Source: an uncultured virus (IMG/VR IMGVR_UViG_3300020187_000012) (lineage: Duplodnaviria > Heunggongvirae > Uroviricota > Caudoviricetes). Taken from it: a DNA stretch of 63,503 nucleotides. This document shows positions 1 to 63,503 of this stretch, one piece after another. A program made the translations under genes and the position numbers. Location of the stretch: the IMG/VR virus record IMGVR_UViG_3300020187_000012, positions 62,001 through 125,503 of that record, one strand, 5' to 3'. The first letter of the stretch is position 1, and each line of letters starts with the position of its first letter. Under the pieces are notes generated by a model that saw only the letters and a program-made list of their open reading frames with translations, was not told where the DNA came from and made no database searches.

Positions 1-318
1 ATGTTGAATCAGGCAATGGTAGAGATTCCGTCTTATAGGCAGATTATTATTGAGCAGATTGCACAACTTAACATTAAGATTAAACAACAGGAGGGTAAGC
101 TGTCAAAAACCTACAAAAACTCGTACATCAAGTATTTTGAGTACGATTATAAATTAACAGACAAACAAAAGGAATCATTTTTAAAAGCTGATATGTCAGA
201 CGATAATATGATTTTAGGTTTGTTGACTACGCAGATGGATTTTTTGCGTGAATCGGTAAAGACTCTGGATAATATGAGCTGGGCCGTTCGTAATAAGCTG
301 CAATTACAGGGGCTGTAA
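1..318 (+). CDS. uvsY: UvsY-like recombination mediator (probably 5'-truncated by window edge)
   Basis: Small helical protein directly upstream of uvsW; C-terminal FLRESVKTLDNMSWAVRN resembles the UvsY C-terminus. Confidence 0.45.
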   Translation: MLNQAMVEIPSYRQIIIEQIAQLNIKIKQQEGKLSKTYKNSYIKYFEYDYKLTDKQKESFLKADMSDDNMILGLLTTQMDFLRESVKTLDNMSWAVRNKLQLQGL

Positions 319-344
319 CGAAAATAAAAAAGTTTCATTTATGA

Positions 345-1859
345 ATGGAGCTAACGTTAACTGAAGATAATCAGTTTTTAAGAATCGATGTTGCCACTGA
401 ACTAGAATTAGAACAGTTAAACATTTCGCTTACAAGAAGAATAGACGCATGGCGGTTCAATCCTTTGGTTAAAAAAGGGATATGGGACGGCTATGTTTCT
501 TATGTAAAAGATGATAAATGGATCCCTGCTGGTTTATGGCAAGAGGTCACGAAAGTCTGTAAACAATATAAATTCGATATAAAAATTCACGGTGTTACTA
601 GGCTTTTTGATAAGAATATTTCAGCGGAGGGTTTTGAAGAATGGGCTAATGAGTTTTTTGAGGGGCATCCTGATGGTATTAAACCAAGGGACTATCAAAT
701 TGAAGCGGCTTATAATATTTTAAAGTTTAGGAGGTCGCTTTCTGAATTAGCAACATCTGCTGGTAAAACACTTATTTCATTTTTAACAGTTGCTTACATG
801 CTTGAAAAAGAGAAGGCTAAGAAGATTCTATTTATTGTACCTAACGTATCACTTGTTGTTCAGGCGTCTGAGGACTTTAGTGAATACAATCATGAAAATA
901 GAGTTAAGATTCTTATTCAACAAATATATTCTGGTCAAAAGATTAAAGAAAACCGTAATATTGTTATTGGTACATATCAATCACTTGTTAAAAAACCTAA
1001 AGAATTCTTTGATGATTTTGAAGCTGTAATTGTTGATGAGACACATAAAGCTAAATCAAATTCAATTAAAACAATCTTACAGAAGTGTAGACATGCTACA
1101 TATAAATATGGGTTATCGGGTACAATACCTAAAGAAAATTCATTAGATAAGTTAACACTAATGTCACAGACTGGTCCTCTGATTACTGAGGTTAAAGCCG
1201 CATTCCTTCAAAAGGAGGGTCACATTGCTGGTTGTAATGTTAATATTATTGAAATGGATTACGCACCTGAATCAGCTAAAGAAGCCTTTATGGAATTAGC
1301 GACAAATAGGTATGAGTCAAAAGATGTTTTTCCATTAGAACAAAATTATGTTATTAACTCGCCGGGTAGATTAAACTTTGTTACTAAAGTTATTTCAAGA
1401 ATACCAAATAATTCATTGGTTCTATTTCACAGGATTGAACATGGTAAAAGACTTTATGAAGAATTAAGGCAGCGTTCAAATAAGCGTGTGTATTATGTTG
1501 ACGGTGGTACAAATACAGATATCCGTGAAGAGTATAAAGCAAAAATGGAAGCCGGTGATGAGGTTGTTATCGTTGCATCATATGGTACTTTTTCAACCGG
1601 TATTTCTATTAAAAAAATACATAACATTTTCTTTACAGAATCCTTCAAGTCTGAAGTGATAATTAGACAGTCAATTGGTAGGGGTTTAAGGCAACATGAA
1701 TCTAAAGATTCTGTTAATATAATAGACTTTGTTGATGACCTTCGATTTGATGAATGGCATAACTATTTATATAGACATGGTGTTGCTAGAAAGAAGATAT
1801 ACAAGCAAGAAAAGTTCAGTTATAAAGTCAAAAAAGTTAAATTTGAAGGAGATATATAA
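345..1859 (+). CDS. uvsW: UvsW-like SF2 DNA helicase
   Basis: PRDYQ Q-motif, ATSAGKT Walker A, DETH, GLSGT, QSIGRGLR motif VI. Confidence 0.93.
   Translation: MELTLTEDNQFLRIDVATELELEQLNISLTRRIDAWRFNPLVKKGIWDGYVSYVKDDKWIPAGLWQEVTKVCKQYKFDIKIHGVTRLFDKNISAEGFEEWANEFFEGHPDGIKPRDYQIEAAYNILKFRRSLSELATSAGKTLISFLTVAYMLEKEKAKKILFIVPNVSLVVQASEDFSEYNHENRVKILIQQIYSGQKIKENRNIVIGTYQSLVKKPKEFFDDFEAVIVDETHKAKSNSIKTILQKCRHATYKYGLSGTIPKENSLDKLTLMSQTGPLITEVKAAFLQKEGHIAGCNVNIIEMDYAPESAKEAFMELATNRYESKDVFPLEQNYVINSPGRLNFVTKVISRIPNNSLVLFHRIEHGKRLYEELRQRSNKRVYYVDGGTNTDIREEYKAKMEAGDEVVIVASYGTFSTGISIKKIHNIFFTESFKSEVIIRQSIGRGLRQHESKDSVNIIDFVDDLRFDEWHNYLYRHGVARKKIYKQEKFSYKVKKVKFEGDI
1851..1858 (+). promoter_or_regulatory. 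Putative late promoter GATATATA
   Basis: Recurrent octamer upstream of virion genes. Confidence 0.7.
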
Positions 1860-1900
1860 CAATAAGATATAATACTATCAAAATAAAACATTATAATATA

Positions 1901-3730
1901 ATGAAAAAGATTGAATCATTTAAAAGTTTTTCTCAATTACAAAATGAAATCAGAGAAGAGGCTAGATTAAAAGAAGTTGCATCTAAAAGAGACGCTACAG
2001 TTTCTGAGTTTAACGCTCTTTTACAAAAGTACAATGCGGCATCAGTTGCAGACTTAAACGAAGAAGATAGAGACGCATTCATGGCTGAACTTACCAAAGA
2101 AGGTAATGCTTTCGGTGCAGCAAGAGCGGAAGCTATTGCTAAAGGTGAAGAAGAGTTTAAGGTTGGCGACGAAGAAATGCCGGTTAAAAATGTAGATAAA
2201 GAAGACGAAGAAAACGCTGAAGAGTTTGTTAAAGAGTCAACATTTGAATCAATAGTTACTGAAGGCAAGCACGACGAGATGCTAGATAAAGTTGCAGATG
2301 CTGTAAAAAATGCATCAAACTTTATGAACGTTGGTATTGCACTTAAAGATGCAGGTATCAAGTACGATTTTTCAACAGGCATGATGCCAATCTATAGGTT
2401 GAAAAAATACCCTATCGCTATTGTAAACAAAAAGTATGTTGACAAAGGTGACAGAGAAGTTGGCGATATCGCGATCGGTGTAATGGAATCACTTACTAAA
2501 TCGCTAATCACTGAAGCACTGGATGCACGTTCTCAAAAAGACGCGGTTAGAGGTTTAGCAGCTATTAATAAATTTATGACAGCTCACCCTGCATTTGCAA
2601 GTGGTAATGCAGTAGCTGACCAAACAATCGGTTGGTTATTAAAAGAGGCCCTTAAAGCCGCGATGATTGACGCTAACTTCCACAGAGAAGCTAATCAAGC
2701 TGCAAAAGCAATTAACTTTGCAAACTTTCAAGCACCAACTATCTTTGTTAAAGAAATGGGTGGTATGCCAATCCAGATTAGCAAGAAGCTGATGATGGAA
2801 AAAGTATATGAATTAGGTGCTGAAATCGCAAGAGGTGTTAAATACAATGGTTACGCTATTATTGAAGCTGTTGCACTTTACATGGAGTCTAGATTTAAAA
2901 AGAATTCATCTGCATCAAATCTAAGAGATGCACTTATTAAATTTATGGGTGAAGCTGTAGAAGCTAATAATCTAGAGCAAAGAATCAATGAAGGTTCAGC
3001 GTTTAATTCGGCAAGACTAAAAGCTATTGCTGACGATAAAGATGAATTTGAATTTGATGGTAAAACTTATCCAGTAAAATCTGTTGATAAGGAAGATGAA
3101 GAACTTGCTGATGATTTAGTAGGTGAAAGTAACAAAACTATAGATGCTAGTACATTCGGCGACGACAAATTACGTTATAATGATCAATTTAGAGGTGCTA
3201 CTAGCCTTGCTAAAACATTAGCAAGTGAATTAGGATTTGATCCAAACAAACCTTGGACTGAAGGTATTGGTTTTGATGATAAATCAATGTATGCTATTGG
3301 TGACAAAGAAGGAACTATTTCAAATAAAGCACTAACAGGTAAATATACATATGCTGATCTTTTAGCAATGGCTAAAGATTTTTTAGGAATCAATGAATCA
3401 GAAGATAAAGAAGATGCTGATGATGTAGTCGATGAGGCTAGATACGATGATATAAAACTTAAAGAATTTGCAGAATTTATCAAAAAAGCTGAAGGTAAAA
3501 GGGTTATGCTAACAACAACTGAATTTGATGGTACATCTAAGGTTGAGGGTAGGCTTCAAAAAAGTTCATCAGGTTATCATAAAATTGATTACATGAGCTT
3601 TGATTTTAAAGATGAAATGAATACTATCAAAAAGGGTGACGGCATGATTATGGGTGTTAGGTCTGGTGAATTCCTTAAGTACAATATCGGTGGTAAAAAC
3701 GGTTCTCAATTTTTAATCGAGGTACTATAA
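1901..3730 (+). CDS. Putative capsid-internal modular protein (polyprotein-like)
   Basis: N-terminal KKIESFKSF motif; repeated ES-x-x-x-E(A/G) linkers; duplicated AF..AR..AIA module. Confidence 0.6.
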   Translation: MKKIESFKSFSQLQNEIREEARLKEVASKRDATVSEFNALLQKYNAASVADLNEEDRDAFMAELTKEGNAFGAARAEAIAKGEEEFKVGDEEMPVKNVDKEDEENAEEFVKESTFESIVTEGKHDEMLDKVADAVKNASNFMNVGIALKDAGIKYDFSTGMMPIYRLKKYPIAIVNKKYVDKGDREVGDIAIGVMESLTKSLITEALDARSQKDAVRGLAAINKFMTAHPAFASGNAVADQTIGWLLKEALKAAMIDANFHREANQAAKAINFANFQAPTIFVKEMGGMPIQISKKLMMEKVYELGAEIARGVKYNGYAIIEAVALYMESRFKKNSSASNLRDALIKFMGEAVEANNLEQRINEGSAFNSARLKAIADDKDEFEFDGKTYPVKSVDKEDEELADDLVGESNKTIDASTFGDDKLRYNDQFRGATSLAKTLASELGFDPNKPWTEGIGFDDKSMYAIGDKEGTISNKALTGKYTYADLLAMAKDFLGINESEDKEDADDVVDEARYDDIKLKEFAEFIKKAEGKRVMLTTTEFDGTSKVEGRLQKSSSGYHKIDYMSFDFKDEMNTIKKGDGMIMGVRSGEFLKYNIGGKNGSQFLIEVL

Positions 3731-3760
3731 AAAAGTTTTAAAAAAGTTTGACATATATTT

Positions 3761-3789
3761 TTTTATGTCATTCTTTTTTTGTATATTTA
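3761..3789 (+). promoter_or_regulatory. Putative early promoter (T-rich TGTC-N12-TATATT)
   Basis: Same motif and spacing at three sites in the window. Confidence 0.55.
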
Positions 3790-3793
3790 CAGT

Positions 3794-4096
3794 ATGAAAC
3801 ATATAAAGCTATTTGAAGCCTTCTTATCTGAAGGTGTATTTAACACATATAATGAACTTGTAGGATACGAGTACAGGGAGTTTGTAGACGCTTTTAAGAA
3901 GCTTGACAAAGATAATGTAGTTACATACGATAAGAAAGAAGATGTTGAGTACGGTCATAAGAAAGGCTCTAAGGAAGCACTTTGGAAGTACTTTAAAGAT
4001 GCTGGTAAAATCTACCATTCAGAAAAAGACAAAGATGTATTAGGTTTGATTAACGCATTTGATATGGTTAAAAGAAACCACCCTTGGTCAAAATAA
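3794..4096 (+). CDS. Small putative capsid-internal protein
   Basis: ATG at 3794 gives MKHIKLFEAFLSE, a capsid-targeting-like N-terminus. Confidence 0.65.
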   Translation: MKHIKLFEAFLSEGVFNTYNELVGYEYREFVDAFKKLDKDNVVTYDKKEDVEYGHKKGSKEALWKYFKDAGKIYHSEKDKDVLGLINAFDMVKRNHPWSK

Positions 4097-4108
4097 TAAA
4101 TTAACGAA

Positions 4109-4963
4109 ATGAAAAAAGTAAGATTATTTGAAAGCTTCATTGGTGAAGCATCTCGTGGTAAAATCCACAAGGCAGTTAAAGCTGGTGATTATCCAGCAAC
4201 TATTGTTGTTATCGAAGATGGTGATGTAGTTCACCAAGAAACTGTTAATACACCTGAAGCTGTACCTGCATCATTTAATGTTCTTCAAAAAGAATATCCA
4301 AAGGCTAAACTTCACGTTGAAGATAAAGGTGGTCAAACACTTTTTGTTGAAGGTCTAGAAGTTAATGAATCGTATTCCCTACAACATGGCGGCGGTGAAT
4401 TCAAGCAAATGGACAGAAGAGTGAACGATGCTGATAAAATTGGAGTAGGAAATGCACTTGCTAAAATATGGAACTCTTTAGGTGTTGCAGATGGTGATTT
4501 TGACCATGAACAAGCTTGGGCATATGTAGTTTCTTTTATGGACGGTTCTTCTAAATTTCGTAGATTGCTAGAATCATTTAATTCAACTGACGATTCTGAA
4601 GTTAATGAATCTAATATAATGAACTCTTACTATTTTACTAGCCCTGCTGAATTCGGTCAATTCTCATCAGACGCTCCGGCTAAAGATGAAACTAAATATT
4701 TAGTGATGGCTACGAACAAAGCAGACTTTAATGGTCAAACTATTAGATTAGAAGGAGCTATTAGAATGGGGTCTTCAACTAGTAAAAGTATTATTGGTGT
4801 TTATGATGATGAGCAGTCTGCAAGAGACGCTTATAAAGCTGCAATGAAAAAACCAGAAGGAACTATGGTTTCTTTTACAATGGGAACAGTTGTTGGTGAA
4901 ACTAAATTCAGATCTCAATATACTGAAATCGAAGGGTATTTAGCAAAAGTTAAAGTAAAATAA
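4109..4963 (+). CDS. Putative capsid-internal modular protein
   Basis: MKKVRLFESFIGE N-terminus; internal EVNES linkers twice. Confidence 0.6.
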   Translation: MKKVRLFESFIGEASRGKIHKAVKAGDYPATIVVIEDGDVVHQETVNTPEAVPASFNVLQKEYPKAKLHVEDKGGQTLFVEGLEVNESYSLQHGGGEFKQMDRRVNDADKIGVGNALAKIWNSLGVADGDFDHEQAWAYVVSFMDGSSKFRRLLESFNSTDDSEVNESNIMNSYYFTSPAEFGQFSSDAPAKDETKYLVMATNKADFNGQTIRLEGAIRMGSSTSKSIIGVYDDEQSARDAYKAAMKKPEGTMVSFTMGTVVGETKFRSQYTEIEGYLAKVKVK

Positions 4964-4964
4964 C

Positions 4965-6251
4965 ATGAAACTACTCCATACATATAAAGAGTTCTTATTT
5001 GAAAAGACACAAAACCTATTTGAAGGTGAACTTATTATGGAAGGTGGCGCAGCAGGTCATATGATGCACCCATTTGATGATAAGGAACTTACATTTGATG
5101 ACTTTAGAAAGTTTATCGAAGCAGGGCTTCAAGGTGAAATGACTTTTGATGAAGAGCCAACGGAAAAGACTGACGGTCAAAATGTATTTGCTACAGTTAA
5201 GAATGGCGAAGTTCTTTTTGCTAGAAATAAAGGACAGTTAATGGCACCTTTAAGTTTAGCTGGTATTACTAAGATGTTCAAGGACCATGGTTCTGAACTA
5301 GTTAGAGATACATTTACATTTGCAGCTAGAGACTTAACATCTTCATTATCAAAGTTAAGTGCTGATGATCAAATGAAGTACTTTAACGACGGTAAAAACT
5401 TTATGAATATGGAGCTTATCTATTCACAAAACCCTAACGTTATTAATTACGATAGAGACGTTATTCAATTCCACGGTATTAAAGAAACTGATGGTGAAGG
5501 TAACATTACAGGTGATATGGGTGCAAGGTCGGCTAAAGACATTGCAAAGTTACTAGACGCTGTTAATGCAAGAATGGGTAAAGTATTTAATATTATACCA
5601 CCGCAAGTACTTAAGCTACAGAAAGATGTAGACTTTGAAGCTAAGAAGCCTTATTTTATGAAGAAGGTTGATGCACTTCAAAAGAAGTACAAGCTAGCTG
5701 GTCATGATGAAGTTTCAAGATACCACGAAATGTGGTGGAGAGAAGAGATTGAAAAAACATTCTCGGGATTAACACAAGATGTTATAGAAGGTCTGCTACA
5801 AAGATGGGCATATGACAACAAATCAGCGCTACCATTTACTAAATTAAAAAAGTCAATAGATGCAAAGCAAATGCAGGCTATTAAAGACTACGATAAAATT
5901 TCAGGTGCTAAGTATAAAGAAAACATTAGACCGTTTGAAGACCTATTCTTAGAATTAGGTTCTGTTATATTAAAGAATGCTTCTAACTTTGTTGCTGCTT
6001 CTCCAGATGCTGAAATGCAAAGACTACATAAGCAGATTAGAACTGAAGCTGATAAAATCAGAAAAGGTGATAATGTTGTACAGATTGAAAAGGTAGAAGC
6101 TGAGCTAGAGCGTTTAAATAGAATCGGTGGTGTTGAGTCAATCATACCGACTGAAGGTTTAGTGTTCAAGTATAATGGTAAAATATATAAACTAACGGGT
6201 ACTTTTGCTGCAATTAATCAGCTAATGGGTATCATTAAATATGGTAGATAA
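4965..6251 (+). CDS. RNA-ligase-like nucleotidyltransferase-fold protein (DUF6267-like), putatively virion-packaged
   Basis: EKTDGQN (KxDG motif I), EGLVF (motif IV), YKLTG (motif V); N-terminal HTYKEFLFE. Confidence 0.6.
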   Translation: MKLLHTYKEFLFEKTQNLFEGELIMEGGAAGHMMHPFDDKELTFDDFRKFIEAGLQGEMTFDEEPTEKTDGQNVFATVKNGEVLFARNKGQLMAPLSLAGITKMFKDHGSELVRDTFTFAARDLTSSLSKLSADDQMKYFNDGKNFMNMELIYSQNPNVINYDRDVIQFHGIKETDGEGNITGDMGARSAKDIAKLLDAVNARMGKVFNIIPPQVLKLQKDVDFEAKKPYFMKKVDALQKKYKLAGHDEVSRYHEMWWREEIEKTFSGLTQDVIEGLLQRWAYDNKSALPFTKLKKSIDAKQMQAIKDYDKISGAKYKENIRPFEDLFLELGSVILKNASNFVAASPDAEMQRLHKQIRTEADKIRKGDNVVQIEKVEAELERLNRIGGVESIIPTEGLVFKYNGKIYKLTGTFAAINQLMGIIKYGR

Positions 6252-6253
6252 TT

Positions 6254-6517
6254 ATGAAACACATTAAACTTTACGAACAATTCTTAAATGAATCAAGCAT
6301 ATCTAAAGATGGCTATGCTTTGAACCGCTTAGCAGATGATCAAGTAGGCGGTGTTCCAGCTACAGAGTTTCAAGAAGAACATAATTTAGATTTAGATGCC
6401 CTTAAAAGAGCAATTACACATACTAAAGAAATTACTAGGTATGAGTTAAGAGACATTATTAAAGGAACAGCCCCTAAATCAAAAATTAAAAAGTTCTTAA
6501 AAGAATTTTCAAAATAA
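6254..6517 (+). CDS. Small putative capsid-internal protein
   Basis: MKHIKLYEQFLNES N-terminus. Confidence 0.65.
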   Translation: MKHIKLYEQFLNESSISKDGYALNRLADDQVGGVPATEFQEEHNLDLDALKRAITHTKEITRYELRDIIKGTAPKSKIKKFLKEFSK

Positions 6518-6522
6518 ATAAT

Positions 6523-8361
6523 ATGGCACTTCAAAAGTTAAGAGATTATTTTAAAGAAACACCAAGAGAACAGTTTATGCAACTATTAAACCAAAAGGTT
6601 CATGTTGTAGAAAAACTAGCGGCTTCAGCATTTCATGTAAAGTCTGGTGATTTAAACAATAATTATTATAAATCAGGACAAACTCAACCTATTGATATTA
6701 TTGATAGAACGATTGTAGGTTTTTACGAACCTGCAATTTTGCATTTTAAAGGTTTGTCTAATGAAATTAAAGAAGAGATGCCAAAAGATTGGAAGTTTGG
6801 TTTTGATTATTTAATTGATGGTGAAACACCCAACTTTGAATATTCGCTACTTCCAAAAAACAATTTAGTGCTTACACATATTCAAGTGCTAAATCCACTA
6901 ACAGAAAATGTTAAGAAAGTTATTAGAGATACTAAAGTACTTAATAAGTGGGCTGATAAACTAGAGGTTCAAAGACCCCCAATTGTATTTGAAGGTCAAT
7001 TAAGATTTGATCAAAAAGAATCTTTAATTAAACTTCTTGAAATGACAGACCGCGAATTTACAACAACATATGAGTCTCGTTCATTTACAAAAGATTTATT
7101 TAACATATTTGATAAAAACGTTAGAAACTCAACACTTCAAGAAGGTTTAGATACCGATATTGACGGTCTTATAATTTCTTTTGTAGATGGTAAAAAAATG
7201 ACGCCATTTAAAATTGAAGATTTTAGAAGAGTTAATGAATCAAATACAGAAAGAAAGTCATCTGATATTTACCAGATTACAATTGTTGATTTAATTGAGT
7301 ATTTATCAAATTATGATTTTAAAAAGCACAGTTTAATTAAAGAGAAAAAAGACCTTAGATTTTTAGAGCTTATGTCTGAAGTATTTAATTCTTATATTAA
7401 AGAACACGCTACTAAATTTATTGGGGTTAACTTTGAAACTGCTGATTTTGCAAAAAAAGATGCGTTTAAGTTAAATACTGAATTTATTGAAAATCAACAA
7501 ACTCTTAAACTTATCGATAATAAAATTTTAAGTGAACTTTTTAAAATTACATTAAGCTCATTTAGAAGAGAAAGAACAAAAACTACAGATATTTTATCTG
7601 AAGATATGGTTAATCAAATGAATGAGATTGTTAAATCTATTGACGACCACGTATCTGCAAAAATAGAAGAAGGTGATGTGTTAGATTTTAATACTTATAA
7701 AAAGATGGATACAATTAATTCATCAATGAATGAAGCACTTAAAGTAGATTATCCAGAACATGGTAATAAACTTGTTAATATGTTTGTTGGTAGATTTCAA
7801 CCGTTTACATTAGGTCATGCTAAAGTTGTTAAAGCAATTCATCAACAAAACGGATATCCGGTTGTAATACTATTAGTTAAGGCTAAGAAGAAAAAGAAGG
7901 AAGATGCATTTAAGCGCCCTTACGATGAGGACACACAAATGGAAATGCTTAATAAACTTAAGAAAGAACTTCCAATTGAAGATGTATTTATTATACCAAC
8001 AGGTGGTATTGATACAATGTTCAATGCAATGAGACCTAAGTATGAACCAGTTTTATGGGGAACGGGTAGTGATAGAATGAAAACATATGGATTCCAGGTT
8101 AATAAAGAACCTTATAGAGAAGATTTAGGCGTTAGAGATGACTTTAAACTTTTTGAAATTCCAAGAACTGGTAATAATATTTCAGCTACTCAAGTTAGGA
8201 ATGCCATGTTAGACGGTGACGTGAAACTATTTAAAAAATTAACGCCAAAGGGTATTCATGGAATGTATGACGAATTAAAGTCTAGACTTGAAGCTTCTAT
8301 GGCAGTTGCTGAGAATGTTGAAACTATTTTAACATTTGAACAGTTTATTTCTAATATATAA
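6523..8361 (+). CDS. Fusion of degenerate ligase-like domain and C-terminal HIGH-family nucleotidyltransferase (cytidylyltransferase/NMNAT-like)
   Basis: VGRFQPFTLGH and ISATQVR motifs; N-terminal VEKLAAS and DGLIIS resemble decayed ligase motifs I and IV. Confidence 0.7.
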   Translation: MALQKLRDYFKETPREQFMQLLNQKVHVVEKLAASAFHVKSGDLNNNYYKSGQTQPIDIIDRTIVGFYEPAILHFKGLSNEIKEEMPKDWKFGFDYLIDGETPNFEYSLLPKNNLVLTHIQVLNPLTENVKKVIRDTKVLNKWADKLEVQRPPIVFEGQLRFDQKESLIKLLEMTDREFTTTYESRSFTKDLFNIFDKNVRNSTLQEGLDTDIDGLIISFVDGKKMTPFKIEDFRRVNESNTERKSSDIYQITIVDLIEYLSNYDFKKHSLIKEKKDLRFLELMSEVFNSYIKEHATKFIGVNFETADFAKKDAFKLNTEFIENQQTLKLIDNKILSELFKITLSSFRRERTKTTDILSEDMVNQMNEIVKSIDDHVSAKIEEGDVLDFNTYKKMDTINSSMNEALKVDYPEHGNKLVNMFVGRFQPFTLGHAKVVKAIHQQNGYPVVILLVKAKKKKKEDAFKRPYDEDTQMEMLNKLKKELPIEDVFIIPTGGIDTMFNAMRPKYEPVLWGTGSDRMKTYGFQVNKEPYREDLGVRDDFKLFEIPRTGNNISATQVRNAMLDGDVKLFKKLTPKGIHGMYDELKSRLEASMAVAENVETILTFEQFISNI

Positions 8362-8381
8362 TAAAATACAATTATAGCAAA

Positions 8382-11300
8382 ATGTTTGAATCTTTTAACA
8401 ATTTTATAAACAACAGCATGCCTTTAAACGAAGGTATGTTTTCATTTAAAACTTTAGGTGATAATAAAGCAATTAGCGCAATGTCAGGTGCTGATATTTA
8501 CATGTTTGACGATAAAGGAAACAAATGGCATGAAGAAAACTATGAAGGTTACGGCGTCTTTGGTGGTAAAGACTTTTTTGAGTTAATGGCTGAAATGAAT
8601 GATGAAACAGGTAGAGATATAGGTATTGACCTTTATTTCGGTAATGATAAAAAAGTTTTATACCCAGCATTAACAAGAGACAAAAATTTTAACTGGAAAA
8701 GACACAAGTTTACTACTAAGATAAAGTCAGACCCTAAGCAAGGTGCTTTCTCTGAATCAGTTATTAATGAAGCTAAGGCTCAGTACATGATAGGTGATAA
8801 AGAAGCAAGTAGAGAAGATGTATTATCTTATATGTTTAGCAATCCAAAAAAACCATTAGGTAATACTAGTACGGGTAAATTCCCAAAATGGGTACAGTCA
8901 AACAGCACACCTGACGGTGATACAATCACATGGTCTACTATTAAAAAGGATATGAAGACTCTTGAAAAAGAATATGGAAAAGGCAATGTGGTAGTTAGTG
9001 GTAACACAAACGGTGGCGATCCAGTGGTAGAAATATATATGAAATCACAAAATGAATCTGTAGTTACTGAAGCAAATTATTCTTTATCTAAATTAGAAGA
9101 TATGGGATTTAAAGCTGGTGAAGATTATTTTGAAAAAGTAAAAGGTTTATTAAAAAATGGTCCAGATTTAAAGGCTTATAAAAAGGGATTCACACAAGGT
9201 TTTGTAGATAATGCAGCCGCTTATGGTGTTAAAGAATCTGTAGTTACTGAAGCTAAAGATGATTTTATGGCAAAACATTCCGGAACTAATATTACCCTAA
9301 AGAAAGGTTATAAACACCACACTGAAGATGAATTAACAGATTTATACAATAAGATTGGCGAATTAGTTAAAGATGATTTAAAGGTAAAGGATGTTACTAT
9401 TGTTTTTGAATCAGTAGTTAATGAAGCTAAGTCTATTGCTAAAATTCAAAAAGAATGGGGTAAAGTTACAGCTATGATGAAAGATACAGTCGCATCATAT
9501 AAAGAAGCAGAAGGTCAGGAAAAAGAAGACCTAGTAGACCAACTTAAAGTTTTAACAGTTTCAAAGAAAAAGCTTGAAGCGGAATTAGACGCAGCAGTAG
9601 GTCTTAAAGATATGGATGTTGAATTAGATGAAGCTACAATGAAAAATATAAATCATATATTAAACGAAAACGAGCAAATAGATGAAGCTATTAAAGTTGG
9701 TGACCTTAAAGTAGGTAGAGGCTTTAAATTAGGTGATGATGTATTTAGAATTATCAAACTAGAAAAAGATAAAAAATTTGGACTAATTGCAGATACTGAG
9801 CGTATTTGTTCAATAACAGGTACAAAATACAAATATTTAGATACAGCTAAAGAATTAGTTGATTTCTTTAACGAAGAAGGTGTTGTTGCTGAAGGTATGG
9901 TATTTGAAGCTTTTGATAGCATCGATGAAGAGCTTAACGAAAGAGTAGTTACAATCAAAAGAAGATATACTGAAAACTATCCAGCAGTTACAGTTGGTAA
10001 ATCAGCAAGAATTAGAAACAAGATGCTAGAAGCAATCGCGGACGGCAAAATCACACAAGAAGAGTTTAACACTATCTTAAAAGAAATGTCTAACCACCCA
10101 GGTAAGTGGTCAAGAAGAAACGCTAAGTACTTTAACGTATCTGAAGATGGTGTTTCACTTTCTAAAGCAGGTTCAAGAATCCTTCAAAAGATTGCAATCA
10201 ATGAGAACTCTGTAAACGAAGCAAGACAATCATGGATCGTTTATACAGGTGATGTTGCTAAGAAATTCTATTCAGAGCACACTAACAAAAAATCAGCTGA
10301 AAAGATGATTGACATGATTATTAAAAAATTCGATACAGTAGGTATGATGACAAAAGAACTATGGGAAAAAGAAAGAGCTGAAGGTTTCGTTACTGAAGAA
10401 GCAACACCTTTCGTATATGAATCATTTGCTGCATTTGAATCTACTAACCTTAACGAAGCTTCATTTGTTGTATGGTATGAGGATAAAGAGGGTAAACACC
10501 TTTTAGGTACGTTCCACAACAAAAGAGCTGCGGACAAGTATAAGTCAGAAGAAGAAGATGAAGTACTAAACACAGTAGGTGTTGAATCAATTGGCACAAT
10601 GTCTAAAACTATGTGGGATAAAAAAGAAGCTCCATATATTAAAGAATCTCAAGTTAATACTGATAACACTGAATTAGTTACTGAAGCATTCAAATCGTCT
10701 AAGCTTAGAAACCTCTTAACAATGGGTGGCGCTGATGGTATGAAGCTTAAAGGCTTATCAAAAGCATTTTATGGTTTAACTAAATACAAATTAGATGAGC
10801 TACCAGACGCAGCACTGAGGGATGTTGACCCACAGACAGCATACAAGTCGTACCAAAAAGACAAAGAATTTGCGGTATTTTATATTGTTGACAATGAAAA
10901 GAATAATCCATTTTCTGATGATAGAGACTGGGGTGGTAAAATCAATCCGGGGATTATTGCAATTACAAGAGCTAAAGAATTCTTAGGAGATAATAGAAGA
11001 GTCGGCACTGATAGGAAATTGTCTAATAATGCACAGCCAGCTGGTGGTGATAAAAGATATTCAGGTTGGGGTGCTTCAGGTATTTATAATATAAAAAGAG
11101 CAGCTGAAGTTGCGGATAGAGCTATTGTTGTATGGCTTAATAATGATGTATTCAAGTCTACTGACTTAACAAAAGAAAGAACAGAAGCTAAGTCTGGTGC
11201 AATCGCATTCAAGTCTGATGCAGATTTTAAGAAAGCTAACCTAGCAAGGTATAGAGAAATTCTAGCTACTAAAGCATCTAAACTGCCTTTAGATAAAATG

Positions 11301-11609
11301 GTTGAATCGGCTATTAACGAACTTTCTGACCAAATCAAAAAGGGTCTATCGGCTGGCGAGGTTGGTAGATATGGTGATATTCTTATTGGTAAAAACAAAA
11401 AGGGTAGTGAAGTTAAAATGAGAGATGCATCTAATCATATGTCTAACATTTTAGATAATTATGGTAGATACTGTTCTTATGTTAATGAAGCTGAAGCTGA
11501 AAAAGATTCAGGTTACTCTAGTGGTTTTTACGAAAAAGAATCTAAGAAATACGCTAAAGAAGTTTCTGACCAAATCAAGAAAATCAAAGGAATGGATTAC
11601 GCTTGGTAA
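8382..11609 (+). CDS. Large modular putative capsid-internal polyprotein
   Basis: Short domains separated by ESVINEA/ESVVTEA/ESVVNEA/NSVNEA/ELVTEA linkers. Confidence 0.6.
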   Translation: MFESFNNFINNSMPLNEGMFSFKTLGDNKAISAMSGADIYMFDDKGNKWHEENYEGYGVFGGKDFFELMAEMNDETGRDIGIDLYFGNDKKVLYPALTRDKNFNWKRHKFTTKIKSDPKQGAFSESVINEAKAQYMIGDKEASREDVLSYMFSNPKKPLGNTSTGKFPKWVQSNSTPDGDTITWSTIKKDMKTLEKEYGKGNVVVSGNTNGGDPVVEIYMKSQNESVVTEANYSLSKLEDMGFKAGEDYFEKVKGLLKNGPDLKAYKKGFTQGFVDNAAAYGVKESVVTEAKDDFMAKHSGTNITLKKGYKHHTEDELTDLYNKIGELVKDDLKVKDVTIVFESVVNEAKSIAKIQKEWGKVTAMMKDTVASYKEAEGQEKEDLVDQLKVLTVSKKKLEAELDAAVGLKDMDVELDEATMKNINHILNENEQIDEAIKVGDLKVGRGFKLGDDVFRIIKLEKDKKFGLIADTERICSITGTKYKYLDTAKELVDFFNEEGVVAEGMVFEAFDSIDEELNERVVTIKRRYTENYPAVTVGKSARIRNKMLEAIADGKITQEEFNTILKEMSNHPGKWSRRNAKYFNVSEDGVSLSKAGSRILQKIAINENSVNEARQSWIVYTGDVAKKFYSEHTNKKSAEKMIDMIIKKFDTVGMMTKELWEKERAEGFVTEEATPFVYESFAAFESTNLNEASFVVWYEDKEGKHLLGTFHNKRAADKYKSEEEDEVLNTVGVESIGTMSKTMWDKKEAPYIKESQVNTDNTELVTEAFKSSKLRNLLTMGGADGMKLKGLSKAFYGLTKYKLDELPDAALRDVDPQTAYKSYQKDKEFAVFYIVDNEKNNPFSDDRDWGGKINPGIIAITRAKEFLGDNRRVGTDRKLSNNAQPAGGDKRYSGWGASGIYNIKRAAEVADRAIVVWLNNDVFKSTDLTKERTEAKSGAIAFKSDADFKKANLARYREILATKASKLPLDKMVESAINELSDQIKKGLSAGEVGRYGDILIGKNKKGSEVKMRDASNHMSNILDNYGRYCSYVNEAEAEKDSGYSSGFYEKESKKYAKEVSDQIKKIKGMDYAW
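8754..9427 (+). repeat. Dispersed 20-bp in-frame direct repeats GAATC(T/A)GT(A/T)(G/A)TTA(C/A)TGAAGC
   Basis: Copies at 8754, 9054, 9234 and 9408; those at 9054 and 9234 are identical (gaatctgtagttactgaagc). Confidence 0.8.
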
Positions 11610-11624
11610 TCAAATAAATTAATT

Positions 11625-12308
11625 ATGCCTAGTCAAAGTAAATCACAACAACGTTTAATGGGAGTTGCATACGCAGTTAAGTCTGGTGATATGCCACTTT
11701 CTGATGTTGATGCTTCATATAGAGATAAAGTTAAAGAGCTTGTTGACGGAATGTCACTTAAAGACCTTAAAGACTTTGCTGAAACGAAACACGACGATGT
11801 ACCAGAAGAAGTTACAGAAGGTGTAATGAAAATTGATTTACGCAAAATACTAACTAGAATCTCAGGTGCCATCGGATACAAGCACGACCCAAAAATGAGA
11901 CAAGAACTTCTTGCAGCATTTGAAGAGGACCTTAGACAGATCATGACAAAATACGATTATGTGGTTGAAGACAATATTGAAGAAGACTTATCAGCTGTTA
12001 CCCCAAGTATGTTGGGCGGTATGGGCGATGTTAGTTTACCCAATGGAGATACCCCCGGTTCAGGTGATGTTCCAGCAGGTTCAGGTAAAGCTAAAAAGAA
12101 AAAGAAGCTTAAAAACATTGAAGATTTTTTACAAGAACAAAAACAATTAAAATCATTTAAACCTGAACAGGGTAAAGGTGAAGCACTTGGTGAAGGTGAA
12201 TATGAAAACGGTTCTCCAGTTTCCCCAGAACAAGAAATGGAACACCGTGCTAACGCACATAGAGTTGCAAAAAATGTAATATCATTTGACGCATTTTCAA
12301 AAAGATAA
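11625..12308 (+). CDS. DUF3008-like N-terminal domain protein
   Basis: MPSQSKSQQRLMGVAYAVKSG...MSLKDLKDFAETKH pattern; C-terminal VISFDAF motif. Confidence 0.65.
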   Translation: MPSQSKSQQRLMGVAYAVKSGDMPLSDVDASYRDKVKELVDGMSLKDLKDFAETKHDDVPEEVTEGVMKIDLRKILTRISGAIGYKHDPKMRQELLAAFEEDLRQIMTKYDYVVEDNIEEDLSAVTPSMLGGMGDVSLPNGDTPGSGDVPAGSGKAKKKKKLKNIEDFLQEQKQLKSFKPEQGKGEALGEGEYENGSPVSPEQEMEHRANAHRVAKNVISFDAFSKR

Positions 12309-12332
12309 TTTAAGTATCATTGAATTAATAGT

Positions 12333-12364
12333 AAGGTCTAGAGCAATCTAGGCCTTTTCTTTTT
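12333..12364 (+). terminator. Intrinsic terminator
   Basis: aaggtctaga-gcaa-tctaggcctt followed by T-tract. Confidence 0.85.
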
Positions 12365-12392
12365 GAAACAAATACCATTAAGTGCATATAAA
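12365..12392 (+). promoter_or_regulatory. Putative middle promoter GAAACA-N16-TATAAA
   Basis: Recurrent bipartite motif. Confidence 0.65.
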
Positions 12393-12396
12393 ATAT

Positions 12397-12642
12397 ATGA
12401 ACTTCGAGATAAATCCAAACAAGCATTATTTAAAAGCACTTTTTGTTATAGAGTCTTGTACGAATAAAGCACACTTAGATGTTGCCGAACGTTGTATTGA
12501 ACTTTATAATTCAAGAGAACTTCAGTTTGTTAAGTTTTTTGATAAGTCTATGATTAAACCTATAGTTATGCATACTGGTCACTATGACCACCAAACCGCA
12601 GTTTGGATATTAAGAAAGAAATTAAGCAATAAGAAATTGTAA
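12397..12642 (+). CDS. Hypothetical protein
   Basis: ATG just downstream of the promoter motif. Confidence 0.6.
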   Translation: MNFEINPNKHYLKALFVIESCTNKAHLDVAERCIELYNSRELQFVKFFDKSMIKPIVMHTGHYDHQTAVWILRKKLSNKKL

Positions 12643-12643
12643 T

Positions 12644-12817
12644 ATGACAGAAGAGGACCAAATTATTGAAGTGTTAATGCAAGCATCTGAATATGGTATC
12701 AGAGAAGAAGTGATTCAATATTCAAGACATCTTAGAGAAATTAATATTAGATTAAATCGTGTAGACGCATACGAAATGGCAATGCGACATATTTTAGAAG
12801 TTACTGGAGATGAATAA
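12644..12817 (+). CDS. Hypothetical protein, 57 aa (absent from ORF track)
   Basis: MTEEDQIIEVLMQASEYGIREEV...; fills the gap and overlaps the thyA start. Confidence 0.65.
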   Translation: MTEEDQIIEVLMQASEYGIREEVIQYSRHLREINIRLNRVDAYEMAMRHILEVTGDE

Positions 12818-13805
12818 ATTAGATCAAGATTATCAACAACTTCTTTTAGACATTATGACAAACGGTGTGGAAAAAGAAGACAGAACCGGAACCGGCACAA
12901 TTTCAGTATTCGGTCGTCAGATTCGCCATAATATGCAAGATGGCTTTCCACTTCTTACAACCAAACGAATGGCAATCAATTCTATTATGACCGAGTTGAA
13001 ATGGTTTTTAAAAGGAGATACCAATATCAAATATTTGGTTGATAACGGATGTAATATTTGGAATGGTGATGCTTATAAGAACTATTGTAAAATTGCCGGC
13101 TCTGTTAAAGAACCTGATTATGATATTCATATAGATGACCCAAATCAGAATTGTACTCGTTTGATGACCCAAGAAGAATTCATCAACAAAATCAAAACTG
13201 ATGATAAGTTTGCAGTTAAGTGGGGTGAATTAGGTCCTATCTACGGAAAGCAATGGAGGAGTTGGAAAGGTGATACTTGGGCGGAAGGAAATACCGATGG
13301 AACTGAAGGATTTTATCTTCAATCTGAAACGATTGACCAAATCCAAAAACTAATCAATGACCTTAAAACAAATCCTGATTCTCGTAGACTTATGGTTAGC
13401 GCATGGAATGTTGGAGAGCTACCAGAGATGACTTTACCACCTTGCCACTATGGATTTCAAGTTTATACAAGAGAATTAGACGGACAAAGATATCTTTCAT
13501 TAATGTGGAATCAACGTTCTGTGGATACATTCCTGGGACTTCCATTTAATATTGCATCATACGGTATGCTACTTGAACTTATAGCAAGTGAGGTTAATAT
13601 GATACCAGATGAGCTGGTCGGTAATTTAGGTGATGTTCATTTGTATTCTAATCATATTAAACAGGCAAATATACAATGTAGCCGTCAACCTTATAATTTA
13701 CCAAAGCTTACTAAATTAAAAAGTAATCTTTTAGATGGTGAATTTGAGCATAGTATAGAGTATTATGAATGTTGGCCAAAAATTGAAGCACCTATAAGCA
13801 ATTAA
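12810..13805 (+). CDS. thyA: Thymidylate synthase
   Basis: DRTGTGT, FPLLTTK, LPPCH, QRSVDTFLGLPFN motifs. Confidence 0.97.
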   Translation: MNKLDQDYQQLLLDIMTNGVEKEDRTGTGTISVFGRQIRHNMQDGFPLLTTKRMAINSIMTELKWFLKGDTNIKYLVDNGCNIWNGDAYKNYCKIAGSVKEPDYDIHIDDPNQNCTRLMTQEEFINKIKTDDKFAVKWGELGPIYGKQWRSWKGDTWAEGNTDGTEGFYLQSETIDQIQKLINDLKTNPDSRRLMVSAWNVGELPEMTLPPCHYGFQVYTRELDGQRYLSLMWNQRSVDTFLGLPFNIASYGMLLELIASEVNMIPDELVGNLGDVHLYSNHIKQANIQCSRQPYNLPKLTKLKSNLLDGEFEHSIEYYECWPKIEAPISN

Positions 13806-13806
13806 T

Positions 13807-14013
13807 ATGAGTTGGTTTAATTATATAGAAATATACTTAATTATCGGTACTATTTTAATGGCTATTTTAGATATTACATTTAATAGAGTTAAATCCATAC
13901 TAGACGATGAATTTAAAGAAGGGTATACAAATTTAGAAAGAGTTTATGTTATAATTTTGTGGCCTATATTTTTATACAATTTAATTAAAGAGATTTTAAA
14001 AGTAAACAAATAA
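13807..14013 (+). CDS. Small membrane protein
   Basis: Two hydrophobic segments, ILWP motif. Confidence 0.6.
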   Translation: MSWFNYIEIYLIIGTILMAILDITFNRVKSILDDEFKEGYTNLERVYVIILWPIFLYNLIKEILKVNK

Positions 14014-14034
14014 ATATAAATTCATATAATAATC

Positions 14035-14412
14035 ATGGATGTAAATTTTAAACTTATTTTACCGGGAGCACAGACTGATATTTCAGCTGATAAAATCAAC
14101 TGGGTTACTTGGAAAACAGACGGCGGTGGTGGATTTTCTTCATCACACGATGGACCCGATATTGGACGTTGTTTAGTACTGGACCTAGAAGTTATGCCAT
14201 TGGCAGTTCTTTTAGAGCTTTCTAAAAACAACTTTGAAAATCTAGATGGTTTATTACAAAAATCAGCGTATGCTTATTTGAGTATGCCAATAATTTCTAT
14301 GGAAGAAGTTACTCGAGAAAATATTAAATTTACAACACAAGAGGGAGAATTCGAATTATTAATCAATGCAAATCCAATCTTAAGGACACGCACACCATTT
14401 AGTTACACATAA
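14035..14412 (+). CDS. Hypothetical protein
   Basis: ORF in operon context. Confidence 0.65.
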   Translation: MDVNFKLILPGAQTDISADKINWVTWKTDGGGGFSSSHDGPDIGRCLVLDLEVMPLAVLLELSKNNFENLDGLLQKSAYAYLSMPIISMEEVTRENIKFTTQEGEFELLINANPILRTRTPFSYT

Positions 14413-14413
14413 T

Positions 14414-14881
14414 ATGGCAAATATAGATAATCAATGTAAAGACCTAGAAGTAACAGACTTCTATGGCGAATCAAAAACGCATTTGGCAGACATCATGTCT
14501 CACCAAAAAGAAATGCAAGAAAAAACTTATGGTGTTAACTTTGAAAACATGACAATCCGCGAAGTCATGAATTTCTGGCACATGAACACACACGCAGTCA
14601 TTGATGAAATTCACGAGATGACAGATGCATTGGGTGGTATTAATGATGGTTCCGGTAATGCAGTTTGGAAGCCTTGGAAGAAAGACCACACGATATATGA
14701 TACCATGAAGGTTTCTGATTTATCAGAAGGCGACCTTAAGGAGTTGTACATGGAATGGGTTGATATCTTACACTTCTTTATGAACTACGCTGCGTCAATC
14801 GGACTCGACGCACAAACGGCATATAATTACTACTTTGCAAAAGCTGAGGAGAATAAGAACCGTCAAAAGCGTGGATACTAA
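14414..14881 (+). CDS. All-alpha NTP pyrophosphatase (dimeric dUTPase/dCTPase-like)
   Basis: DEIHEMTDAL, WKPWK, EWVDILHF motifs. Confidence 0.85.
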   Translation: MANIDNQCKDLEVTDFYGESKTHLADIMSHQKEMQEKTYGVNFENMTIREVMNFWHMNTHAVIDEIHEMTDALGGINDGSGNAVWKPWKKDHTIYDTMKVSDLSEGDLKELYMEWVDILHFFMNYAASIGLDAQTAYNYYFAKAEENKNRQKRGY

Positions 14882-16284
14882 TGCTATTAGATGTAGAGCA
14901 AAAAGATAAAGAAATTATCGTTTCATATTACGATACAGAAGGTCAAGTAAAGTTTCGTCGTTATCCGATTGAGCAATACAAAAACTGGTATATTACAGAT
15001 GAAAACGATAGATATAAACACGATTCTTTAAGAAACTGGGACGGTCGCCCCGTTAAAGAAGGTAGAGCTAGGCAGTACAGTAAATTTTCATTAATTTCAT
15101 TTTTAGATAATTTACCGGATAATGATAAAAAGATTATCTTTGAACCTACAATGCCAAAAACATACTTTGTCGATATTGAAACTGAGATTGTTGATGGTTT
15201 CCCAAAACCAGAAGAAGCTAAAACCAGAATCTTATCATTTTCAATTATCACACCAGAACGTAAAGCGATTGTACTGGGTTTAGAAGATATGGCACCTGAT
15301 AAAATTCAGAAGATTCAAGACGATACAAACAATTACTTTAAGACTCTTGATTCTGATTGGACTTTTGATTACCGTAAGTTTGATTCTGAATATGATATGG
15401 TTTTTACATTTATTAATAGGTTTTTGCCTAAGTTTCCGATGATGACTGGTTGGAACTTTATTAATTATGACTGGCAGTATATTGTAAACCGTTGTAAGCG
15501 TCTTCAGATTGATATTACAGCAGCTGCAAAAACTAAAGCACTTGACCGTGTAGATTCACGGCCATTGCATATGGGTATTCTTGATTACATGCAATTGTAT
15601 GACAAATACGACCGTAGTGTTAAAGTAAAGGAGTCTAACGCACTCGACTATGTATCTGGACAAGTACTTAACTTAAACAAGATAAAGTATACAGGTGGCT
15701 TACAAGACTTGTATGTACAAGATTTTGTTAAGTATATTTACTACAATGTTGTCGATTCAGTTTTAGTTTATTATATTGACCAAAAGCTAAAGTCAATGGA
15801 AGTTCTTTTGACCCTAGCGTCTATCACAAAAATGCCATTATATAAAGCTGCATCACCAGTATCAGTTACCGAAGCTTTGATTGCACGTAAGCTTGCTGAA
15901 GAAAACAAATGTGTTGCAACTGAAAAGAAAGAGGACAGCTTTAAAGATGGTAAGTACGCCGGTGCTTATGTGAAACAACCTAAAGTTGGGTATTATCAAG
16001 GTGTAAGTGCATTTGACTTTGCGTCACTATATCCATCTATTATGCGTCAGTTTAATATTTCACCAGATGCATATAAAGATATTATCCCGGTATCACAGAT
16101 ACCTGAACGCCGTAAAAACAAAGATGAAATTGTTTGTGCAAATGGCGTTGTTTATGATAAAAAAGATTCTATCTTAAAGCAAATCCTAACCGACCTTTAC
16201 GGACAACGTAAAGATTACAAGAAGACGTCTTATGAGTATTACTCAAAGGCAAAAGAGATTAAGGACAGATTATCTAAATTATAA
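14881..16284 (+). CDS. Family-B DNA polymerase, N-terminal subunit (3'-5' exonuclease plus motif A)
   Basis: DIET exo I, GWNFINYD exo II, YNVVD exo III, DFASLYPSIM motif A; ends in the fingers region. Confidence 0.92.
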   Translation: MLLDVEQKDKEIIVSYYDTEGQVKFRRYPIEQYKNWYITDENDRYKHDSLRNWDGRPVKEGRARQYSKFSLISFLDNLPDNDKKIIFEPTMPKTYFVDIETEIVDGFPKPEEAKTRILSFSIITPERKAIVLGLEDMAPDKIQKIQDDTNNYFKTLDSDWTFDYRKFDSEYDMVFTFINRFLPKFPMMTGWNFINYDWQYIVNRCKRLQIDITAAAKTKALDRVDSRPLHMGILDYMQLYDKYDRSVKVKESNALDYVSGQVLNLNKIKYTGGLQDLYVQDFVKYIYYNVVDSVLVYYIDQKLKSMEVLLTLASITKMPLYKAASPVSVTEALIARKLAEENKCVATEKKEDSFKDGKYAGAYVKQPKVGYYQGVSAFDFASLYPSIMRQFNISPDAYKDIIPVSQIPERRKNKDEIVCANGVVYDKKDSILKQILTDLYGQRKDYKKTSYEYYSKAKEIKDRLSKL

Positions 16285-16345
16285 TATATCACTATAATTG
16301 CTAATAATCAAGGGTCCTGTTTGTTTAATAAATATATAATAAAAG

Positions 16346-16381
16346 CAAACGGGTCTAGGGGTAATATCCTTGACCCGTTTG
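16346..16381 (+). other. Strong hairpin in nrdB leader
   Basis: caaacgggtc/gacccgtttg 10-bp stem plus inner aggg/tcct. Confidence 0.65.
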
Positions 16382-16421
16382 TCGTCTAAAGACTTTTTAT
16401 AAAAAAAATAGAATTTTAAGA

Positions 16422-17426
16422 ATGTCAAAATTATTTGAAGAAAGAATAGAATACAAACCGTTTGAATATCCGGTTTATTATAATGAAGGTTGGTTAAAAC
16501 AAGCACAAGCTTTTTGGTTACATACGGAAATATCAATGCAGGGTGATGTTAAAGATTGGAATGAGAATCTATCTCCAGAAGAGAAGAATCTAGTCGGTAA
16601 CATCCTTTTGGGGTTTGCACAGACAGAATGTGCGGTTTCAGATTACTGGACAACAATGGTTACCAAGTGGTTCCCTAAGCATGAGATTAAGCAGATGGCT
16701 ATGATGTTCGGCTCACAAGAAACAATTCACGCTACGGCGTATTCTTATCTTAACGAGACTTTAGGTCTTGAAGATTTTTCAGGTTTCTTACACGAACCAT
16801 CAATGGCAGACCGCTTTGAATTCCTTATGAATACAGAAGCTGATTGGACATTTGAGGATTTAGCTGAAAACCCAAGAGCTAGAAAACAAGTTGCAAGATC
16901 ATTGGCAATCTTTTCAGCATTTGCAGAAGGCGTTGCGCTTTATTCTTCATTTGCAGTTCTTTACTCATTCCAAATGAGAGATAAGCTAAAAGGTATTGGT
17001 CAACAAATGAAGTGGTCGGTAAGAGATGAGTCATTGCATTCTAAAATGGGTTGTCAGTTATTTAATCATATGACTGCAGAATACCCTGAGCTTCTTGATG
17101 AAGTTAAATCTGATGTTATTGAAGCTGCAAGATTAATGGTTGAGATGGAAATGAGTTATATTGATAAAATCTTTGAGCAAGGCGATCTTGAAAATCTTAA
17201 AGCGGACGACTTAAAAGAGTTTATCAAAAAAAGAGCAAATGAAAAGCTAGCTGAATTAAACATTGACCCGATTTTTATGTATAATGAAGATAAAGCAGGT
17301 GAGTTAGATTGGTTCTATCATTTAACAGGTGGACACACTCATACTGATTTCTTTGCAGTTAGACCTACTGATTATTCAAAAGCAGGTGAGGATGAAAACT
17401 GGGATGAAGATGATTTATTTGATTAA
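16422..17426 (+). CDS. nrdB: Ribonucleotide reductase class I beta subunit
   Basis: ETIH..AY, EGVALYSSF, RDESLH dimetal motifs; C-terminal DFF...TDY. Confidence 0.96.
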   Translation: MSKLFEERIEYKPFEYPVYYNEGWLKQAQAFWLHTEISMQGDVKDWNENLSPEEKNLVGNILLGFAQTECAVSDYWTTMVTKWFPKHEIKQMAMMFGSQETIHATAYSYLNETLGLEDFSGFLHEPSMADRFEFLMNTEADWTFEDLAENPRARKQVARSLAIFSAFAEGVALYSSFAVLYSFQMRDKLKGIGQQMKWSVRDESLHSKMGCQLFNHMTAEYPELLDEVKSDVIEAARLMVEMEMSYIDKIFEQGDLENLKADDLKEFIKKRANEKLAELNIDPIFMYNEDKAGELDWFYHLTGGHTHTDFFAVRPTDYSKAGEDENWDEDDLFD

Positions 17427-17435
17427 TAAAATAAT

Positions 17436-19241
17436 ATGAAAGATACTATAAATTACGGCGCAGAATTTGGTTGGGAACTTGGTGTTGATTTCCCTGTATG
17501 GGCAAACACTGAAATTTACGTTAAGACGGTTTCAAAGGGTTACCTAATTGACGATGAGACACCAAAAGATGCTTATTGGAGAGTGGCAACGGCAATTGCG
17601 AAAAGACTTCAAAAGCCTGAGATGGCTAGTAAGTTTTATGATTACATTTGGAGAGGTTGGTTAAATCTTGCTACTCCAGTGTTCTCAAATACAGGTACTG
17701 AAAGAGGTTTACCAATCTCGTGTTTTGGTATTGATGTCGCCGATTCTATCTACGATATCGGTAACAAGAACTTAGAGTTAATGCTTTTAGCGAAGCACGG
17801 TGGTGGCGTTGGTATTGGTGTAAACCAAATTAGACCAGCTGGTGCAAATATAAAAGGTAATGGTACATCTGATGGTGTGGTTCCGTTTATTAAAATTTAT
17901 GACTCAACAATACTTGCAACTAATCAAGGTTCTGTTCGTAGAGGTGCTGCTTCTGTAAATATAGATATTGAGCATGCTGATTTCTGGGAATGGTTAGAGA
18001 TTCGTGAGCCTAAGGGTGATGTAAACCGTCAATCATTAAACGTACATCAATGTGTTGTAGTTTCAGATGGTTTTATGCAAAAGCTAGAAGCTGGTGATAA
18101 AGAATCACGTAAAAGATGGGCGGCAGTTCTTAGAAAGCGTCGTTCAACTGGTGAGCCTTACATTATGTTTAAGGGCAATGTTAATAGAGCAAATCCAGAC
18201 GCATACAAAAACAATGGTCTTAAAGTTTATATGACAAATATTTGTTCTGAGATTGCGTTACATACTGATGAAAATCATTCATTTGTTTGTTGTCTATCTT
18301 CAGTTAACTTACAGAAGTATGACGAATGGAAAAATACTGACCTTATTTATACTGCAACATGGTTCCTTGATGGTGTTTTAGAAGAATTTCTTGCAAGAGC
18401 AAAATACATGAGAGGTTTTGAAAATTCAGTACGTTCTGCAGAAAAAGGTAGAGCACTTGGTTTGGGTGTACTTGGATGGCACACATACTTACAAGAGCGT
18501 AATATTCCTTTTGATTCTATAGGTGCTCAGTTTGAAACTCGTAAAATCTTTTCTCAAATCAAGATTGAATCTGAAAGAGCTTCTAGAGATATGGCACAAG
18601 AATATGGTGAACCACTTTGGTGTGTTGGTACTGGAATGCGCAACACTCACTTAAGAGCTATTGCACCGACTGTATCAAACTCAAAGTTATCAGGTAATGT
18701 ATCACCAGGTATTGAACCTTGGGCTGCTAACGTGTTTACTGAACAAACATCAAAGGGTACCTTTATTAGAAAGAACCCAACCCTTGAAAAATTCTTAAAC
18801 GCCGCAAAGTTAAATACAAAAGATATTTGGAATAAAATTCTTATTGATGGTGGTTCAGTTCAAGATGTTAAAGAATTTGAAGGTTGGTATGGGAAACACG
18901 CAACAGTTGGTGAGTACATTAACCAAAAAAAGTACGACAAATTATCTAAATTAGAAAAAGATGAATGGACACCAATCAAAGAAGTGTTTTTAACTTTCAA
19001 AGAACTAAACCAAATGGAATTAGTTAAGCAAGCTGGTGTCCGTCAACAGTATATTGACCAGGCGGCATCACTAAACTTAGCGTTCCCAACAGAAGCTACT
19101 CCAAAGTTTATTAACCAAGTACACATGGAGGCATACAAACAAGGTGTAAAGACTCTCTATTACATGAGAACTGAATCAGTCCTTAGAGGTGATATTGCAA
19201 CTAGAGCAACAGATCCGGACTGTCTTTCATGTGATGGATAA
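17436..19241 (+). CDS. nrdA: Ribonucleotide reductase class I alpha subunit, without ATP-cone
   Basis: ATPV, SCF, TNICSEI, APT, KTLYY, C-terminal CLSC. Confidence 0.96.
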   Translation: MKDTINYGAEFGWELGVDFPVWANTEIYVKTVSKGYLIDDETPKDAYWRVATAIAKRLQKPEMASKFYDYIWRGWLNLATPVFSNTGTERGLPISCFGIDVADSIYDIGNKNLELMLLAKHGGGVGIGVNQIRPAGANIKGNGTSDGVVPFIKIYDSTILATNQGSVRRGAASVNIDIEHADFWEWLEIREPKGDVNRQSLNVHQCVVVSDGFMQKLEAGDKESRKRWAAVLRKRRSTGEPYIMFKGNVNRANPDAYKNNGLKVYMTNICSEIALHTDENHSFVCCLSSVNLQKYDEWKNTDLIYTATWFLDGVLEEFLARAKYMRGFENSVRSAEKGRALGLGVLGWHTYLQERNIPFDSIGAQFETRKIFSQIKIESERASRDMAQEYGEPLWCVGTGMRNTHLRAIAPTVSNSKLSGNVSPGIEPWAANVFTEQTSKGTFIRKNPTLEKFLNAAKLNTKDIWNKILIDGGSVQDVKEFEGWYGKHATVGEYINQKKYDKLSKLEKDEWTPIKEVFLTFKELNQMELVKQAGVRQQYIDQAASLNLAFPTEATPKFINQVHMEAYKQGVKTLYYMRTESVLRGDIATRATDPDCLSCDG

Positions 19242-19247
19242 ACGTCT

Positions 19248-19332
19248 GTGTGGTTTGAAGACCACACCTTAGGACCGTTCTTAGTGAACGGATTAGAAGC
19301 CAGGGGTTCGCTACTTCCTGGCTTCGCTTTTT
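19248..19332 (+). ncRNA. Three-hairpin structured element / terminator after nrdA
   Basis: gtgtggt/accacac, ccgttc/gaacgg, gaagccagg/cctggcttc. Confidence 0.45.
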
Positions 19333-19334
19333 AT

Positions 19335-19362
19335 GAAACAATCATATTTTAATCTATATAAT
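19335..19362 (+). promoter_or_regulatory. Putative middle promoter GAAACA-N16-TATAAT
   Basis: Recurrent bipartite motif. Confidence 0.7.
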
Positions 19363-19398
19363 AAATGTATTGTCGCTACTAAAAATATACAATACATT

Positions 19399-19761
19399 AT
19401 GGAAATACTTTATTTTGTTTTAGGTATGCTTACAGTGGTAACTTTAGTTGCTGTTGCGGGTGTGGTTAAGATTAAAAGAGAAATGTCAGAAATGGTTGAT
19501 GACCGTTTAGACCAAACAGTAAACCACCTTTCAAGTTACATTGAAAAGGTAGAACGCTACAGCGATGCCGTCGAATCTCGTATAGATTCAGAAGTCGCCA
19601 AACTTTACAAATATGTAGACGAACTACATTCAAAACACGAGGATGACTTAAACGAGTTATATCGTTATGTTGATTCTCGCACAGACAAAATGGCAGATAA
19701 TGTCTCTAAACATATTGCCGAAATTAATCAAGAGTTAGATAGTCTAACTAAACACCTTTAA
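19399..19761 (+). CDS. Membrane-anchored coiled-coil protein
   Basis: ATG at 19399 after promoter; N-terminal TM (ILYFVLGMLTVVTLVAVAGVV), then heptad-like repeats. Confidence 0.75.
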   Translation: MEILYFVLGMLTVVTLVAVAGVVKIKREMSEMVDDRLDQTVNHLSSYIEKVERYSDAVESRIDSEVAKLYKYVDELHSKHEDDLNELYRYVDSRTDKMADNVSKHIAEINQELDSLTKHL

Positions 19762-19779
19762 AAATAAAGCGACAATACA

Positions 19780-19803
19780 GAGAGGACTTCGGTCCTCTTT
19801 TTT
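19780..19803 (+). terminator. Intrinsic terminator
   Basis: agaggac-ttcg-gtcctct plus T-tract. Confidence 0.9.
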
Positions 19804-19809
19804 ATTATT

Positions 19810-19837
19810 GAAACATTCCCACATTAATCCATATAAT
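19810..19837 (+). promoter_or_regulatory. Putative middle promoter GAAACA-N16-TATAAT
   Basis: Recurrent bipartite motif. Confidence 0.7.
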
Positions 19838-19864
19838 AGTTATACAATTTTAAAAAAATAATAA

Positions 19865-20614
19865 ATGAAACTTCAAATTAACCGTATTGACCAGAATAGT
19901 TTGGTTGAGTTTGTTAACAAACTTAAAACAATTGACACGTTCTTGTACTTCAAATTACGTAATGGTAAAGTAACATCCGCTGTTTACTTACCACAAAGAG
20001 ATGCAGTGAAATTGCACACAGCTCCAATTTCAGATTTGTTTTCAATCTCAGAAGCTTTACCAGAAGGTAAAGAACTTAAAGTAGCTTTCTTTGATGCAAC
20101 TAAAGTATTAGATGCAATTAAGATGTTCCAGTCTGACCAGATTCAAGGTGAGATGGAATTTCAAGAAAACGAAGAAGACTTTGTATGTACATCACTTAAA
20201 CTGTACAATGAAGAACTTGAAATTACATTAGCGTGTTCAGACCCATCATTAGGTTTCAAAGACCTTACAGATGCACAGCTTGAAACTATTTTTGACCGTG
20301 AAGGTACAGACTTTGATTTTGTACTAGATACGTTTACATTAGGTAAAATCCGTTCACTATTCTCTCTTGACAAAGAAGAAACATTTTCAATCACTGCTTC
20401 AAACGAAGAAGTACGCGTTCAAGGTAAAACTTATAACTATCAAGCTAATCAAGCGTTTAATGGTAAGGCTTCAGAGGCTACACTTTATAAGAAATATCTT
20501 AACCTACTAGACCGTGAAGAATACAGTGTTTATGTTTCTCGCAATAAAGTAGTTATGAAGTCTAATGACTCAGAGACACTACTAACAATTGCTACTTGTC
20601 AAACAGCGGGATAA
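19865..20614 (+). CDS. Putative sliding clamp (gp45/PCNA-like)
   Basis: 249 aa, beta-rich two-domain pattern, translationally coupled to the polymerase C-terminal subunit. Confidence 0.6.
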   Translation: MKLQINRIDQNSLVEFVNKLKTIDTFLYFKLRNGKVTSAVYLPQRDAVKLHTAPISDLFSISEALPEGKELKVAFFDATKVLDAIKMFQSDQIQGEMEFQENEEDFVCTSLKLYNEELEITLACSDPSLGFKDLTDAQLETIFDREGTDFDFVLDTFTLGKIRSLFSLDKEETFSITASNEEVRVQGKTYNYQANQAFNGKASEATLYKKYLNLLDREEYSVYVSRNKVVMKSNDSETLLTIATCQTAG

Positions 20615-21831
20615 TGACATTAGAAGAGTTACAGAACACCCCGGTCGACTCACTCGGTAAAGAAGATTTGCAACGCTTGGCAGCTCACTATGATCAGTTA
20701 GCTGCCAAGTTCACTGCATATGAGCAAGCGGTAAAAGTTACATTAAACTCTATCTACGGTGCCTTTGGTAATAAGTGGTTTCACTTCTTCAATATTGATA
20801 TTGCTGAATCAATCACGCTACAAAGTCAGAATGCAATTTTATATTCTGAGCAAATTTTAAACAAGTATGTTCAGGAGTTTTGGCATAAGGATACACAGGT
20901 TCACGAAGAACTTGGTATTACTAAAGTTAAAAGTCCATGTAATGAACCGTCAGTTATTTATATTGACACAGATTCTTGTTATGTACAGTTTGATGAATTG
21001 TACAATACTGTTGTTTGGGAAGATGAAGCAAACAAACCAGACATTGATACATTTATTTTAGCACTATACGACAAGCGACTAAAGCTATACATAGAGAAAT
21101 GTATGCAAAAGTATGCTGACGCAACTAACACAGATAACTTCCTTGTTTTTGAACTTGAATCAGTTGCATATGGTGGTATTTGGATGTCTAAGAAGAAATA
21201 CATTCAAGATATTGCATGGGATGATAAACTCCCAACAACTGAAAGACATACACCATTAAGTAAAGTTAAGACAATTGGATTTGATACCATTCAATCATCA
21301 ACACCAACATTTGCTCGTAAAAAATTAGCAGAAGCCCTTAAGGTTTTATTTACAGAACCTTCTGGTCCAACAGCTGAAACACTTGAGAAATTAGTTAAGT
21401 TTTTGAAAGAGTCTAAAAAAGAATTTAAGTTAGCACCACTTGATGATATATCTTTTAACAGACGTACAAACAACTTGGAAAAATACATCATTGACGATAC
21501 GGTTGAATTTCAGTTTGGTATGAAGTGCCCACCTAACGTGAAAGCTGCAGGTTATTACAACTTTACACTAAATAATAATTCAAAGTATAAATCAAAGTAC
21601 AAGATGATTGGTAATGGTGAAAAGCTTAAGATTTATAACTCAATTGATAAAAACGGTTTATGTGATATCTTCGCGTACCTTCCAGGTTCACACCCTTATG
21701 AGATTGCACCGCCGGTTGATTACGAAACACAATTTGAGAAATGTATTATTGACCCATTGAATAGGGTATTAGTCGCAGTTGGTCTTCATACTATCAACCG
21801 TAACCTAATTTATTCAACATCTTTATTTTAG
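20614..21831 (+). CDS. Family-B DNA polymerase, C-terminal subunit (motifs B and C, thumb)
   Basis: KVTLNSIYGAFGN, YIDTDS, KKKY; C-terminal STSLF clamp-binding-like tail; ATG 20614 overlaps the upstream stop. Confidence 0.92.
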   Translation: MTLEELQNTPVDSLGKEDLQRLAAHYDQLAAKFTAYEQAVKVTLNSIYGAFGNKWFHFFNIDIAESITLQSQNAILYSEQILNKYVQEFWHKDTQVHEELGITKVKSPCNEPSVIYIDTDSCYVQFDELYNTVVWEDEANKPDIDTFILALYDKRLKLYIEKCMQKYADATNTDNFLVFELESVAYGGIWMSKKKYIQDIAWDDKLPTTERHTPLSKVKTIGFDTIQSSTPTFARKKLAEALKVLFTEPSGPTAETLEKLVKFLKESKKEFKLAPLDDISFNRRTNNLEKYIIDDTVEFQFGMKCPPNVKAAGYYNFTLNNNSKYKSKYKMIGNGEKLKIYNSIDKNGLCDIFAYLPGSHPYEIAPPVDYETQFEKCIIDPLNRVLVAVGLHTINRNLIYSTSLF

Positions 21832-21859
21832 AAACAAACGCGTGATTATAACGTATAAT
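21831..21859 (+). promoter_or_regulatory. Putative middle promoter GAAACA-N17-TATAAT
   Basis: Recurrent bipartite motif. Confidence 0.7.
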
Positions 21860-21866
21860 AGTTATT

Positions 21867-22007
21867 ATGGAAAATAAAAACAACGCACTTGATATAGTGC
21901 AAAAGATTTTAGAATTACACGTACAATATCCAAACGACCAAGAGTTCGGTGGTGAAGTGCGTAAAATAATGTGGAATAAAACCCACGGTGAAAACGTAAC
22001 ATATTAA
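21867..22007 (+). CDS. Small protein with YPNDxEFGxxVR motif, 46 aa (absent from ORF track)
   Basis: ATG directly after promoter; motif recalled from small phage proteins. Confidence 0.7.
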   Translation: MENKNNALDIVQKILELHVQYPNDQEFGGEVRKIMWNKTHGENVTY

Positions 22008-22011
22008 TATT

Positions 22012-22206
22012 ATGAAAGATAATCTAACTGATAGAGAGAAATATTACGTAGAACGCTATGACTTTATTAACACAGAGTTAGGTCGTCTACAAAATGATAT
22101 GTTACATATTGAAGAAGCAACTGCTCGGTTGTTATCTGAACTACAGTCACTAAGACAAAAAGAGCAAATAGAATTTAAAGAAACAGAAACAGATGGCAAA
22201 GACTAA
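22012..22206 (+). CDS. Small coiled-coil hypothetical protein
   Basis: ORF overlapping uvsX start. Confidence 0.65.
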   Translation: MKDNLTDREKYYVERYDFINTELGRLQNDMLHIEEATARLLSELQSLRQKEQIEFKETETDGKD

Positions 22207-23317
22207 AAAACAATTTACGTTCAACGACTTAAATGCTGAACTAAGTAACTTAAATCCACTCGGTTCCGTGATGGAACAATCTACGTTTTCTGACGTTACA
22301 GAATGGATCGACACTGGTAATTACCACTTGAACGCTTGTGTATCAGGTTCACTTTTTGGTGGTTGGCCAAATAACAGATCTTGTTCAATTGCAGGTCCCT
22401 CGGGTACTGGTAAGACATTCCTTATTTTGAATTCAATTCGCGAGGCAATAAATATGGGGTACTCAATTGTATTTTACGATTCTGAAGCTGCTGTTGATAA
22501 AGACCTTATGATTAAGTTTGGTATTGATACGTCTAAAGTAAACTACCAACCAGTAAATACAGTTCAAGATTTCCGGACGTCTATCACAACAATTACGGGT
22601 AGAATGCAAGAAGTTAAAAGATCTGGTGGTGAAGTGCCTAAGATTATGATTATCTTAGATTCAGCTGGTAACTTAGCAACTGCAAAAGAAATTGATGATG
22701 CACGTTCAGGTTCAGAGAAATCAGATATGACACGTTCAAAGATTCTCAAGTCAATCTTCCGTATCATTATGACACCAATGGCTGACCTTAAGATTCCATT
22801 CCTGTTTACAAACCACACGTACCAAACACAAGACTTTATTTCACGTCAAGTTGCAGGTGGTGGTACAGGTCCAGAATACGCAGCATCTATTTGTTTATTC
22901 TTAGGTAAAGCACAGTTGAAAGATTCATCTGGTGATAAAGCGGGTATTATTGTTACGGCTAAGCCAAACAAAAACCGTTTTGCAAAACCACATCCAATCA
23001 AATTCCACTTACATTATACTGAAGGTATGAACAAGTATGTTGGTCTTGAGCAATATATTGATTGGGAAGATATAGGTATTACTAGGGGTACTATCGAAAA
23101 AGGTGTAAAAATACCCAAGTCAACTGCAAGAAATTGGATTTGTAAACACTTAGATGGAACTGTAAGCAATGCTGATTTCTTTAGTGAAAAAGTATTTACA
23201 AAAGAAATTCTTGAAAAGATTGAAGAAAAGATTAAACCGTTATTTAATTACGGTACAAATCTGGGCATTGATTATGATTCAATTATAGACTTCGACACTG
23301 ATGATCTTAACGATTAA
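22193..23317 (+). CDS. uvsX: UvsX RecA-like recombinase
   Basis: GPSGTGKT, YDSE, ILDS, NHTY, GGG.G..YAAS. Confidence 0.93.
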   Translation: MAKTKKQFTFNDLNAELSNLNPLGSVMEQSTFSDVTEWIDTGNYHLNACVSGSLFGGWPNNRSCSIAGPSGTGKTFLILNSIREAINMGYSIVFYDSEAAVDKDLMIKFGIDTSKVNYQPVNTVQDFRTSITTITGRMQEVKRSGGEVPKIMIILDSAGNLATAKEIDDARSGSEKSDMTRSKILKSIFRIIMTPMADLKIPFLFTNHTYQTQDFISRQVAGGGTGPEYAASICLFLGKAQLKDSSGDKAGIIVTAKPNKNRFAKPHPIKFHLHYTEGMNKYVGLEQYIDWEDIGITRGTIEKGVKIPKSTARNWICKHLDGTVSNADFFSEKVFTKEILEKIEEKIKPLFNYGTNLGIDYDSIIDFDTDDLND

Positions 23318-23606
23318 TGAAGACTCAACGCCTATAAAATACATCTTAGGCATTGAGAAAGACTTACCTGGATATCCTGAACCAATGGACATATTGTACC
23401 ATACAATAGAACTTGCGGTCAGGAATCCCAAAAGATATAAAGGAACCTTTACAAGACACCATTGTGTGACGTATTGGTTTAAAGATGTTGATGAATCTAT
23501 TGTTGATGAATCAATAAACAAGTTAACACAATCAGGTCATGTACTACAAACAAACACAGACCCTGGAAAAGAATCATATAAAGTAATTATAAATCCATTT
23601 GAATGA
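23301..23606 (+). CDS. Hypothetical protein (possibly winged helix)
   Basis: Coupled ORF in operon. Confidence 0.6.
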   Translation: MILTINEDSTPIKYILGIEKDLPGYPEPMDILYHTIELAVRNPKRYKGTFTRHHCVTYWFKDVDESIVDESINKLTQSGHVLQTNTDPGKESYKVIINPFE

Positions 23607-24175
23607 TAGCAGTATTTGACGATTTCCTAGACCAGGAAATGCTAAACGAAATTAAGAACGATTCAACGTTCTTCCAAGATCCAGGTGTGTATTATTATTG
23701 GGCTGGTCCATGGAACGACCAACCGACCAATACATTAAAAAAGAGACTTATTGAAAAGTTATGGCTTACGAGTTCGCCTCTTAGTTTTTCTTTTCAATTA
23801 ACCGGCTTTGAGTACTGGACTGGTATACAGACTGCAAACCCTAAGATTGGGCATAAAAATATATTAGGCCCACACTACGACAAAGATGAGGCTTTATTTA
23901 AAAAGACAGGTGAAATTGTTACACCATTTATTGGAACAGTTTACTATCCTGGAATTGAAGAATGGGAAGGTGGCGACCTAGCAGTTTATACTGATGGTGT
24001 TGATAAATCTCCTGAAATAGTTAAAGCAAAACCAAACCGTTTAATTATATTTCAAGCCGGTCAACATGTACATGAGGTACTTCCAGTTACTAAAGGTACT
24101 CGACATGCAATTGCAATTAATCTATGGGCTCAGGAGCCGTATGCTTTAGAAGCCGGCGAACTTACGGTTGAGTAG
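23603..24175 (+). CDS. 2OG-Fe(II) oxygenase (prolyl-hydroxylase-like)
   Basis: HYD, GGDL, NRLIIF, HEV.PV..G.R motifs. Confidence 0.85.
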   Translation: MIAVFDDFLDQEMLNEIKNDSTFFQDPGVYYYWAGPWNDQPTNTLKKRLIEKLWLTSSPLSFSFQLTGFEYWTGIQTANPKIGHKNILGPHYDKDEALFKKTGEIVTPFIGTVYYPGIEEWEGGDLAVYTDGVDKSPEIVKAKPNRLIIFQAGQHVHEVLPVTKGTRHAIAINLWAQEPYALEAGELTVE

Positions 24176-24179
24176 TAAC

Positions 24180-24207
24180 GAAACATATACACAATAACGT
24201 GTATAAT
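24180..24207 (+). promoter_or_regulatory. Putative middle promoter GAAACA-N16-TATAAT
   Basis: Recurrent bipartite motif. Confidence 0.7.
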
Positions 24208-24225
24208 AGTTGTAAATAAAAAAAC

Positions 24226-25539
24226 ATGCAGTTTAACCAAGACTTCGAGAAAATATTCTTTAAACTATCTTTAAAGAAACCTAAATATTTAGAAAGCATT
24301 AAGACGGATTTCTATACGTCTGAAGAGATTGATATTTTATCAAGGCTTGCTTTTAAATTTTACGAAAAATATCATGAAACTCCGTCTAAAGAGCAAACTA
24401 AGTTATTAGCATCTCGTAGTAAATCTGCGAGCAAGATTAGTGAAGGTTTGATTGATATGATATTTGACGTTAGGCTTGAAGAATATGATGACGAATGGTT
24501 AACTTCAACGGCAGAGTCTTGGATTAAGTGGCGTACTTTCGATATTTCATTTATAGACACTGTAGAATTTATTAAAACTACAGATGTTTCTCCAGAAACT
24601 GTTGAATCCATTATTCAAAAAGCAAGGGGTTTAATTAACGATAGAAATAATATTACATTTAATTCAGACTTAGGTCTTGATTTCTTTGATCCTAATTCAC
24701 ATGACCAGAAGGAAACTGAAAAAGTTAGCTCGGGTTATAACTTTATTGATTACGCTTTAGGTGGTGGATATGATAAAGGTGGTAATTTAGTTGTTTATGC
24801 TGGAGAACAGAATATTGGTAAGTCTATATTCCTTGCAAATGACGCAGCAACTTCTGTTAAGATGGGTCACAACACTGCGGTAGTTACTGCAGAGATGGCA
24901 GCCCATAAATTTGTTAAACGTTTAGGTTCAAACTTATTGACTATTCCAGTTAACGAATATCAAGAGAAAGCTAAGAACAAAGATATGATTAAGCGTAAGC
25001 TTGAATCAGTCGGTAACGGCTTCACGCCACCGGGTCAATTATTTGTAAAGCAATTCCCAACTTCACAAGCAACGGTACTTGATATTGAAGCTTATCTATT
25101 ACAGATAGAAGAAGAGAAAAAGCTAAAGATGGATGTTGTAGTTATTGATTACATTAACATTTTGGCAAACTATAGAAACCAGAATACGGAAAACACATAT
25201 ATGAAGATTAAGCAGATTGCTGAAGACCTTCGTGCTATGGGTGTCCGTAATAACTGGTTAATTATTACAGCAACTCAGATTACCAGGTCTGGATACAATG
25301 CATCCGATATCTCTATGACTGACATTGCAGAATCTGCAGGTCTTTCACATACAGCGGATATTATGCTTGGTATTATTCAAGATGAATTAATGCATGCTGA
25401 ACATGAATACTGGTTAAAGATTTTAAAAATTAGAGATGGTGAGGGTAAAGGTGTTAAATGCCGCCTGACTATTAATTATAATTACATGAGACTAACTGAA
25501 ACTGATGATATTTCAGGTTCAAATATACACGCACTATAA
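24226..25539 (+). CDS. DnaB/gp41-like replicative helicase
   Basis: AGEQNIGKS, TAEM, IDYINI, ATQITR, AESAG...AD. Confidence 0.92.
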   Translation: MQFNQDFEKIFFKLSLKKPKYLESIKTDFYTSEEIDILSRLAFKFYEKYHETPSKEQTKLLASRSKSASKISEGLIDMIFDVRLEEYDDEWLTSTAESWIKWRTFDISFIDTVEFIKTTDVSPETVESIIQKARGLINDRNNITFNSDLGLDFFDPNSHDQKETEKVSSGYNFIDYALGGGYDKGGNLVVYAGEQNIGKSIFLANDAATSVKMGHNTAVVTAEMAAHKFVKRLGSNLLTIPVNEYQEKAKNKDMIKRKLESVGNGFTPPGQLFVKQFPTSQATVLDIEAYLLQIEEEKKLKMDVVVIDYINILANYRNQNTENTYMKIKQIAEDLRAMGVRNNWLIITATQITRSGYNASDISMTDIAESAGLSHTADIMLGIIQDELMHAEHEYWLKILKIRDGEGKGVKCRLTINYNYMRLTETDDISGSNIHAL

Positions 25540-25985
25540 TGGCTAGAACTAAAACAGATAAAATATTTGATAATAATTTTGAGAATACAGAGTTTGAATT
25601 AAACAGCAATGTTACATTCACTGTTAGTCCGCAATATTTAGATGATAGGGATGAAGAGGTAAAAATCGAACAGATTGCCTTACAAGAAGATATACACCAA
25701 CTTATTGAAAAAAGTAGATTTGCAGCTTTTAATAAGTTAGATGAATTTTCGCAAACTGAGAAATTAAAGAAAGATGACATTAACAATGTTTATGAATTTA
25801 TTTTTGAAGAGCTGCATCGTAAATATAACCCAATCGACATCTTTAGTGAATTATCCGATTACTTTAATGTAAATCCAAATAAGTTTTACAGCTCATTGGC
25901 AAATTCATTTAAAGAAAATCTTATTGAAGAATTAGATAAAAAAACAGGTATACTTAAGAGTAGAAACATAAACAGATTATTTTAA
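25539..25985 (+). CDS. Hypothetical protein
   Basis: Coupled ORF between helicase and gp47. Confidence 0.75.
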   Translation: MARTKTDKIFDNNFENTEFELNSNVTFTVSPQYLDDRDEEVKIEQIALQEDIHQLIEKSRFAAFNKLDEFSQTEKLKKDDINNVYEFIFEELHRKYNPIDIFSELSDYFNVNPNKFYSSLANSFKENLIEELDKKTGILKSRNINRLF

Positions 25986-27100
25986 TGATTAGCCAAGAAG
26001 TAAAAGACCAACCCGTAAAAAGAGTTTGGATTCTTGGTGATATGCACTTAGGTATTCGTTCAAACTCTAATGAATGGTTAGAAATCCAAAAGGACTTCTA
26101 TGAAAATCAATTTATCCCAACATTAAAAGAAAATGTTAAAGAAGGTGATATTTTAGTACAAGTAGGTGATGCGTTTGATAATAGACAGTCAATTAACTTA
26201 AAGGTGCTTAGCTATGCCGTAGACCTATTCGAGCGATTGGGTCAGATTCTACCAACCCATATTATTTGTGGTAACCACGATATTTGGGCAAAGAAGTCTA
26301 ATGAGATTACATCAATTGATTCACTTAAGTGGATTCCAAACGTTCAGATTTATAAAGAACCTGAACCTATGAAGTGGCACGACAAGAACATTTTGATGAT
26401 GCCTTGGAGGAGAGACCCACAACACGAAGCTGAAACGCTTGCCGAATTCCCATCAACAGATATTGTATTTTGTCATTCAGAAGTTCGAGGCATTTCACTA
26501 AACAATAAAGTGAAGAACATGCATGGTTCAGATGCCAATACTTTTTCAAAATATACTGCAGTTTATTCAGGTCATATTCACTATCGTCAAACTAAAGGTG
26601 CTTTGAGAATGGTTGGAACGCCATATGAATTAACGCGTTCAGATTCTGGTAATACCAAAGGTTTTGATATGGTTGATTTAGAAACTATGGAAGAGACGTT
26701 CTTTGAGAATACAGTATCACCTAAGTTTGTTAAGTTTAATCTTACAACCCTTTACAATGTTACACTGGGTGACTTTAAGCAACACATCTCCAATAACTTT
26801 GTAGACCTATTCGTTCCAAGTAAAATTGCAACAAACGCGTCCTTAAGTGCTTTAATCAATAGGGTTCAACGCGTTGCTAGAAAAATTGAACCAAATATTT
26901 ATCAAGAGCAAGATATTATTGATAAAGACCTTCATGACATGGAACAGATTGAGGGTGAATTTAAAAGCTATAATATTTTACATTTGTTTGATTCTTATGT
27001 TGATGCTTTATCACACGATAAAGAAATGAAACAAAAGATTAAAGAAGAACTAAAAAATGTATACAATAAGGTTGTTAACAATTACGACGTAGACCAATGA
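25985..27100 (+). CDS. gp47/SbcD-like recombination nuclease
   Basis: GDMHLG, GDAFDNR, GNHD, SGHIH metallophosphoesterase motifs. Confidence 0.92.
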   Translation: MISQEVKDQPVKRVWILGDMHLGIRSNSNEWLEIQKDFYENQFIPTLKENVKEGDILVQVGDAFDNRQSINLKVLSYAVDLFERLGQILPTHIICGNHDIWAKKSNEITSIDSLKWIPNVQIYKEPEPMKWHDKNILMMPWRRDPQHEAETLAEFPSTDIVFCHSEVRGISLNNKVKNMHGSDANTFSKYTAVYSGHIHYRQTKGALRMVGTPYELTRSDSGNTKGFDMVDLETMEETFFENTVSPKFVKFNLTTLYNVTLGDFKQHISNNFVDLFVPSKIATNASLSALINRVQRVARKIEPNIYQEQDIIDKDLHDMEQIEGEFKSYNILHLFDSYVDALSHDKEMKQKIKEELKNVYNKVVNNYDVDQ

Positions 27101-28770
27101 AAATAGTATCGATTGAATTTAAAAATATCGCGTCTTACGGAAACAAAAAGCAAAAGCTTGAGTTCCCAGAAGATTCAGCAGAATTATATTTAACTTTAGG
27201 TAAAAATGGTTACGGTAAAACAACCATTGCAAATGCTATTGTATTTGGTTTATATGGTAAAGTTGAAGGTGTGAAACTCGGTGACTTACCTAATCGTATT
27301 AATAAAGAACTTTGGGTTAGAGTTAATGTGATTTGTGGTACAATGAATGTTGTTATCGAAAGAGGTTTAGCACCAAGCAAATTCAGCGTAACTATTAACG
27401 GTGTTGAATACGATAAGGCTGGTAAGAAATCTGTACAGGATTATTTAGAAGATGAAGTATATGGTATTCCATATCATGTATTTAAGAACATTATCATTTT
27501 ATCTATTAATGATTTCAAGTCTTTCTTGACAATGACACCTACTGATAAAAAACAAATTATCGATAGAATGTTTGGTTTCTCAGTATTGAATGATATGCAG
27601 CGTGTTGTTAAAGAAGACCGTAAAGTTCTCAAGTCTGACTTAGATAATTTTGAATCTGAATTGACACAAATCAATGAGTCTATTATTCAAGTTAAAATGC
27701 AACTTAATAAGATGCAAGCTGAGAGTGCTGAAAAAGATAAAGATAAGATTAAGCAGCTTAAAGACAAATTAGTTAAATTTAATGACAATAAGAACAAGCT
27801 TGAAGATGCACAACAAACTATCGTTAAACACCTGGGCAAACTTGAAGATGATTTATCTACTAAGAATGTAAGCTATTCTAATTTAAATTATGAATTGCAA
27901 ACACTTAAGAAAAAACTAGCACTTTACGAAAAGAACGCATGTCCAACATGTGAGACGCCATTAAATACTGAATTCCACACTGAAAAGAAAGATGCTTATA
28001 ATGTAAAAGCTGAGGCTATTCCAGGCAAAATGGAAGTATTAGAGTCTGAAGTTGGTGCTGTAAAGTCAAGTATTCAAGACGCTCGTACCAAGCAGTCAGC
28101 CATTCGTGATAAAGTATCAGCGTTGAAAACAAACATGCAGGTTATTAAGAATGAATTGATTAATATCCAAAAAGCATCAACAGACGCTGACCAGTTTGCA
28201 CATCTTGAAAACTTAATCAGTCAATTCAAAACACAAGAAGATGATAAGACTTCTGAAAAGTCAACAGTTTCTAATGATTATTACTTCCTTGAAACTATTG
28301 AAGCTATTTTAGGTGAAGATGGCGTAAAGAACATGGCAGTTAAAACAATCCTACCGGGGTTAAATGCTAATATTGCTGCGATGATTAACACAATGCACTT
28401 ACCGTTTCATATTAGATTTGATGATAAGTTTAATTGTATTATTAATCATCTAGGTGAAGAAATTAATCCAATGACACTTTCAACAGGTGAGCGTAAAGCT
28501 GCGGACTTTATTATCATTATTGCTATCATCAAGATTCTTAAGTTAAGATTCCCACAATTGAATCTATTATTTTTAGATGAGTTACTTTCATCAGTTGATT
28601 CTGACGGTGTTTATAACATACTTAAGATTTTAGCTCAAGTGATTAAAGAGAATAAAATCAACACGTTTGTGATTAACCATTCAGTTTTACCTCACGAAAT
28701 CTTTGATAAGAAAATACAGATTTATCGTGATAACGGTTTCTCTAAATTTGAAATTGAGACCATAGAATAG
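27097..28770 (+). CDS. gp46/SbcC-like SMC ATPase
   Basis: GKNGYGKTT, CPTC zinc hook, LSTGE signature, FLDE. Confidence 0.93.
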   Translation: MKIVSIEFKNIASYGNKKQKLEFPEDSAELYLTLGKNGYGKTTIANAIVFGLYGKVEGVKLGDLPNRINKELWVRVNVICGTMNVVIERGLAPSKFSVTINGVEYDKAGKKSVQDYLEDEVYGIPYHVFKNIIILSINDFKSFLTMTPTDKKQIIDRMFGFSVLNDMQRVVKEDRKVLKSDLDNFESELTQINESIIQVKMQLNKMQAESAEKDKDKIKQLKDKLVKFNDNKNKLEDAQQTIVKHLGKLEDDLSTKNVSYSNLNYELQTLKKKLALYEKNACPTCETPLNTEFHTEKKDAYNVKAEAIPGKMEVLESEVGAVKSSIQDARTKQSAIRDKVSALKTNMQVIKNELINIQKASTDADQFAHLENLISQFKTQEDDKTSEKSTVSNDYYFLETIEAILGEDGVKNMAVKTILPGLNANIAAMINTMHLPFHIRFDDKFNCIINHLGEEINPMTLSTGERKAADFIIIIAIIKILKLRFPQLNLLFLDELLSSVDSDGVYNILKILAQVIKENKINTFVINHSVLPHEIFDKKIQIYRDNGFSKFEIETIE

Positions 28771-28771
28771 A

Positions 28772-28779
28772 GATATATA
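28772..28779 (+). promoter_or_regulatory. Putative late promoter GATATATA
   Basis: Recurrent octamer. Confidence 0.7.
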
Positions 28780-28785
28780 CTATCT

Positions 28786-29574
28786 ATGGCAACGTACAAC
28801 GTAAAATTTAACAAGGATGATAGTGTTATTAGACACGTCATTATAGGTCTCTTGGCAGATTTAAATAATAAGGTGTACTTTTACCGTCAACTTGATAATA
28901 ATAAAAGAGTTGAGGTTGATGTACCTTTTTATTATGCAGTATCTGGCGATGAAGATTTCTTAAAGGATAACTTTTTATTCTTAACTAAAGATGGTTTAAG
29001 ATGTGAACCTGACGGTGCTAAAGCTGATGGTAATTACGATAGGGTTCCACGTGGTGTGGTAAACTTTACAGGTATGTCTATCGATTCTGCTAAATTAGTT
29101 AACAAGCGCATTAGAGGTTCATATACTAAGATGAATGAGAACGGCGCAATGGAAGGTTACAATGCTGAATTTGAAATGATTCCAGTTAACATTTCAGTTG
29201 ATGTTGAAATTATCACATCATCACAGTTAGATAACTTTAAGATTGTTGAACGTATTATTAAAAGACTGTATAAATCAAATCAATATAATATAGAGGTTGG
29301 TGATTTGAATGAGGGTTCTTATAGACTTTCATCTTATTATGCAATGCCTGAGGATTATACAGTAGAAAGACCTATTGAATTTTCATTTGATTCAAATGAA
29401 GGTTATAAGGTTACATTCTCATTAGAAATTAATTCATTCATTCCATCGTTTGAATGGGAAACTGAAATGCATGTTGGTAACAGGATGTTTGAAATCCACA
29501 CACAGCCTACAAACACTAAGCAAGAGGATTTTAATAGAACATCTGATGATAATCCAAAACGCATCGTAGAGTAA
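28786..29574 (+). CDS. gp15-like tail sheath stabiliser/terminator
   Basis: IRH.I.GLL..LN, VPFYY, VPR, IPVNI....EI pattern. Confidence 0.65.
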   Translation: MATYNVKFNKDDSVIRHVIIGLLADLNNKVYFYRQLDNNKRVEVDVPFYYAVSGDEDFLKDNFLFLTKDGLRCEPDGAKADGNYDRVPRGVVNFTGMSIDSAKLVNKRIRGSYTKMNENGAMEGYNAEFEMIPVNISVDVEIITSSQLDNFKIVERIIKRLYKSNQYNIEVGDLNEGSYRLSSYYAMPEDYTVERPIEFSFDSNEGYKVTFSLEINSFIPSFEWETEMHVGNRMFEIHTQPTNTKQEDFNRTSDDNPKRIVE

Positions 29575-29582
29575 GATATATA
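29575..29582 (+). promoter_or_regulatory. Putative late promoter GATATATA
   Basis: Recurrent octamer. Confidence 0.7.
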
Positions 29583-29605
29583 AAAAAATAAAGAATATTA
29601 TAACT

Positions 29606-30370
29606 ATGAATCTATCACCAGTTAAAATTATTAACGAAAACGAAATTGAATTTTACCTACACGGTAAATCATTCACCGTAAACACTACTGAAAATACTGT
29701 AGTTGAAAACGAAACTATTTCAAAAGAACTTCACACATTAGCATGGGCTGTTGAAAACTTCCAGTTCATTGAAGATAAAATTGTATGGCATAAAGGTATA
29801 CACAAAATGTGGTACAACATTACTGAATCAAAATTCTACATGGGTAATACTGAAGTTTTAGATGAAGGTTTTGTCAACTTTATCATGTCTGCTGGAGTTA
29901 TTAGATATAACGAAAAGCCAGTTGCTGAGGCATTTGTATATGCTGCAAATAATGCTGAATCATTTGTTAATTTAGACTTTGTTAAAACAGTTAATGAAAA
30001 TGGTAACCTAATTGACGTTATGAAGTTTGGCGAAAACATTTACATTTCTAGAATTAATGAAGCTGCTAAAATCTATAATTTCTTTAAGGCAAACACTGCA
30101 AATGCTGCGGTTGAGTATGTTAATGAAAAGACTAATGTAAACATCACTGAATTTGTTGCTGAATTAGTTGAAGGTGAATTAACTGAATACGTTGACGCAC
30201 TTGATGAAATTGCAAAGAAGCAAGAAATCATTACATTCTTAAAAGATCAAAGAAACAGATTAGCTGAAGCTGATAAATCAATTGAAGAAATCAATGCAGC
30301 AGACGCACTTATTGAAAGTGAGATTGCTAAATTTGAAACTGAAATTAAAGAATTAAAAGCTACGCTATAG
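29606..30370 (+). CDS. Hypothetical late protein with C-terminal coiled coil
   Basis: Late promoter; acidic with many xNE motifs. Confidence 0.7.
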   Translation: MNLSPVKIINENEIEFYLHGKSFTVNTTENTVVENETISKELHTLAWAVENFQFIEDKIVWHKGIHKMWYNITESKFYMGNTEVLDEGFVNFIMSAGVIRYNEKPVAEAFVYAANNAESFVNLDFVKTVNENGNLIDVMKFGENIYISRINEAAKIYNFFKANTANAAVEYVNEKTNVNITEFVAELVEGELTEYVDALDEIAKKQEIITFLKDQRNRLAEADKSIEEINAADALIESEIAKFETEIKELKATL

Positions 30371-30471
30371 TGCAATCTAAAGTTATTAAGACATTAGAGC
30401 TGGAAGACGGCGAAGGCATTTAAATTGCTCAAATCTTATTAAGATACCTCGGGGTTCTATTCCTAGGGATC

Positions 30472-30495
30472 AAGCCCGGTAATCCCGGGCTTTTT
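30472..30495 (+). terminator. Intrinsic terminator
   Basis: aagcccgg/ccgggctt plus T-tract. Confidence 0.85.
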
Positions 30496-30510
30496 ACTTG
30501 TGTCTCTTTT

Positions 30511-30539
30511 GAAACACTTAATGATAACTATCGTATAAT
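30511..30539 (+). promoter_or_regulatory. Putative middle promoter GAAACA-N17-TATAAT
   Basis: Recurrent motif; upstream of the late sigma gene. Confidence 0.7.
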
Positions 30540-30571
30540 AAGTAATAATATTAATAACAACTACACTAATC

Positions 30572-30946
30572 GTGGCTAGAAAAAAGAATTATTTAAATAA
30601 TAAAGACCTTTACGCAGAGATTGTAAAGTCAAAAGAACAGGATAAGCTGACGCCGACTGCTGAAAAAATGCTTATACTATTGGCTGAAAACGCAATTCGT
30701 AAAATGTCATATGTTTATAATGATGATAGGCAAGATTGTTTGCAGTTTGCTATACTTGATCTTTTAAAGTACTGGCGTAACTTTAATCCAAAGTATCCTA
30801 ACGCATTTGCATACTTTACGGAGATTGCGAAACGTGGCTACGCTAAAGGTTGGAATAAAATTCACCCGGTTAAATATAAAGATACAATGTCAATTGATAG
30901 AGCAGGTGCTAAACCAGGTGAAGAAGGTGGCTTGTTTTCTATATAA
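30572..30946 (+). CDS. gp55-like late-transcription sigma factor
   Basis: NYLNNKDL, NFNP, NAFAYFTEI motifs; GTG start. Confidence 0.85.
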   Translation: MARKKNYLNNKDLYAEIVKSKEQDKLTPTAEKMLILLAENAIRKMSYVYNDDRQDCLQFAILDLLKYWRNFNPKYPNAFAYFTEIAKRGYAKGWNKIHPVKYKDTMSIDRAGAKPGEEGGLFSI

Positions 30947-31422
30947 TGTCAATCAAGAAGGTTCGCCCTACAAAAAAGTCTAAGTTTATACAAGGTTATT
31001 TTAAACCTAATAATCCTTCAAAATATGTAGGACCTGAACCTATTATATACAGGTCATCTTGGGAACGTAAGTTTATGATGTGGTGCGATAATAACGAGCT
31101 TGTTATTATGTGGTCATCTGAACCTGTTGAAATACCATATTGGTCAAAACTTCATAAAAAGCAACGTAAGTATTATCCTGACTTTTATATTAAAGTTAAA
31201 AAGCACGATGGCGAAATTGACCATATCCTTATAGAGATTAAGCCAGAGGCTCAAATCAAAAAACCAAAACCACCCACTAAAAATTCTAAAAAAGCTTTAG
31301 ACAATTACAGATTTCTTGCAGAACAGTACGTAATTAATAAGGATAAATATATTGCGGCACAACACTTTGCCAATGATAGAGGTTGGCGGTTTGCTGTAAT
31401 GACAGAAAAGTCTCTTAAATAA
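30946..31422 (+). CDS. gp4-like head completion nuclease
   Basis: PKNP-like KPNNPSKY, YRSSWE, WSSE, YYPDF, EIKP. Confidence 0.9.
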   Translation: MSIKKVRPTKKSKFIQGYFKPNNPSKYVGPEPIIYRSSWERKFMMWCDNNELVIMWSSEPVEIPYWSKLHKKQRKYYPDFYIKVKKHDGEIDHILIEIKPEAQIKKPKPPTKNSKKALDNYRFLAEQYVINKDKYIAAQHFANDRGWRFAVMTEKSLK

Positions 31423-32027
31423 TGGGTCAAATTAAAAAAGACATTCAAGCTTTGGTTTCAGAATTAGGTTCTAAATCAAATGCCATTAAGGAATCAACTA
31501 AATGGTATTCAACATCGTTATCAGCTTTTAGAAATAAAGAGGTTGTTAAGTACGGTGAGCGATTCAGACCTGGTAAGATTTATGTATTTAGGTATGATAA
31601 CCCTATTACAGAAAATATAGAGTGGTGGGATAGAAATCCAGTTGTTTTAGCCTTAGACCCACATAAAAGCAACGATGTCGGTATAAATCTAAACATGCTG
31701 CCACAAGATGTAAAAGAAACATTACTGGATGATTTACATATAAGATTAAATGGGCAGATAAAAACCAACAAAACAAGGTCGCCTAATAATGCATCGGGTC
31801 AAGGTCAATTAAACCTAACATATGCCGGTGCAAAACGTTATTTAGACAAGTTTGGTTGTGGTTTTGCTATAAGACAATATAAACCAAACTTAAAAGCTAA
31901 ACAAGCTGTGGTGTCTTATGAGAACTGGTCAAAGATTGTACTTTGTGATTTTGCAGATTTTGAAGGTATTTCAAGAGGTGCGGTAATGGCGATGTATAGA
32001 AAGTATTATAATAATAAGAATATATAA
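31422..32027 (+). CDS. gp2-like DNA end protector
   Basis: PGKIYVFRY, WDRNP, GINLNMLP motifs. Confidence 0.8.
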   Translation: MGQIKKDIQALVSELGSKSNAIKESTKWYSTSLSAFRNKEVVKYGERFRPGKIYVFRYDNPITENIEWWDRNPVVLALDPHKSNDVGINLNMLPQDVKETLLDDLHIRLNGQIKTNKTRSPNNASGQGQLNLTYAGAKRYLDKFGCGFAIRQYKPNLKAKQAVVSYENWSKIVLCDFADFEGISRGAVMAMYRKYYNNKNI

Positions 32028-32045
32028 ACAAATTAAAGCAATTAA

Positions 32046-33647
32046 ATGGCAGGTTTTGTAAATCCAAAAAATGGACCTCTTTCTTACGGTAAGAGACCAT
32101 TTACTTTAAGTACGGCTCTTAAGAGTCTTTCGTCGTTTGGAATGTATTATGATGACATGGTACTTCGCCAATCACAGGCAATTGGCCCAGTAGAAGATGC
32201 ATTAGGCTACGGTCAAATGAACATGATGGGTGTTGACAATGACGATATGTACAGTGCATTCGCATCGCTGTCAATGGCTGATACTAATATGCGTAAGTCA
32301 ATCCCTCTTTTTGATAGGGATTACGAATCTAAGAGAGAAGAGCTTAGAAAATTTTCGCTAAATGATGAGATTGAAGATATACTTGACATCCTTTGTGATG
32401 AAACAATGGTATATGACGAAAAGAATTTCTTTTGTTATCCAGATATTATTGGCTTAGATGTATCTGATGAGGTTGATGCTTATTTTAAAAGGTCGTTCAG
32501 GCAGATTTATCAATACTTCGGATTTAACGGTGACCAATCAGCTTGGTACTTTTTTAGAAAGTTTCTGATTGACGGTTATCTTTCATTTGAAATCATTTAT
32601 AATGAAGCACAAACTGAAATCATAGGCTTTAAAGAGATTGACCCAATTACTTTAATGCCAGGTTTCAACAGTGACGACGGTAAAAAGGTATGGATTCAGT
32701 TTAAGGATAATCCAATGAAGGAAAGAGTACTTTATGATTCACAAATCATTTATATCTCTTACTCTTCTATTACAACAGTATCTAGAGTTTCTTATGTTGA
32801 GCGTTTGATTAGAGCGTTTAACTTGATGAGAATTATGGAACACACTCGTGTAATTTGGGCGGTTACTAATGCTTCATTTAGAATGAAGTTTGTTATCCCA
32901 ATGGGTGGTAAGTCTAAGACAAGGGCTAAACAGTCTCTTGCACAGTTAATGAACAACTATAAAGAGGTTGTAGACTTTGATTGGGAATCAGGTACATTAG
33001 AGACTGATGGTAAACCAATGCTACAATTCTCAAGAGAATACTGGTTACCTTCTAAAGAGGGTGAAACACCAGAAATAGAAACGCTTGGTGGTGACGGACC
33101 AGACCTTTCAGATACGGAAGCACTTAAGTACTTTGCAGATAAATTAAAGCATGTTTCTAAAATTCCTTATAATAGATTCATGTATGAAGACGGTGGTGGT
33201 GATTTCAACCTAGCTGCCGATGGTATGATTAGAGATGAGATTAAGTTTTCTAAGTTTATTAGAAGACTTCGTTCAGCATTCCAAGAGGTATTAGTTAAAC
33301 CAATGTACTTACAAATGTGTTTAAAATATCCTGAGTTTGCTAATGACCCACAATTTAAAACTCAAATTGCATTAAGATTCAACGAGGAGAATATGTTCGC
33401 TGAACTTAAGAATATGGAAATCATGGAAAGAAGACTAGAATTTATTGGTGCAATGAGAGATAACTTAATGGTTACTAATGCAGCAACAATGGAAGAAGAT
33501 CACTTCTTTGATATGGACTTCTTAGTTGACAAGTACTTAAAACTATCACCGGACGATAAAGAGGCAAATGCTGCATATAAGGCAAGGTCAACTGAATCTG
33601 AGGCTGGTGAAGAACCGGAAGACCCAATGGGTGCAATGGGCATGTAA
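32046..33647 (+). CDS. gp20-like portal protein
   Basis: FLIDG, SYVER....N, EYWLP, TPEIETLGG, RDEIKFSKFI. Confidence 0.93.
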   Translation: MAGFVNPKNGPLSYGKRPFTLSTALKSLSSFGMYYDDMVLRQSQAIGPVEDALGYGQMNMMGVDNDDMYSAFASLSMADTNMRKSIPLFDRDYESKREELRKFSLNDEIEDILDILCDETMVYDEKNFFCYPDIIGLDVSDEVDAYFKRSFRQIYQYFGFNGDQSAWYFFRKFLIDGYLSFEIIYNEAQTEIIGFKEIDPITLMPGFNSDDGKKVWIQFKDNPMKERVLYDSQIIYISYSSITTVSRVSYVERLIRAFNLMRIMEHTRVIWAVTNASFRMKFVIPMGGKSKTRAKQSLAQLMNNYKEVVDFDWESGTLETDGKPMLQFSREYWLPSKEGETPEIETLGGDGPDLSDTEALKYFADKLKHVSKIPYNRFMYEDGGGDFNLAADGMIRDEIKFSKFIRRLRSAFQEVLVKPMYLQMCLKYPEFANDPQFKTQIALRFNEENMFAELKNMEIMERRLEFIGAMRDNLMVTNAATMEEDHFFDMDFLVDKYLKLSPDDKEANAAYKARSTESEAGEEPEDPMGAMGM

Positions 33648-33663
33648 AAAAATTAAAACTAAA

Positions 33664-33996
33664 ATGATTATAAAAACATTTGAACAGTTTATAGCTATTA
33701 AAGAAAATGCTATTAATGCAGGGCCAGAGTCTGAGGTTGTAATTGATGATATGATTACAACCAATGGTACTGAAATTTCCTCAGAAGAAATCTTAGGTAT
33801 TGTTGTATCTTCAGATAACGAAAAACAGGTTGAAACTAAGATTCGTGAAAAGTATGGTGAGTTAGCATTTTCTACAGAAGACATATCTATTATTAAAAAA
33901 TACTGGAATGACTATTCAGCTGAAAACAAAGAAAAAGAGTTAGAGGCTGAAAAAGAAGCAGAGGGTGGTGAAGAAGACCCAACTGCGGGTATTTAA
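33664..33996 (+). CDS. Acidic prohead core-like protein
   Basis: Between portal and protease; ATG 33664 gives MIIKTFEQFIAIKE. Confidence 0.6.
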   Translation: MIIKTFEQFIAIKENAINAGPESEVVIDDMITTNGTEISSEEILGIVVSSDNEKQVETKIREKYGELAFSTEDISIIKKYWNDYSAENKEKELEAEKEAEGGEEDPTAGI

Positions 33997-34030
33997 TATA
34001 AAAAAACAAAATTCTTTGTTTTTTAACGTT

Positions 34031-34038
34031 GATATATA
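34031..34038 (+). promoter_or_regulatory. Putative late promoter GATATATA
   Basis: Recurrent octamer. Confidence 0.7.
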
Positions 34039-34059
34039 AACAAACATACTAACAGATTC

Positions 34060-36207
34060 ATGAATTATAATAATCTATTAATACTTGAAAGATCATCAAG
34101 TACTCTAATCGCTGACGAAAAGTCTGGCAATTATGTACTAGAGGGTATCTTCGGTGAGATCGATAAGAAAAACAAAAACAATCGTATCTATACTGAAGGT
34201 GAATATGTACCTCAAATTGAAGCTCTTCAAGAAAAAATTAAGTCATCAAAACTTCTAGGTGAATTAGATCACCCTGCTAAGTTTGATGTATCATTAAAGA
34301 ATGTATCGCACATTATCGAAGAATTATATTACGATAGCGATCTTAAACAAGTTAAGGGTAAAATCAGATTACTAGATACAGATGCTGGCCGTCAGGCTAA
34401 AGCACTTGTAGATGCTGGTGTACCTTTACAAATATCTTCTAGAGCTGCCGGTGAAGTTAGTGAGGGCGGTCAAGTTAAAATTAAACAACTATTCACTTAT
34501 GATTTAGTTGCCGACCCGGGTTTTGCAAATGCTGAGCTTAATAGAGTTAACGAATCTTTTGGATTTGAGTCAGACAGTAACATTCAAATCTTTGAGATGA
34601 TGCCTGAAACTCTGGTTACAGAAACTGAAAATATCAAAACTGAAAATAATACAAATAATACAACATCAATCATGGAAAATCAAGCTAGATTTGTAAGTGT
34701 TGAAGACTTTAACAAGTACTCTACGTACTTAGCTGAAGAAATCAAAGCACTTAAAGAATCTCTTGCAGGTACTTCTACTGAAGATATTGAAGAGAAAATG
34801 GAAGCGCTTACAAATTATGTAGAGCACGTTGCTGAAAAAGCAGACCAGGGCATTCAATACACTGAGTACATTGCAGAGAACCTAGATAAGTCAATCGACT
34901 ATTCTAACTATGTTGCTGAAAAATTAGATAATTCTATTTCTTATTCAGAGCACGTTGCAGAAGCTGCGTCAAACGTTAAGGAATACGCAAATTATTTAGC
35001 AGAAGCAATGAACGAAGGTGCCGCTGATTACGAAAACGTAACAAAGTACTTAAACTATTTAAAAGAAAATGTAGAGTCTGTATCTGAGTATGCTGACTAC
35101 ATTGCTGAAACAATCAACACTAACCTAATTGTTGAAACTGAAGTTGCAAACGACGGTGACGATGTTACAGGCACTGAAGCTGACGACCTTAAGTCTGATG
35201 CTAAAGAGATTAACAATGATGTTAATGCACCCGAAGACAAGTCTGCAGAATTAGAAGCTGACTTAGCTAAAGATGCTGCACCATCTAAAGTAGTTGTTGA
35301 AGCTGATATTAAAGCAAACGACGGTGACGATGTTACAGGCGTTGAAGCAGATGACCTTAAGTCTGATGCTAAAGAGATTAACAATGATGTTAATGCACCC
35401 GAAGACAAGTCTGCAGAATTAGAAGCTGACTTAGCTAAAGATGCTGCGCCATCTAAAGAAGTAGTTGAATCTGAAGAAGCTGAAGAAGAAGTTGCTGAAG
35501 AAGAAGCTGAAGAAGAAACTGAAGAAGTAGTTGAATCTGAAGTTGCTGAAGAAGAAGCTGAAGAAGAAACTGAAGAAGTAGTTGAATCTGAAGAAGCTGA
35601 AGAAGAAGCAATTGAAGAATCATGTGGTACATGTGGTGCAAACCCATGTGAGTGTGCTTCTGAATCGGTTGATGCTGTAGAAGCATACAAAAACGAAATT
35701 TCTGAAAAACTTTCTGCTTTAATTAACAAAGCAACTGTTAAAGAAAATAATAACCCACACTTCTTCAAACTAGTATCTGAAGCAACTCAAGAAAAGTATA
35801 ACGCTTTAGAAGAAGCTGACAAGACTAAAGTACTTTCTTCAATTGAAGGTAGGGGTTACTTAACTGAAGGTCAAATCAATACTTTAATGGAATCTGCTTT
35901 AGTAGAGGTTGCTGGTCAAACAACACCTTATTTTGTTGAAGCAATGCCATCTGAGTACAGAGAGACTTGGACTAAACTATCAGAGGCTAAGAAATCAGTG
36001 ATTTCCGCTCAAGCTAGAATGGTTAAGCTAACGACACCATACCAAGTTAAAAACTTCTGGGACACAAGAGACCTAAGAGAAACATCAGCGGTAATGGAAA
36101 GAGTTGAAATGATTACTGAAGCTAAGAAAATCGAAGCTCCTAAATCAACGCTAACGTATAACACTGATGGTATTGGTGAGGCTTTAGCAAAAAGATTTAA
36201 AAAATAA
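34060..36207 (+). CDS. gp21-like prohead protease fused to gp22-like scaffold
   Basis: NKNNRIY, GELDHP, ISSRAAG, YDLVADP, followed by a long acidic coiled-coil region. Confidence 0.9.
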   Translation: MNYNNLLILERSSSTLIADEKSGNYVLEGIFGEIDKKNKNNRIYTEGEYVPQIEALQEKIKSSKLLGELDHPAKFDVSLKNVSHIIEELYYDSDLKQVKGKIRLLDTDAGRQAKALVDAGVPLQISSRAAGEVSEGGQVKIKQLFTYDLVADPGFANAELNRVNESFGFESDSNIQIFEMMPETLVTETENIKTENNTNNTTSIMENQARFVSVEDFNKYSTYLAEEIKALKESLAGTSTEDIEEKMEALTNYVEHVAEKADQGIQYTEYIAENLDKSIDYSNYVAEKLDNSISYSEHVAEAASNVKEYANYLAEAMNEGAADYENVTKYLNYLKENVESVSEYADYIAETINTNLIVETEVANDGDDVTGTEADDLKSDAKEINNDVNAPEDKSAELEADLAKDAAPSKVVVEADIKANDGDDVTGVEADDLKSDAKEINNDVNAPEDKSAELEADLAKDAAPSKEVVESEEAEEEVAEEEAEEETEEVVESEVAEEEAEEETEEVVESEEAEEEAIEESCGTCGANPCECASESVDAVEAYKNEISEKLSALINKATVKENNNPHFFKLVSEATQEKYNALEEADKTKVLSSIEGRGYLTEGQINTLMESALVEVAGQTTPYFVEAMPSEYRETWTKLSEAKKSVISAQARMVKLTTPYQVKNFWDTRDLRETSAVMERVEMITEAKKIEAPKSTLTYNTDGIGEALAKRFKK
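35146..35610 (+). repeat. 168-bp tandem duplication followed by EEEAEEETEEVVES repeats
   Basis: gcaaacgacggtgacgatgttacaggc at 35146 and 35314; Glu-rich repeats to ~35610. Confidence 0.9.
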
Positions 36208-36258
36208 TCAAAAAAACAAAAAAATCATTTTTTTAGCGTAATACTCTAAAAGTACAAT

Positions 36259-36266
36259 GATATATA
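36259..36266 (+). promoter_or_regulatory. Putative late promoter GATATATA (MCP)
   Basis: Recurrent octamer. Confidence 0.75.
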
Positions 36267-36272
36267 ATAAAA

Positions 36273-36314
36273 TCGACGAAAGGACGACAGAAGCAAAACG
36301 TCCGAGCATGTCGA
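36273..36314 (+). promoter_or_regulatory. Structured 5' leader of major capsid mRNA
   Basis: Nested tcgac/gtcga and ggacg/cgtcc stems. Confidence 0.55.
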
Positions 36315-36350
36315 ATTAAACAACAGCCTAAAAATAATAAAATTAATACA

Positions 36351-37835
36351 ATGGCAAATTTAATCAACGAATCTGAAATCAGAGCAACGTGGTCACCGAT
36401 CATCGAATCAGCTACTGGTATCAACGATTCATCAAAACTAGCTTGGATGTCAGAATACTGTCATAACCACAAGCTTTATGAAGAAGCAAACTTATCTGCA
36501 ATTCAGCCGATGATGCTTAAAGGTATGGGTAACGTATCTCTACCTAATGGTCACATGGAGCCTTATGGTTCAACTACACCTTCACCAGAAGGTTCAGGTG
36601 ACAAAGCTCCAACGCTTTTACCATTAGCAATGCAAGTTGCTGCACAAACTGTAGGTCTTGATCTAGTACCTGTAGTACCAATGGCTGGTCCAATGGGATT
36701 ACTTTCTTACTTAGATTTCGTATATGACGGTGGTGCTGCAAGAAACCTTGCTTCTGCTTCAAACGTATATTACGTTAAAGTAAAAGCTGCAGATCATGCT
36801 GCCCTAGACACGGCTGCTACTAATGGTGTTATTGCTGCTGATCCAGCTGCACACGCAGGTTACGAGTACGTAGGTGTATCAAGAATTGATGGCCTAAACA
36901 TCTGGAAATCAACTTCTGAATTAGTTGCTGCTAACTTAGCACTAGATATCGCTATTGCTGCAGGTGGAACTACAGGTTTAGACCTAGAATTAGTTAAAGC
37001 TCTAGAAGACCACATTCCTGGTTTTGTTGGTGCTGACGTAGACGGTAATCCTTTCACAAGAGGTGCTGGTGAGCAGACTCCAGAAAACATCATGGGTCTA
37101 TCTTTATTCAGCAAATCAGTTGCTGCGGAAACTTTCCAAGTAGCTGCTGCTGTAACAAGAGAGCAAGTTCAAGATCTTAAGCAATTCGGCGTTGACGCTG
37201 TTGCTCAAGTTGAATCAGTTTTAACTAACGAATTAACTCAATCTATCAACAGATTAATCCTTAACAAGATGAACTCAATGGCTCAATCTGGTTTAGGTAC
37301 TGCTGCAATCGATCTAGCTCCAACTACTAACTACGGTGGTGAGACAAGAGGTGAAGCACACAGAAGAGTTCTAACGAACATTCTAGCTGCTGCAAACCTT
37401 ATCGCTAACGAAGGTAGAAGAGGTGCTGGTAACTTCGCAATCGTTGATTGGAAACTAGCTTCAGCTCTACAGGCTATCGCAGGTTTCGTACCAAACCCAA
37501 TGGCTAACACGTTCTCGCAAGTTGCGGGTGCAATTTACCCACTAGGTGCAATGGCAGGTATCAACATTTATGTTGATCCAAACCAAAGCCCAGCAGTAGT
37601 TGCAGGTTCATCTCCAGTTGCATATTCACATTCTGTATTAGTAGGTAGAAAAGGTGACGGTAACGGTTCTGGTCTAGTATTTATGCCATACTTAATGGCT
37701 GAATCAGTTCAGACTATCGCTGAAGGTACTATGGCTCCAAAAATCGCAGTTAAGTCTAGATTCGCTCTAGTTGAAGCTGGATTCCACCCAGAGTTAAACT
37801 ACCAGAAATTCTCTGTAACAGGTGTTGAACTATAA
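36351..37835 (+). CDS. gp23-like major capsid protein
   Basis: VPVVPMAGPMG, EQVQDLK..GVDA, LTNELTQSINR, FMPYL, KSRFAL. Confidence 0.93.
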   Translation: MANLINESEIRATWSPIIESATGINDSSKLAWMSEYCHNHKLYEEANLSAIQPMMLKGMGNVSLPNGHMEPYGSTTPSPEGSGDKAPTLLPLAMQVAAQTVGLDLVPVVPMAGPMGLLSYLDFVYDGGAARNLASASNVYYVKVKAADHAALDTAATNGVIAADPAAHAGYEYVGVSRIDGLNIWKSTSELVAANLALDIAIAAGGTTGLDLELVKALEDHIPGFVGADVDGNPFTRGAGEQTPENIMGLSLFSKSVAAETFQVAAAVTREQVQDLKQFGVDAVAQVESVLTNELTQSINRLILNKMNSMAQSGLGTAAIDLAPTTNYGGETRGEAHRRVLTNILAAANLIANEGRRGAGNFAIVDWKLASALQAIAGFVPNPMANTFSQVAGAIYPLGAMAGINIYVDPNQSPAVVAGSSPVAYSHSVLVGRKGDGNGSGLVFMPYLMAESVQTIAEGTMAPKIAVKSRFALVEAGFHPELNYQKFSVTGVEL

Positions 37836-37869
37836 TTTATAGTTTAAAACTTAACAGTTTTCTAATATT

Positions 37870-37899
37870 AAGGGCTTCTCTAACGAGAGGCCCTTTTTT
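37870..37899 (+). terminator. Intrinsic terminator
   Basis: agggcttctc/gagaggccct plus T-tract. Confidence 0.9.
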
Positions 37900-37922
37900 G
37901 TTTATATACAGTATATTAAGAT

Positions 37923-37930
37923 GATATATA
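37923..37930 (+). promoter_or_regulatory. Putative late promoter GATATATA
   Basis: Recurrent octamer. Confidence 0.7.
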
Positions 37931-37961
37931 GTATAAGCAAACATAAAATATTTAATACAAT

Positions 37962-39212
37962 ATGAAAATTAAGTTAAACGAAGCTATTAAATCGTTCGAT
38001 ATGTTTATCAACGAAAGAGAAGTGGCGGCTGAGGTTGAAACTGTAGCGGATGCATCACCTGAAGTTGATTCAAGAAGTGCAATGATCGCTGATGTTGATA
38101 CTATTATTACATCATTAGAAACTTTAGCAGGCTCTGTTGCGGAAATGGTTGAAGAAATGAATAACTTTGATAATGAAGTTAGTGAAGAACTAGAAGCTGT
38201 TAATGAGGGTCCTGTTCAATGGGTTAAAGGTAAAATGCTGCAGGGTAAGCAAAAGAAGATTACAACAATGAAGCTTAAATCTTCAGATATGGCTTCTGCC
38301 GCTGCTGGTCTTCAAGGTGCAGAGAACAGAGATAAGAAATCTTATATCATCGATAAGAAAAAACAACTTGATGATAGTATTAAGCAAATTCAGTCGATGG
38401 TTGATGACAAAGCTAAAGATATTGGTGGCCCAGCTCTTAGAATTGTCAACAAAGAAAAAATTAAAGGACAAATGGCTGTTATCAAATCTCAAATTGGTAA
38501 CGTAGACCCTAAAAAAGCTAAAGGGATGAAAGATAGACTTGCTGATTTACAAGGTAAGTATAAAGAAGAAGAGGCTGCAATTGCACAATTAAAAGATAAA
38601 GCAGATGCTAATGCTCAAGATGTAAATGATGACGATGACACTAATGCTCTTAAAGATGAAATCAAAAAACTACAAGGCGAAAAGAAAACTATTGACAAGT
38701 CTACGACTAAAGGTAAGCTTGAAGATGTTATGATGGATATAAAAATCTATGGCCTTAAAATGAAAGTTGCAGTTGAGGATGGTGATGCAAATACAGACCC
38801 TGGTGAATTTGATGATAAAATAGCAAAGCTTAAAACTAAAGCTGCTGAATTACAGGCTGAATTAGGAGGTTATAATGAAGCATTTGAGTTAGACGGTTCT
38901 GGTAGAATTACTTTAAGTAATAATCTTACAATTGAAAAAATTGAAGAAAACGAAATCACAGAAGAAACTAGCGAAGAAACTGCAAAAGATATAACATCTA
39001 CAGTTTCTAAATTATCTTTAAGGGCAAATGCAGTAGGTCTAAATGAATTAGCATCAGAAATTGATTCTAAATTAGACTGGCAAATTGCTGAAGGTACAGG
39101 TTTAAGACTTAAATATGAATCTGCTATTAAGAAAGCAGAGTCTGATAAAATTCTTAGCGAGTCAAGGTACTTTGATAATAATGTAAAAGACGCGTTTAGA
39201 AGACTTCTATAA
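37962..39212 (+). CDS. Coiled-coil putative head-internal protein
   Basis: Late promoter; IKSFDMFINE motif near the N-terminus. Confidence 0.6.
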   Translation: MKIKLNEAIKSFDMFINEREVAAEVETVADASPEVDSRSAMIADVDTIITSLETLAGSVAEMVEEMNNFDNEVSEELEAVNEGPVQWVKGKMLQGKQKKITTMKLKSSDMASAAAGLQGAENRDKKSYIIDKKKQLDDSIKQIQSMVDDKAKDIGGPALRIVNKEKIKGQMAVIKSQIGNVDPKKAKGMKDRLADLQGKYKEEEAAIAQLKDKADANAQDVNDDDDTNALKDEIKKLQGEKKTIDKSTTKGKLEDVMMDIKIYGLKMKVAVEDGDANTDPGEFDDKIAKLKTKAAELQAELGGYNEAFELDGSGRITLSNNLTIEKIEENEITEETSEETAKDITSTVSKLSLRANAVGLNELASEIDSKLDWQIAEGTGLRLKYESAIKKAESDKILSESRYFDNNVKDAFRRLL

Positions 39213-39707
39213 GTTTCTAGGGTTAGCGTTACTCTTAAATAATTTCAAGAGCTCCTTTTGTTGATTCATTAGGAGCTCTTGACATTTTATACGAAAAGCA
39301 ACTGAACTGTCAACAATTAACATATCTATATTTTTACCGATAGTGTCCCAGTAATCTGGGTGTACAAAGTTAGTCGGTGAGAAATCATTCATTGAGCTCA
39401 TAATAGGGCGACCTGAAAGTGCACACTTCCACGGGACCATATCATATGAGTCCTTGAGTGGTTCAATCTTTTTTAGTGATTCTGTTCTCCAGTCCCAAAA
39501 CAATTTATGTTTTATACTTTTCGTGTCAGTTCTGTAGATAGCGAAGATTGCACCCATTACTTGAGGGTCATCTGAGATGTGTCTTAAGTTTTGATGTTCC
39601 AGTAAAAGTCGCTTGTGGCTTTTTGATAAAGATTCAAATGAAATGCCATGTTTACCACGAACACCAGTCTTGTAAACAATATGTGGATACTTCTTAGCTT
39701 GTGCCAT
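39207..39707 (-). CDS. Hypothetical protein
   Basis: 166-aa ORF filling the gap on the minus strand. Confidence 0.7.
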   Translation of the reverse strand: MAQAKKYPHIVYKTGVRGKHGISFESLSKSHKRLLLEHQNLRHISDDPQVMGAIFAIYRTDTKSIKHKLFWDWRTESLKKIEPLKDSYDMVPWKCALSGRPIMSSMNDFSPTNFVHPDYWDTIGKNIDMLIVDSSVAFRIKCQELLMNQQKELLKLFKSNANPRNL

Positions 39708-39713
39708 TTGAGA

Positions 39714-40331
39714 TTATTTCCAAGACCAAAGTCTGTTCCCAGGCTTATCGTGCATGACAATAGTTTTTTCAGTAATTTTATTGTCATAAAAATATTCGTA
39801 ATTAAATAGGCAAGTATCTGGTCCAATGTTTTTAAACATTTTAGCGGATAAAGTTTTACCACCCCAGGCCCAATCAACGTTTTTATAAATAGAAAGACAT
39901 TCATTAACAATTCTAGAATTAGGACTGGCACCCATTACAGTGCAATCAATTAAAGCGCTTTTATTACCGTCTTGCCCTTCGTATCTTACACCACCAAAGA
40001 ATGTAGTTTTATTATGAAGTTCGGCAAGCACATTATTAAAAGATTGAATTGGTTCTGCATCTGCATCAACATAAACACCACCAAAATCCCTTAGTAATAA
40101 AAGTCTAGCGCGGTCAGCGATATGTGCCGGTTTAAAAAAAGTACCCATGTCTTTTTTATAGCTCTGGATAAACTTATCATCAGAATAAAGATCTTCAAAT
40201 ATTTCTTTATTACCATATAACCTGTATTCCCAATCAGGGTGCATATCCTTCACCTGTTGCATGAATTCTTTAATATACATGGGTGTTGGTTCATGACCAA
40301 TCCAAATCTGATGAATAATTTTCGGTATCAT
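39714..40331 (-). CDS. Glycosyltransferase family 32 (DxD sugar-binding, Och1-like)
   Basis: MIPKIIHQIWIG, ADRARL..L..FGGVYVDAD. Confidence 0.9.
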   Translation of the reverse strand: MIPKIIHQIWIGHEPTPMYIKEFMQQVKDMHPDWEYRLYGNKEIFEDLYSDDKFIQSYKKDMGTFFKPAHIADRARLLLLRDFGGVYVDADAEPIQSFNNVLAELHNKTTFFGGVRYEGQDGNKSALIDCTVMGASPNSRIVNECLSIYKNVDWAWGGKTLSAKMFKNIGPDTCLFNYEYFYDNKITEKTIVMHDKPGNRLWSWK

Positions 40332-40369
40332 ATTTAAGCTTAATTTACTTATATACCCTATTTATTTTT

Positions 40370-40397
40370 GAAACTAAATGCAATTATTTCATATAAT
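40370..40397 (+). promoter_or_regulatory. Putative middle promoter GAAACT-N16-TATAAT
   Basis: One-mismatch copy of the recurrent motif. Confidence 0.65.
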
Positions 40398-40417
40398 AAT
40401 TGTAAAAATATATATAG

Positions 40418-41374
40418 ATGAGTTCAATAAATCAACTTTTCACTGAGAAGTACCGCCCAAAGAATCTAGATAGTCTAATTCTTCCAGACCGTGTAATGAA
40501 GAAATTCATGAACGGCGTACAACAGAACATGTTATTTGCAGGTTCACCGGGTACTGGCAAGACATCAACTGCTAAAGCGTTGGTTAATCAGTATGACCTA
40601 CCATATCTTTACATAAATGCATCAACAGATACTTCAGTTGATGTTATTCGTACGAGGATTACAGACTTTTGTTCAACAATGTCTATCTTAGATGACCGTG
40701 ATAAATTCAAGGTTGTTATTTTAGATGAGGTTGATGGTGTATCTGATCAATTCTTCAAAGCACTTCGTGCAACTATGGAGACATTCGCATCTAATTCAAG
40801 ATTTATTGCAACTTGTAACTATATCAATAAGTTACCAGACCCTATACTTTCACGTTTTGAAGTGTTGAACTTTGACTTTGACAAAGATGAAGAGTCTGAA
40901 TTAACTAAGAAATATATCAAGCGTGTTTATGATATTACTGGAAGTGAAGGAATGACCATTGAAAAACCAGCCCTTGTTGAGTTTGTTCGTCGTAACTTTC
41001 CAGACCTTCGTACAACTCTTAATAAATTACAAGGTTACAAAGCACAGGGTACTGATAATATTACAGTTGATGATGTTAAGCGATTCAATTCAGTATACAA
41101 AGATGTATTTGAATTAATATTCAATGAAACAGACCCTGCTAAAAACTACAAGTTATTAGTTTCTGAATATGCAAATAGAGTAGACGATGTGTTACAAACA
41201 CTCGGTCAAGAGTTTATTGAGTATATTCAAGCTGAAAAGTCCAATGCTGTTAGATTTATACCGCAGATTATTATTACAGTTGCAGAACACCAAGCTCAAC
41301 GCAACCAGGTGATTGATCCTGTGATTACAATGTTATCTTGTATTTATAAAATACAGACAATAGTTATACAATAA
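40418..41374 (+). CDS. gp44/RFC-like clamp loader large subunit
   Basis: EKYRP, GSPGTGKT, LDEVD, SRF, FPDLR. Confidence 0.93.
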   Translation: MSSINQLFTEKYRPKNLDSLILPDRVMKKFMNGVQQNMLFAGSPGTGKTSTAKALVNQYDLPYLYINASTDTSVDVIRTRITDFCSTMSILDDRDKFKVVILDEVDGVSDQFFKALRATMETFASNSRFIATCNYINKLPDPILSRFEVLNFDFDKDEESELTKKYIKRVYDITGSEGMTIEKPALVEFVRRNFPDLRTTLNKLQGYKAQGTDNITVDDVKRFNSVYKDVFELIFNETDPAKNYKLLVSEYANRVDDVLQTLGQEFIEYIQAEKSNAVRFIPQIIITVAEHQAQRNQVIDPVITMLSCIYKIQTIVIQ

Positions 41375-41375
41375 T

Positions 41376-41406
41376 TTTTATTTGTCACTTTTTTTGCTTA
41401 TATTAG
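41376..41406 (+). promoter_or_regulatory. Putative early promoter (TGTC-N12-TATATT)
   Basis: Same motif and spacing as 3766 and 60440. Confidence 0.5.
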
Positions 41407-41428
41407 TGACATACAAAAGACATATATT

Positions 41429-42664
41429 ATGAAATTAGGAAAGCACACTTTAATGATTGACGGTAACTACTTTGTATATAGTAGGTTATATGTCATGCCA
41501 CGTAGAAGTGGTAAACAACTTCTTGAGACTGAAAAAGACCAAGGTCAATTCATGCGTAAGCTTTGTATTGATTTCGCATCTGAAATGCGTAAGATGAAAG
41601 ATTTTGTAGATGAGGTCGTTATTGCGGTTGATTCTAAATCTTGGCGTAAAGACTTTTATCCAGAAGCTGAATACAAAGGTACACGTAAAGCAGATGAAAC
41701 TGTTAACTGGGCTGCTGTGTATCGCATATACGACGAGTTTAGAGCACTCTTGGCTAAAAGTGGTGTGGTTATACAGCAAACACCAGGCGCTGAGGCAGAT
41801 GACATTCTATTTGCTCGTGCGACCGAGTTAAATAATCAAGGTAAAAACTGTATTGTATGGACTGGTGACCGTGACCTTATTCAGCTTGTTGATTACACGC
41901 AAGCGACTGATGGTTATACACTTTGGTATTACAACACAAAGCGTAATCTATTAACATTTGAAGGTTTCAACGATTTACTTGAAACATCCACAAGTGAACA
42001 ATTATCTAATGATGAATTACTGTTTAACTTAAACAATGACGATATTCATTCTGATGGTATTAAATCTAAAATCAAAGCTTGGATTAAAAGCAACAAAGTT
42101 AACATTCAAGAAATTGATTCTCGCGCATTTATCTTTAAAAAGATTCTTATAGGTGATAAGTCTGATAACATTATGTCCGTTGTTACTTATACCAAAACCA
42201 TGAAGAACGGTAAGGTTCGTACATTCTCAATTACCGACAAGCAAGCTGATAAAGTATTGGCTCAATATGAAAAAGATTACGGGCGATTTGAAGTTGAGCA
42301 CCTGTTTATACCTGAATGTATTGACAGAATGTCTGACGTTATTTACCGTGTAATTGGTAACGCTGAATTAGCAATTATTAAAAATGTATTGAAGCTAAAC
42401 ATCCAGTTAATGTTGTTACACGTTAGAACTATTCCGGAGCCAATTATGGAAGCCATGTATAATGATATAGAGATAAACAATCCAGACTTAAACGTATATA
42501 ATATTACACAGATGGAACGTATTCTTGAAGGTACGCCTTGGACTAAAAAAGCGGGTGAAACTGTTCCAGATAATTTAGATCCATTCAGTGGATTAAAACT
42601 TGTAGACGACCCAACTAAAAAAGAAGAAGAACCTAAAACTAAAAGCCTTAACAATTTATTCTAA
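41429..42664 (+). CDS. rnh: T4 RNase H-like 5'-3' exonuclease / flap endonuclease
   Basis: IDGN, SWRK..Y.EYKGTR, EADD, DRDLIQL, GDKSDNI. Confidence 0.9.
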   Translation: MKLGKHTLMIDGNYFVYSRLYVMPRRSGKQLLETEKDQGQFMRKLCIDFASEMRKMKDFVDEVVIAVDSKSWRKDFYPEAEYKGTRKADETVNWAAVYRIYDEFRALLAKSGVVIQQTPGAEADDILFARATELNNQGKNCIVWTGDRDLIQLVDYTQATDGYTLWYYNTKRNLLTFEGFNDLLETSTSEQLSNDELLFNLNNDDIHSDGIKSKIKAWIKSNKVNIQEIDSRAFIFKKILIGDKSDNIMSVVTYTKTMKNGKVRTFSITDKQADKVLAQYEKDYGRFEVEHLFIPECIDRMSDVIYRVIGNAELAIIKNVLKLNIQLMLLHVRTIPEPIMEAMYNDIEINNPDLNVYNITQMERILEGTPWTKKAGETVPDNLDPFSGLKLVDDPTKKEEEPKTKSLNNLF

Positions 42665-43092
42665 TGCTTGACGAAACCAAACTATTTGACTTCATAAAAA
42701 TTATGTTTACAAAGCCTAAACAATATAAGGCTATTAAACAACATAACAAGAAGCGTCATTTCTTTATGATAAATAGGTTTTTTGCAATAAAGTATCCAGA
42801 CAACGCCAATGCTTTTAATATTAACGGTATTGATGGTTCCTATGTTGTGGATGCATGGTCAATACTAGCTCGACGTTTTACAAGTGTACCTGGTTGGATT
42901 TACACTAAAACTAAAAAAATGCCTAAAGCGGCAATTAATAAAAATCAATATATACCTAAAGACGAAACTATTGAAGTCTATTTAAAGAAATATGAAATAG
43001 GTCGCCGCGAATTTAATGAAATGCAGAAGTTTGCACCAGATGCTTTAAACACTGAGTTGCAAGTTATTGAAAAAAGTATTCAAGTATATTGA
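42664..43092 (+). CDS. Possible gp62-like clamp loader small subunit
   Basis: LFDFI...FMINR pattern and size; near gp44. Confidence 0.45.
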   Translation: MLDETKLFDFIKIMFTKPKQYKAIKQHNKKRHFFMINRFFAIKYPDNANAFNINGIDGSYVVDAWSILARRFTSVPGWIYTKTKKMPKAAINKNQYIPKDETIEVYLKKYEIGRREFNEMQKFAPDALNTELQVIEKSIQVY

Positions 43093-43093
43093 T

Positions 43094-43741
43094 ATGAATC
43101 ATATTGACACTGCAAGCTTGTGTGATATCATAGATATCACACTATATAAATTTAATCATTATGATAATTTAATATGGACAAAGTGTCTTAATCAGGTTGA
43201 TTATACACAAATTGACGAAGATTCTATACTTGTTACACCATATCAATTACAGATGATGTTAAATTTAAATTTTAAGAGAGACCTAATGAAAATTAGAGCT
43301 ATCACTTTTGATTTAATTCACACAGACGCAAACTCATTATATTTTTTAGATAAAATACTTGGAGATTTTACTAGATTAAAATGGATTAAATTAACATTGT
43401 CTAAAACTAGAAACTTTTCTAGAACTGTCAAGATTAATGAAAACGCAACACAAATAAAATATTCATTTAAAATTGTTAAAGCTACATTTAGATTAAACGA
43501 AATATTTGAAGATGCTGAATTAAAAAAGATTAATCCAATCTTACACAAATATGATTTAATTCCACGAAATAAACCATATCAACTTCAACCGGCAGTTAAA
43601 ATTTTAAATGCTTTAGATGCTGCTTTAAATCATACTTCTGTATCTGATAATGATGCGGAGTTGCTTGCAATAATATTAGATACACTTAGTTTTAAAATTG
43701 AAAATGATAACCCAGATATTTTATTAGTCACAGATTGGTAG
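43094..43741 (+). CDS. Hypothetical protein
   Basis: ATG at 43094 right after the upstream stop. Confidence 0.7.
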   Translation: MNHIDTASLCDIIDITLYKFNHYDNLIWTKCLNQVDYTQIDEDSILVTPYQLQMMLNLNFKRDLMKIRAITFDLIHTDANSLYFLDKILGDFTRLKWIKLTLSKTRNFSRTVKINENATQIKYSFKIVKATFRLNEIFEDAELKKINPILHKYDLIPRNKPYQLQPAVKILNALDAALNHTSVSDNDAELLAIILDTLSFKIENDNPDILLVTDW

Positions 43742-43748
43742 ATATATA
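43741..43748 (+). promoter_or_regulatory. Putative late promoter GATATATA
   Basis: Recurrent octamer. Confidence 0.7.
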
Positions 43749-43767
43749 CAAAAAGTATATTTACTAA

Positions 43768-44193
43768 ATGTTGGATTTATTTAAGAATTTTGGTAAAAGA
43801 GAGGCTCTAGTTTATATTGTAGTTTTTCTTTGGGTTATTGGTGGTGTGTATGGTGCTATAAAGGGCGTTGACTTTGTACAATTAGCATCTTATTTTGGCT
43901 CATTAACGGCTTACGTCGCAACTTACATATGGGCTGAAACCAAAAAACCATCTCAAAAAACAAGCATTCTTAAAAAAGGAAAGTCATCTAGACGAGAAAT
44001 CATGATATATCTTGTGGTTCTTTTATGGGTGATTGCAGGTGCATTCGGTATTTATTATATGGCAAATTTAACTAGTTTATCGATTTACTTTATTTCGTTA
44101 TCTGGTTTTATTGCCTCTTGGATTGCTGGTGAAGTTTATAAACCACAAGACGATATTAAAAAAGATATAACTGACGTAGATTACGGTGGTTAA
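43768..44193 (+). CDS. Four-TM membrane protein, holin candidate
   Basis: Duplicated RE..(V/I)Y.VV.LWVI.G...YF.SL...E..KP unit; late promoter. Confidence 0.5.
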   Translation: MLDLFKNFGKREALVYIVVFLWVIGGVYGAIKGVDFVQLASYFGSLTAYVATYIWAETKKPSQKTSILKKGKSSRREIMIYLVVLLWVIAGAFGIYYMANLTSLSIYFISLSGFIASWIAGEVYKPQDDIKKDITDVDYGG

Positions 44194-44202
44194 TATATTA
44201 TA

Positions 44203-46143
44203 ATGGTTACAGGACAAACTGCAAATGAAATAAGCGATGTAATAATCGCTAAATTATTAGAACCGTATAAAAATGCTATTCAGGTAACTGATTTTGCTAT
44301 ACTAGCTGGTGTATCATCTCCTAATACAATTGGTACTATAAGTCTGATTGAGGGTAGCACTACAGTTTCTGGTTTTGGGACTAATTTCAATTTATCAACG
44401 GGTGACAATATAATTGTAGGTAATACAGTTTTAGAAGTTGCTAATCAGATTTCACCTATACATTTCGAATTAGCAGCACCAGCTCCTTTTACTTTATCGA
44501 AAACAACATTCATGTTAGATGTTGACCAGTACAATGATTTCACGTATCAATACAGGTGGTCTAATAATGGTGAAGAGTATGCTGAGTTTAAACCTTTGAA
44601 TAGAGATAGTAATCCAGGTGACCTGTTTGCATTAACATTTGATGGGACATTAGACCTTTATTTAGATTTAAGATGTGAGGTTGATAAACTTTCATCGGGT
44701 CATTCTATAAGTATCATTGATGTTACATTTACGGTGCTTGATGATTCTGGAGTTATTGAGGCTTGTCCACAATACTGTATTGATTGTGAGGACCCGTATA
44801 GTTATTCAGGTTGTGCAAATATAAAGGTTGAATGTGAAACATCTGAAAATCATTTTAAGCCTTATCAATTAGGTAAGAGTGATAAGTTATATAATCAGCT
44901 TGTTGAAATTACAAGTGATATTTTCGGCCATGGGGTAAGGTATTACAGAACTGAACCAGATACAAGAACTAAAGATGTTATTTTTATGGAATATTCTTTA
45001 TTTTCTGTTGCCGCATCTGGTGATTTAAAAGTTTCTGTACCGGGTAATGAATTCCCAACTGAAGCATTACAGTATGATATGTTTGGTATGGGCTTTGAAG
45101 ATTTTGAGATTCATATTACAGATTACCAATTTGAAAAAACATTTGGTATTGGTCATAGACCAAGAGTTAAGGATTATCTTTTCCTACCGATTAACAATAA
45201 AATGTATGAAATAAAGTCTGTTACTTTAGCGGACGAATTTAATGTACAACACACATACTGGAGAGTAATGCTCGGTAAGTATCAAGAAAGGTCTGCTATT
45301 GAAAAATCACCGGTTATTGAAGCTGAACTTGAAAATTTAGTGGTTGGTGTTGAAGATATTTTTGGAGCTGAAATACAAGACGAGTACGTTAAAGCAACGG
45401 ACCCACAACAACTGTCAACTGTAATTCATAATTGGGATGATGGCGTTCGTGTAACCGCTGACTCTAGATTAAAAATTGTTGACTTTGACCTTAAAAATAG
45501 ATGGACTATTGTTTCTAAAAACTATTACAACCTATCAACAGTATCAACAAATGATACAGCTATTGATTATGCATTACAGGCAAAACAATCTATTGACGAT
45601 AATTTAGCATTTACAACATGGTTCTCACCGGGTTTTGACACAACCGATACATCGCACTATCAAATATTAAACGGCGACCAATTTAGCGAAGGTCTTAATA
45701 TTAAAATATCTTCAAACAATTTAGAGATTACAATTAACGGGCAATCACACTTGTTCTTACATAATATGATTCTAAGTTCTACTGAGTGGTACGGTTTAGT
45801 TGTTAATATGTCAAATACATTCCGTGAATTGAGTGTGAGTATTTATTACCTTGACCAGGCTAATAATAGAAATAGACCACAGGATGCTACTAATAACCTC
45901 CAGTTACAATTTAATGAAACAAAATCATTGACTCAAGCATTTATTTGGGAATTAGACAGGCCATACCGATTAAAGGGTGGTTTGCTAAAATTAACAAATT
46001 TAAGATTGTGGAAAAAGACTATCGAAGAAGAACAACACCACAATATTTTAAACCAATCACTTGTTAGAGATGCTCATTTAGCATTAATGATTGATAACGC
46101 AATTCCATCACTTTCTTATCAAAGATACCATAACGCTCGTTAA
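44203..46143 (+). CDS. gp14-like neck protein with extra N- and C-terminal beta domains
   Basis: IFGHGVRYY, MFGM, RPRVKDYLFLPINNKMYEI; LamG-like WYGLVVN C-terminus. Confidence 0.6.
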   Translation: MVTGQTANEISDVIIAKLLEPYKNAIQVTDFAILAGVSSPNTIGTISLIEGSTTVSGFGTNFNLSTGDNIIVGNTVLEVANQISPIHFELAAPAPFTLSKTTFMLDVDQYNDFTYQYRWSNNGEEYAEFKPLNRDSNPGDLFALTFDGTLDLYLDLRCEVDKLSSGHSISIIDVTFTVLDDSGVIEACPQYCIDCEDPYSYSGCANIKVECETSENHFKPYQLGKSDKLYNQLVEITSDIFGHGVRYYRTEPDTRTKDVIFMEYSLFSVAASGDLKVSVPGNEFPTEALQYDMFGMGFEDFEIHITDYQFEKTFGIGHRPRVKDYLFLPINNKMYEIKSVTLADEFNVQHTYWRVMLGKYQERSAIEKSPVIEAELENLVVGVEDIFGAEIQDEYVKATDPQQLSTVIHNWDDGVRVTADSRLKIVDFDLKNRWTIVSKNYYNLSTVSTNDTAIDYALQAKQSIDDNLAFTTWFSPGFDTTDTSHYQILNGDQFSEGLNIKISSNNLEITINGQSHLFLHNMILSSTEWYGLVVNMSNTFRELSVSIYYLDQANNRNRPQDATNNLQLQFNETKSLTQAFIWELDRPYRLKGGLLKLTNLRLWKKTIEEEQHHNILNQSLVRDAHLALMIDNAIPSLSYQRYHNAR

Positions 46144-46149
46144 TAGTTA

Positions 46150-46157
46150 GATATATA
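46150..46157 (+). promoter_or_regulatory. Putative late promoter GATATATA
   Basis: Recurrent octamer. Confidence 0.7.
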
Positions 46158-46183
46158 TAATATCATATTAACAGAATATATTT

Positions 46184-46831
46184 ATGGGTGAAGATAAGAA
46201 GAATATCCGTTCACAAGCGGATGAGATTAGGAATGAATTAGATAGCCTTATAGGCGACGATGAGTCAATTGAAGGTATTATTGATATAGATCCAAAACTC
46301 CCAACAACGGCAGACCATTATAAACCATTTGATTATGGTGAGGTAAAGGGTAAGGCCGATATACAAGCGAAAAAAACTATAACATCATTGATGAAGTTTT
46401 ATCTGGATGCGGATATTATTGAACATGATGAATACGTTAAAGCTAAAAAGAAAATGGACGAAATGACAATGAGTTCATTAGTTTATCAGCTTCAAGCTGG
46501 TGAGCGTGCATTAACGACTCTTTTACAAACTATTGAAGATGGTGAATTAGCACCAAGGATGTTTGAGGTTTTAGCAACGTTACAGAAATCAATGCTTGAT
46601 ATTATTAAGTCGCAGACAATGTATCTAATGGCTACTGAAGAATCAGTAAAGCGTATTGCACGTGATGCTGATATCTATAAAGAAAAAACAAATAGACAAA
46701 TTACAACCGATGCTGCGGGTGGCAACAATGATGGTGGTAATGTACAAAGAGGTACTAGAGACCTCATGTCTAAGATTAGAGCCGGTATCGATAATGATAT
46801 TGAAGATGTAGAAGTTGAAGATAAAGAATAA
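46184..46831 (+). CDS. Terminase small subunit (gp16-like)
   Basis: PRMFEVLATL and GTRDL motifs; immediately upstream of TerL. Confidence 0.8.
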   Translation: MGEDKKNIRSQADEIRNELDSLIGDDESIEGIIDIDPKLPTTADHYKPFDYGEVKGKADIQAKKTITSLMKFYLDADIIEHDEYVKAKKKMDEMTMSSLVYQLQAGERALTTLLQTIEDGELAPRMFEVLATLQKSMLDIIKSQTMYLMATEESVKRIARDADIYKEKTNRQITTDAAGGNNDGGNVQRGTRDLMSKIRAGIDNDIEDVEVEDKE

Positions 46832-48657
46832 TGGCAGATTACACTGGAGACAATGCTTGGATACCCAAGGAAGAATCAGCAACAGAATCGACAAAGCTAG
46901 TATGGTCAACTAAAAAAGTTAACGACCTTATGATTGCGATGGACCAGGGTTACCGTCCAAAGATTGCATTACCATTTTATGAAGGTAAGCAATTTTTGAA
47001 GAAGGGTAATATTGTGTTTGAGTACACTGATGAAGAAATTGAAGAATTAGCTAAGTGTGCTAATGATATAGTTTATTTTGCGGAAAAGTATGCCGTTGTA
47101 ATGACTGATGAAGGTATTATGCAGGTAAAACTTCGTGATTATCAAAGGGAATTACTTAAAGATTTTCAGCATAATAGATTTAATATTGTGTTGGCTTCTC
47201 GACAAATGGGTAAAACAGTTACGGCATCAATCTTTAACGCTTGGTATTTAGTGTTTAACTTTGATAAGACTACATTACTTTTAGCCAACAAGTCAGATTC
47301 TACTAAAGAAATTATTGACAAGGCTAAGGTTGTAATGGAAAATTTACCATTTTATATGAAGCCCGGTGTCATTAAGTATGATGTCATGAATGTGAAATGT
47401 GATAACGGTTGTCGTTTAGTTGGTCAATCAACTACTGCAAAGTCAGGTATTGGTTTTACTATTCACAACTTGTATCTTGATGAGTTTGCCCACGTACACA
47501 GTTCTATTGTTGATACATTTTACGAGAACGTTTATCCGACACTATCAGCGTCTAAGGTCTCACGTATCAACATAACTTCAACCCCGAATGGGTTTAACAA
47601 GTTCTATGAGATTTATTCAGGAGCGGACAAGGGTGAAAATGCGTATAAGCCAACACGTATTGATTGGTGGCAGCATCCTGATAGAGACGAAGCTTGGTAC
47701 GAAAGAGAATTAGGTAACTTAGGTTCTGAAGATGCATTTAACAGGCAATATGGTAATGAGTTTGTAAGTTCATCAAATTTACTGTTTAGTCCAGGTACTC
47801 TTAAAAATTTACGTAAAGGTATAAAAGAATACCAACCTTATGATTTAGAAGAGTTTGAAAACATTCATATGGATATGCAGGATTATTTAAAATGGAGCCC
47901 AGACTTTGATCCAGAAGAAGCCGGTGAAGATGGTAGGTACTTTACTTTTTCTGTAGATATTGCAGAGGGTAACGGTGGAGACTATTCAGTTATCAATATG
48001 TTTGAGATTGTGCCGATGGATGAAAATCATATGGATCTTTTACAGAACCCCGGTGCAATGTATGACTTTTTTAAGTTAAAGCAAATAGGCGTCTTTAGGT
48101 CAAATGAACACGTTATTGAAGACTTTGCTAAAATTCTTTATACATTATCTGTAGATATTTTTAATTCAGAAAATGTTAAACTTATTATAGAATACAATAC
48201 ATATGGGTCTATTCTTATAAAGTACCTACAAACATCATTTCCAAGAAGAAATGATTTTGATGAAGAAATGATAGTTAGGTTTAAGCACCGCCACGATGCA
48301 AGAACTCTTAAACCGGGTGTTAGGGTTAAATCTGATAACAAACCGGTAATGTGTCAGAACTTAAAGAAATTAGCTGAACAAAATAGAATATTTTTTGATG
48401 AGAAAAATACAGTTGATGAAGCTTCAATGTTTGGTGTGATGCGAAACGGCTCATACGGTGGACAACATGGTAACGATGATGTTGTAATGACATGTGTTAC
48501 AATTTCTGAATTTTTTGGCACTACAGATTATGCTGATATGGTTGAAGAATTATTAGACGTTATAGACGAAAACCTACATACTAAAATGGAAACCGTTTTA
48601 TATAAAGATTTTGAAGGAGACGGTGATTTACAATATGATATTTATGATTTATTGTAG
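46831..48657 (+). CDS. Terminase large subunit (gp17-like)
   Basis: LRDYQ, SRQMGKT, LDEFAH, TSTPNG, VDIAEG.GGDYS, DDVVM. Confidence 0.96.
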   Translation: MADYTGDNAWIPKEESATESTKLVWSTKKVNDLMIAMDQGYRPKIALPFYEGKQFLKKGNIVFEYTDEEIEELAKCANDIVYFAEKYAVVMTDEGIMQVKLRDYQRELLKDFQHNRFNIVLASRQMGKTVTASIFNAWYLVFNFDKTTLLLANKSDSTKEIIDKAKVVMENLPFYMKPGVIKYDVMNVKCDNGCRLVGQSTTAKSGIGFTIHNLYLDEFAHVHSSIVDTFYENVYPTLSASKVSRINITSTPNGFNKFYEIYSGADKGENAYKPTRIDWWQHPDRDEAWYERELGNLGSEDAFNRQYGNEFVSSSNLLFSPGTLKNLRKGIKEYQPYDLEEFENIHMDMQDYLKWSPDFDPEEAGEDGRYFTFSVDIAEGNGGDYSVINMFEIVPMDENHMDLLQNPGAMYDFFKLKQIGVFRSNEHVIEDFAKILYTLSVDIFNSENVKLIIEYNTYGSILIKYLQTSFPRRNDFDEEMIVRFKHRHDARTLKPGVRVKSDNKPVMCQNLKKLAEQNRIFFDEKNTVDEASMFGVMRNGSYGGQHGNDDVVMTCVTISEFFGTTDYADMVEELLDVIDENLHTKMETVLYKDFEGDGDLQYDIYDLL

Positions 48658-48677
48658 CAACCTTCAAAAATTATAGA

Positions 48678-48685
48678 GATATATA
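48678..48685 (+). promoter_or_regulatory. Putative late promoter GATATATA
   Basis: Recurrent octamer. Confidence 0.7.
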
Positions 48686-48714
48686 CATAAATAAAAAAAA
48701 TATAGTTTAACATC

Positions 48715-51600
48715 ATGGCACTAAGTCCACAACTATTACAATTTAAAAGTTCAGGTGTTTACAGACTGGAATTTGATAAGTCACAAACTTCAAATATTCC
48801 AGCTGATAGAATTAGACTGGTAATAGGTCACTCTAGAAAGGGTCCTTACAACACGCCAACGCTAATTAGCACCACAGAGCAATTTATTGCGGTTTTTGGT
48901 TCAATCGACAAAAACCTAGAAAAAAAGGGGATGTTCTTCCACAGATCAGCGCTTGCTGCTCTAACAAGAGGTCCAATCCTAGCATTAAACGCAGCTAAAT
49001 TAGACAGCAATGATACAATTTCATATGTTGCTCCAGTTTCAAACGGTACAGTAAGTACTTCTGAACTGACAGGTGATAGCGCGTATTACAATTACTTCAA
49101 CACTGAAAAGTTCTGGTCACCTTCTGACGAGGCACTTAATGATGTTGTTGGTGATGGAGCAAATAACATTTTAAGATTTGCTAACATCAAACAAGATAAC
49201 ATAACAGTTATCGTTAGAAAAGCAAAAGAAGTAGCATCATTCGATATTCTTGCAAGAGACTGGTATGGTGAAGGTAATGTACCTTCTTACTTAAATGCTT
49301 TCGATTACATGTCAGATTTCATGGTTGACGTATTTGTATTTAAAGGTGACTTTAATGCATCTGCAATGTCAACTGATCCAGTTTATGGTGAATACTTCAC
49401 AACAGCTGGTTTAAAAATTGACAAATTAGACGAATTTGTAAACTTAAGACAAGTATCTTTACTTGCTAAGTATACTGGTTCATTATTACCAGGTTTTGTT
49501 GACAAAGAAGGTAATTCACTTTACATTGAAACGACTATCAATTCAGAAGCTAGAAGAACAGGTTTATTCTGTGCGGTTAATGAAGATGCAGTTATTGATG
49601 AAACAGGTACTAAAGTTGACTTAGTAGGTCACACAAATACAGCAGGTGTTTCTTATGATGCAATGTCATATTCACTTGGTGCTGATGCAAGAGCATTTGA
49701 CCTTGACGCTGGTTTAGTTTACGCTAAAACTTCTGGAGCATTTGTAACTTATACAGCTTCTCCATCAACAACAACTACTTATACGCCTAATGCAAACGCT
49801 TTAACAACGGGTTCAAATACGACTAATGCTATCACTTTACCGGCACTGCCTTCTATTGCAGGTAGTACATCGGGTAGTTCACCCGCGGCTGGAACTAGAG
49901 ATCAACTTGTTATACCAGGTGCTACAGGTGTTACAAATGACCCAACTGCCGAAACATGGGCTAATACTAATGGTATTTATCTTGGTGATTATTTACTAAA
50001 TGAAGGTGGTGGTTATTCAGAAATTATATCTATCAATGGTGCATCTTCGGGTGGTGGTTCAGTAGTTCTTACTATCGATCATGCGGGTAATGTAAACGAT
50101 GATGTTGCAGCTACTTATGTTGCCACAAGCATTTCTACATATACAATAGCACCTGCTGCTACTGCAACAGTTTCAACTAACACAATAACATTCACGGGTT
50201 TTGATCCAGTTGCTGCTGGAATCACAACTACTGATTTCATACTTGATGCCGCTGGTACTGGTTATGTTGCGGTTACTGCGGTAACTACATCATCAATCAC
50301 GACCTCTGCTGATGTTAATGTCGCTGCTTATACAATAACTGCAGGCGGTAATATCAATACGTATACTTCAAGTGTAGTATCTGCACCAGCTCCAAATCTA
50401 GCATTAGAAGCAGGTCAATATATTATTGCTGAAGAGCCAAACAGAATGGTTAAAGTTATTAGAATAGCTAAATCTACTGTAGGTTCTGATATTGTATATA
50501 AAGTGTATACTTCAGCTGAAGCGGCTACAGTTACAGATATGAAAGGTTACAAGTCTTTTGAAGCTTCAACAGACTATTACGTGACATTCCCAATCAACGG
50601 TGCTGTAATCATAGACAAGCCAAACCCAATTCAATCTGCACTAGATGCGGTAACATTAGGTTCTGGTTTAGCAAACGCTCTTATTGATAAAGATAATATT
50701 TCTTTCAGATATGTTATTGATACATTTGCATCTTTAGATGGTACAACTCTTTTAAACAAAGTACAACTATCAGCACTTGCTAAAGCAAGACAAAATGCAT
50801 CTGCAATCTTAAACGCACCATCAATTGCTGAGTTTAAGAAATCAACAAACCCATCGTTTACTGATGGATTTGGCGCATTTAGTGTTGAATATATTGCAAC
50901 AGGTGGTAATTTAGATAAGAACCCAACTGCACTATATGCTTTACCAAGCATTAATGACGGTGCAAATTATGCGTTCTACTATACTTCACTAGTTGTAAGA
51001 GAAAACAACAAAGATTTCGTTATGCCATCAGCAGCTTACGTATCTAACAACTTTATTGACAAGTACACTGACTCATCTCCATGGGCTATTGTTGCTGGTC
51101 CAAGAAGAGGTTCAATCTCAGGTTCTGGTATTGTTGGTGCTGAATATGCATTTGACAGGTCAGATAGAGATGTACTTGAGCCATTTGGAATCAATCCTAT
51201 TGTATTCCAAAGAGGTGCGGGTCTAACAATTTTAGGTAATAAAACAGCACAACAGTCTGTACAATCAGCGCTTTCTTCAGCTCACGTTAGAGAAGTTCTT
51301 ATTTACATTCAAGACGGTCTTGCTGCAATCCTAAAAGATTATGTGTTTGAATTCAATACACCACAAACTAGATTAGAAATTAAAACTCTAGCAGATTCAT
51401 TTATGGAATCAGTTAAAGCTGAGACTGGTGTGTACGATTTCAAAAACGTAATTGACACAACAAACAATACGAACGAAGTAATAGACGCAAACATTGGTAT
51501 CTTAGATACTTTTGTTGAGCCGGTTAAAGGTTTAGAAATAGTTGTTCAAAGAACAACAGTTTTAAACACTGGTGAAATTGCATCTGGTAACTTCAATTAA
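48715..51600 (+). CDS. Tail sheath protein (gp18-like) with large insertion
   Basis: SGVYRLEFD, KGP.N.P, AGPRRG, INPI, GNKT, FEFN; Thr/Ala/Gly-rich central insert. Confidence 0.92.
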   Translation: MALSPQLLQFKSSGVYRLEFDKSQTSNIPADRIRLVIGHSRKGPYNTPTLISTTEQFIAVFGSIDKNLEKKGMFFHRSALAALTRGPILALNAAKLDSNDTISYVAPVSNGTVSTSELTGDSAYYNYFNTEKFWSPSDEALNDVVGDGANNILRFANIKQDNITVIVRKAKEVASFDILARDWYGEGNVPSYLNAFDYMSDFMVDVFVFKGDFNASAMSTDPVYGEYFTTAGLKIDKLDEFVNLRQVSLLAKYTGSLLPGFVDKEGNSLYIETTINSEARRTGLFCAVNEDAVIDETGTKVDLVGHTNTAGVSYDAMSYSLGADARAFDLDAGLVYAKTSGAFVTYTASPSTTTTYTPNANALTTGSNTTNAITLPALPSIAGSTSGSSPAAGTRDQLVIPGATGVTNDPTAETWANTNGIYLGDYLLNEGGGYSEIISINGASSGGGSVVLTIDHAGNVNDDVAATYVATSISTYTIAPAATATVSTNTITFTGFDPVAAGITTTDFILDAAGTGYVAVTAVTTSSITTSADVNVAAYTITAGGNINTYTSSVVSAPAPNLALEAGQYIIAEEPNRMVKVIRIAKSTVGSDIVYKVYTSAEAATVTDMKGYKSFEASTDYYVTFPINGAVIIDKPNPIQSALDAVTLGSGLANALIDKDNISFRYVIDTFASLDGTTLLNKVQLSALAKARQNASAILNAPSIAEFKKSTNPSFTDGFGAFSVEYIATGGNLDKNPTALYALPSINDGANYAFYYTSLVVRENNKDFVMPSAAYVSNNFIDKYTDSSPWAIVAGPRRGSISGSGIVGAEYAFDRSDRDVLEPFGINPIVFQRGAGLTILGNKTAQQSVQSALSSAHVREVLIYIQDGLAAILKDYVFEFNTPQTRLEIKTLADSFMESVKAETGVYDFKNVIDTTNNTNEVIDANIGILDTFVEPVKGLEIVVQRTTVLNTGEIASGNFN

Positions 51601-51605
51601 TATAG

Positions 51606-51613
51606 GATATATA
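51606..51613 (+). promoter_or_regulatory. Putative late promoter GATATATA
   Basis: Recurrent octamer. Confidence 0.7.
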
Positions 51614-51632
51614 AAAAAAGATTAAAGAAGAT

Positions 51633-52187
51633 ATGCCACTTCCACATTACTCACAAGATCAAACTAGCAAGAAAGGTAGAAACTTTGAAGCAGTGCAACA
51701 GTCACTGTTTGAGGTAACTATTCTTCCACCTGCTGGTGTTCAAGGTGCTAACATGCTTTTACAACAAGTTAACTCGATTTCGGGTCTTGAAATTAACAAA
51801 GCAATTGGTACACAAGAACAGAAGTTTAAATTCGTTACTCGTTCGTTTGCATCTCAACCAGAAAGCACTGCGATTGATTTAGCGATTAACTTTTCACTTA
51901 ACTTAAACGATGCTAACCAAGCATACACTTATAAGACACTAAAAGATTGGTACAATCTTATGTATGACCCAAATACTGGGGCTATGGGTCTTAAGAAAGA
52001 TTATGTTGGTACTATTATTGTTACTCAATTTAACAGAAAGGGTGACATTTTTAGAACAGTAACTCTAGAAGATTGTTTCATTTCATCAGGTCTTCCATTC
52101 CTAGAGGGCGGCGACTATTCAGACGCGGCACCACAAGTTATGGATGTTACTTGGAGATGTGATAACTTTAAAGAAGAGCTAGCATAA
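51633..52187 (+). CDS. Tail tube protein (gp19-like)
   Basis: FEV, W.....D..TG....KKDY, VTWRCD; follows the sheath gene. Confidence 0.88.
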   Translation: MPLPHYSQDQTSKKGRNFEAVQQSLFEVTILPPAGVQGANMLLQQVNSISGLEINKAIGTQEQKFKFVTRSFASQPESTAIDLAINFSLNLNDANQAYTYKTLKDWYNLMYDPNTGAMGLKKDYVGTIIVTQFNRKGDIFRTVTLEDCFISSGLPFLEGGDYSDAAPQVMDVTWRCDNFKEELA

Positions 52188-52210
52188 TTTAATATTAACT
52201 AATAATACTT

Positions 52211-52244
52211 GAGGGCGAGTTTGTATAAAACTCGCTCTCTTTTT
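52211..52244 (+). terminator. Intrinsic terminator
   Basis: gagggcgagttt/aaactcgctctc plus T-tract. Confidence 0.88.
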
Positions 52245-52278
52245 AACCTTACAAAAGATAATATAATATCATCATACT

Positions 52279-52497
52279 ATGGCTTCAAAGCTAACAAATA
52301 AACTACAAGTCCTGTTATCCGAGGAAGAAGTATCAATGCTTAATAGAATTATATTAAACGATGCTATTCAAAACGGACAAAGACCGATATCGATGTCGGC
52401 ATTTATTAGAGAATTAATTAGAACTGAAATAGAATTACGAGACGAAGAAGACAAAATCTTCGGCAAAGAAAAATTAAAACAACTTAAAAAGAAATAA
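52279..52497 (+). CDS. Ribbon-helix-helix-like small protein
   Basis: KLQVLLSEEE...SMSAFIRELI pattern. Confidence 0.55.
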   Translation: MASKLTNKLQVLLSEEEVSMLNRIILNDAIQNGQRPISMSAFIRELIRTEIELRDEEDKIFGKEKLKQLKKK

Positions 52498-52499
52498 AC

Positions 52500-53444
52500 A
52501 TGAGCGAAGATCAAAACATGAAAGATCCATATCAGGATATGGTCGAAGGAAAAGACCAGGAAATTATTAACGAAGTAAAGCAAAATGGTTTAGGTAAAGC
52601 CACTATGTCTAAATTTGTAAATGATACATTAGACGCAGATTCACATTTGGGTTGGATGCATATAGATATTAGTGCACTACCATCTAGGGGTATGTTTTAT
52701 CCTGAAGATGCTGTTATTAAAATTAAAGCAGCAACTGTTGCTGAAATTAGACATTTTTCAACAATTGATGAATCTAGTTTAATAGATATTGACGAAAAGT
52801 TAAATGAAATAGTTAAAGCTTGTATCATGGTATCGTCAAAGTCTAGTAAGTTTGCACCGAAAGATATTTGTGAAGAAGATAGATTTTATATTCTATTATC
52901 TGTAAGAGACCTTACGTTCCCAGAACCTGAAAATACTCTTAAGATTAATCATGAATCTAAAATGGGTACTAAACATGAAGTTGAACTTAAAACTGAATAT
53001 CTACAATACTTTAATATTGATTCAAGTTTAGATAAATACTACAATGAAGAATCTAGAAGATTTTTTATTGAAACCAAATCGTTTGGTACTATTGAAATGA
53101 GACCACCGTCAATCGGTATTATGGAACAAGTTACTAAATATATTAAAGACCGTCAACTTAGAGGTCTTAATATAGACCAGTCACTTTTACAAGTAATGCC
53201 TTTTATAATTACGGACTGGAGATCATTTAATGATAAATCATTATTTCAGCTTGAAGTTGAAATGAATGGATGGGACCATAGAAAGTATTCTTTAATTTAT
53301 AAGCTTGCGGAACAAATGAAAATGGGTATTAAACCAACTATGAAAGTAGATTTAGGGGACGGCGTGGAGGATGTCCCGATTGGGTTTCGTGACGGACTCA
53401 AATCTTTGTTCATTATTCAAGATATCGCTGGAGAACTTCTTTAA
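52500..53444 (+). CDS. gp26-like baseplate hub / tail assembly chaperone
   Basis: LPSRGMFYP, DRFYILLSVR, MRPP motifs; between tube and tape measure genes. Confidence 0.7.
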   Translation: MSEDQNMKDPYQDMVEGKDQEIINEVKQNGLGKATMSKFVNDTLDADSHLGWMHIDISALPSRGMFYPEDAVIKIKAATVAEIRHFSTIDESSLIDIDEKLNEIVKACIMVSSKSSKFAPKDICEEDRFYILLSVRDLTFPEPENTLKINHESKMGTKHEVELKTEYLQYFNIDSSLDKYYNEESRRFFIETKSFGTIEMRPPSIGIMEQVTKYIKDRQLRGLNIDQSLLQVMPFIITDWRSFNDKSLFQLEVEMNGWDHRKYSLIYKLAEQMKMGIKPTMKVDLGDGVEDVPIGFRDGLKSLFIIQDIAGELL

Positions 53445-53670
53445 GACGAAGTTTTATATCTATCTTAAACTACATTTGCAACCGAGTGAATTGGAACAAT
53501 TACCATTTTACGAGTATCATTATTTAGTTAAAGATCTAACAGAGTATTTAAAACAAGAGAAGGATGCTAATGAAAGGCAATCAGCTCAAATAGATGATAC
53601 AAGGTCGACATACAAACAACCTAGTATGCCAAAATTTAATCAACCTAGGGTTAACGTCCCTAAAATATAA
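53371..53670 (+). CDS. Overlapping +1-frame ORF: gp51-like protein or frameshift extension of the chaperone
   Basis: LQPSELEQLPFYEY motif; 74-nt overlap with the upstream gene. Confidence 0.6.
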   Translation: MSRLGFVTDSNLCSLFKISLENFFKTKFYIYLKLHLQPSELEQLPFYEYHYLVKDLTEYLKQEKDANERQSAQIDDTRSTYKQPSMPKFNQPRVNVPKI

Positions 53671-53672
53671 CT

Positions 53673-53709
53673 TTAAGGGTGGGGTTTTACGCCCCGCCCT
53701 TAATTTTTT
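53673..53709 (+). terminator. Intrinsic terminator
   Basis: ttaagggtgggg/ccccgcccttaa plus T-tract. Confidence 0.8.
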
Positions 53710-53712
53710 ATA

Positions 53713-53720
53713 GATATATA
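53713..53720 (+). promoter_or_regulatory. Putative late promoter GATATATA
   Basis: Recurrent octamer. Confidence 0.7.
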
Positions 53721-53753
53721 CAAAAATGCTAAAATCAAACAAGTAATTAATTA

Positions 53754-56264
53754 ATGGCATCAAAGGGTATTCCAACATCTGCTGGTATTGGTAAATTAAC
53801 ACAAAATTCTATTTTAGGTAATAATATACTTTCTAAAATAGAAGGCATTGCTAGTGGTAATGCAGAGAAATTGACTAATATTGATAGTAATGTTAATTCG
53901 ATGTCTACATCGCTTGATAAAATTACTGAATTAATATCTGTTCAAAATAAAATTTTAGAACAAATTAGAGATGTTGTTGTTAGTAAAGGCGGCGAAAAAA
54001 AATCTACGGGTGTTGCTGTTGGTGGTTTTGATTTTAAATCAATAGGTAAATCTGCTAGTAAAGCAATCGGGGCTGGTATTGGTATTGTAGCCATGGCAGC
54101 GGCTATTTCTTTAGCTGCGGGTATTTTTATGATGATACCATCAGCACCCAGTAAAGATATTTTAACTAAATTTGGTATTGCATTAGGTACTGTTGGTGTA
54201 TTAATGTTAATGGCACCCGCATTTTCTAAATTAATAGCGTCGTTAGGTTCTATAAAAAGCACATCAACTATTAGTTATGGTGGTGCGGATATTAGTACAT
54301 CTGGTATTGATATTATGGGTATTGTGGCATCAGTTGGTGGTGCGTTTATTTCATTACTTGCAATGTCCGCTGGAATTGTAGCTTCTGCATCTATTTTACA
54401 GTATATGCCAGCAGACAAAACATTGTACCCTAAATTAGGTATGGCAATATTAGTTGCGGTTGCATTAGTACCTGTGGCTTTTGCATTCACGCAAGTGATG
54501 TCTATATTAGCAAACATGAAATCATCTACTGATTTAGAAGTAAGTGGTATTGGGGGAGGAAGCAAATCGGGTAGTGATATTATGGGTATGGTTGCCGCTA
54601 TTGGTGGAACGTTTATTAGTTTAATAGCAATGAGTGGTGCTATTGTAGCAGCTGCATATATTTTACAATACATGCCAAATGATGAAAGTGTAATGAAAAA
54701 AGCTCTTATTGCTGGTGTAATTGGTTTTGCAATGATTCCAGTTGCATTTGCATTTGGCGCTATTATAGAATCAATGTCAAGTATAGCTTCAAACCCAATG
54801 GCTGTTGCAATTGCAGTCGCAGGTGCAGCTATCGCATTACCATTAATGATGGGTGCTTTAGGTTTAGGTATACATGCTTTAAACGCTACAATGCCAGATA
54901 CTTATCCAGCGCTACCAGAATGGAAATGGTTAGGACAACTTGCGGTACTTGCTGCAATTGGTACTTTAGTATTTTATGGAGTTTCTAAAGCCGTTGCTGA
55001 CCTTAGTGTAAAAGGATTTATAATGACGGCATTGGGTATACCAGTATTATTTGGAGCTTTAGCTGCAGGTATTTATTTATGGAATTTATTGGGTCCAGGT
55101 GCTGATGCTGATTATTCAAATCCAATAGATACTGAATGGGCATTTAAAACTGCAATAGGGTTGTTAGCATTTGTTATACCATTAGCAGCCTTGGCTTTAG
55201 TTTCTAAGATGGGACCGCAAGCATTATTATTAGGAACTCTTGGTATTTCACTATTAATGGGGGCTATTGCAGCGGGTCTTTGGTTATTTGATAAATTTGG
55301 ACCAGATGATCCGGCTGCTGTTGCAACTACTTTTGGAGAAGTAATGTTAGCACCTTTTAATGTTTTAGCAGATACCTTATCTCATTTTATGAATAAAATC
55401 GGTATTGAAAATATGGGGCCTTTAGCATTAGGTCTTACAAAACTTGGTGCTGGTTGGGCTGCGTTTGTAGCTGCTGTAAGTGTTGGTAATGTTGCCCAAA
55501 GTATAGGGAGTTTTGTCAGTGGTAGCATTGATGCGGTTAAAGATTTAGGCAATAGTATTGCAAATCTATGGACGGGTGGTGATTCAGCAGCTGCAGAAAA
55601 TAAGGATACCGCACTGGATTTGATAACTAAAATAGGAAAGAATATAAATGTTATTCAAAAAGCAGGACCTGCGTTAACAGCCATGTCTTCCGCTATGGCG
55701 AAATTCGCAAAGTATACTGAAGATGATTTTGATCCAGTTCATAATATTCTTTTTCAGATGGAAAGGCTTGGTGATCCAGATAGTAGAGCAAAGCGTTATG
55801 GCAGTAGTACAAAGAACGGTGAAAGATATGGTATTGAAAATACTTTAAAGATTTTCGATCGTGCAATAGAAAGTAGTAATAAACTTAGTAATATTCAAGG
55901 TGCGCAAAAAACTAAAGAATTATTTCAAGAACTAAATAATATAATGGCTAACCCTAATAGTTTAGAAGGTATGCGACTTATGATTCAACTATTTATGCAA
56001 ATAGCAACATCTATGGAAGCGGCTGGAGAAGCAATGGATGGTTCTTCTAATGGTTTAGCAACACTTGTAAATGCATTTAATAAGGTAAGTAATAAAATTG
56101 GCGATACTGTCGGTTTGAATTCAAATAATTCTACATCTACACCACAAGTGCCATCTTCTAATAAAGGGCCTAGAGATTTAATTGCAGCTATTAAACGTTT
56201 AGAGACAGTAATGTCAGGTACTCAACGAGTATTGGTCGTTAACCAAGAAGGAACAATAGGTTAA
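53754..56264 (+). CDS. Tape measure protein
   Basis: Ala/Gly-rich, many hydrophobic helices, internal ~90-aa repeat (DIMG.VA..GG.FISL.AMS...V..A.ILQYMP twice); position after chaperones. Confidence 0.75.
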   Translation: MASKGIPTSAGIGKLTQNSILGNNILSKIEGIASGNAEKLTNIDSNVNSMSTSLDKITELISVQNKILEQIRDVVVSKGGEKKSTGVAVGGFDFKSIGKSASKAIGAGIGIVAMAAAISLAAGIFMMIPSAPSKDILTKFGIALGTVGVLMLMAPAFSKLIASLGSIKSTSTISYGGADISTSGIDIMGIVASVGGAFISLLAMSAGIVASASILQYMPADKTLYPKLGMAILVAVALVPVAFAFTQVMSILANMKSSTDLEVSGIGGGSKSGSDIMGMVAAIGGTFISLIAMSGAIVAAAYILQYMPNDESVMKKALIAGVIGFAMIPVAFAFGAIIESMSSIASNPMAVAIAVAGAAIALPLMMGALGLGIHALNATMPDTYPALPEWKWLGQLAVLAAIGTLVFYGVSKAVADLSVKGFIMTALGIPVLFGALAAGIYLWNLLGPGADADYSNPIDTEWAFKTAIGLLAFVIPLAALALVSKMGPQALLLGTLGISLLMGAIAAGLWLFDKFGPDDPAAVATTFGEVMLAPFNVLADTLSHFMNKIGIENMGPLALGLTKLGAGWAAFVAAVSVGNVAQSIGSFVSGSIDAVKDLGNSIANLWTGGDSAAAENKDTALDLITKIGKNINVIQKAGPALTAMSSAMAKFAKYTEDDFDPVHNILFQMERLGDPDSRAKRYGSSTKNGERYGIENTLKIFDRAIESSNKLSNIQGAQKTKELFQELNNIMANPNSLEGMRLMIQLFMQIATSMEAAGEAMDGSSNGLATLVNAFNKVSNKIGDTVGLNSNNSTSTPQVPSSNKGPRDLIAAIKRLETVMSGTQRVLVVNQEGTIG

Positions 56265-56428
56265 TCTTTATTTTACCCTCAGGCATAAAACCATAACTTA
56301 TATGGTGTATATGACCCTTTAGTTTCAAATACAATTAAAAATAATAATAAAGTTTGTACAACTTGTAATATAGTTATACCATTTGGTTTACCAATGGATA
56401 ATATTTGTACAAAATGTCTAATTAGTAA

Positions 56429-56456
56429 GAAACAATCTTAATTTAACACATATAAT
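56429..56456 (+). promoter_or_regulatory. Putative middle promoter GAAACA-N16-TATAAT
   Basis: Recurrent bipartite motif. Confidence 0.7.
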
Positions 56457-56475
56457 AGTTGTTAAATAATTAGAT

Positions 56476-56718
56476 ATGATTACATCAACACATTCACATT
56501 ACGATAGCTCTACGGTCAAGTCAGCAGCTTACAACTACAAACACCAAACTCTTACGGTTCACTTTAATCATGCAACTTATTTATATGAGGGTGTTTCGGC
56601 AGAAGATTGGACTAAATTCGATACGGCAAAGTCTCAAGGTATTGCTCTTAATGATTTCATAAAGGGTAAGTACAACTTTGAAAAAATAAATGAGACAGAA
56701 AAGGTAGCGAATATATAA
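56476..56718 (+). CDS. KTSC-domain protein
   Basis: SSTV...Y.....L.V.F....Y.Y..V....W..F..A.S.G...N..IK. Confidence 0.88.
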   Translation: MITSTHSHYDSSTVKSAAYNYKHQTLTVHFNHATYLYEGVSAEDWTKFDTAKSQGIALNDFIKGKYNFEKINETEKVANI

Positions 56719-56727
56719 GTTTCTTAT

Positions 56728-56755
56728 GAAACAAACTCTAACTTGAGAGTATAAA
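56728..56755 (+). promoter_or_regulatory. Putative middle promoter GAAACA-N16-TATAAA (tRNA operon 1)
   Basis: Recurrent motif upstream of tRNA-Leu. Confidence 0.65.
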
Positions 56756-56811
56756 TTAAGTAAAAAGTTATTTGTTTTTTTGATTACACATTAGAGAATT
56801 TATTCTCGGCT

Positions 56812-56893
56812 GCGGATGTGGTGAAATTGGTAGACACGCTAGTTTTAGGCACTAGTGCTTTACAGCTTGAAGGTTCGAGTCCTTTCATCCGCA
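56812..56893 (+). tRNA. tRNA-Leu(TAG)
   Basis: gcggatg/catccgc acceptor, ctagt-ttTAGgc-actag, long variable arm, GTTCGAGT. Confidence 0.93.
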
Positions 56894-56981
56894 CAAATAA
56901 TATACGAAGGAGTGAAAGAGATTTTACGTCGGCTTAAGGTCATTAGCGCACACTGACAAACAGGTAGCCTTCAAAAGTATT

Positions 56982-57055
56982 GGACTCGTAGCTCAGCTGG
57001 ATAGAGCATCTGCCTTCTAAGCAGACGGTCACAGGTTCGAATCCTGTCGGGTTCA
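56982..57055 (+). tRNA. tRNA-Arg(TCT)
   Basis: tctgc-ctTCTaa-gcaga; GTTCGAATC. Confidence 0.95.
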
Positions 57056-57062
57056 CAAGTAT

Positions 57063-57136
57063 TCCTCCTTAGCTCAGTTGGTTAGAGCATCTGACTGTTA
57101 ATCAGAGGGTCCTTGGTTCGAGCCCAAGAGGAGGAG
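57063..57136 (+). tRNA. tRNA-Asn(GTT)
   Basis: tcctcct/aggagga; tctga-ctGTTaa-tcaga. Confidence 0.95.
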
Positions 57137-57187
57137 CAACCCAGACGTGTACGCTCAACTTGAGCAAAAAGTTTTATCAAATTAGAT

Positions 57188-57216
57188 GAAACAAACATAT
57201 GCTAAAAGCATATAAA
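57188..57216 (+). promoter_or_regulatory. Putative middle promoter GAAACA-N17-TATAAA (tRNA operon 2)
   Basis: Recurrent motif upstream of tRNA-Ser. Confidence 0.65.
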
Positions 57217-57219
57217 GTG

Positions 57220-57236
57220 TGTTCTTTGACATATTG
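57220..57236 (+). promoter_or_regulatory. boxA-like antitermination element
   Basis: TGTTCTTTGACATATTG resembles rrn boxA (TGCTCTTTAACA). Confidence 0.6.
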
Positions 57237-57246
57237 GTAGTCAACC

Positions 57247-57331
57247 GGAGAGGTGGCAGAGTGGTCGAATGCACCAGTCTTGAAAACTGGCGTACTGCAA
57301 GGTACCGGGGGTTCGAATCCCTCCCTCTCCG
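57247..57331 (+). tRNA. tRNA-Ser(TGA)
   Basis: ggagagg/cctctcc; ccagt-ctTGAaa-actgg; long variable arm. Confidence 0.95.
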
Positions 57332-57340
57332 CAAAAAAAT

Positions 57341-57414
57341 GGTCTGGTAGTTCAGCTGGTTAGAATACAAGCCTGTCACGCTTGGGGTCGAGGGTTCGAG
57401 TCCCTTCCAGATCG
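57341..57414 (+). tRNA. tRNA-Asp(GTC)
   Basis: caagc-ctGTCac-gcttg. Confidence 0.95.
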
Positions 57415-57420
57415 CATTAA

Positions 57421-57493
57421 GCCTCTTTAGCTCAGTTGGTAGAGCAGCTGATTTGTAATCAGCAGGTCGTCAGTTCAAGTCTGTCAAGAGGCT
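57421..57493 (+). tRNA. tRNA-Thr(TGT)
   Basis: gcctctt/aagaggc; gctga-ttTGTaa-tcagc. Confidence 0.95.
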
Positions 57494-57510
57494 CAAAGAT
57501 AAAACACACA

Positions 57511-57655
57511 CTGGTACGCTAAACCAGAACCTATCATAGATGGGTTACATATATAGTCGCAGTCAAGTACTCGACAGAGTTCTTAGTCTCTTAAAAGCTA
57601 AGTGGAGTCAATGACGAAAGTCGGAAGGTTTAGGTTGTCCTTCTAAAATAACCTG
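57511..57655 (+). ncRNA. Candidate structured ncRNA between tRNA-Thr and tRNA-Ala
   Basis: Five or more hairpins including gac-GAAA-gtc and a potential H-type pseudoknot. Confidence 0.5.
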
Positions 57656-57657
57656 AT

Positions 57658-57731
57658 GGGGAATTAGCTCAGCTGGCTAGAGCGCCTGCCTTGCACGCAG
57701 GAGGTCAACGGTTCGACTCCGTTATTCTCCA
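57658..57731 (+). tRNA. tRNA-Ala(TGC)
   Basis: cctgc-ctTGCac-gcagg; G3:U70 in ggggaat/attctcc. Confidence 0.95.
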
Positions 57732-57805
57732 CAAAAAAATCGTAGTACCGAGAGGGAACAAGGTGAAAGGTACACTCACCGTAGGTTAAGCGATGACCTA
57801 CAATT

Positions 57806-57877
57806 GCGAAAGTAGCTCAGCGGTAGAGCATCACCTTGCCAAGGTGAGGGTCGCGAGTTCAATCCTCGTCTTTCGCT
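57806..57877 (+). tRNA. tRNA-Gly(GCC)
   Basis: gcgaaag/ctttcgc; tcacc-ttGCCaa-ggtga. Confidence 0.95.
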
Positions 57878-57896
57878 CAATGACTGCCAGTCAAGT

Positions 57897-57930
57897 AAAG
57901 CCCATCTAATTAATTTTAGGTGGGCTTTCT
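57897..57930 (+). terminator. Intrinsic terminator after tRNA cluster
   Basis: aaagcccatctaa/ttaggtgggcttt. Confidence 0.8.
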
Positions 57931-57936
57931 CATTTT

Positions 57937-57964
57937 GAAACATTTATATTTTATTTCATATAAT
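57937..57964 (+). promoter_or_regulatory. Putative middle promoter GAAACA-N16-TATAAT
   Basis: Recurrent bipartite motif. Confidence 0.7.
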
Positions 57965-57982
57965 ATTAAAATATATTTTATT

Positions 57983-58351
57983 ATGGATATTGTAAACACA
58001 ATCCTTACAGTTATTATTTCAATCGGTTTCACGATTACTATTCTTGAAATTAAAAATGCTTTTACTAAAGAAGTAAAAGACATGTCTGATGATTTAGACT
58101 TTTTAGATTTAGAAGCTCGTATTACAACTCTCGAATCTGGTGTAAAGGCACATATTGAAAATATTAGAGTTCTTTCAGATCAAATTACAAAATTACAAAC
58201 TGAAACTATTGAACTAAAAAATCAAGTAAATCCTATTTCTAGAGAAACCAAAAATATTGGAACTTCAATAAATAATTTAACGTCATTTGTTGATAAAACA
58301 AGGGGTATTGCTGAAGATAATAAAAAAAGACTAGATAGTTTAAATAAGTAA
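57983..58351 (+). CDS. Membrane-anchored coiled-coil protein
   Basis: ATG 57983 after promoter; N-terminal TM then heptads. Confidence 0.7.
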   Translation: MDIVNTILTVIISIGFTITILEIKNAFTKEVKDMSDDLDFLDLEARITTLESGVKAHIENIRVLSDQITKLQTETIELKNQVNPISRETKNIGTSINNLTSFVDKTRGIAEDNKKRLDSLNK

Positions 58352-58620
58352 TGTCTAAAATTAATCAAATATTAACAGGCTGGGCAAACACGGTTAAAGA
58401 CCGATTTAATATGTTACAACCTGAGGTTAAAGAAATCTCAGAGAAGAGACTTAATATATGTAATGAATGTTCCATGAGAAATGGTTCTATTTGTGACACA
58501 AGGCGAGTTGCACCTAATGTTAAAACCGGTGCAATTACCAGAGGTTGTGGTTGTAATTTACTTGCAAAAACGATGTCACCGTCTTCTGAGTGTCCATTAA
58601 GTAAATGGGAGAATATATAA
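58351..58620 (+). CDS. Small Cys-rich protein
   Basis: CNEC, GCGC..AKT, CP..KW. Confidence 0.75.
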   Translation: MSKINQILTGWANTVKDRFNMLQPEVKEISEKRLNICNECSMRNGSICDTRRVAPNVKTGAITRGCGCNLLAKTMSPSSECPLSKWENI

Positions 58621-58625
58621 TGACA

Positions 58626-58697
58626 GGCCCCTTCGTCTATCGGTTAGGACGTCAGGTTTTCATCCTGGAAAGAAGAGTTCGATTCTCTTAGGGGTCA
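58626..58697 (+). tRNA. tRNA-Glu(TTC)
   Basis: ggcccct/aggggtc; tcagg-ttTTCat-cctgg. Confidence 0.92.
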
Positions 58698-58714
58698 CAA
58701 TAAATTTAATAATT

Positions 58715-58846
58715 ATGAATGAAAATTGTGTAAGTTGTAGCGTTGAAACAAACGTTAATATTAATGAAAACATTGATAATAGACATTATTATGTCGAAGG
58801 TGCTGGCCAATTATGTAAAACCTGTTATAATAAGATATATAAGTAA
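58715..58846 (+). CDS. Small zinc-finger protein, 43 aa (absent from ORF track)
   Basis: CVSC...YVEGAGQLCKTC; stop overlaps the next ATG. Confidence 0.75.
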   Translation: MNENCVSCSVETNVNINENIDNRHYYVEGAGQLCKTCYNKIYK

Positions 58847-59061
58847 TGAAGGTATATATTTATATTAATCCAAATTCAGCCGTTTATCTATCAGGTATAC
58901 TATCAAACGAAACCTTGAATTTAGAACCGGGTGCTGTTAAAATAAAATACTCAACTAGAAGTGTTGATGAGTTATCATTAATGGTTTCTTTAACACTTGA
59001 CCATTTTGTTTGGTTACAAGACCAAGAGTGGTTAACTGAGTATGCAATGCTACTTAATTAA
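58846..59061 (+). CDS. Hypothetical protein
   Basis: Coupled ORF. Confidence 0.6.
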   Translation: MKVYIYINPNSAVYLSGILSNETLNLEPGAVKIKYSTRSVDELSLMVSLTLDHFVWLQDQEWLTEYAMLLN

Positions 59062-59378
59062 TGAATCGTAAAATGAAACAACAAGAAGTATTTGTGACTT
59101 TAGTTAATAAACAACTAGAGCCATTTAACAAAACATATACTGATATGGTCGGCGTGGATGACTGGTATATGAAATATGTGGTAACACCAGAACAAGAATC
59201 TGAGTTTATTGAATGGGGTGCTAAATATTTACAGAAAACATTAAAACTTACTAAAAAGCAAGCACAAATGGAAATCAATTGGTTTGTGTTACAATGGGGT
59301 CTTAAAAGTTCTAAAATAGTTAACAGTGCCTCTTCAATAGAGGAAATTATACAGGCTAATAAAAAGTCAAAAGCATAA
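59061..59378 (+). CDS. Hypothetical protein
   Basis: Coupled ORF; WF.LQWGL motif. Confidence 0.7.
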   Translation: MNRKMKQQEVFVTLVNKQLEPFNKTYTDMVGVDDWYMKYVVTPEQESEFIEWGAKYLQKTLKLTKKQAQMEINWFVLQWGLKSSKIVNSASSIEEIIQANKKSKA

Positions 59379-59384
59379 AAAATT

Positions 59385-59408
59385 AAGTCTGGTTTACCGG
59401 ACTTTTTT
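59385..59408 (+). terminator. Intrinsic terminator
   Basis: aagtctgg-ttta-ccggactt plus T-tract. Confidence 0.8.
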
Positions 59409-59417
59409 ATAATAAAT

Positions 59418-60299
59418 ATGATATTAAAAATTAATTCAATTGGCCGCGAGGTTAAAGAACTTCAAGAGTTTTTAGGTATTACGGTCGACGGTCATTTTGG
59501 CCCGGAAACTAAAGAAGCTGTATTTAAGTGGCAAACACAGAACGGTTTAAGGACTGACGGTATTGTTGGACCAAAAACATGGGACGCAATGGGTTTAGCA
59601 TCTACGGACGAATCTGAGAAGGCTTATGTTACAGATAATGGTTTAGTTATATCAAGGCACTTCTTACCACATGGTGAATATAAAGTAGGTCCAGTCAAGC
59701 CTGAATATGTTTTTATACATCACACTGCTGGTTGGCACAATCCATACAAAACTATTGACAATTGGGGTAAAGATACTAGAGGTGCAGTTGCTACTGAATT
59801 TGTTTTAGGTGGACAATCGGTTAAAGGTAATAATAATAATTATGACGGTGTATTAGTTCAAGCTTTTCCAGAGGGTGGCTATGGGTGGCACTTGGGTAAG
59901 AATGGTTCACAACACATGCATGTACATTCAGTTGGTATTGAGGTTAATAACTTTGGCCAAATTGTAAATGGTAAAACCTGGGCGGGTGTTTCAGTTGATC
60001 GTTCACAAATTGTTGTTCTTGAAAAACCGTTTAGGGGATATTCAACATGGCATCGTTATTCAGATGCACAAATATCAAAATTGCATAAATGGATTTTATT
60101 CATAGCTGAAAGAGACAGTATTGATGTTAGAGCGGGCTTACCAGCTTTGATTAAGGAAAAAGGTGCTGATGCATTTGAATTTAATGAAGATGCATATTAC
60201 GGTAAGATTAAAGGTTTATGGACCCATACAAATACACGCAAAGATAAATTTGACATGTTCCCACAACCAGAATTGATGGATATGTTGGTTTCATTATAA
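59418..60299 (+). CDS. Endolysin: peptidoglycan-binding domain plus N-acetylmuramoyl-L-alanine amidase (Amidase_2-like)
   Basis: DGHFGPET...DGIVGPKTW; IHHTAG, SVGIEV, THTN.RKDK.D. Confidence 0.9.
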   Translation: MILKINSIGREVKELQEFLGITVDGHFGPETKEAVFKWQTQNGLRTDGIVGPKTWDAMGLASTDESEKAYVTDNGLVISRHFLPHGEYKVGPVKPEYVFIHHTAGWHNPYKTIDNWGKDTRGAVATEFVLGGQSVKGNNNNYDGVLVQAFPEGGYGWHLGKNGSQHMHVHSVGIEVNNFGQIVNGKTWAGVSVDRSQIVVLEKPFRGYSTWHRYSDAQISKLHKWILFIAERDSIDVRAGLPALIKEKGADAFEFNEDAYYGKIKGLWTHTNTRKDKFDMFPQPELMDMLVSL

Positions 60300-60382
60300 T
60301 GAAAATAATATTACTTATATTATTAGCTATCACATTAGTAATAGCAGTCCACAAGCGAGATTCAGATCGCAACAATAAATAA
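60299..60382 (+). CDS. 27-aa hydrophobic peptide (absent from ORF track)
   Basis: MKIILLILLAITLVIAVHKRDSDRNNK; TAATG overlap with the endolysin stop. Confidence 0.5.
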   Translation: MKIILLILLAITLVIAVHKRDSDRNNK

Positions 60383-60384
60383 AG

Positions 60385-60411
60385 AGTCCGGTTTTCCCGG
60401 GCTTTTTTTTT
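60385..60411 (+). terminator. Intrinsic terminator
   Basis: agtccgg/ccgggct plus long T-tract. Confidence 0.85.
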
Positions 60412-60431
60412 GAAAAATAATTGCCTAAAAG

Positions 60432-60463
60432 TTTTTTTATGTCGTTTATTTTGCCTATATTAC
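60432..60463 (+). promoter_or_regulatory. Putative early promoter (TGTC-N12-TATATT)
   Basis: Same motif and spacing as 3766 and 41383. Confidence 0.55.
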
Positions 60464-60504
60464 ATATGTAATCAGTCGTTAGTATACGACCTAACTTAAA
60501 AAAA

Positions 60505-60720
60505 ATGATAATAGAAAAACAAACACAACGTCAAACAGTTATTGATTTGACAGGACCCCAAGGAAATGCATGGTATCTTTTAGGAACTGCTAAAAACTTT
60601 GCAGGTCCATTAGGGTTAGATGGAGATGCTATTTGTGAAGAAATGCGTGAGTCTGACTATGAGAATTTAGTACAAGTATTTGACAAGTACTTTGGTGATT
60701 TTGTAATTTTAGAACGATAA
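60505..60720 (+). CDS. Conserved-type small phage protein
   Basis: IDLTGPQGNA..LLG...DYENL...FD.YFG. Confidence 0.75.
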   Translation: MIIEKQTQRQTVIDLTGPQGNAWYLLGTAKNFAGPLGLDGDAICEEMRESDYENLVQVFDKYFGDFVILER

Positions 60721-60723
60721 GAT

Positions 60724-60957
60724 ATGGAACAGTCAATTTTAAGTAAGTTTGTTAAATTCGCATTTAACTATCCACCTCTATTCTGTTTAAAGATTTGGAG
60801 TGATAATCCACATATAGCAAATCATTTAAATGGTAAATTTAATGATTATTATGATGCTCATGGGTCAGTAGGTGCAATGACAGCGTTATACAATTCATTA
60901 GATGCTACAAACGCAAAAATCTTTGAAAATTATTTAATCAATAAATATAACGGGTAA
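60724..60957 (+). CDS. Hypothetical protein
   Basis: ORF in operon. Confidence 0.7.
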   Translation: MEQSILSKFVKFAFNYPPLFCLKIWSDNPHIANHLNGKFNDYYDAHGSVGAMTALYNSLDATNAKIFENYLINKYNG

Positions 60958-60959
60958 TT

Positions 60960-61526
60960 ATGAGTCAATTTACATGGTGGCGTAGGTTTTATCCTACACA
61001 AAAATTAGATAAGGGTCAATTTTTTAAAGGTGGTTCTAAACTTTTACAGCGCATTGAATTTGGTGAATTTGAGTTTGAACCGCTTTCGTCAGAAACCATC
61101 CTTGAAGAAGAACTTTACAGATTAAAATGTGAAGAGATTGATAAATTACAATCTTATCACAAAGACACACTTGAAGATATGAAAGTGGTTGAGCGCAAGA
61201 AAAAGAATAAAAGAGTTAATGTTATGCTTAAGCATCATTTAGAATGGGAGCACAACAGAATGTTAGACCTTAGAAATAGTCTTGTAAAAGAATTTTCATT
61301 AGAAAAAGAGTTTGTTAATGACGTTATTGAAACGTTTGATGGAACCACCCGCGAATTATATTTTTATCTTAAAGCTGTTAAAGAAGACCGCCCGATAAAA
61401 ACAAGCGCTGAGGTTTTAATGATACCTCGATTACAACACGAACAACCAAGGCACATCTTAAAACACAAGCAACGTGTACATCAACAGACTTGGCAAAAAA
61501 TAGTGCAAAATAAAGCTGTATATTAG
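60960..61526 (+). CDS. Hypothetical protein
   Basis: FTWWRRF N-terminus; ORF in operon. Confidence 0.7.
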   Translation: MSQFTWWRRFYPTQKLDKGQFFKGGSKLLQRIEFGEFEFEPLSSETILEEELYRLKCEEIDKLQSYHKDTLEDMKVVERKKKNKRVNVMLKHHLEWEHNRMLDLRNSLVKEFSLEKEFVNDVIETFDGTTRELYFYLKAVKEDRPIKTSAEVLMIPRLQHEQPRHILKHKQRVHQQTWQKIVQNKAVY

Positions 61527-61546
61527 CGACGCATTTATTACATATT

Positions 61547-61554
61547 GATATATA
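61547..61554 (+). promoter_or_regulatory. Putative late promoter GATATATA
   Basis: Recurrent octamer. Confidence 0.65.
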
Positions 61555-61560
61555 ATCAAT

Positions 61561-62262
61561 ATGACAAAGAACGATATGTTTTCATGGTTAGCTGAAGGTC
61601 CAGTTGATTATGAACTTAAGCAATATAAAATGTTGGCTATCTTATCTCGATTAAGAATTGATTTAAATAATAAGCGTGTTTGGCCAGTTATTAAAGAGGT
61701 TGAAGCACAGCTTGACTATTTGTATCGTTTAAAATATGAAATTGAAGTTAAAGACGAACAATTAAAAGTTGCTAAAGATATCGATTTTATAAACTTTGAA
61801 ATAATATACGAAAAAGAAAGCTCTGAAAAAACTTTAGAAAATAGTATAATGGATACTATTGTTGACGATGCTATTGTTGAATTTGGTGACGTTTACATGG
61901 ATGCTAGAAAAGTCTGGCGTGAAATTGAAAGTCTTGTTTCTATAACTTGGATTCCAAAAAAACCAAGCCTATTAAATGATGGTTATATAATTATACCAGA
62001 CGGCGATAAATTTAATGCATATTATTTCGAAAAGCCGACAAAAATGTCAAACTCATGGCGAACTATTGATTTAAAATTCGAAAAATCTTTTAAAAATACA
62101 GAAGATGCAGTCATTAAATTTTGCGATATAATGCAAGACCCTAATGATTCAATGATGTTTTGTCGTGTATCTAATAGATTTGGAAATTTATCACATAAAG
62201 ATACTATATTGCCAATTGTTAAATCTGTATTATTCAGTTCTTTAGTTAAAGACTTTGTATAA
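61561..62262 (+). CDS. Hypothetical protein
   Basis: 233-aa ORF; W..EGPVDYE.KQY motif. Confidence 0.75.
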   Translation: MTKNDMFSWLAEGPVDYELKQYKMLAILSRLRIDLNNKRVWPVIKEVEAQLDYLYRLKYEIEVKDEQLKVAKDIDFINFEIIYEKESSEKTLENSIMDTIVDDAIVEFGDVYMDARKVWREIESLVSITWIPKKPSLLNDGYIIIPDGDKFNAYYFEKPTKMSNSWRTIDLKFEKSFKNTEDAVIKFCDIMQDPNDSMMFCRVSNRFGNLSHKDTILPIVKSVLFSSLVKDFV

Positions 62263-62268
62263 AATACA

Positions 62269-62276
62269 GATATATA
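62269..62276 (+). promoter_or_regulatory. Putative late promoter GATATATA
   Basis: Recurrent octamer. Confidence 0.7.
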
Positions 62277-62305
62277 AAACAAATATAAAATAATATACTA
62301 AAATT

Positions 62306-63503
62306 ATGCCTTACGTTTCTAAAGACGACATCATGGCCTTTATCCCTGAGGGGATAACTTTACAGCAAGGTGTAGCTACAACAATAGATATTCAGCTTTA
62401 CAAAGACTATTTAAATAATAATTTAAATGCAGCATCGGCGGATTCAATTGTAGTTACCTTATATAACTCATTTGGACAAAAAACATATCAATATGCAAAT
62501 CCAGTAGTCCCTGGTCAAACTGATAGACTTAATATTGGTGTACCGGCGTCTGCAACTCAAGGTACTATCTCTTTTGATATTACAGCAACACAGGCTGCTA
62601 ATTTAGCATCTGGTAGTATTTATGCTCAAGTAACAATTACATATTCAAATTATTATCCATCTGCAAAAACTTATGTTTTACCTAGGTTACTGCTTGGTGA
62701 TAATAATAATTCTACATTACCAGGTGGTGAAGGTTCAGATAATTCTGGCACATCAGGCTCAGGTACTTCTGGCAACAGTCCAGTATCTTCGATGGATATG
62801 GTTAAATATGCAATTAGTCATGTAGATGGTTCACAGCCATCTATTAAATCTGTTTCCGTAAACAATACTGACCCTGCATTAGTTACAGAAATTACATTTT
62901 ATAATTTAGACCAAAATAATCATAGAAACGTTTTATTAGAAAACTTTTTAGAGAATAGAATAGCAAATAGTGTTTTAGGTACTATCACAATAGTTAATAA
63001 AGACAATCCACTAAATTATTCTGTTTATAGTATTTCTAGCTATTCTAGGATTAACGCTGAATCTGGAGGTGGTGACGACAATGATAATGACTATACAAAA
63101 ATTGTAGTTGCATATGAAGATAATTCATATTCACCAGTTGATACACCGTATGCGTATGAAGTAGGTCAATCTATTGGATACATGTTAGATGCATTTGGTG
63201 GTGCTTCACAAACAGGTTCTGCTCAAGGTGCTAATGGTGTCGACGGTGCTCAAGGTGCTACAGGCGCTCAAGGTGCTAATGGTGTCGACGGTGCTCAAGG
63301 TGCTAACGGTGTCGATGGTGCTCAAGGTGCTAACGGTGTCGACGGTGCTCAAGGTGCTAACGGTGCTAACGGTGTCGACGGTGCTCAAGGCGCTAACGGT
63401 GTCGACGGTGCTCAAGGTGCTAATGGTGTCGATGGTGCTCAAGGCGCTAACGGTGTTGACGGTGCTCAAGGCGCTAACGGTGTTGACGGTGCTCAAGGTG
63501 CTA
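62306..63503 (+). CDS. Collagen-like tail fibre/virion protein, 3'-truncated (absent from ORF track because it has no stop in the window)
   Basis: MPYVSKDDIMAF... in the same frame as Gly-X-Y repeats that run to the window end. Confidence 0.85.
   Translation, partial: MPYVSKDDIMAFIPEGITLQQGVATTIDIQLYKDYLNNNLNAASADSIVVTLYNSFGQKTYQYANPVVPGQTDRLNIGVPASATQGTISFDITATQAANLASGSIYAQVTITYSNYYPSAKTYVLPRLLLGDNNNSTLPGGEGSDNSGTSGSGTSGNSPVSSMDMVKYAISHVDGSQPSIKSVSVNNTDPALVTEITFYNLDQNNHRNVLLENFLENRIANSVLGTITIVNKDNPLNYSVYSISSYSRINAESGGGDDNDNDYTKIVVAYEDNSYSPVDTPYAYEVGQSIGYMLDAFGGASQTGSAQGANGVDGAQGATGAQGANGVDGAQGANGVDGAQGANGVDGAQGANGANGVDGAQGANGVDGAQGANGVDGAQGANGVDGAQGANGVDGAQGA
63227..63503 (+). repeat. Collagen-type repeats GAQ-GAN-GVD (27-bp unit)
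   Basis: ggtgctcaaggtgctaa(c/t)ggtgt(c/t)ga(c/t) tandem copies. Confidence 0.95.

What the first reader, a model, noticed from the sequence alone, without database searches (positions are those of the whole stretch)
8382..11609. Putative protease-processed polyprotein built from in-frame cassettes bounded by 20-bp repeats
Seen: the 1075-aa ORF is a chain of unrelated ~55-120-aa modules, punctuated by ESVINEA, ESVVTEA (twice), ESVVNEA, NSVNEA, NLNEA and ELVTEA. The linkers are conserved at DNA level: 9054 and 9234 are identical 20-mers, with near-copies at 8754, 9408 and in another gene at 2246. Established: T4 prohead protease gp21 cuts after Glu in (I/L/V)-x-E contexts, and a gp21 homologue is encoded at 34060. 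Inference: the protein is packaged once and cut during head maturation into many small effectors that are injected with the DNA. The repeats would double as recombination points for gaining, losing or shuffling effector cassettes, giving an in-frame cassette array of virion-delivered (possibly anti-defence) proteins.
Basis: partly seen in the sequence, partly recalled or inferred. Interest (0 to 1): 0.9.

Follow-up and report, generated by a model that had tools for sequence, protein, structure and literature searches.

The report
Shuffled cargo polyprotein of T4-like phage
One long gene of an uncultured T4-like phage strings about ten unrelated small proteins together with a short peptide that looks like the cut site of the phage's head protease, and related phages swap the pieces at that peptide, although no cutting or packaging has been measured.

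Summary
ORF 8382-11609 (1075 aa) holds 8 of the window's 13 [ILV][NT]EA sites, and the 20-mers at 9054 and 9234 are identical.

Shown here:
- About ten mutually unrelated modules sit between the linkers.
- Relatives gain, lose, permute and exchange modules exactly at the linkers. One relative deletes B-C-D from linker 1 to linker 4. Another shares module B at 98% identity while its other shared parts are 42-47%. The family has 21 architectures.
- The linker DNA occurs in at least 124 IMG/VR stretches, always in frame.

Inferred, not measured:
- The linkers are cut by the S77 prohead protease (34060).
- The chain is loaded into the prohead by a T4-type capsid-targeting leader.

Support for the inference:
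- The same [VIL]-x-E|A ends the N-terminal leaders of stand-alone module genes.
- Neighbouring genes carry leaders with the T4 pattern (aromatic P7 and P4, aliphatic P3, Glu P1).
- The protease keeps an invariant VNE|S at the end of its own fold.

Injection and anti-defence roles are untested, and no module has a known fold. Residues 521-613 and 769-1075 form a conserved core.

I found no description in print. This scan has noted the same architecture on other phage DNA. I rate it a new variant of the T4 internal-protein system.

The parts
8353..8360 (+). AATATATA box 29 nt upstream of the start codon; candidate late-type promoter element
   Evidence: RATATATA gives 24 matches against 13.1 expected, 23 of them on the + strand. 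13 of the 14 GATATATA copies lie 12-92 nt upstream of ORF starts, mostly structural genes, and the portal gene has AATATATA at -27. Promoter function is inferred.
8382..11609 (+). Polyprotein ORF, 1075 aa, 121 kDa
8382..8432 (+). N-terminal leader, residues 1-17 (MFESFNNFINNSMPLNE|G), CTS-like, ends in L-N-E
   Evidence: The same leader heads 10 of the closest homologues. Related leaders (MFESF..F.NE|A) directly precede single modules in other proteins. Targeting function is inferred.
8433..8771 (+). Module A (residues 18-130), variable cassette
   Evidence: Present in 13 of 119 homologues, at internal positions in P0011, P0012 and P0013, and stand-alone in P0174.
8754..8774 (+). Linker 1, ESVINE|A
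8772..9071 (+). Module B (residues 131-230), variable cassette
   Evidence: 98% identical copy in P0045, bounded by linkers, while its other shared parts are 42-47% identical.
9054..9074 (+). Linker 2, ESVVTE|A; its first 20 nt are identical to linker 3
9072..9251 (+). Module C (residues 231-290), variable cassette
9234..9254 (+). Linker 3, ESVVTE|A
9252..9425 (+). Module D (residues 291-348), the most promiscuous cassette
   Evidence: Found in 57 of 120 shorter proteins in many contexts, always flanked by ..E[AG] upstream and ES.V.E downstream.
9408..9428 (+). Linker 4, ESVVNE|A
   Evidence: In L003 this linker (23 of 23 nt identical) joins module A directly to E1.
9426..9632 (+). Module E1 (residues 349-417), helical hairpin, pLDDT about 90
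9687..9908 (+). Module E2 (residues 436-509), small beta-rich domain, pLDDT about 90
9942..10220 (+). Module G (residues 521-613), conserved core, basic (pI 9.0)
   Evidence: Present in 119 of 119 homologues, with 19 invariant residues.
10206..10223 (+). Linker 5, NSVNE|A
   Evidence: lies in low-confidence segment 606-614
10221..10457 (+). Module H (residues 614-692)
10449..10463 (+). Linker 6, NLNE|A, preceded by a leader-like YESFAAFES
10458..10685 (+). Module I (residues 693-768)
10671..10688 (+). Linker 7, ELVTE|A
10686..11606 (+). Module J (residues 769-1075), conserved 34-kDa basic C-terminal domain (pI 9.3), unknown fold
   Evidence: Present in 114 of 119 homologues. Model pLDDT 78.5. 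No convincing fold match.
34060..36207 (+). Prohead protease (S77, gp21-like) fused to a scaffold-like region; the presumed processing enzyme
34546..34554 (+). VNE (residues 163-165, followed by Ser) at the end of the protease fold; candidate autoprocessing site with the same tripeptide as the linkers
   Evidence: Across 42 aligned proteases, position 163 is V/I/L/M in 41, N164 is present in 41 and E165 in 42.
1901..3730 (+). Second multi-module gene of the same cassette pool (ESIVTE|G at 2246-2265)
   Evidence: Homologues with the same N-terminus (P0123, P0128 and others) carry modules B, C and D.
3779..6517 (+). Four neighbouring genes with T4-CTS-like N-terminal leaders (3779, 4109, 4965, 6254)
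   Evidence: They match [FYW]xx[FYW][ILVM]xE within the first 12 residues. Homologues of 4109 carry modules D, E1 and I.
37962..39212 (+). Gene after the major capsid gene, starting MKIKLNE|A..FDMFINE|R; leader-bearing head-module gene

Best explanation
The gene encodes a precursor chain of head-packaged proteins. It is the T4 internal-protein system rebuilt as one in-frame cassette array.

Proposed steps:
1. The gene is expressed together with the head genes (inferred).
2. The N-terminal leader, of the type of the T4 capsid targeting sequence, takes the whole 121-kDa chain into the scaffolding core of the prohead (inferred).
3. The S77 prohead protease encoded at 34060 cuts after Glu in [V/I/L]-[N/T]-E|[A/G] at seven linkers, and probably at three or four weaker L/I/V-x-E|A boundaries. 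This releases about eight cassettes of 6-13 kDa plus the conserved 12-kDa G and 34-kDa J modules in equal numbers (inferred).
4. The pieces stay with the DNA and leave with it at infection, as T4 internal proteins do (inferred, weakest step).
5. The 21-nt coding sequence of the linker is the joint at which relatives delete, insert, permute and exchange cassettes while keeping the frame (shown by comparison; the recombination mechanism itself is inferred).
For: Cassettes and joints (shown):
- Homology to 119 homologues steps at the linkers.
- In L003, module A runs into a linker identical in 23 of 23 nt to window linker 4 and then into E1, so the B-C-D indel is bounded by linkers.
- P0045 shares module B at 98% over q128-231, but its other shared parts are 42-47% identical.
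- Module A sits at internal positions in P0011, P0012 and P0013.
- There are 21 architectures among the 119 homologues.
- Of 16,957 homology breakpoints in 240 proteins, 18.2% lie within 5 aa of a strict motif against 5.3% for random positions. For the loose motif the figures are 42.7% against 13.9%.
- In each context listed, modules B, C, D and E1 are nearly always flanked by ..E[AG] upstream and ES.V.E downstream.
- The linker DNA occurs in at least 124 IMG/VR stretches. 128 of 144 matches are in open frames, and 20 of 20 spacings are multiples of 3.
- Synonymous sites in the linker are more uniform than flanking codon usage, for example GTA 77% against 42%.

Folds:
- Confident domains at 350-407, 435-504, 540-605, 615-672, 695-730 and 770-1075 are separated by low-confidence segments that hold the linkers.
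- The modules are unrelated to each other.

Protease site:
- gp21 cuts after Glu in L/I-X-E, first seen at a Glu-Ala bond (PMC9026906, passages).
- The window encodes an S77 protease.
- That protease has an invariant [VILM]-N-E|S exactly where its fold ends.

Leader:
- The T4 CTS is MKTYQEFIAE, cut after the last Glu (PMC8442874, passage). Residues 4 and 7 serve targeting, and 8 and 10 serve processing (PMC9026906).
- The same pattern [FYW]xx[FYW][ILVM]xE occurs 22 times in the 125-kb record. 8 of those begin within the first 12 residues of ORFs, 5 of them in the window: four just upstream of this gene plus 37962.
- 44 of 166 non-redundant family N-termini have the pattern, against 4 of 166 in a control stretch of the same proteins.
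- Stand-alone module genes have a leader ending at the same E|A junction as in the polyprotein: P0045/P0122 with B, P0147 with E1, P0173 with D.

Timing: the gene has an AATATATA box at -29, like the portal gene at -27.
Against: - There is no measurement of cleavage, packaging or ejection for this protein or any relative, and no cultured phage carries the family.
- The polyprotein's own N-terminus does not meet the strict aromatic-P7/P4 pattern. It has F2, F5 and F8, and then PLNE17.
- Most cassettes are acidic or neutral (pI 4.8-6.6), whereas the T4 internal proteins are described as highly basic (PMC8442874 passage).
- P3 is mostly Val, while the published T4 rule is Leu/Ile.
- Residues 1-349 are modelled with low confidence throughout, so the claim that folds do not span the linkers is only weakly tested there.
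- The DNA-level uniformity of the linker could by itself explain its conservation without any protein-level role.
- TATAAATA, recalled by me as the T4 late-promoter box, is not enriched, and the RATATATA box is only a candidate promoter.
- The gene lies 22 kb from the head module.
Confidence: 0.58

Rival explanations
1. The protein works uncut, as a multi-domain beads-on-a-string (polyvalent-type) protein. The linkers are flexible or helical connectors. Their conservation is a by-product of being the DNA joints at which cassettes recombine.
For: - Linker synonymous sites are more uniform than codon usage predicts, and two linkers are identical 20-mers, which points to DNA-level homogenisation.
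- AF2 draws short low-confidence helices over linkers 1 and 3.
- Virion-packaged polyvalent proteins that stay uncut are known, for example the N4 virion RNA polymerase (PMC5512222, passages).
- There are no cleavage data.
Against: - P1 Glu and an aliphatic P3 are kept in very many contexts while the neighbouring positions vary.
- The same junction ends N-terminal leaders, where there is nothing to connect.
- The protease's own boundary has the same tripeptide.
- Module order is freely permuted, which fits independent products better than one machine.
Confidence: 0.2
2. The chain is cut by the prohead protease, but it is core or scaffold filler like T4 gp22, gp67 and gp68. The pieces are expelled or have only an assembly role, and are not effectors delivered to the host.
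For: - T4 core proteins are cut into multiple fragments that leave the head (PMC9026906, passage).
- Most cassettes are acidic.
- The scaffold region of 34060 carries six CTS-like YxxY[ILV]xE repeats.
Against: - The cassettes are compact folded domains (pLDDT about 85-94 for E1, E2 and H).
- They are hypervariable in presence. Modules B and D are found in only 3 and 1 of 119 near-length homologues yet recur in many shorter proteins. That is unlike a structural scaffold and like the variable T-even internal proteins (PMC3012670 and PMC2839356, passages).
Confidence: 0.12
3. The protein is not virion-associated. It is a cytoplasmic multi-module protein, or a polyprotein processed by another protease.
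For: - The gene lies among nucleotide-metabolism genes (cytidylyltransferase fusion, thymidylate synthase) rather than in the head module.
- No head-protein homology was found.
Against: - The leader type is shared with the gene next to the capsid gene.
- No other protease was seen among the 27 ORFs scanned.
- In T4 the internal-protein and alt genes also lie outside the head cluster (my recollection).
Confidence: 0.06

Closest known systems
Phage T4 internal proteins IPI, IPII, IPIII and Alt: capsid targeting sequence plus gp21 processing
   Same: - The phage is T4-like and has an S77 protease.
- Short N-terminal leaders have aromatic residues at P7 and P4, an aliphatic P3 and Glu at P1.
- The cut is predicted after Glu, before Ala or Gly.
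- The cargo is diverse and fast-changing, and lies outside the head gene cluster.
   Different: - In T4 each cargo is its own gene with one leader and one cut. Here about ten cargos are fused in frame behind one leader and separated by internal cut-site linkers.
- P3 is mostly Val.
- The cassettes are mostly acidic rather than basic.
- No experiment has been done.
PeSL-mediated modular shuffling, and the analogous elements at the T-even IP loci (Arbiol 2010; Comeau 2014; Repoila 1994 as cited there)
   Same: Short conserved boundary sequences flank small variable units. They are the points of insertion, deletion and exchange between related T4-like phages.
   Different: PeSLs are intergenic promoter/terminator cassettes that move whole genes. 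Here the boundary is a translated 21-nt peptide-coding sequence inside one ORF, so the exchanges must stay in frame, and they do (20 of 20 spacings).
Polyvalent proteins of phages and conjugative elements (Iyer, Burroughs, Anand, de Souza, Aravind 2017)
   Same: Many unrelated domains sit in one polypeptide. The proteins are thought to be packaged and delivered with the DNA. Mosaicism is extensive.
   Different: - Those proteins are built from recognisable conflict-related enzyme domains and often carry their own metallopeptidase. Here no domain matches any family.
- The joints here are one conserved protease-site-like peptide.
- Processing here would be by the prohead protease.
Processed inner-body and ejection proteins of giant phages (phiKZ gp175, SPN3US gp245 substrates)
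   Same: A gp21-related protease cuts many head proteins after Glu in a short motif. Paralogues have conserved N-termini reminiscent of the CTS, and propeptides contain multiple sites.
   Different: There the cuts remove long propeptides from single mature proteins. An array of independent swappable cassettes is not described in the passages I read.
Viral polyproteins (for example picornaviruses)
   Same: One ORF, with a viral protease recognising short linker motifs, would give several mature proteins in equal amounts.
   Different: This is a different virus realm and a different protease fold. Those products are fixed and essential, not a shuffled accessory set.

Membership tests
T4-type CTS-bearing head-packaged (internal) proteins | The phage encodes a gp21-type (S77) prohead protease and a T4-type head module | tested here: met
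   Peptidase_S77 E 9e-13, PHROG 207 E 5.5e-35, Portal_T4 and Gp23.
T4-type CTS-bearing head-packaged (internal) proteins | N-terminal leader of about 10-20 aa with the T4 pattern (aromatic P7 and P4, aliphatic P3, Glu P1) | tested here: inconclusive
   The polyprotein's own N-terminus (MFESFNNFINNSMPLNE|G) has three Phe residues at 3-residue spacing and an L-N-E site, but it does not fit the strict pattern. Four adjacent genes and many family members do fit it.
T4-type CTS-bearing head-packaged (internal) proteins | The leader is removed by the prohead protease after Glu | not testable with these tools
   Needs proteomics or an in vitro assay.
T4-type CTS-bearing head-packaged (internal) proteins | The protein is present in the mature head and ejected with the DNA | not testable with these tools
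   No cultured member exists.
Substrates of gp21-type proteases (L/I-X-E| rule) | Exposed sites with an aliphatic P3 and Glu at P1 | tested here: met
   Seven linkers have P3 = I, V, V, V, V, L, V and P1 = E. All lie in low-confidence inter-domain segments of the model. Val at P3 departs from the T4 rule but matches the protease's own VNE|S.
Polyvalent proteins (Iyer et al. 2017) | Two or more recognisable conflict-related effector domains in one chain, often with MuF, portal or an own peptidase domain | tested here: not met
   There is no Pfam or PHROG family on the protein or on 30 homologues, apart from DUF5661 in two of them.
PeSL regulatory cassettes | Intergenic promoter plus stem-loop terminator at the exchange points | tested here: not met
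   The exchange points lie inside an uninterrupted ORF and are translated.

The most novel reading that the evidence does not exclude
Uncultured aquatic T4-like phages have a widespread and so far undescribed cargo-cassette system. One seven-residue peptide acts as the cut site of the head protease, and its 21-nt coding DNA acts as the in-frame recombination joint. A phage can therefore mix and match virion-delivered proteins and load a whole set, in equal numbers, with a single targeting leader. That would be a protein-level counterpart of gene-cassette arrays.
Probability: 0.45. Interest if true: 0.8.

Novelty: new variant of a known kind. Interest (0 to 1): 0.62.

Why it matters
If the linkers are cut, this shows how large uncultured phages build and quickly re-assort a set of proteins delivered with their DNA. 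That is the class to which the first known phage anti-restriction protein (T4 IPI) belongs.

It would give hundreds of small orphan domains a testable role. It would give a simple sequence rule (leader plus linker) for finding virion cargo in metagenomes. It would also offer a natural design for loading several proteins into a capsid from one construct.

It is also a clear case of a short sequence under double selection, as a peptide and as a recombination joint.

Tried and rejected
Searches that gave no function:
- Pfam and PHROGs on the protein, and Pfam on 30 homologues: no family apart from DUF5661 in two proteins.
- PDB sequence profile search: only E 0.15.
- Foldseek PDB on the full model: nothing at E <= 0.001.
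- VIA-wide and BFVD on the C-terminal domain: only generic helical-bundle matches with Z below 10, under the helical baseline.
- VIA-wide on the full model: generic helical hairpins for E1 and a single MarR-like row for G (Z 8.0, rmsd 4.3, 80 aligned), at baseline level.
- ESM Atlas on G and J: no usable hit.

Searches for known or cultured relatives:
- tblastn against 50,697 phage records: no match.
- Cluster look-up: no cultured source.

Other tests:
- T4 late-promoter box TATAAATA (recalled from memory): 9 matches against 10.6 expected, and none upstream of the gene.
- RNA-ligase idea for ORF 4965 (it has a KTDG motif): no Pfam, PHROG or PDB sequence match.
- MCP propeptide: three conserved L/I-x-E sites fit the general rule but do not single out the [NT]E|A form.
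- The chance explanation is rejected.

Literature:
- 'prohead protease' + polyprotein + phage: 5 papers, none describing this.
- The motif strings ESVVTEA, ESVVNEA and SVVTEAK: 0 papers.
- Internal-protein, hyperplastic and CTS terms: only the gene-level shuffling papers.
- PMC10052503: none of my six search terms occurred in it.
Full report
**Context**

The window is the second half of a 125.5-kb IMG/VR virus record that CheckV rates 41% complete. It has about 33% G+C, and nearly all its genes are on one strand. It encodes a distant T4-type gene set:
- a gp20 portal,
- an S77 (gp21-like) prohead protease fused to a scaffold-like region,
- the gp23 capsid protein,
- gp15, gp17 and gp18,
- UvsW, UvsX, gp41-, gp44-, gp46- and gp47-like proteins,
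- a split family-B DNA polymerase.

The capsid protein's best matches among deposited phages are large uncultured phages and Lak phages, at 31-49% identity.

**Observation**

ORF 8382-11609 is real, at 1075 aa. It contains ESVINEA, ESVVTEA twice, ESVVNEA, NSVNEA, NLNEA and ELVTEA at the stated places. The 20-mers at 9054 and 9234 are identical, and near-copies lie at 8754, 9408 and 2246.

The enrichment is well beyond chance:
- 8 of the 13 [ILV][NT]EA sites in the window's 70 ORFs (19,691 aa) are in this ORF.
- Two ESVVTEA-coding 20-mers would be identical with probability 0.008 under the window's codon usage.
- The only other repeated 20-mers in the window are a tandem duplication in the scaffold gene.

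**Anatomy**

An AlphaFold2 model of the whole chain (48-row alignment, mean pLDDT 61.5) gives confident domains at 350-407, 435-504, 540-605, 615-672, 695-730 and 770-1075. Low-confidence segments separate them and contain the linkers.
- 7 of 9 strict sites fall in 10-residue blocks with pLDDT under 60. An eighth, at 613, lies in the under-50 segment 606-614.
- The site at 1036 lies inside a confident helix and is probably not a linker.
- Residues 1-349 are poorly modelled throughout, so that half of the test is weak.

The ten modules are unrelated to each other. The best pair, H against I, reaches only E 0.001.

If the chain is cut at the linkers and at the three or four extra L/I/V-x-E|A boundaries, the products would be:
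- about eight cassettes of 6-13 kDa (pI 4.8-6.6),
- module G (12 kDa, pI 9.0),
- module J (34 kDa, pI 9.3).

**Relatives**

The big protein collection holds 304 proteins of similar length at E <= 0.001, of which I used the 119 listed. All 119 share G and 114 share J. Module A occurs in 13, E1 in 28, E2 in 14, H in 22, I in 10, B in 3 and D in 1. There are 21 architectures.

A second search for shorter proteins gave 120 more. These carry single modules in many other contexts: D in 57, E1 in 43, A in 43, B in 23 and C in 19.

**Changes happen at the linkers**

- P0005 and P0006 join residues 1-133 directly to 343-1075.
- At DNA level, locus L003 follows the window through module A, then has a linker identical in 23 of 23 nt to window linker 4, then continues into E1.
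- P0011, P0012 and P0013 carry module A at internal positions.
- P0045 shares module B at 98% over q128-231, exactly linker to linker, while its other shared parts are 42-47% identical. That indicates recent cassette exchange.
- Over all 240 proteins, 18.2% of 16,957 internal homology breakpoints lie within 5 aa of a strict motif, against 5.3% of random positions. For the loose motif the figures are 42.7% and 13.9%. BLAST ends are imprecise and the proteins are related, so these percentages are only indicative.
- In each context listed, modules B, C, D and E1 are almost always preceded by ..ES[VI][VI][NT]E[AG] and followed by ES.V.E.
128 of the 144 matches lie in frames open over +/-40 codons, all 20 spacings within a locus are multiples of three, and many different sequences follow.
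- In 105 distinct contexts, the linker's synonymous positions are more uniform than the flanking codon usage: Ser TCA 70% against 49%, Val GTA 77% against 42%, Val GTT 82% against 48%, Thr ACT 78% against 45%. The contexts are not independent. This fits exchange or homogenisation of the linker DNA itself.

**Why the linker is probably a protease site**

- Published work states that gp21 cuts after Glu in L/I-X-E, first seen at a Glu-Ala bond. It also states that T4 internal proteins are loaded by a roughly 10-residue capsid targeting sequence, with residues 4 and 7 serving targeting and 8 and 10 serving processing (PMC9026906, passages).
- That sequence is printed as MKTYQEFIAE (PMC8442874, passage). 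This gives aromatic P7 and P4, aliphatic P3 and Glu P1.
- In the 125-kb record the pattern [FYW]xx[FYW][ILVM]xE occurs 22 times. Eight begin within the first 12 residues of ORFs, 5 of them in the window. Four of those are directly upstream of this gene (window 3779, 4109, 4965, 6254), and one is the gene after the capsid gene (37962). Six lie in the scaffold part of the protease fusion.
- Of 166 non-redundant family N-termini, 44 have the pattern in the first 30 residues, against 4 in residues 101-130 of the same proteins.
- Single modules occur behind such leaders with the junction at the same E|A as inside the polyprotein. Examples are MFESFNKFTGTINE|A before B in P0045 and P0122, MFESFEDFVNE|A before E1 in P0147, and ..FVNESKDTVNE|A before D in P0173. 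Some of these short proteins sit on short contigs and may be cut at their far end.
- A more distant locus, L004, shows the same organisation. It has five small genes with MK.[IV]KLFE.F..E-type leaders beside two chains of 657 and 716 aa with four and five strict sites.
- In an alignment of 42 proteases of this clade, the sequence [VILM]-N-E|S is essentially invariant exactly where the protease fold ends and conservation collapses: 41, 41 and 42 of 42 at the three positions. T4-type proteases are known to remove their own C-terminus (PMC9026906 and PMC5694885, passages), so this is the likely self-cut site. It has the same tripeptide as the linkers.
- The capsid protein keeps LYE44 in 46 of 46 non-redundant N-termini, directly before a hypervariable stretch, plus IIE19 and (in most) LINE7. 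This agrees with the general rule only.
- In 40 non-redundant relatives, the gene after the capsid gene starts with aromatic-rich leaders, and 15 of 40 have [ILVM]xE within the first 12 residues.

**Timing**

TATAAATA, which I recalled as the T4 late box, is not enriched. RATATATA is: 24 matches against 13.1 expected, with 1 of 100 shuffles reaching 24, and 23 of 24 on the coding strand. Thirteen of the 14 GATATATA copies lie 12-92 nt upstream of ORF starts, including gp15, the protease, the capsid gene, 37962 and the sheath; the 14th, at 62269, has no called ORF close downstream. AATATATA lies at -29 of this gene and -27 of the portal gene, and GATATATA lies 50 nt before cassette gene 1901. 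Co-expression with head genes is an inference from this.

**What remains unknown**

No module has a recognisable family or fold. Injection and anti-defence roles rest only on the T4 precedent that internal proteins are diverse defence-countering proteins sharing only the CTS (PMC3012670, passage). Most cassettes are acidic, unlike the basic T4 internal proteins. The docking test could not be run.

**Comparison with what is known**

- Gene-level shuffling of T-even internal-protein loci and of hyperplastic regions by short intergenic promoter/stem-loop elements is described. More than 30 IP variants are reported, and Repoila 1994 is cited there (PMC2839356 and PMC4122927, passages).
- Polyvalent packaged proteins are described (PMC5512222, passages).
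- Multi-site processing of giant-phage head proteins is described (PMC5694885, passages).
- An in-frame array whose translated joint is both the protease-site-like peptide and the exchange point was not found in print. The searches are those. Subscription journals are not covered, and I read no supplements.
- I read none of these papers in full. Mullaney and Black 1996, Repoila 1994 and Comeau and Krisch 2005 were not seen, only cited through the papers above.

**Earlier notes of this scan**

After I had fixed my reading, look-ups returned ten unchecked notes. Eight describe cassette chains with protease-site-like joints in other uncultured phages, one of them a virus of archaea and some with other linker peptides. 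Two describe islands of leader-tagged genes. None reports a measurement. They show that the scan has met this before on other DNA. They are not independent evidence.

**Verdict**

The cassette array and exchange at the linkers are shown. Protease processing and head loading are well-motivated inferences, and I put the whole mechanism at about 0.58. Delivery and function are open. I rate it a new variant of the T4 internal-protein/CTS system.

Noticed in passing
window 11625-12308 and 36351-37835: The ORF just downstream of the polyprotein (227 aa, N-terminal DUF3008) shares the motif GMG[DN]VSLPNG with the hypervariable N-terminal stretch of the major capsid protein (about residues 58-67).
   Followed up: no
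window 34060-36207: The scaffold-like part of the protease fusion holds six Y-x-x-Y-[ILV]-x-E repeats with the same pattern as the T4 CTS. It also has a 168-nt tandem duplication (about 35146-35400 repeated at +168).
   Followed up: partly
window, 24 sites, e.g. 28772, 34031, 36259, 37923, 48678: A (G/A)ATATATA box occurs almost only on the coding strand, 12-92 nt upstream of ORF starts, mostly structural genes. It is a candidate late-promoter element that replaces the T4 TATAAATA box, which is not enriched here.
   Followed up: partly
window 4965-6251: This 428-aa ORF has a CTS-like leader (MKLLHTYKEFLFE) and a KTDG motif reminiscent of nucleotidyl-transferase (ligase) motif I. It has no Pfam, PHROG or PDB sequence match. 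An earlier scan note on another genome mentions an RNA-ligase-like tagged enzyme.
   Followed up: partly
window 6523-8361: This 612-aa ORF sits inside the leader-gene cluster. It has an unknown roughly 400-aa N-terminal part fused to a cytidylyltransferase/NMNAT-like domain.
   Followed up: no
window 14881-16284 and 20596-21831: The family-B DNA polymerase is split into two ORFs about 4 kb apart, with ribonucleotide reductase genes between them.
   Followed up: no
window 1901-3730: This second multi-module gene contains an internal repeat of about 37 residues (around residues 67-103 and 365-401, both ending ..VDKEDEE). Its relatives carry modules B, C and D of the polyprotein.
   Followed up: partly
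L004 (IMG/VR contig of 148.8 kb), 3565-12073: A more distant phage has a cluster of five small genes with MK.[IV]KLFE.F..E-type leaders beside two multi-linker chains of 657 and 716 aa.
   Followed up: partly

Follow-up and report, generated by a model that had tools for sequence, protein, structure and literature searches.

A phage gene family with messages predicted to be clamped end to end, and a possible delay of translation in one lineage

Bacterial mRNAs whose two ends pair with each other are known from single cases, namely hbs, icaR and the type I toxin mRNAs. In Bacillus subtilis, a 14-bp pairing of the hbs 5' UTR with its 3' UTR restricts cleavage in vivo (PMC5737220). The icaR pairing represses: by binding the Shine-Dalgarno region, the 3' UTR prevents initiation and brings in RNase III (PMC3868564). 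The full-length RNA of aapA3 is inert and becomes active by trimming of its 3' end (PMC6733600).

Here we describe a phage locus belonging to a gene family which, as the comparison of its members indicates, as a whole keeps such a clamp from the first base of the RNA, with the sequence of the arms free to change. In a limited literature search we found no description of a phage mRNA end clamp of this kind. The locus lies in a window of 63,503 nucleotides (the whole stretch of DNA that was analysed, to which all positions refer unless another record is named), which belongs to a virus record with a length of 125,503 bases and a completeness of about 41%; the parts of the unit and its two boundaries are on the plus strand.

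Layout and surroundings of the unit

An earlier interpretation of this DNA, hereafter the sequence-only reading, had described a self-contained unit of promoter, open reading frame and terminator, and all three were recovered in place: a promoter-like site at 19333-19362, an ORF of 120 aa at 19399-19761 and, by terminator scan, an intrinsic terminator with a UUCG loop and a U run at 19779-19803, which immediately follows the closing stem's 3' arm. At 19334-19362 the site follows the pattern TGAAAC - 15/16 nt - YRTATAAW and is a putative phage promoter, 12 of which occur in the genome and 45, as distinct sites, across the genome and the homologous loci. Counting from the -10 hexamer, 44 of these 45 sites have a purine as fifth base and 40 have a pyrimidine as fourth; moreover, the nearby ATGs of long ORFs fall on base 5 after the promoter hexamer in three cases of three, and in L001 and L003 the pairing begins at the base equivalent to G19367. 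We infer from this promoter comparison that G19367, the fifth base after the hexamer, is the +1 of the unit's mRNA, and therefore that 19364-19366 would lie outside the RNA, the closing stem would be 11 bp long and the leader hairpin 7 bp. A start past 19377, beyond the 5' arm, which the sequence-only reading had named as an argument against its own model, is not what the comparison points to. Two other genes (12364-12400 and G000:C1:59385) have their ATG at the putative +1 of a phage promoter and probably yield leaderless messages. An alternative reading of 142 aa from an ATG at 19333 was rejected, since its first codon falls within the promoter and almost all homologues begin with the methionine of 19399. 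A search of Rfam 15 with E up to 5 gave no meaningful match in 19150-19900, the matches in the window being nine tRNAs only, and a tmRNA search gave nothing at the unit.

Concerning the neighbours, the gene on the 5' side encodes the large subunit of a class I ribonucleotide reductase (nrdA), and the gene on the 3' side, which had no family match in protein family searches, encodes what we take to be a sliding clamp; beyond it lies presumably a split DNA polymerase, in a T4-like gene order. This family B polymerase is apparently divided between 14881-16284 and 20617-21831, labels which we assign from motifs, and the two parts flank the block of nrdB, nrdA, the unit and the sliding-clamp gene. 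At the upstream boundary, outside the unit, a conserved RNA of three hairpins follows the nrdA stop codon (19244-19330), and its last hairpin is a terminator. The stems of this element have changed and are yet conserved in 11 sequences including the window, and its pattern was found in 24 viral loci, some of them behind genes other than nrdA, with the linker and the loop words fixed and the stems variable. It had no Rfam match of meaningful score and is possibly an uncatalogued 3' regulatory RNA. The downstream boundary is the promoter of the next gene (19809-19838), which is an 80% direct repeat (D1) of the unit's own promoter.

Among cultured phages, Flavobacterium phage immuto 2-6A has the NrdA nearest to that of the window (59.5% identity) and also a protein of the unit's family (E 2.5e-17), and in prokaryote genomes the single match to the unit's protein was a contig of 758 bases in an Algoriphagus bin. 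For these reasons a Bacteroidota host appears likely for the window's phage, which is probably a large phage with a host of the Flavobacteria type. The immuto homologue is preceded by an RNA of 86 nt (L169 3747-3832; NC_055915.1 20246-20331), annotated as tRNA-Cys and long for that type.

Pairing between the two ends of the message

The perfect 12-nt inverted repeat on which the sequence-only reading had built its 5'-3' pairing (19366-19377 with 19768-19779) is present. The pairing stands, with a full-length RNA predicted to be closed by the 5'-3' stem at P about 0.99, but its length does not: 19366 precedes the putative +1, leaving 11 bp between a 5' arm at 19367-19377 and a 3' arm at 19768-19778, 7 nt behind the stop codon. 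By itself, a repeat of 12 nt is weak evidence, and the same 1.6 kb holds a perfect inverted repeat of 13 nt (I4) with no apparent role; judging from sequence comparison, the case beyond chance comes from the homologues. When flank pairing was computed for 142 genes of the genome, the unit's gene ranked first (z -3.7), with the next two at -3.6 and -3.5. A genome-wide habit of end pairing was not seen, one other gene in the 142 having a comparable duplex by energy and z. The flanks of a 495-aa gene outside the window (G000:C1:29713) also pair (E -19.1, z -3.5, A/T-rich).

Homologues were taken from two scans with alignment A1, in which the 80 best of 159 viral matches and the 80 best of 323 matches in metagenomes were kept; together with the window these gave 161 sequences, 156 with a full ORF and 116 distinct flank pairs with 60 nt on both sides. 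In the first 60 loci, 56 paired better than with every partner from another cluster, and 56 better than all 200 shuffles. Over the whole set, pairing of a locus with its own flanks reached -15 kcal/mol or lower in 113 of 116 loci, against 378 of 5082 cross-locus pairs, and 106 of 116 loci paired their own flanks better than any cross-cluster partner. Arm sequences vary across the family with compensatory pairs retained, around a median stem of 14 bp; in 49 word-anchored stems, positions -1, -2 and -5 are paired in 47, 44 and 44 respectively, with four or five pair types each. In 74 distinct stems scored by Watson-Crick pairs, blind to the strand, G-U oppositions outnumber A-C ones (45 vs 19, p 0.0016), which points to sense-strand RNA. 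Conservation in homologous loci, which the sequence-only reading had proposed as a check, was thus found for the 5'-3' pairing, and by this covariation we regard the closing stem as shown to be real, selected and conserved as sense-strand RNA.

Three loci are exceptions. L082 joins a 5' half identical to L001 and a 3' half identical to L081 within a shared, identical ORF core; its arms are mismatched, and it is either an assembly chimera or a natural recombinant without a clamp. L152 is an overlong frame of 186 aa, and in L154 the partner arm lies further out, near +46, beyond the range searched for the stem. The protein of L081, which stands inside a tRNA array, is 96% identical to the window's, but its arms are different and self-consistent, and a quick protein tree, in which 26 of 63 inner branches are open, shows no agreement with arm type. 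From these two observations, ORF cores are swapped between cassettes, each cassette retaining a matched pair of arms.

The cassette itself is also mobile, as the comparison of loci shows. L092 carries it whole, from one arm to the other, at a site after tRNA-Gly which in the window stands empty (57878/57879); this is the one convincing case among 22 matches of the empty-site search, most of which reflected generic tRNA likeness. In L199 and L203 the nrdA 3' element is joined straight to the promoter of the next gene, without the unit. Presence and absence from arm to arm is what one would expect if the arms were inverted repeats of a mobile element acting at the DNA level, with no role in RNA. 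Inverted repeats of that kind do not explain why the arm sequences are not conserved, why G-U exceeds A-C on the sense strand and why the arms start at RNA ends, and the mobility itself fits recombination between promoter/stem-loop repeats as described for T4-type phages (PMC2839356); we give the DNA-level explanation next to no credence. By the same analogy, the 80% promoter repeat fits shuffling between promoter/stem-loop cassettes (PMC2839356).

The position of the arms is narrowly set. In loci preceded by a tRNA, the 5' arm starts 0-1 nt after it in 46 of 58, and in 38 of the 43 loci followed by a tRNA the distance from the end of the 3' arm to that tRNA is -1 to 6 nt. The ends of tRNAs are cut by RNase Z and RNase P, and the message set free by such processing would have both ends paired, like the promoter-driven form from its +1. 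The inner end of the 5' arm has a median position of -23 from the ATG (5-95%: -33 to -16) and that of the 3' arm one of +10 relative to the stop codon (+5 to +20), which is roughly the limit of the reach of initiating and terminating ribosomes. This narrow spacing of both inner ends, and the flush ends after tRNA processing, would also suit a closed loop for translation, in which, through the clamp, no more than about 35 single-stranded nt separate stop and start and ribosomes are handed back, with a ligated circle as the extreme. The spacing is equally explained by keeping clear of ribosomes; furthermore an RNA ligase domain was found in one of five carrier genomes and RtcB in none of the five (completeness is shown for two). 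Part of the unit is contained in 13 RNA runs, four of which were examined: their contigs (1, 1, 2 and 7 differences) span portions of the ORF at a depth of 2-5, too thin to show ends or a back-joint, and neither appeared in them. As carried-over DNA or the nearly identical ORF of L081 may be their origin, these contigs were not counted as support. Overall we consider the closed loop quite improbable.

The ORF enclosed by the clamp is itself structured. Compared with synonymous shuffles, its folding has a mean z of -3.0 in 24 loci, vs -1.1 in 26 of 28 control genes of similar size from the genome (p 2e-4). The ORF bodies are without one shared fold across the family, and the codons of the DSR-x-DK motif gave no conserved RNA structure (consensus energy 0). 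Over the anchor-coding region, a long hairpin is predicted by folding alone (19406-19478), where 61 representatives give a weak consensus hairpin. Particularly strong folding within the ORF was seen in L029 (z -9.5, dinucleotide shuffle) and L147 (z -9.3, synonymous shuffle).

A boxA-like word occurs in 64 of 116 leaders; the window's leader has none. In one Bacteroidota genome the same word lies 55 nt before the 23S and 122 nt before the 16S rRNA, and its 3' part pairs behind 23S in that operon. It is possible to hypothesize from this that the stem is a processing stalk, a mimic of rRNA leader and trailer cut by RNase III or Mini-III, which would release or destroy the message. A helix of 11 bp, as in the window, or of 14 bp, the family median, is short for RNase III. 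Of the three host regions fetched, one was an rRNA operon, and in the window, besides the missing boxA, promoter and terminator already set the ends, with nothing left to be released. The icaR pairing does yield an RNase III substrate (PMC3868564). We judge the processing stalk improbable.

Two further places in the window touch on the tRNA-linked settings. At 57187-57246 a promoter is followed directly by a boxA-like word and then by tRNA-Ser, as in an rRNA leader; relatives carry a clamped gene before the counterpart of this tRNA-Ser, and the site may be an emptied cassette. At 56476-56718 a small gene, which presumably encodes a KTSC-domain protein, heads a tRNA cluster, and in L004 and L006 a clamped gene follows its homologue.

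The leader hairpin and the proposed switch

The 5' arm has a second possible partner. The 10-nt inverted repeat between 19364-19373 and 19389-19398 described by the sequence-only reading exists, and so does a hairpin, but not one of 10 bp reaching the ATG: from the putative +1 it has 7 bp (19367-19373 with 19389-19395, -4.6 kcal/mol). Its leader strand lies in the A-rich initiation region at -10 to -4, ending 4 nt short of the ATG, and the claim that the hairpin occludes the start codon did not hold. That hairpin and closing stem exclude each other was right, since both use the same 5' bases. The four bases 19374-19377, left in the hairpin loop, are complementary to the first four of the 3' arm and would be a toehold. 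Bacteroidota are described as initiating without Shine-Dalgarno pairing, with upstream adenines and structure tuning initiation, and in F. johnsoniae initiation is reduced by structure close to the start (PMC6847099). For this reason initiation could be reduced by a helix at -10 to -4 even though the ATG itself stays free.

The hairpin is not a property of the family. Among 46 representatives, pairing of the arm with its own leader was not better than pairing with the leaders of others (mean rank 0.46, p 0.18), and its shuffle rank was 0.53, and many boxA-less loci outside the window's lineage are also without it. It belongs to a lineage of ten promoter-driven, boxA-less loci (the window, L001, L003, L008, L071, L084, L085, L088, L089 and L090), eight of which have a hairpin of -4.6 to -5.2 kcal/mol, counting L071 from one base before its putative +1; it is weak in L001 and L008 (-2.1 and -2.2 kcal/mol). 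Loop lengths range from 10 to 15 nt, and five lineage representatives gave shuffle ranks of 0.00, 0.01, 0.02, 0.03 and 0.20. In L008 and L071, arm, leader and 3' arm have changed together at one position, a compensatory triple change that may be one event, as the loci of the lineage are related. The leader hexamer is rare elsewhere (2 of 105 non-lineage loci, 1 of 133 genes of the window's genome), and in L024 and L025 it is present without a partner arm.

The sequence-only reading had proposed that the nascent RNA is translationally off and the full-length RNA on. In six loci of the lineage, the predicted openness of positions -15 to -1 rises from 0.61 to 0.83 on adding the 3' arm, and in the window it is 0.50 without the 3' arm and 0.74 at full length; this part of the proposal is thus maintained as a prediction for the lineage, with no predicted switch in two of the six (L001, 0.76 to 0.80; L008, 0.84 to 0.82). 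As a general purpose of the stem it fails: in 41 other loci openness is unchanged by the 3' arm (0.69 to 0.68, p 0.33), and on this result and the mean leader rank a family-wide leader switch was rejected. It should be noted that the predicted probability of the window's hairpin is 0.95, 0.78 and 0.74 at three nascent lengths but 0.18 at a fourth, ATG+60, and that the hairpin mostly vanishes in the prediction if +1 is 19368 or 19369.

These same data bear on a simpler explanation, that the closing stem alone was selected and the hairpin is an inherited accident of a U/G-rich arm standing beside an A/C-rich initiation region. The flat leader ranks of the family, the unchanged openness in the 41 other loci and in L001 and L008, and the partnerless hexamer of L024 and L025 are all as expected from such an accident; the retention of the hairpin at several loop lengths in eight of ten lineage loci, the triple compensatory change and the rarity of the hexamer elsewhere are not. 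We regard the accident as a real but lesser possibility, and lean slightly towards selection on the lineage hairpin. That the delay of translation in the window's lineage amounts to a strong off-on switch seems doubtful.

The protein, the proposed working of the clamp and known systems

The protein begins with a hydrophobic stretch followed by basic residues and a long helix; its predicted structure is a single helix (residues 2-119, pLDDT 96.8, pTM 0.55). The motif Y-x-DSR-x-DK is conserved at residues 90-97, with DSR-x-DK nearly invariant and its codons varying synonymously. A profile search gave 94 clusters (50% identity) at E up to 1e-10 and 651 at E up to 0.001, the latter figure probably inflated by coiled coils. 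The gene is single-copy in the window's genome and in all five other carrier genomes. In Pfam and NCBIfam no match exceeded the curated cut-off, those far below it having a generic coiled-coil look; PHROG and PADLOC gave weak matches only, a viral fold search gave no match to the predicted structure, and the neighbours in the Atlas are unnamed viral clusters. Sequence matches in the PDB were apolipoproteins, viral fusion helices and two pore-forming toxin subunits (E about 8e-5); these matches were set aside as generic heptad likeness. By the positive-inside rule, the modelled product is probably a membrane-anchored helical stalk facing the cytoplasm.

Nothing shows that this protein is a toxin. 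The sequence-only reading had taken its model from type I toxin-antitoxin mRNAs of the hok or aapA kind, and a membrane anchor, a structured ORF and 5'-3' pairing are indeed shared with them, as would be the metastable hairpin predicted for the window's lineage. The analogy breaks down elsewhere: the protein has 120 aa, a conserved soluble motif and no toxin family above cut-off; an antisense phage-type promoter was found in 0 of 116 loci (one of host type in 2 of 116); half of the loci directly follow a tRNA gene; and the closing stem leaves the initiation region uncovered. Full-length aapA3 is inert (PMC6733600), the opposite polarity, and we consider a type I toxin mRNA highly improbable here.

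The explanation that we favour is an end clamp which defines and protects a structured mRNA, to which the window's lineage adds a modest delay of translation released by a toehold; as a whole we would put this at about even chances, and for the clamp taken alone a stabilising or end-defining role appears likely. Large Bacteroidota phages would carry the unit as a portable cassette of a single gene, its mRNA held together at both ends by the clamp. Leaving no unpaired 5' base and little 3' tail, the clamp would shield the structured message from end-dependent decay, and lying outside the stretches covered by starting and stopping ribosomes it could persist during translation. A literature search on the 5'-end requirement of RppH in Flavobacterium returned nothing. 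In the boxA-less lineage, the nascent 5' arm would be parked on the initiation region as the 7-bp hairpin, until the emerging 3' arm binds the four free loop bases, displaces the hairpin and opens the initiation region. Translation would be delayed modestly, up to the completion of the message, as an addition of the lineage and not the ancestral job of the stem, and the membrane-anchored protein would be made in quantity from a long-lived message.

A stronger form of the same idea is a natural completion checkpoint that needs no protein and is opposite in polarity to hok/aapA: the mRNA would be off while it is made, its own 3' end would switch it on by toehold strand displacement, and a closed, long-lived loop would result. 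In this lineage a metastable hairpin would have taken the place of the boxA/Nus chaperone of its relatives, which mimic rRNA. We treat this as tentative and rather unlikely. If, under the favoured explanation, the hairpin works as predicted, a 3' end would turn on its own translation, a simple part for uncoupling translation from transcription. The promoter-driven, operon and tRNA-array settings of the clamp form a natural series in which end pairing can be related to stability, processing and ribosome recycling, and the cultured pair of Flavobacterium sp. LMO8 and phage immuto 2-6A, whose gene KNV73_gp239 carries the clamp with an arm of the boxA type, makes the family-level question testable.

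With regard to known systems, the cassette resembles the T4-type PeSL cassettes in having a non-core gene between a terminator and a promoter on each side, present or absent among relatives, but in the available portion of that study no end-pairing of the enclosed mRNA is described (PMC2839356). The icaR pairing is at the Shine-Dalgarno sequence, whereas the paired phage bases lie 22-32 nt upstream of the ATG (PMC3868564). With aapA3 and hok the unit would share a co-transcriptional, metastable hairpin in the initiation region, predicted here, that is replaced by a 5'-3' helix, and a membrane-directed product; however, their helix keeps the ribosome site closed and the phage helix is predicted to free it (PMC6733600). 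The unit also differs in that no antisense phage-type promoter was found in the 116 loci and in having a protein of 120 aa instead of a short peptide (30 aa for aapA1), and we do not count it in that class.

The leader-trailer helices of rRNA operons are similar in that flanks pair around a long structured RNA (PMC10250234), and in that 64 of the 116 relatives have the boxA-like word found before 23S in one Bacteroidota genome. Here, in contrast, an mRNA is enclosed, the window's lineage has no boxA, the helix is of 11 bp and cleavage is only a candidate. In hbs, too, a short perfect helix joins the 5' UTR with bases just before the terminator and leaves the ribosome site free, which for the phage is indicated by prediction and covariation. 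The hbs helix affects decay, a role that the phage clamp may have as well, but in hbs the arm is placed within a long leader, with hairpins ahead of it (PMC5737220), and the phage arm starts at the first base. The phage clamp is also kept across a large gene family with unrelated arms and has, in the window, an alternative hairpin. By analogy, it is nonetheless the hbs 5'/3' interaction that the phage clamp would most resemble in its working.
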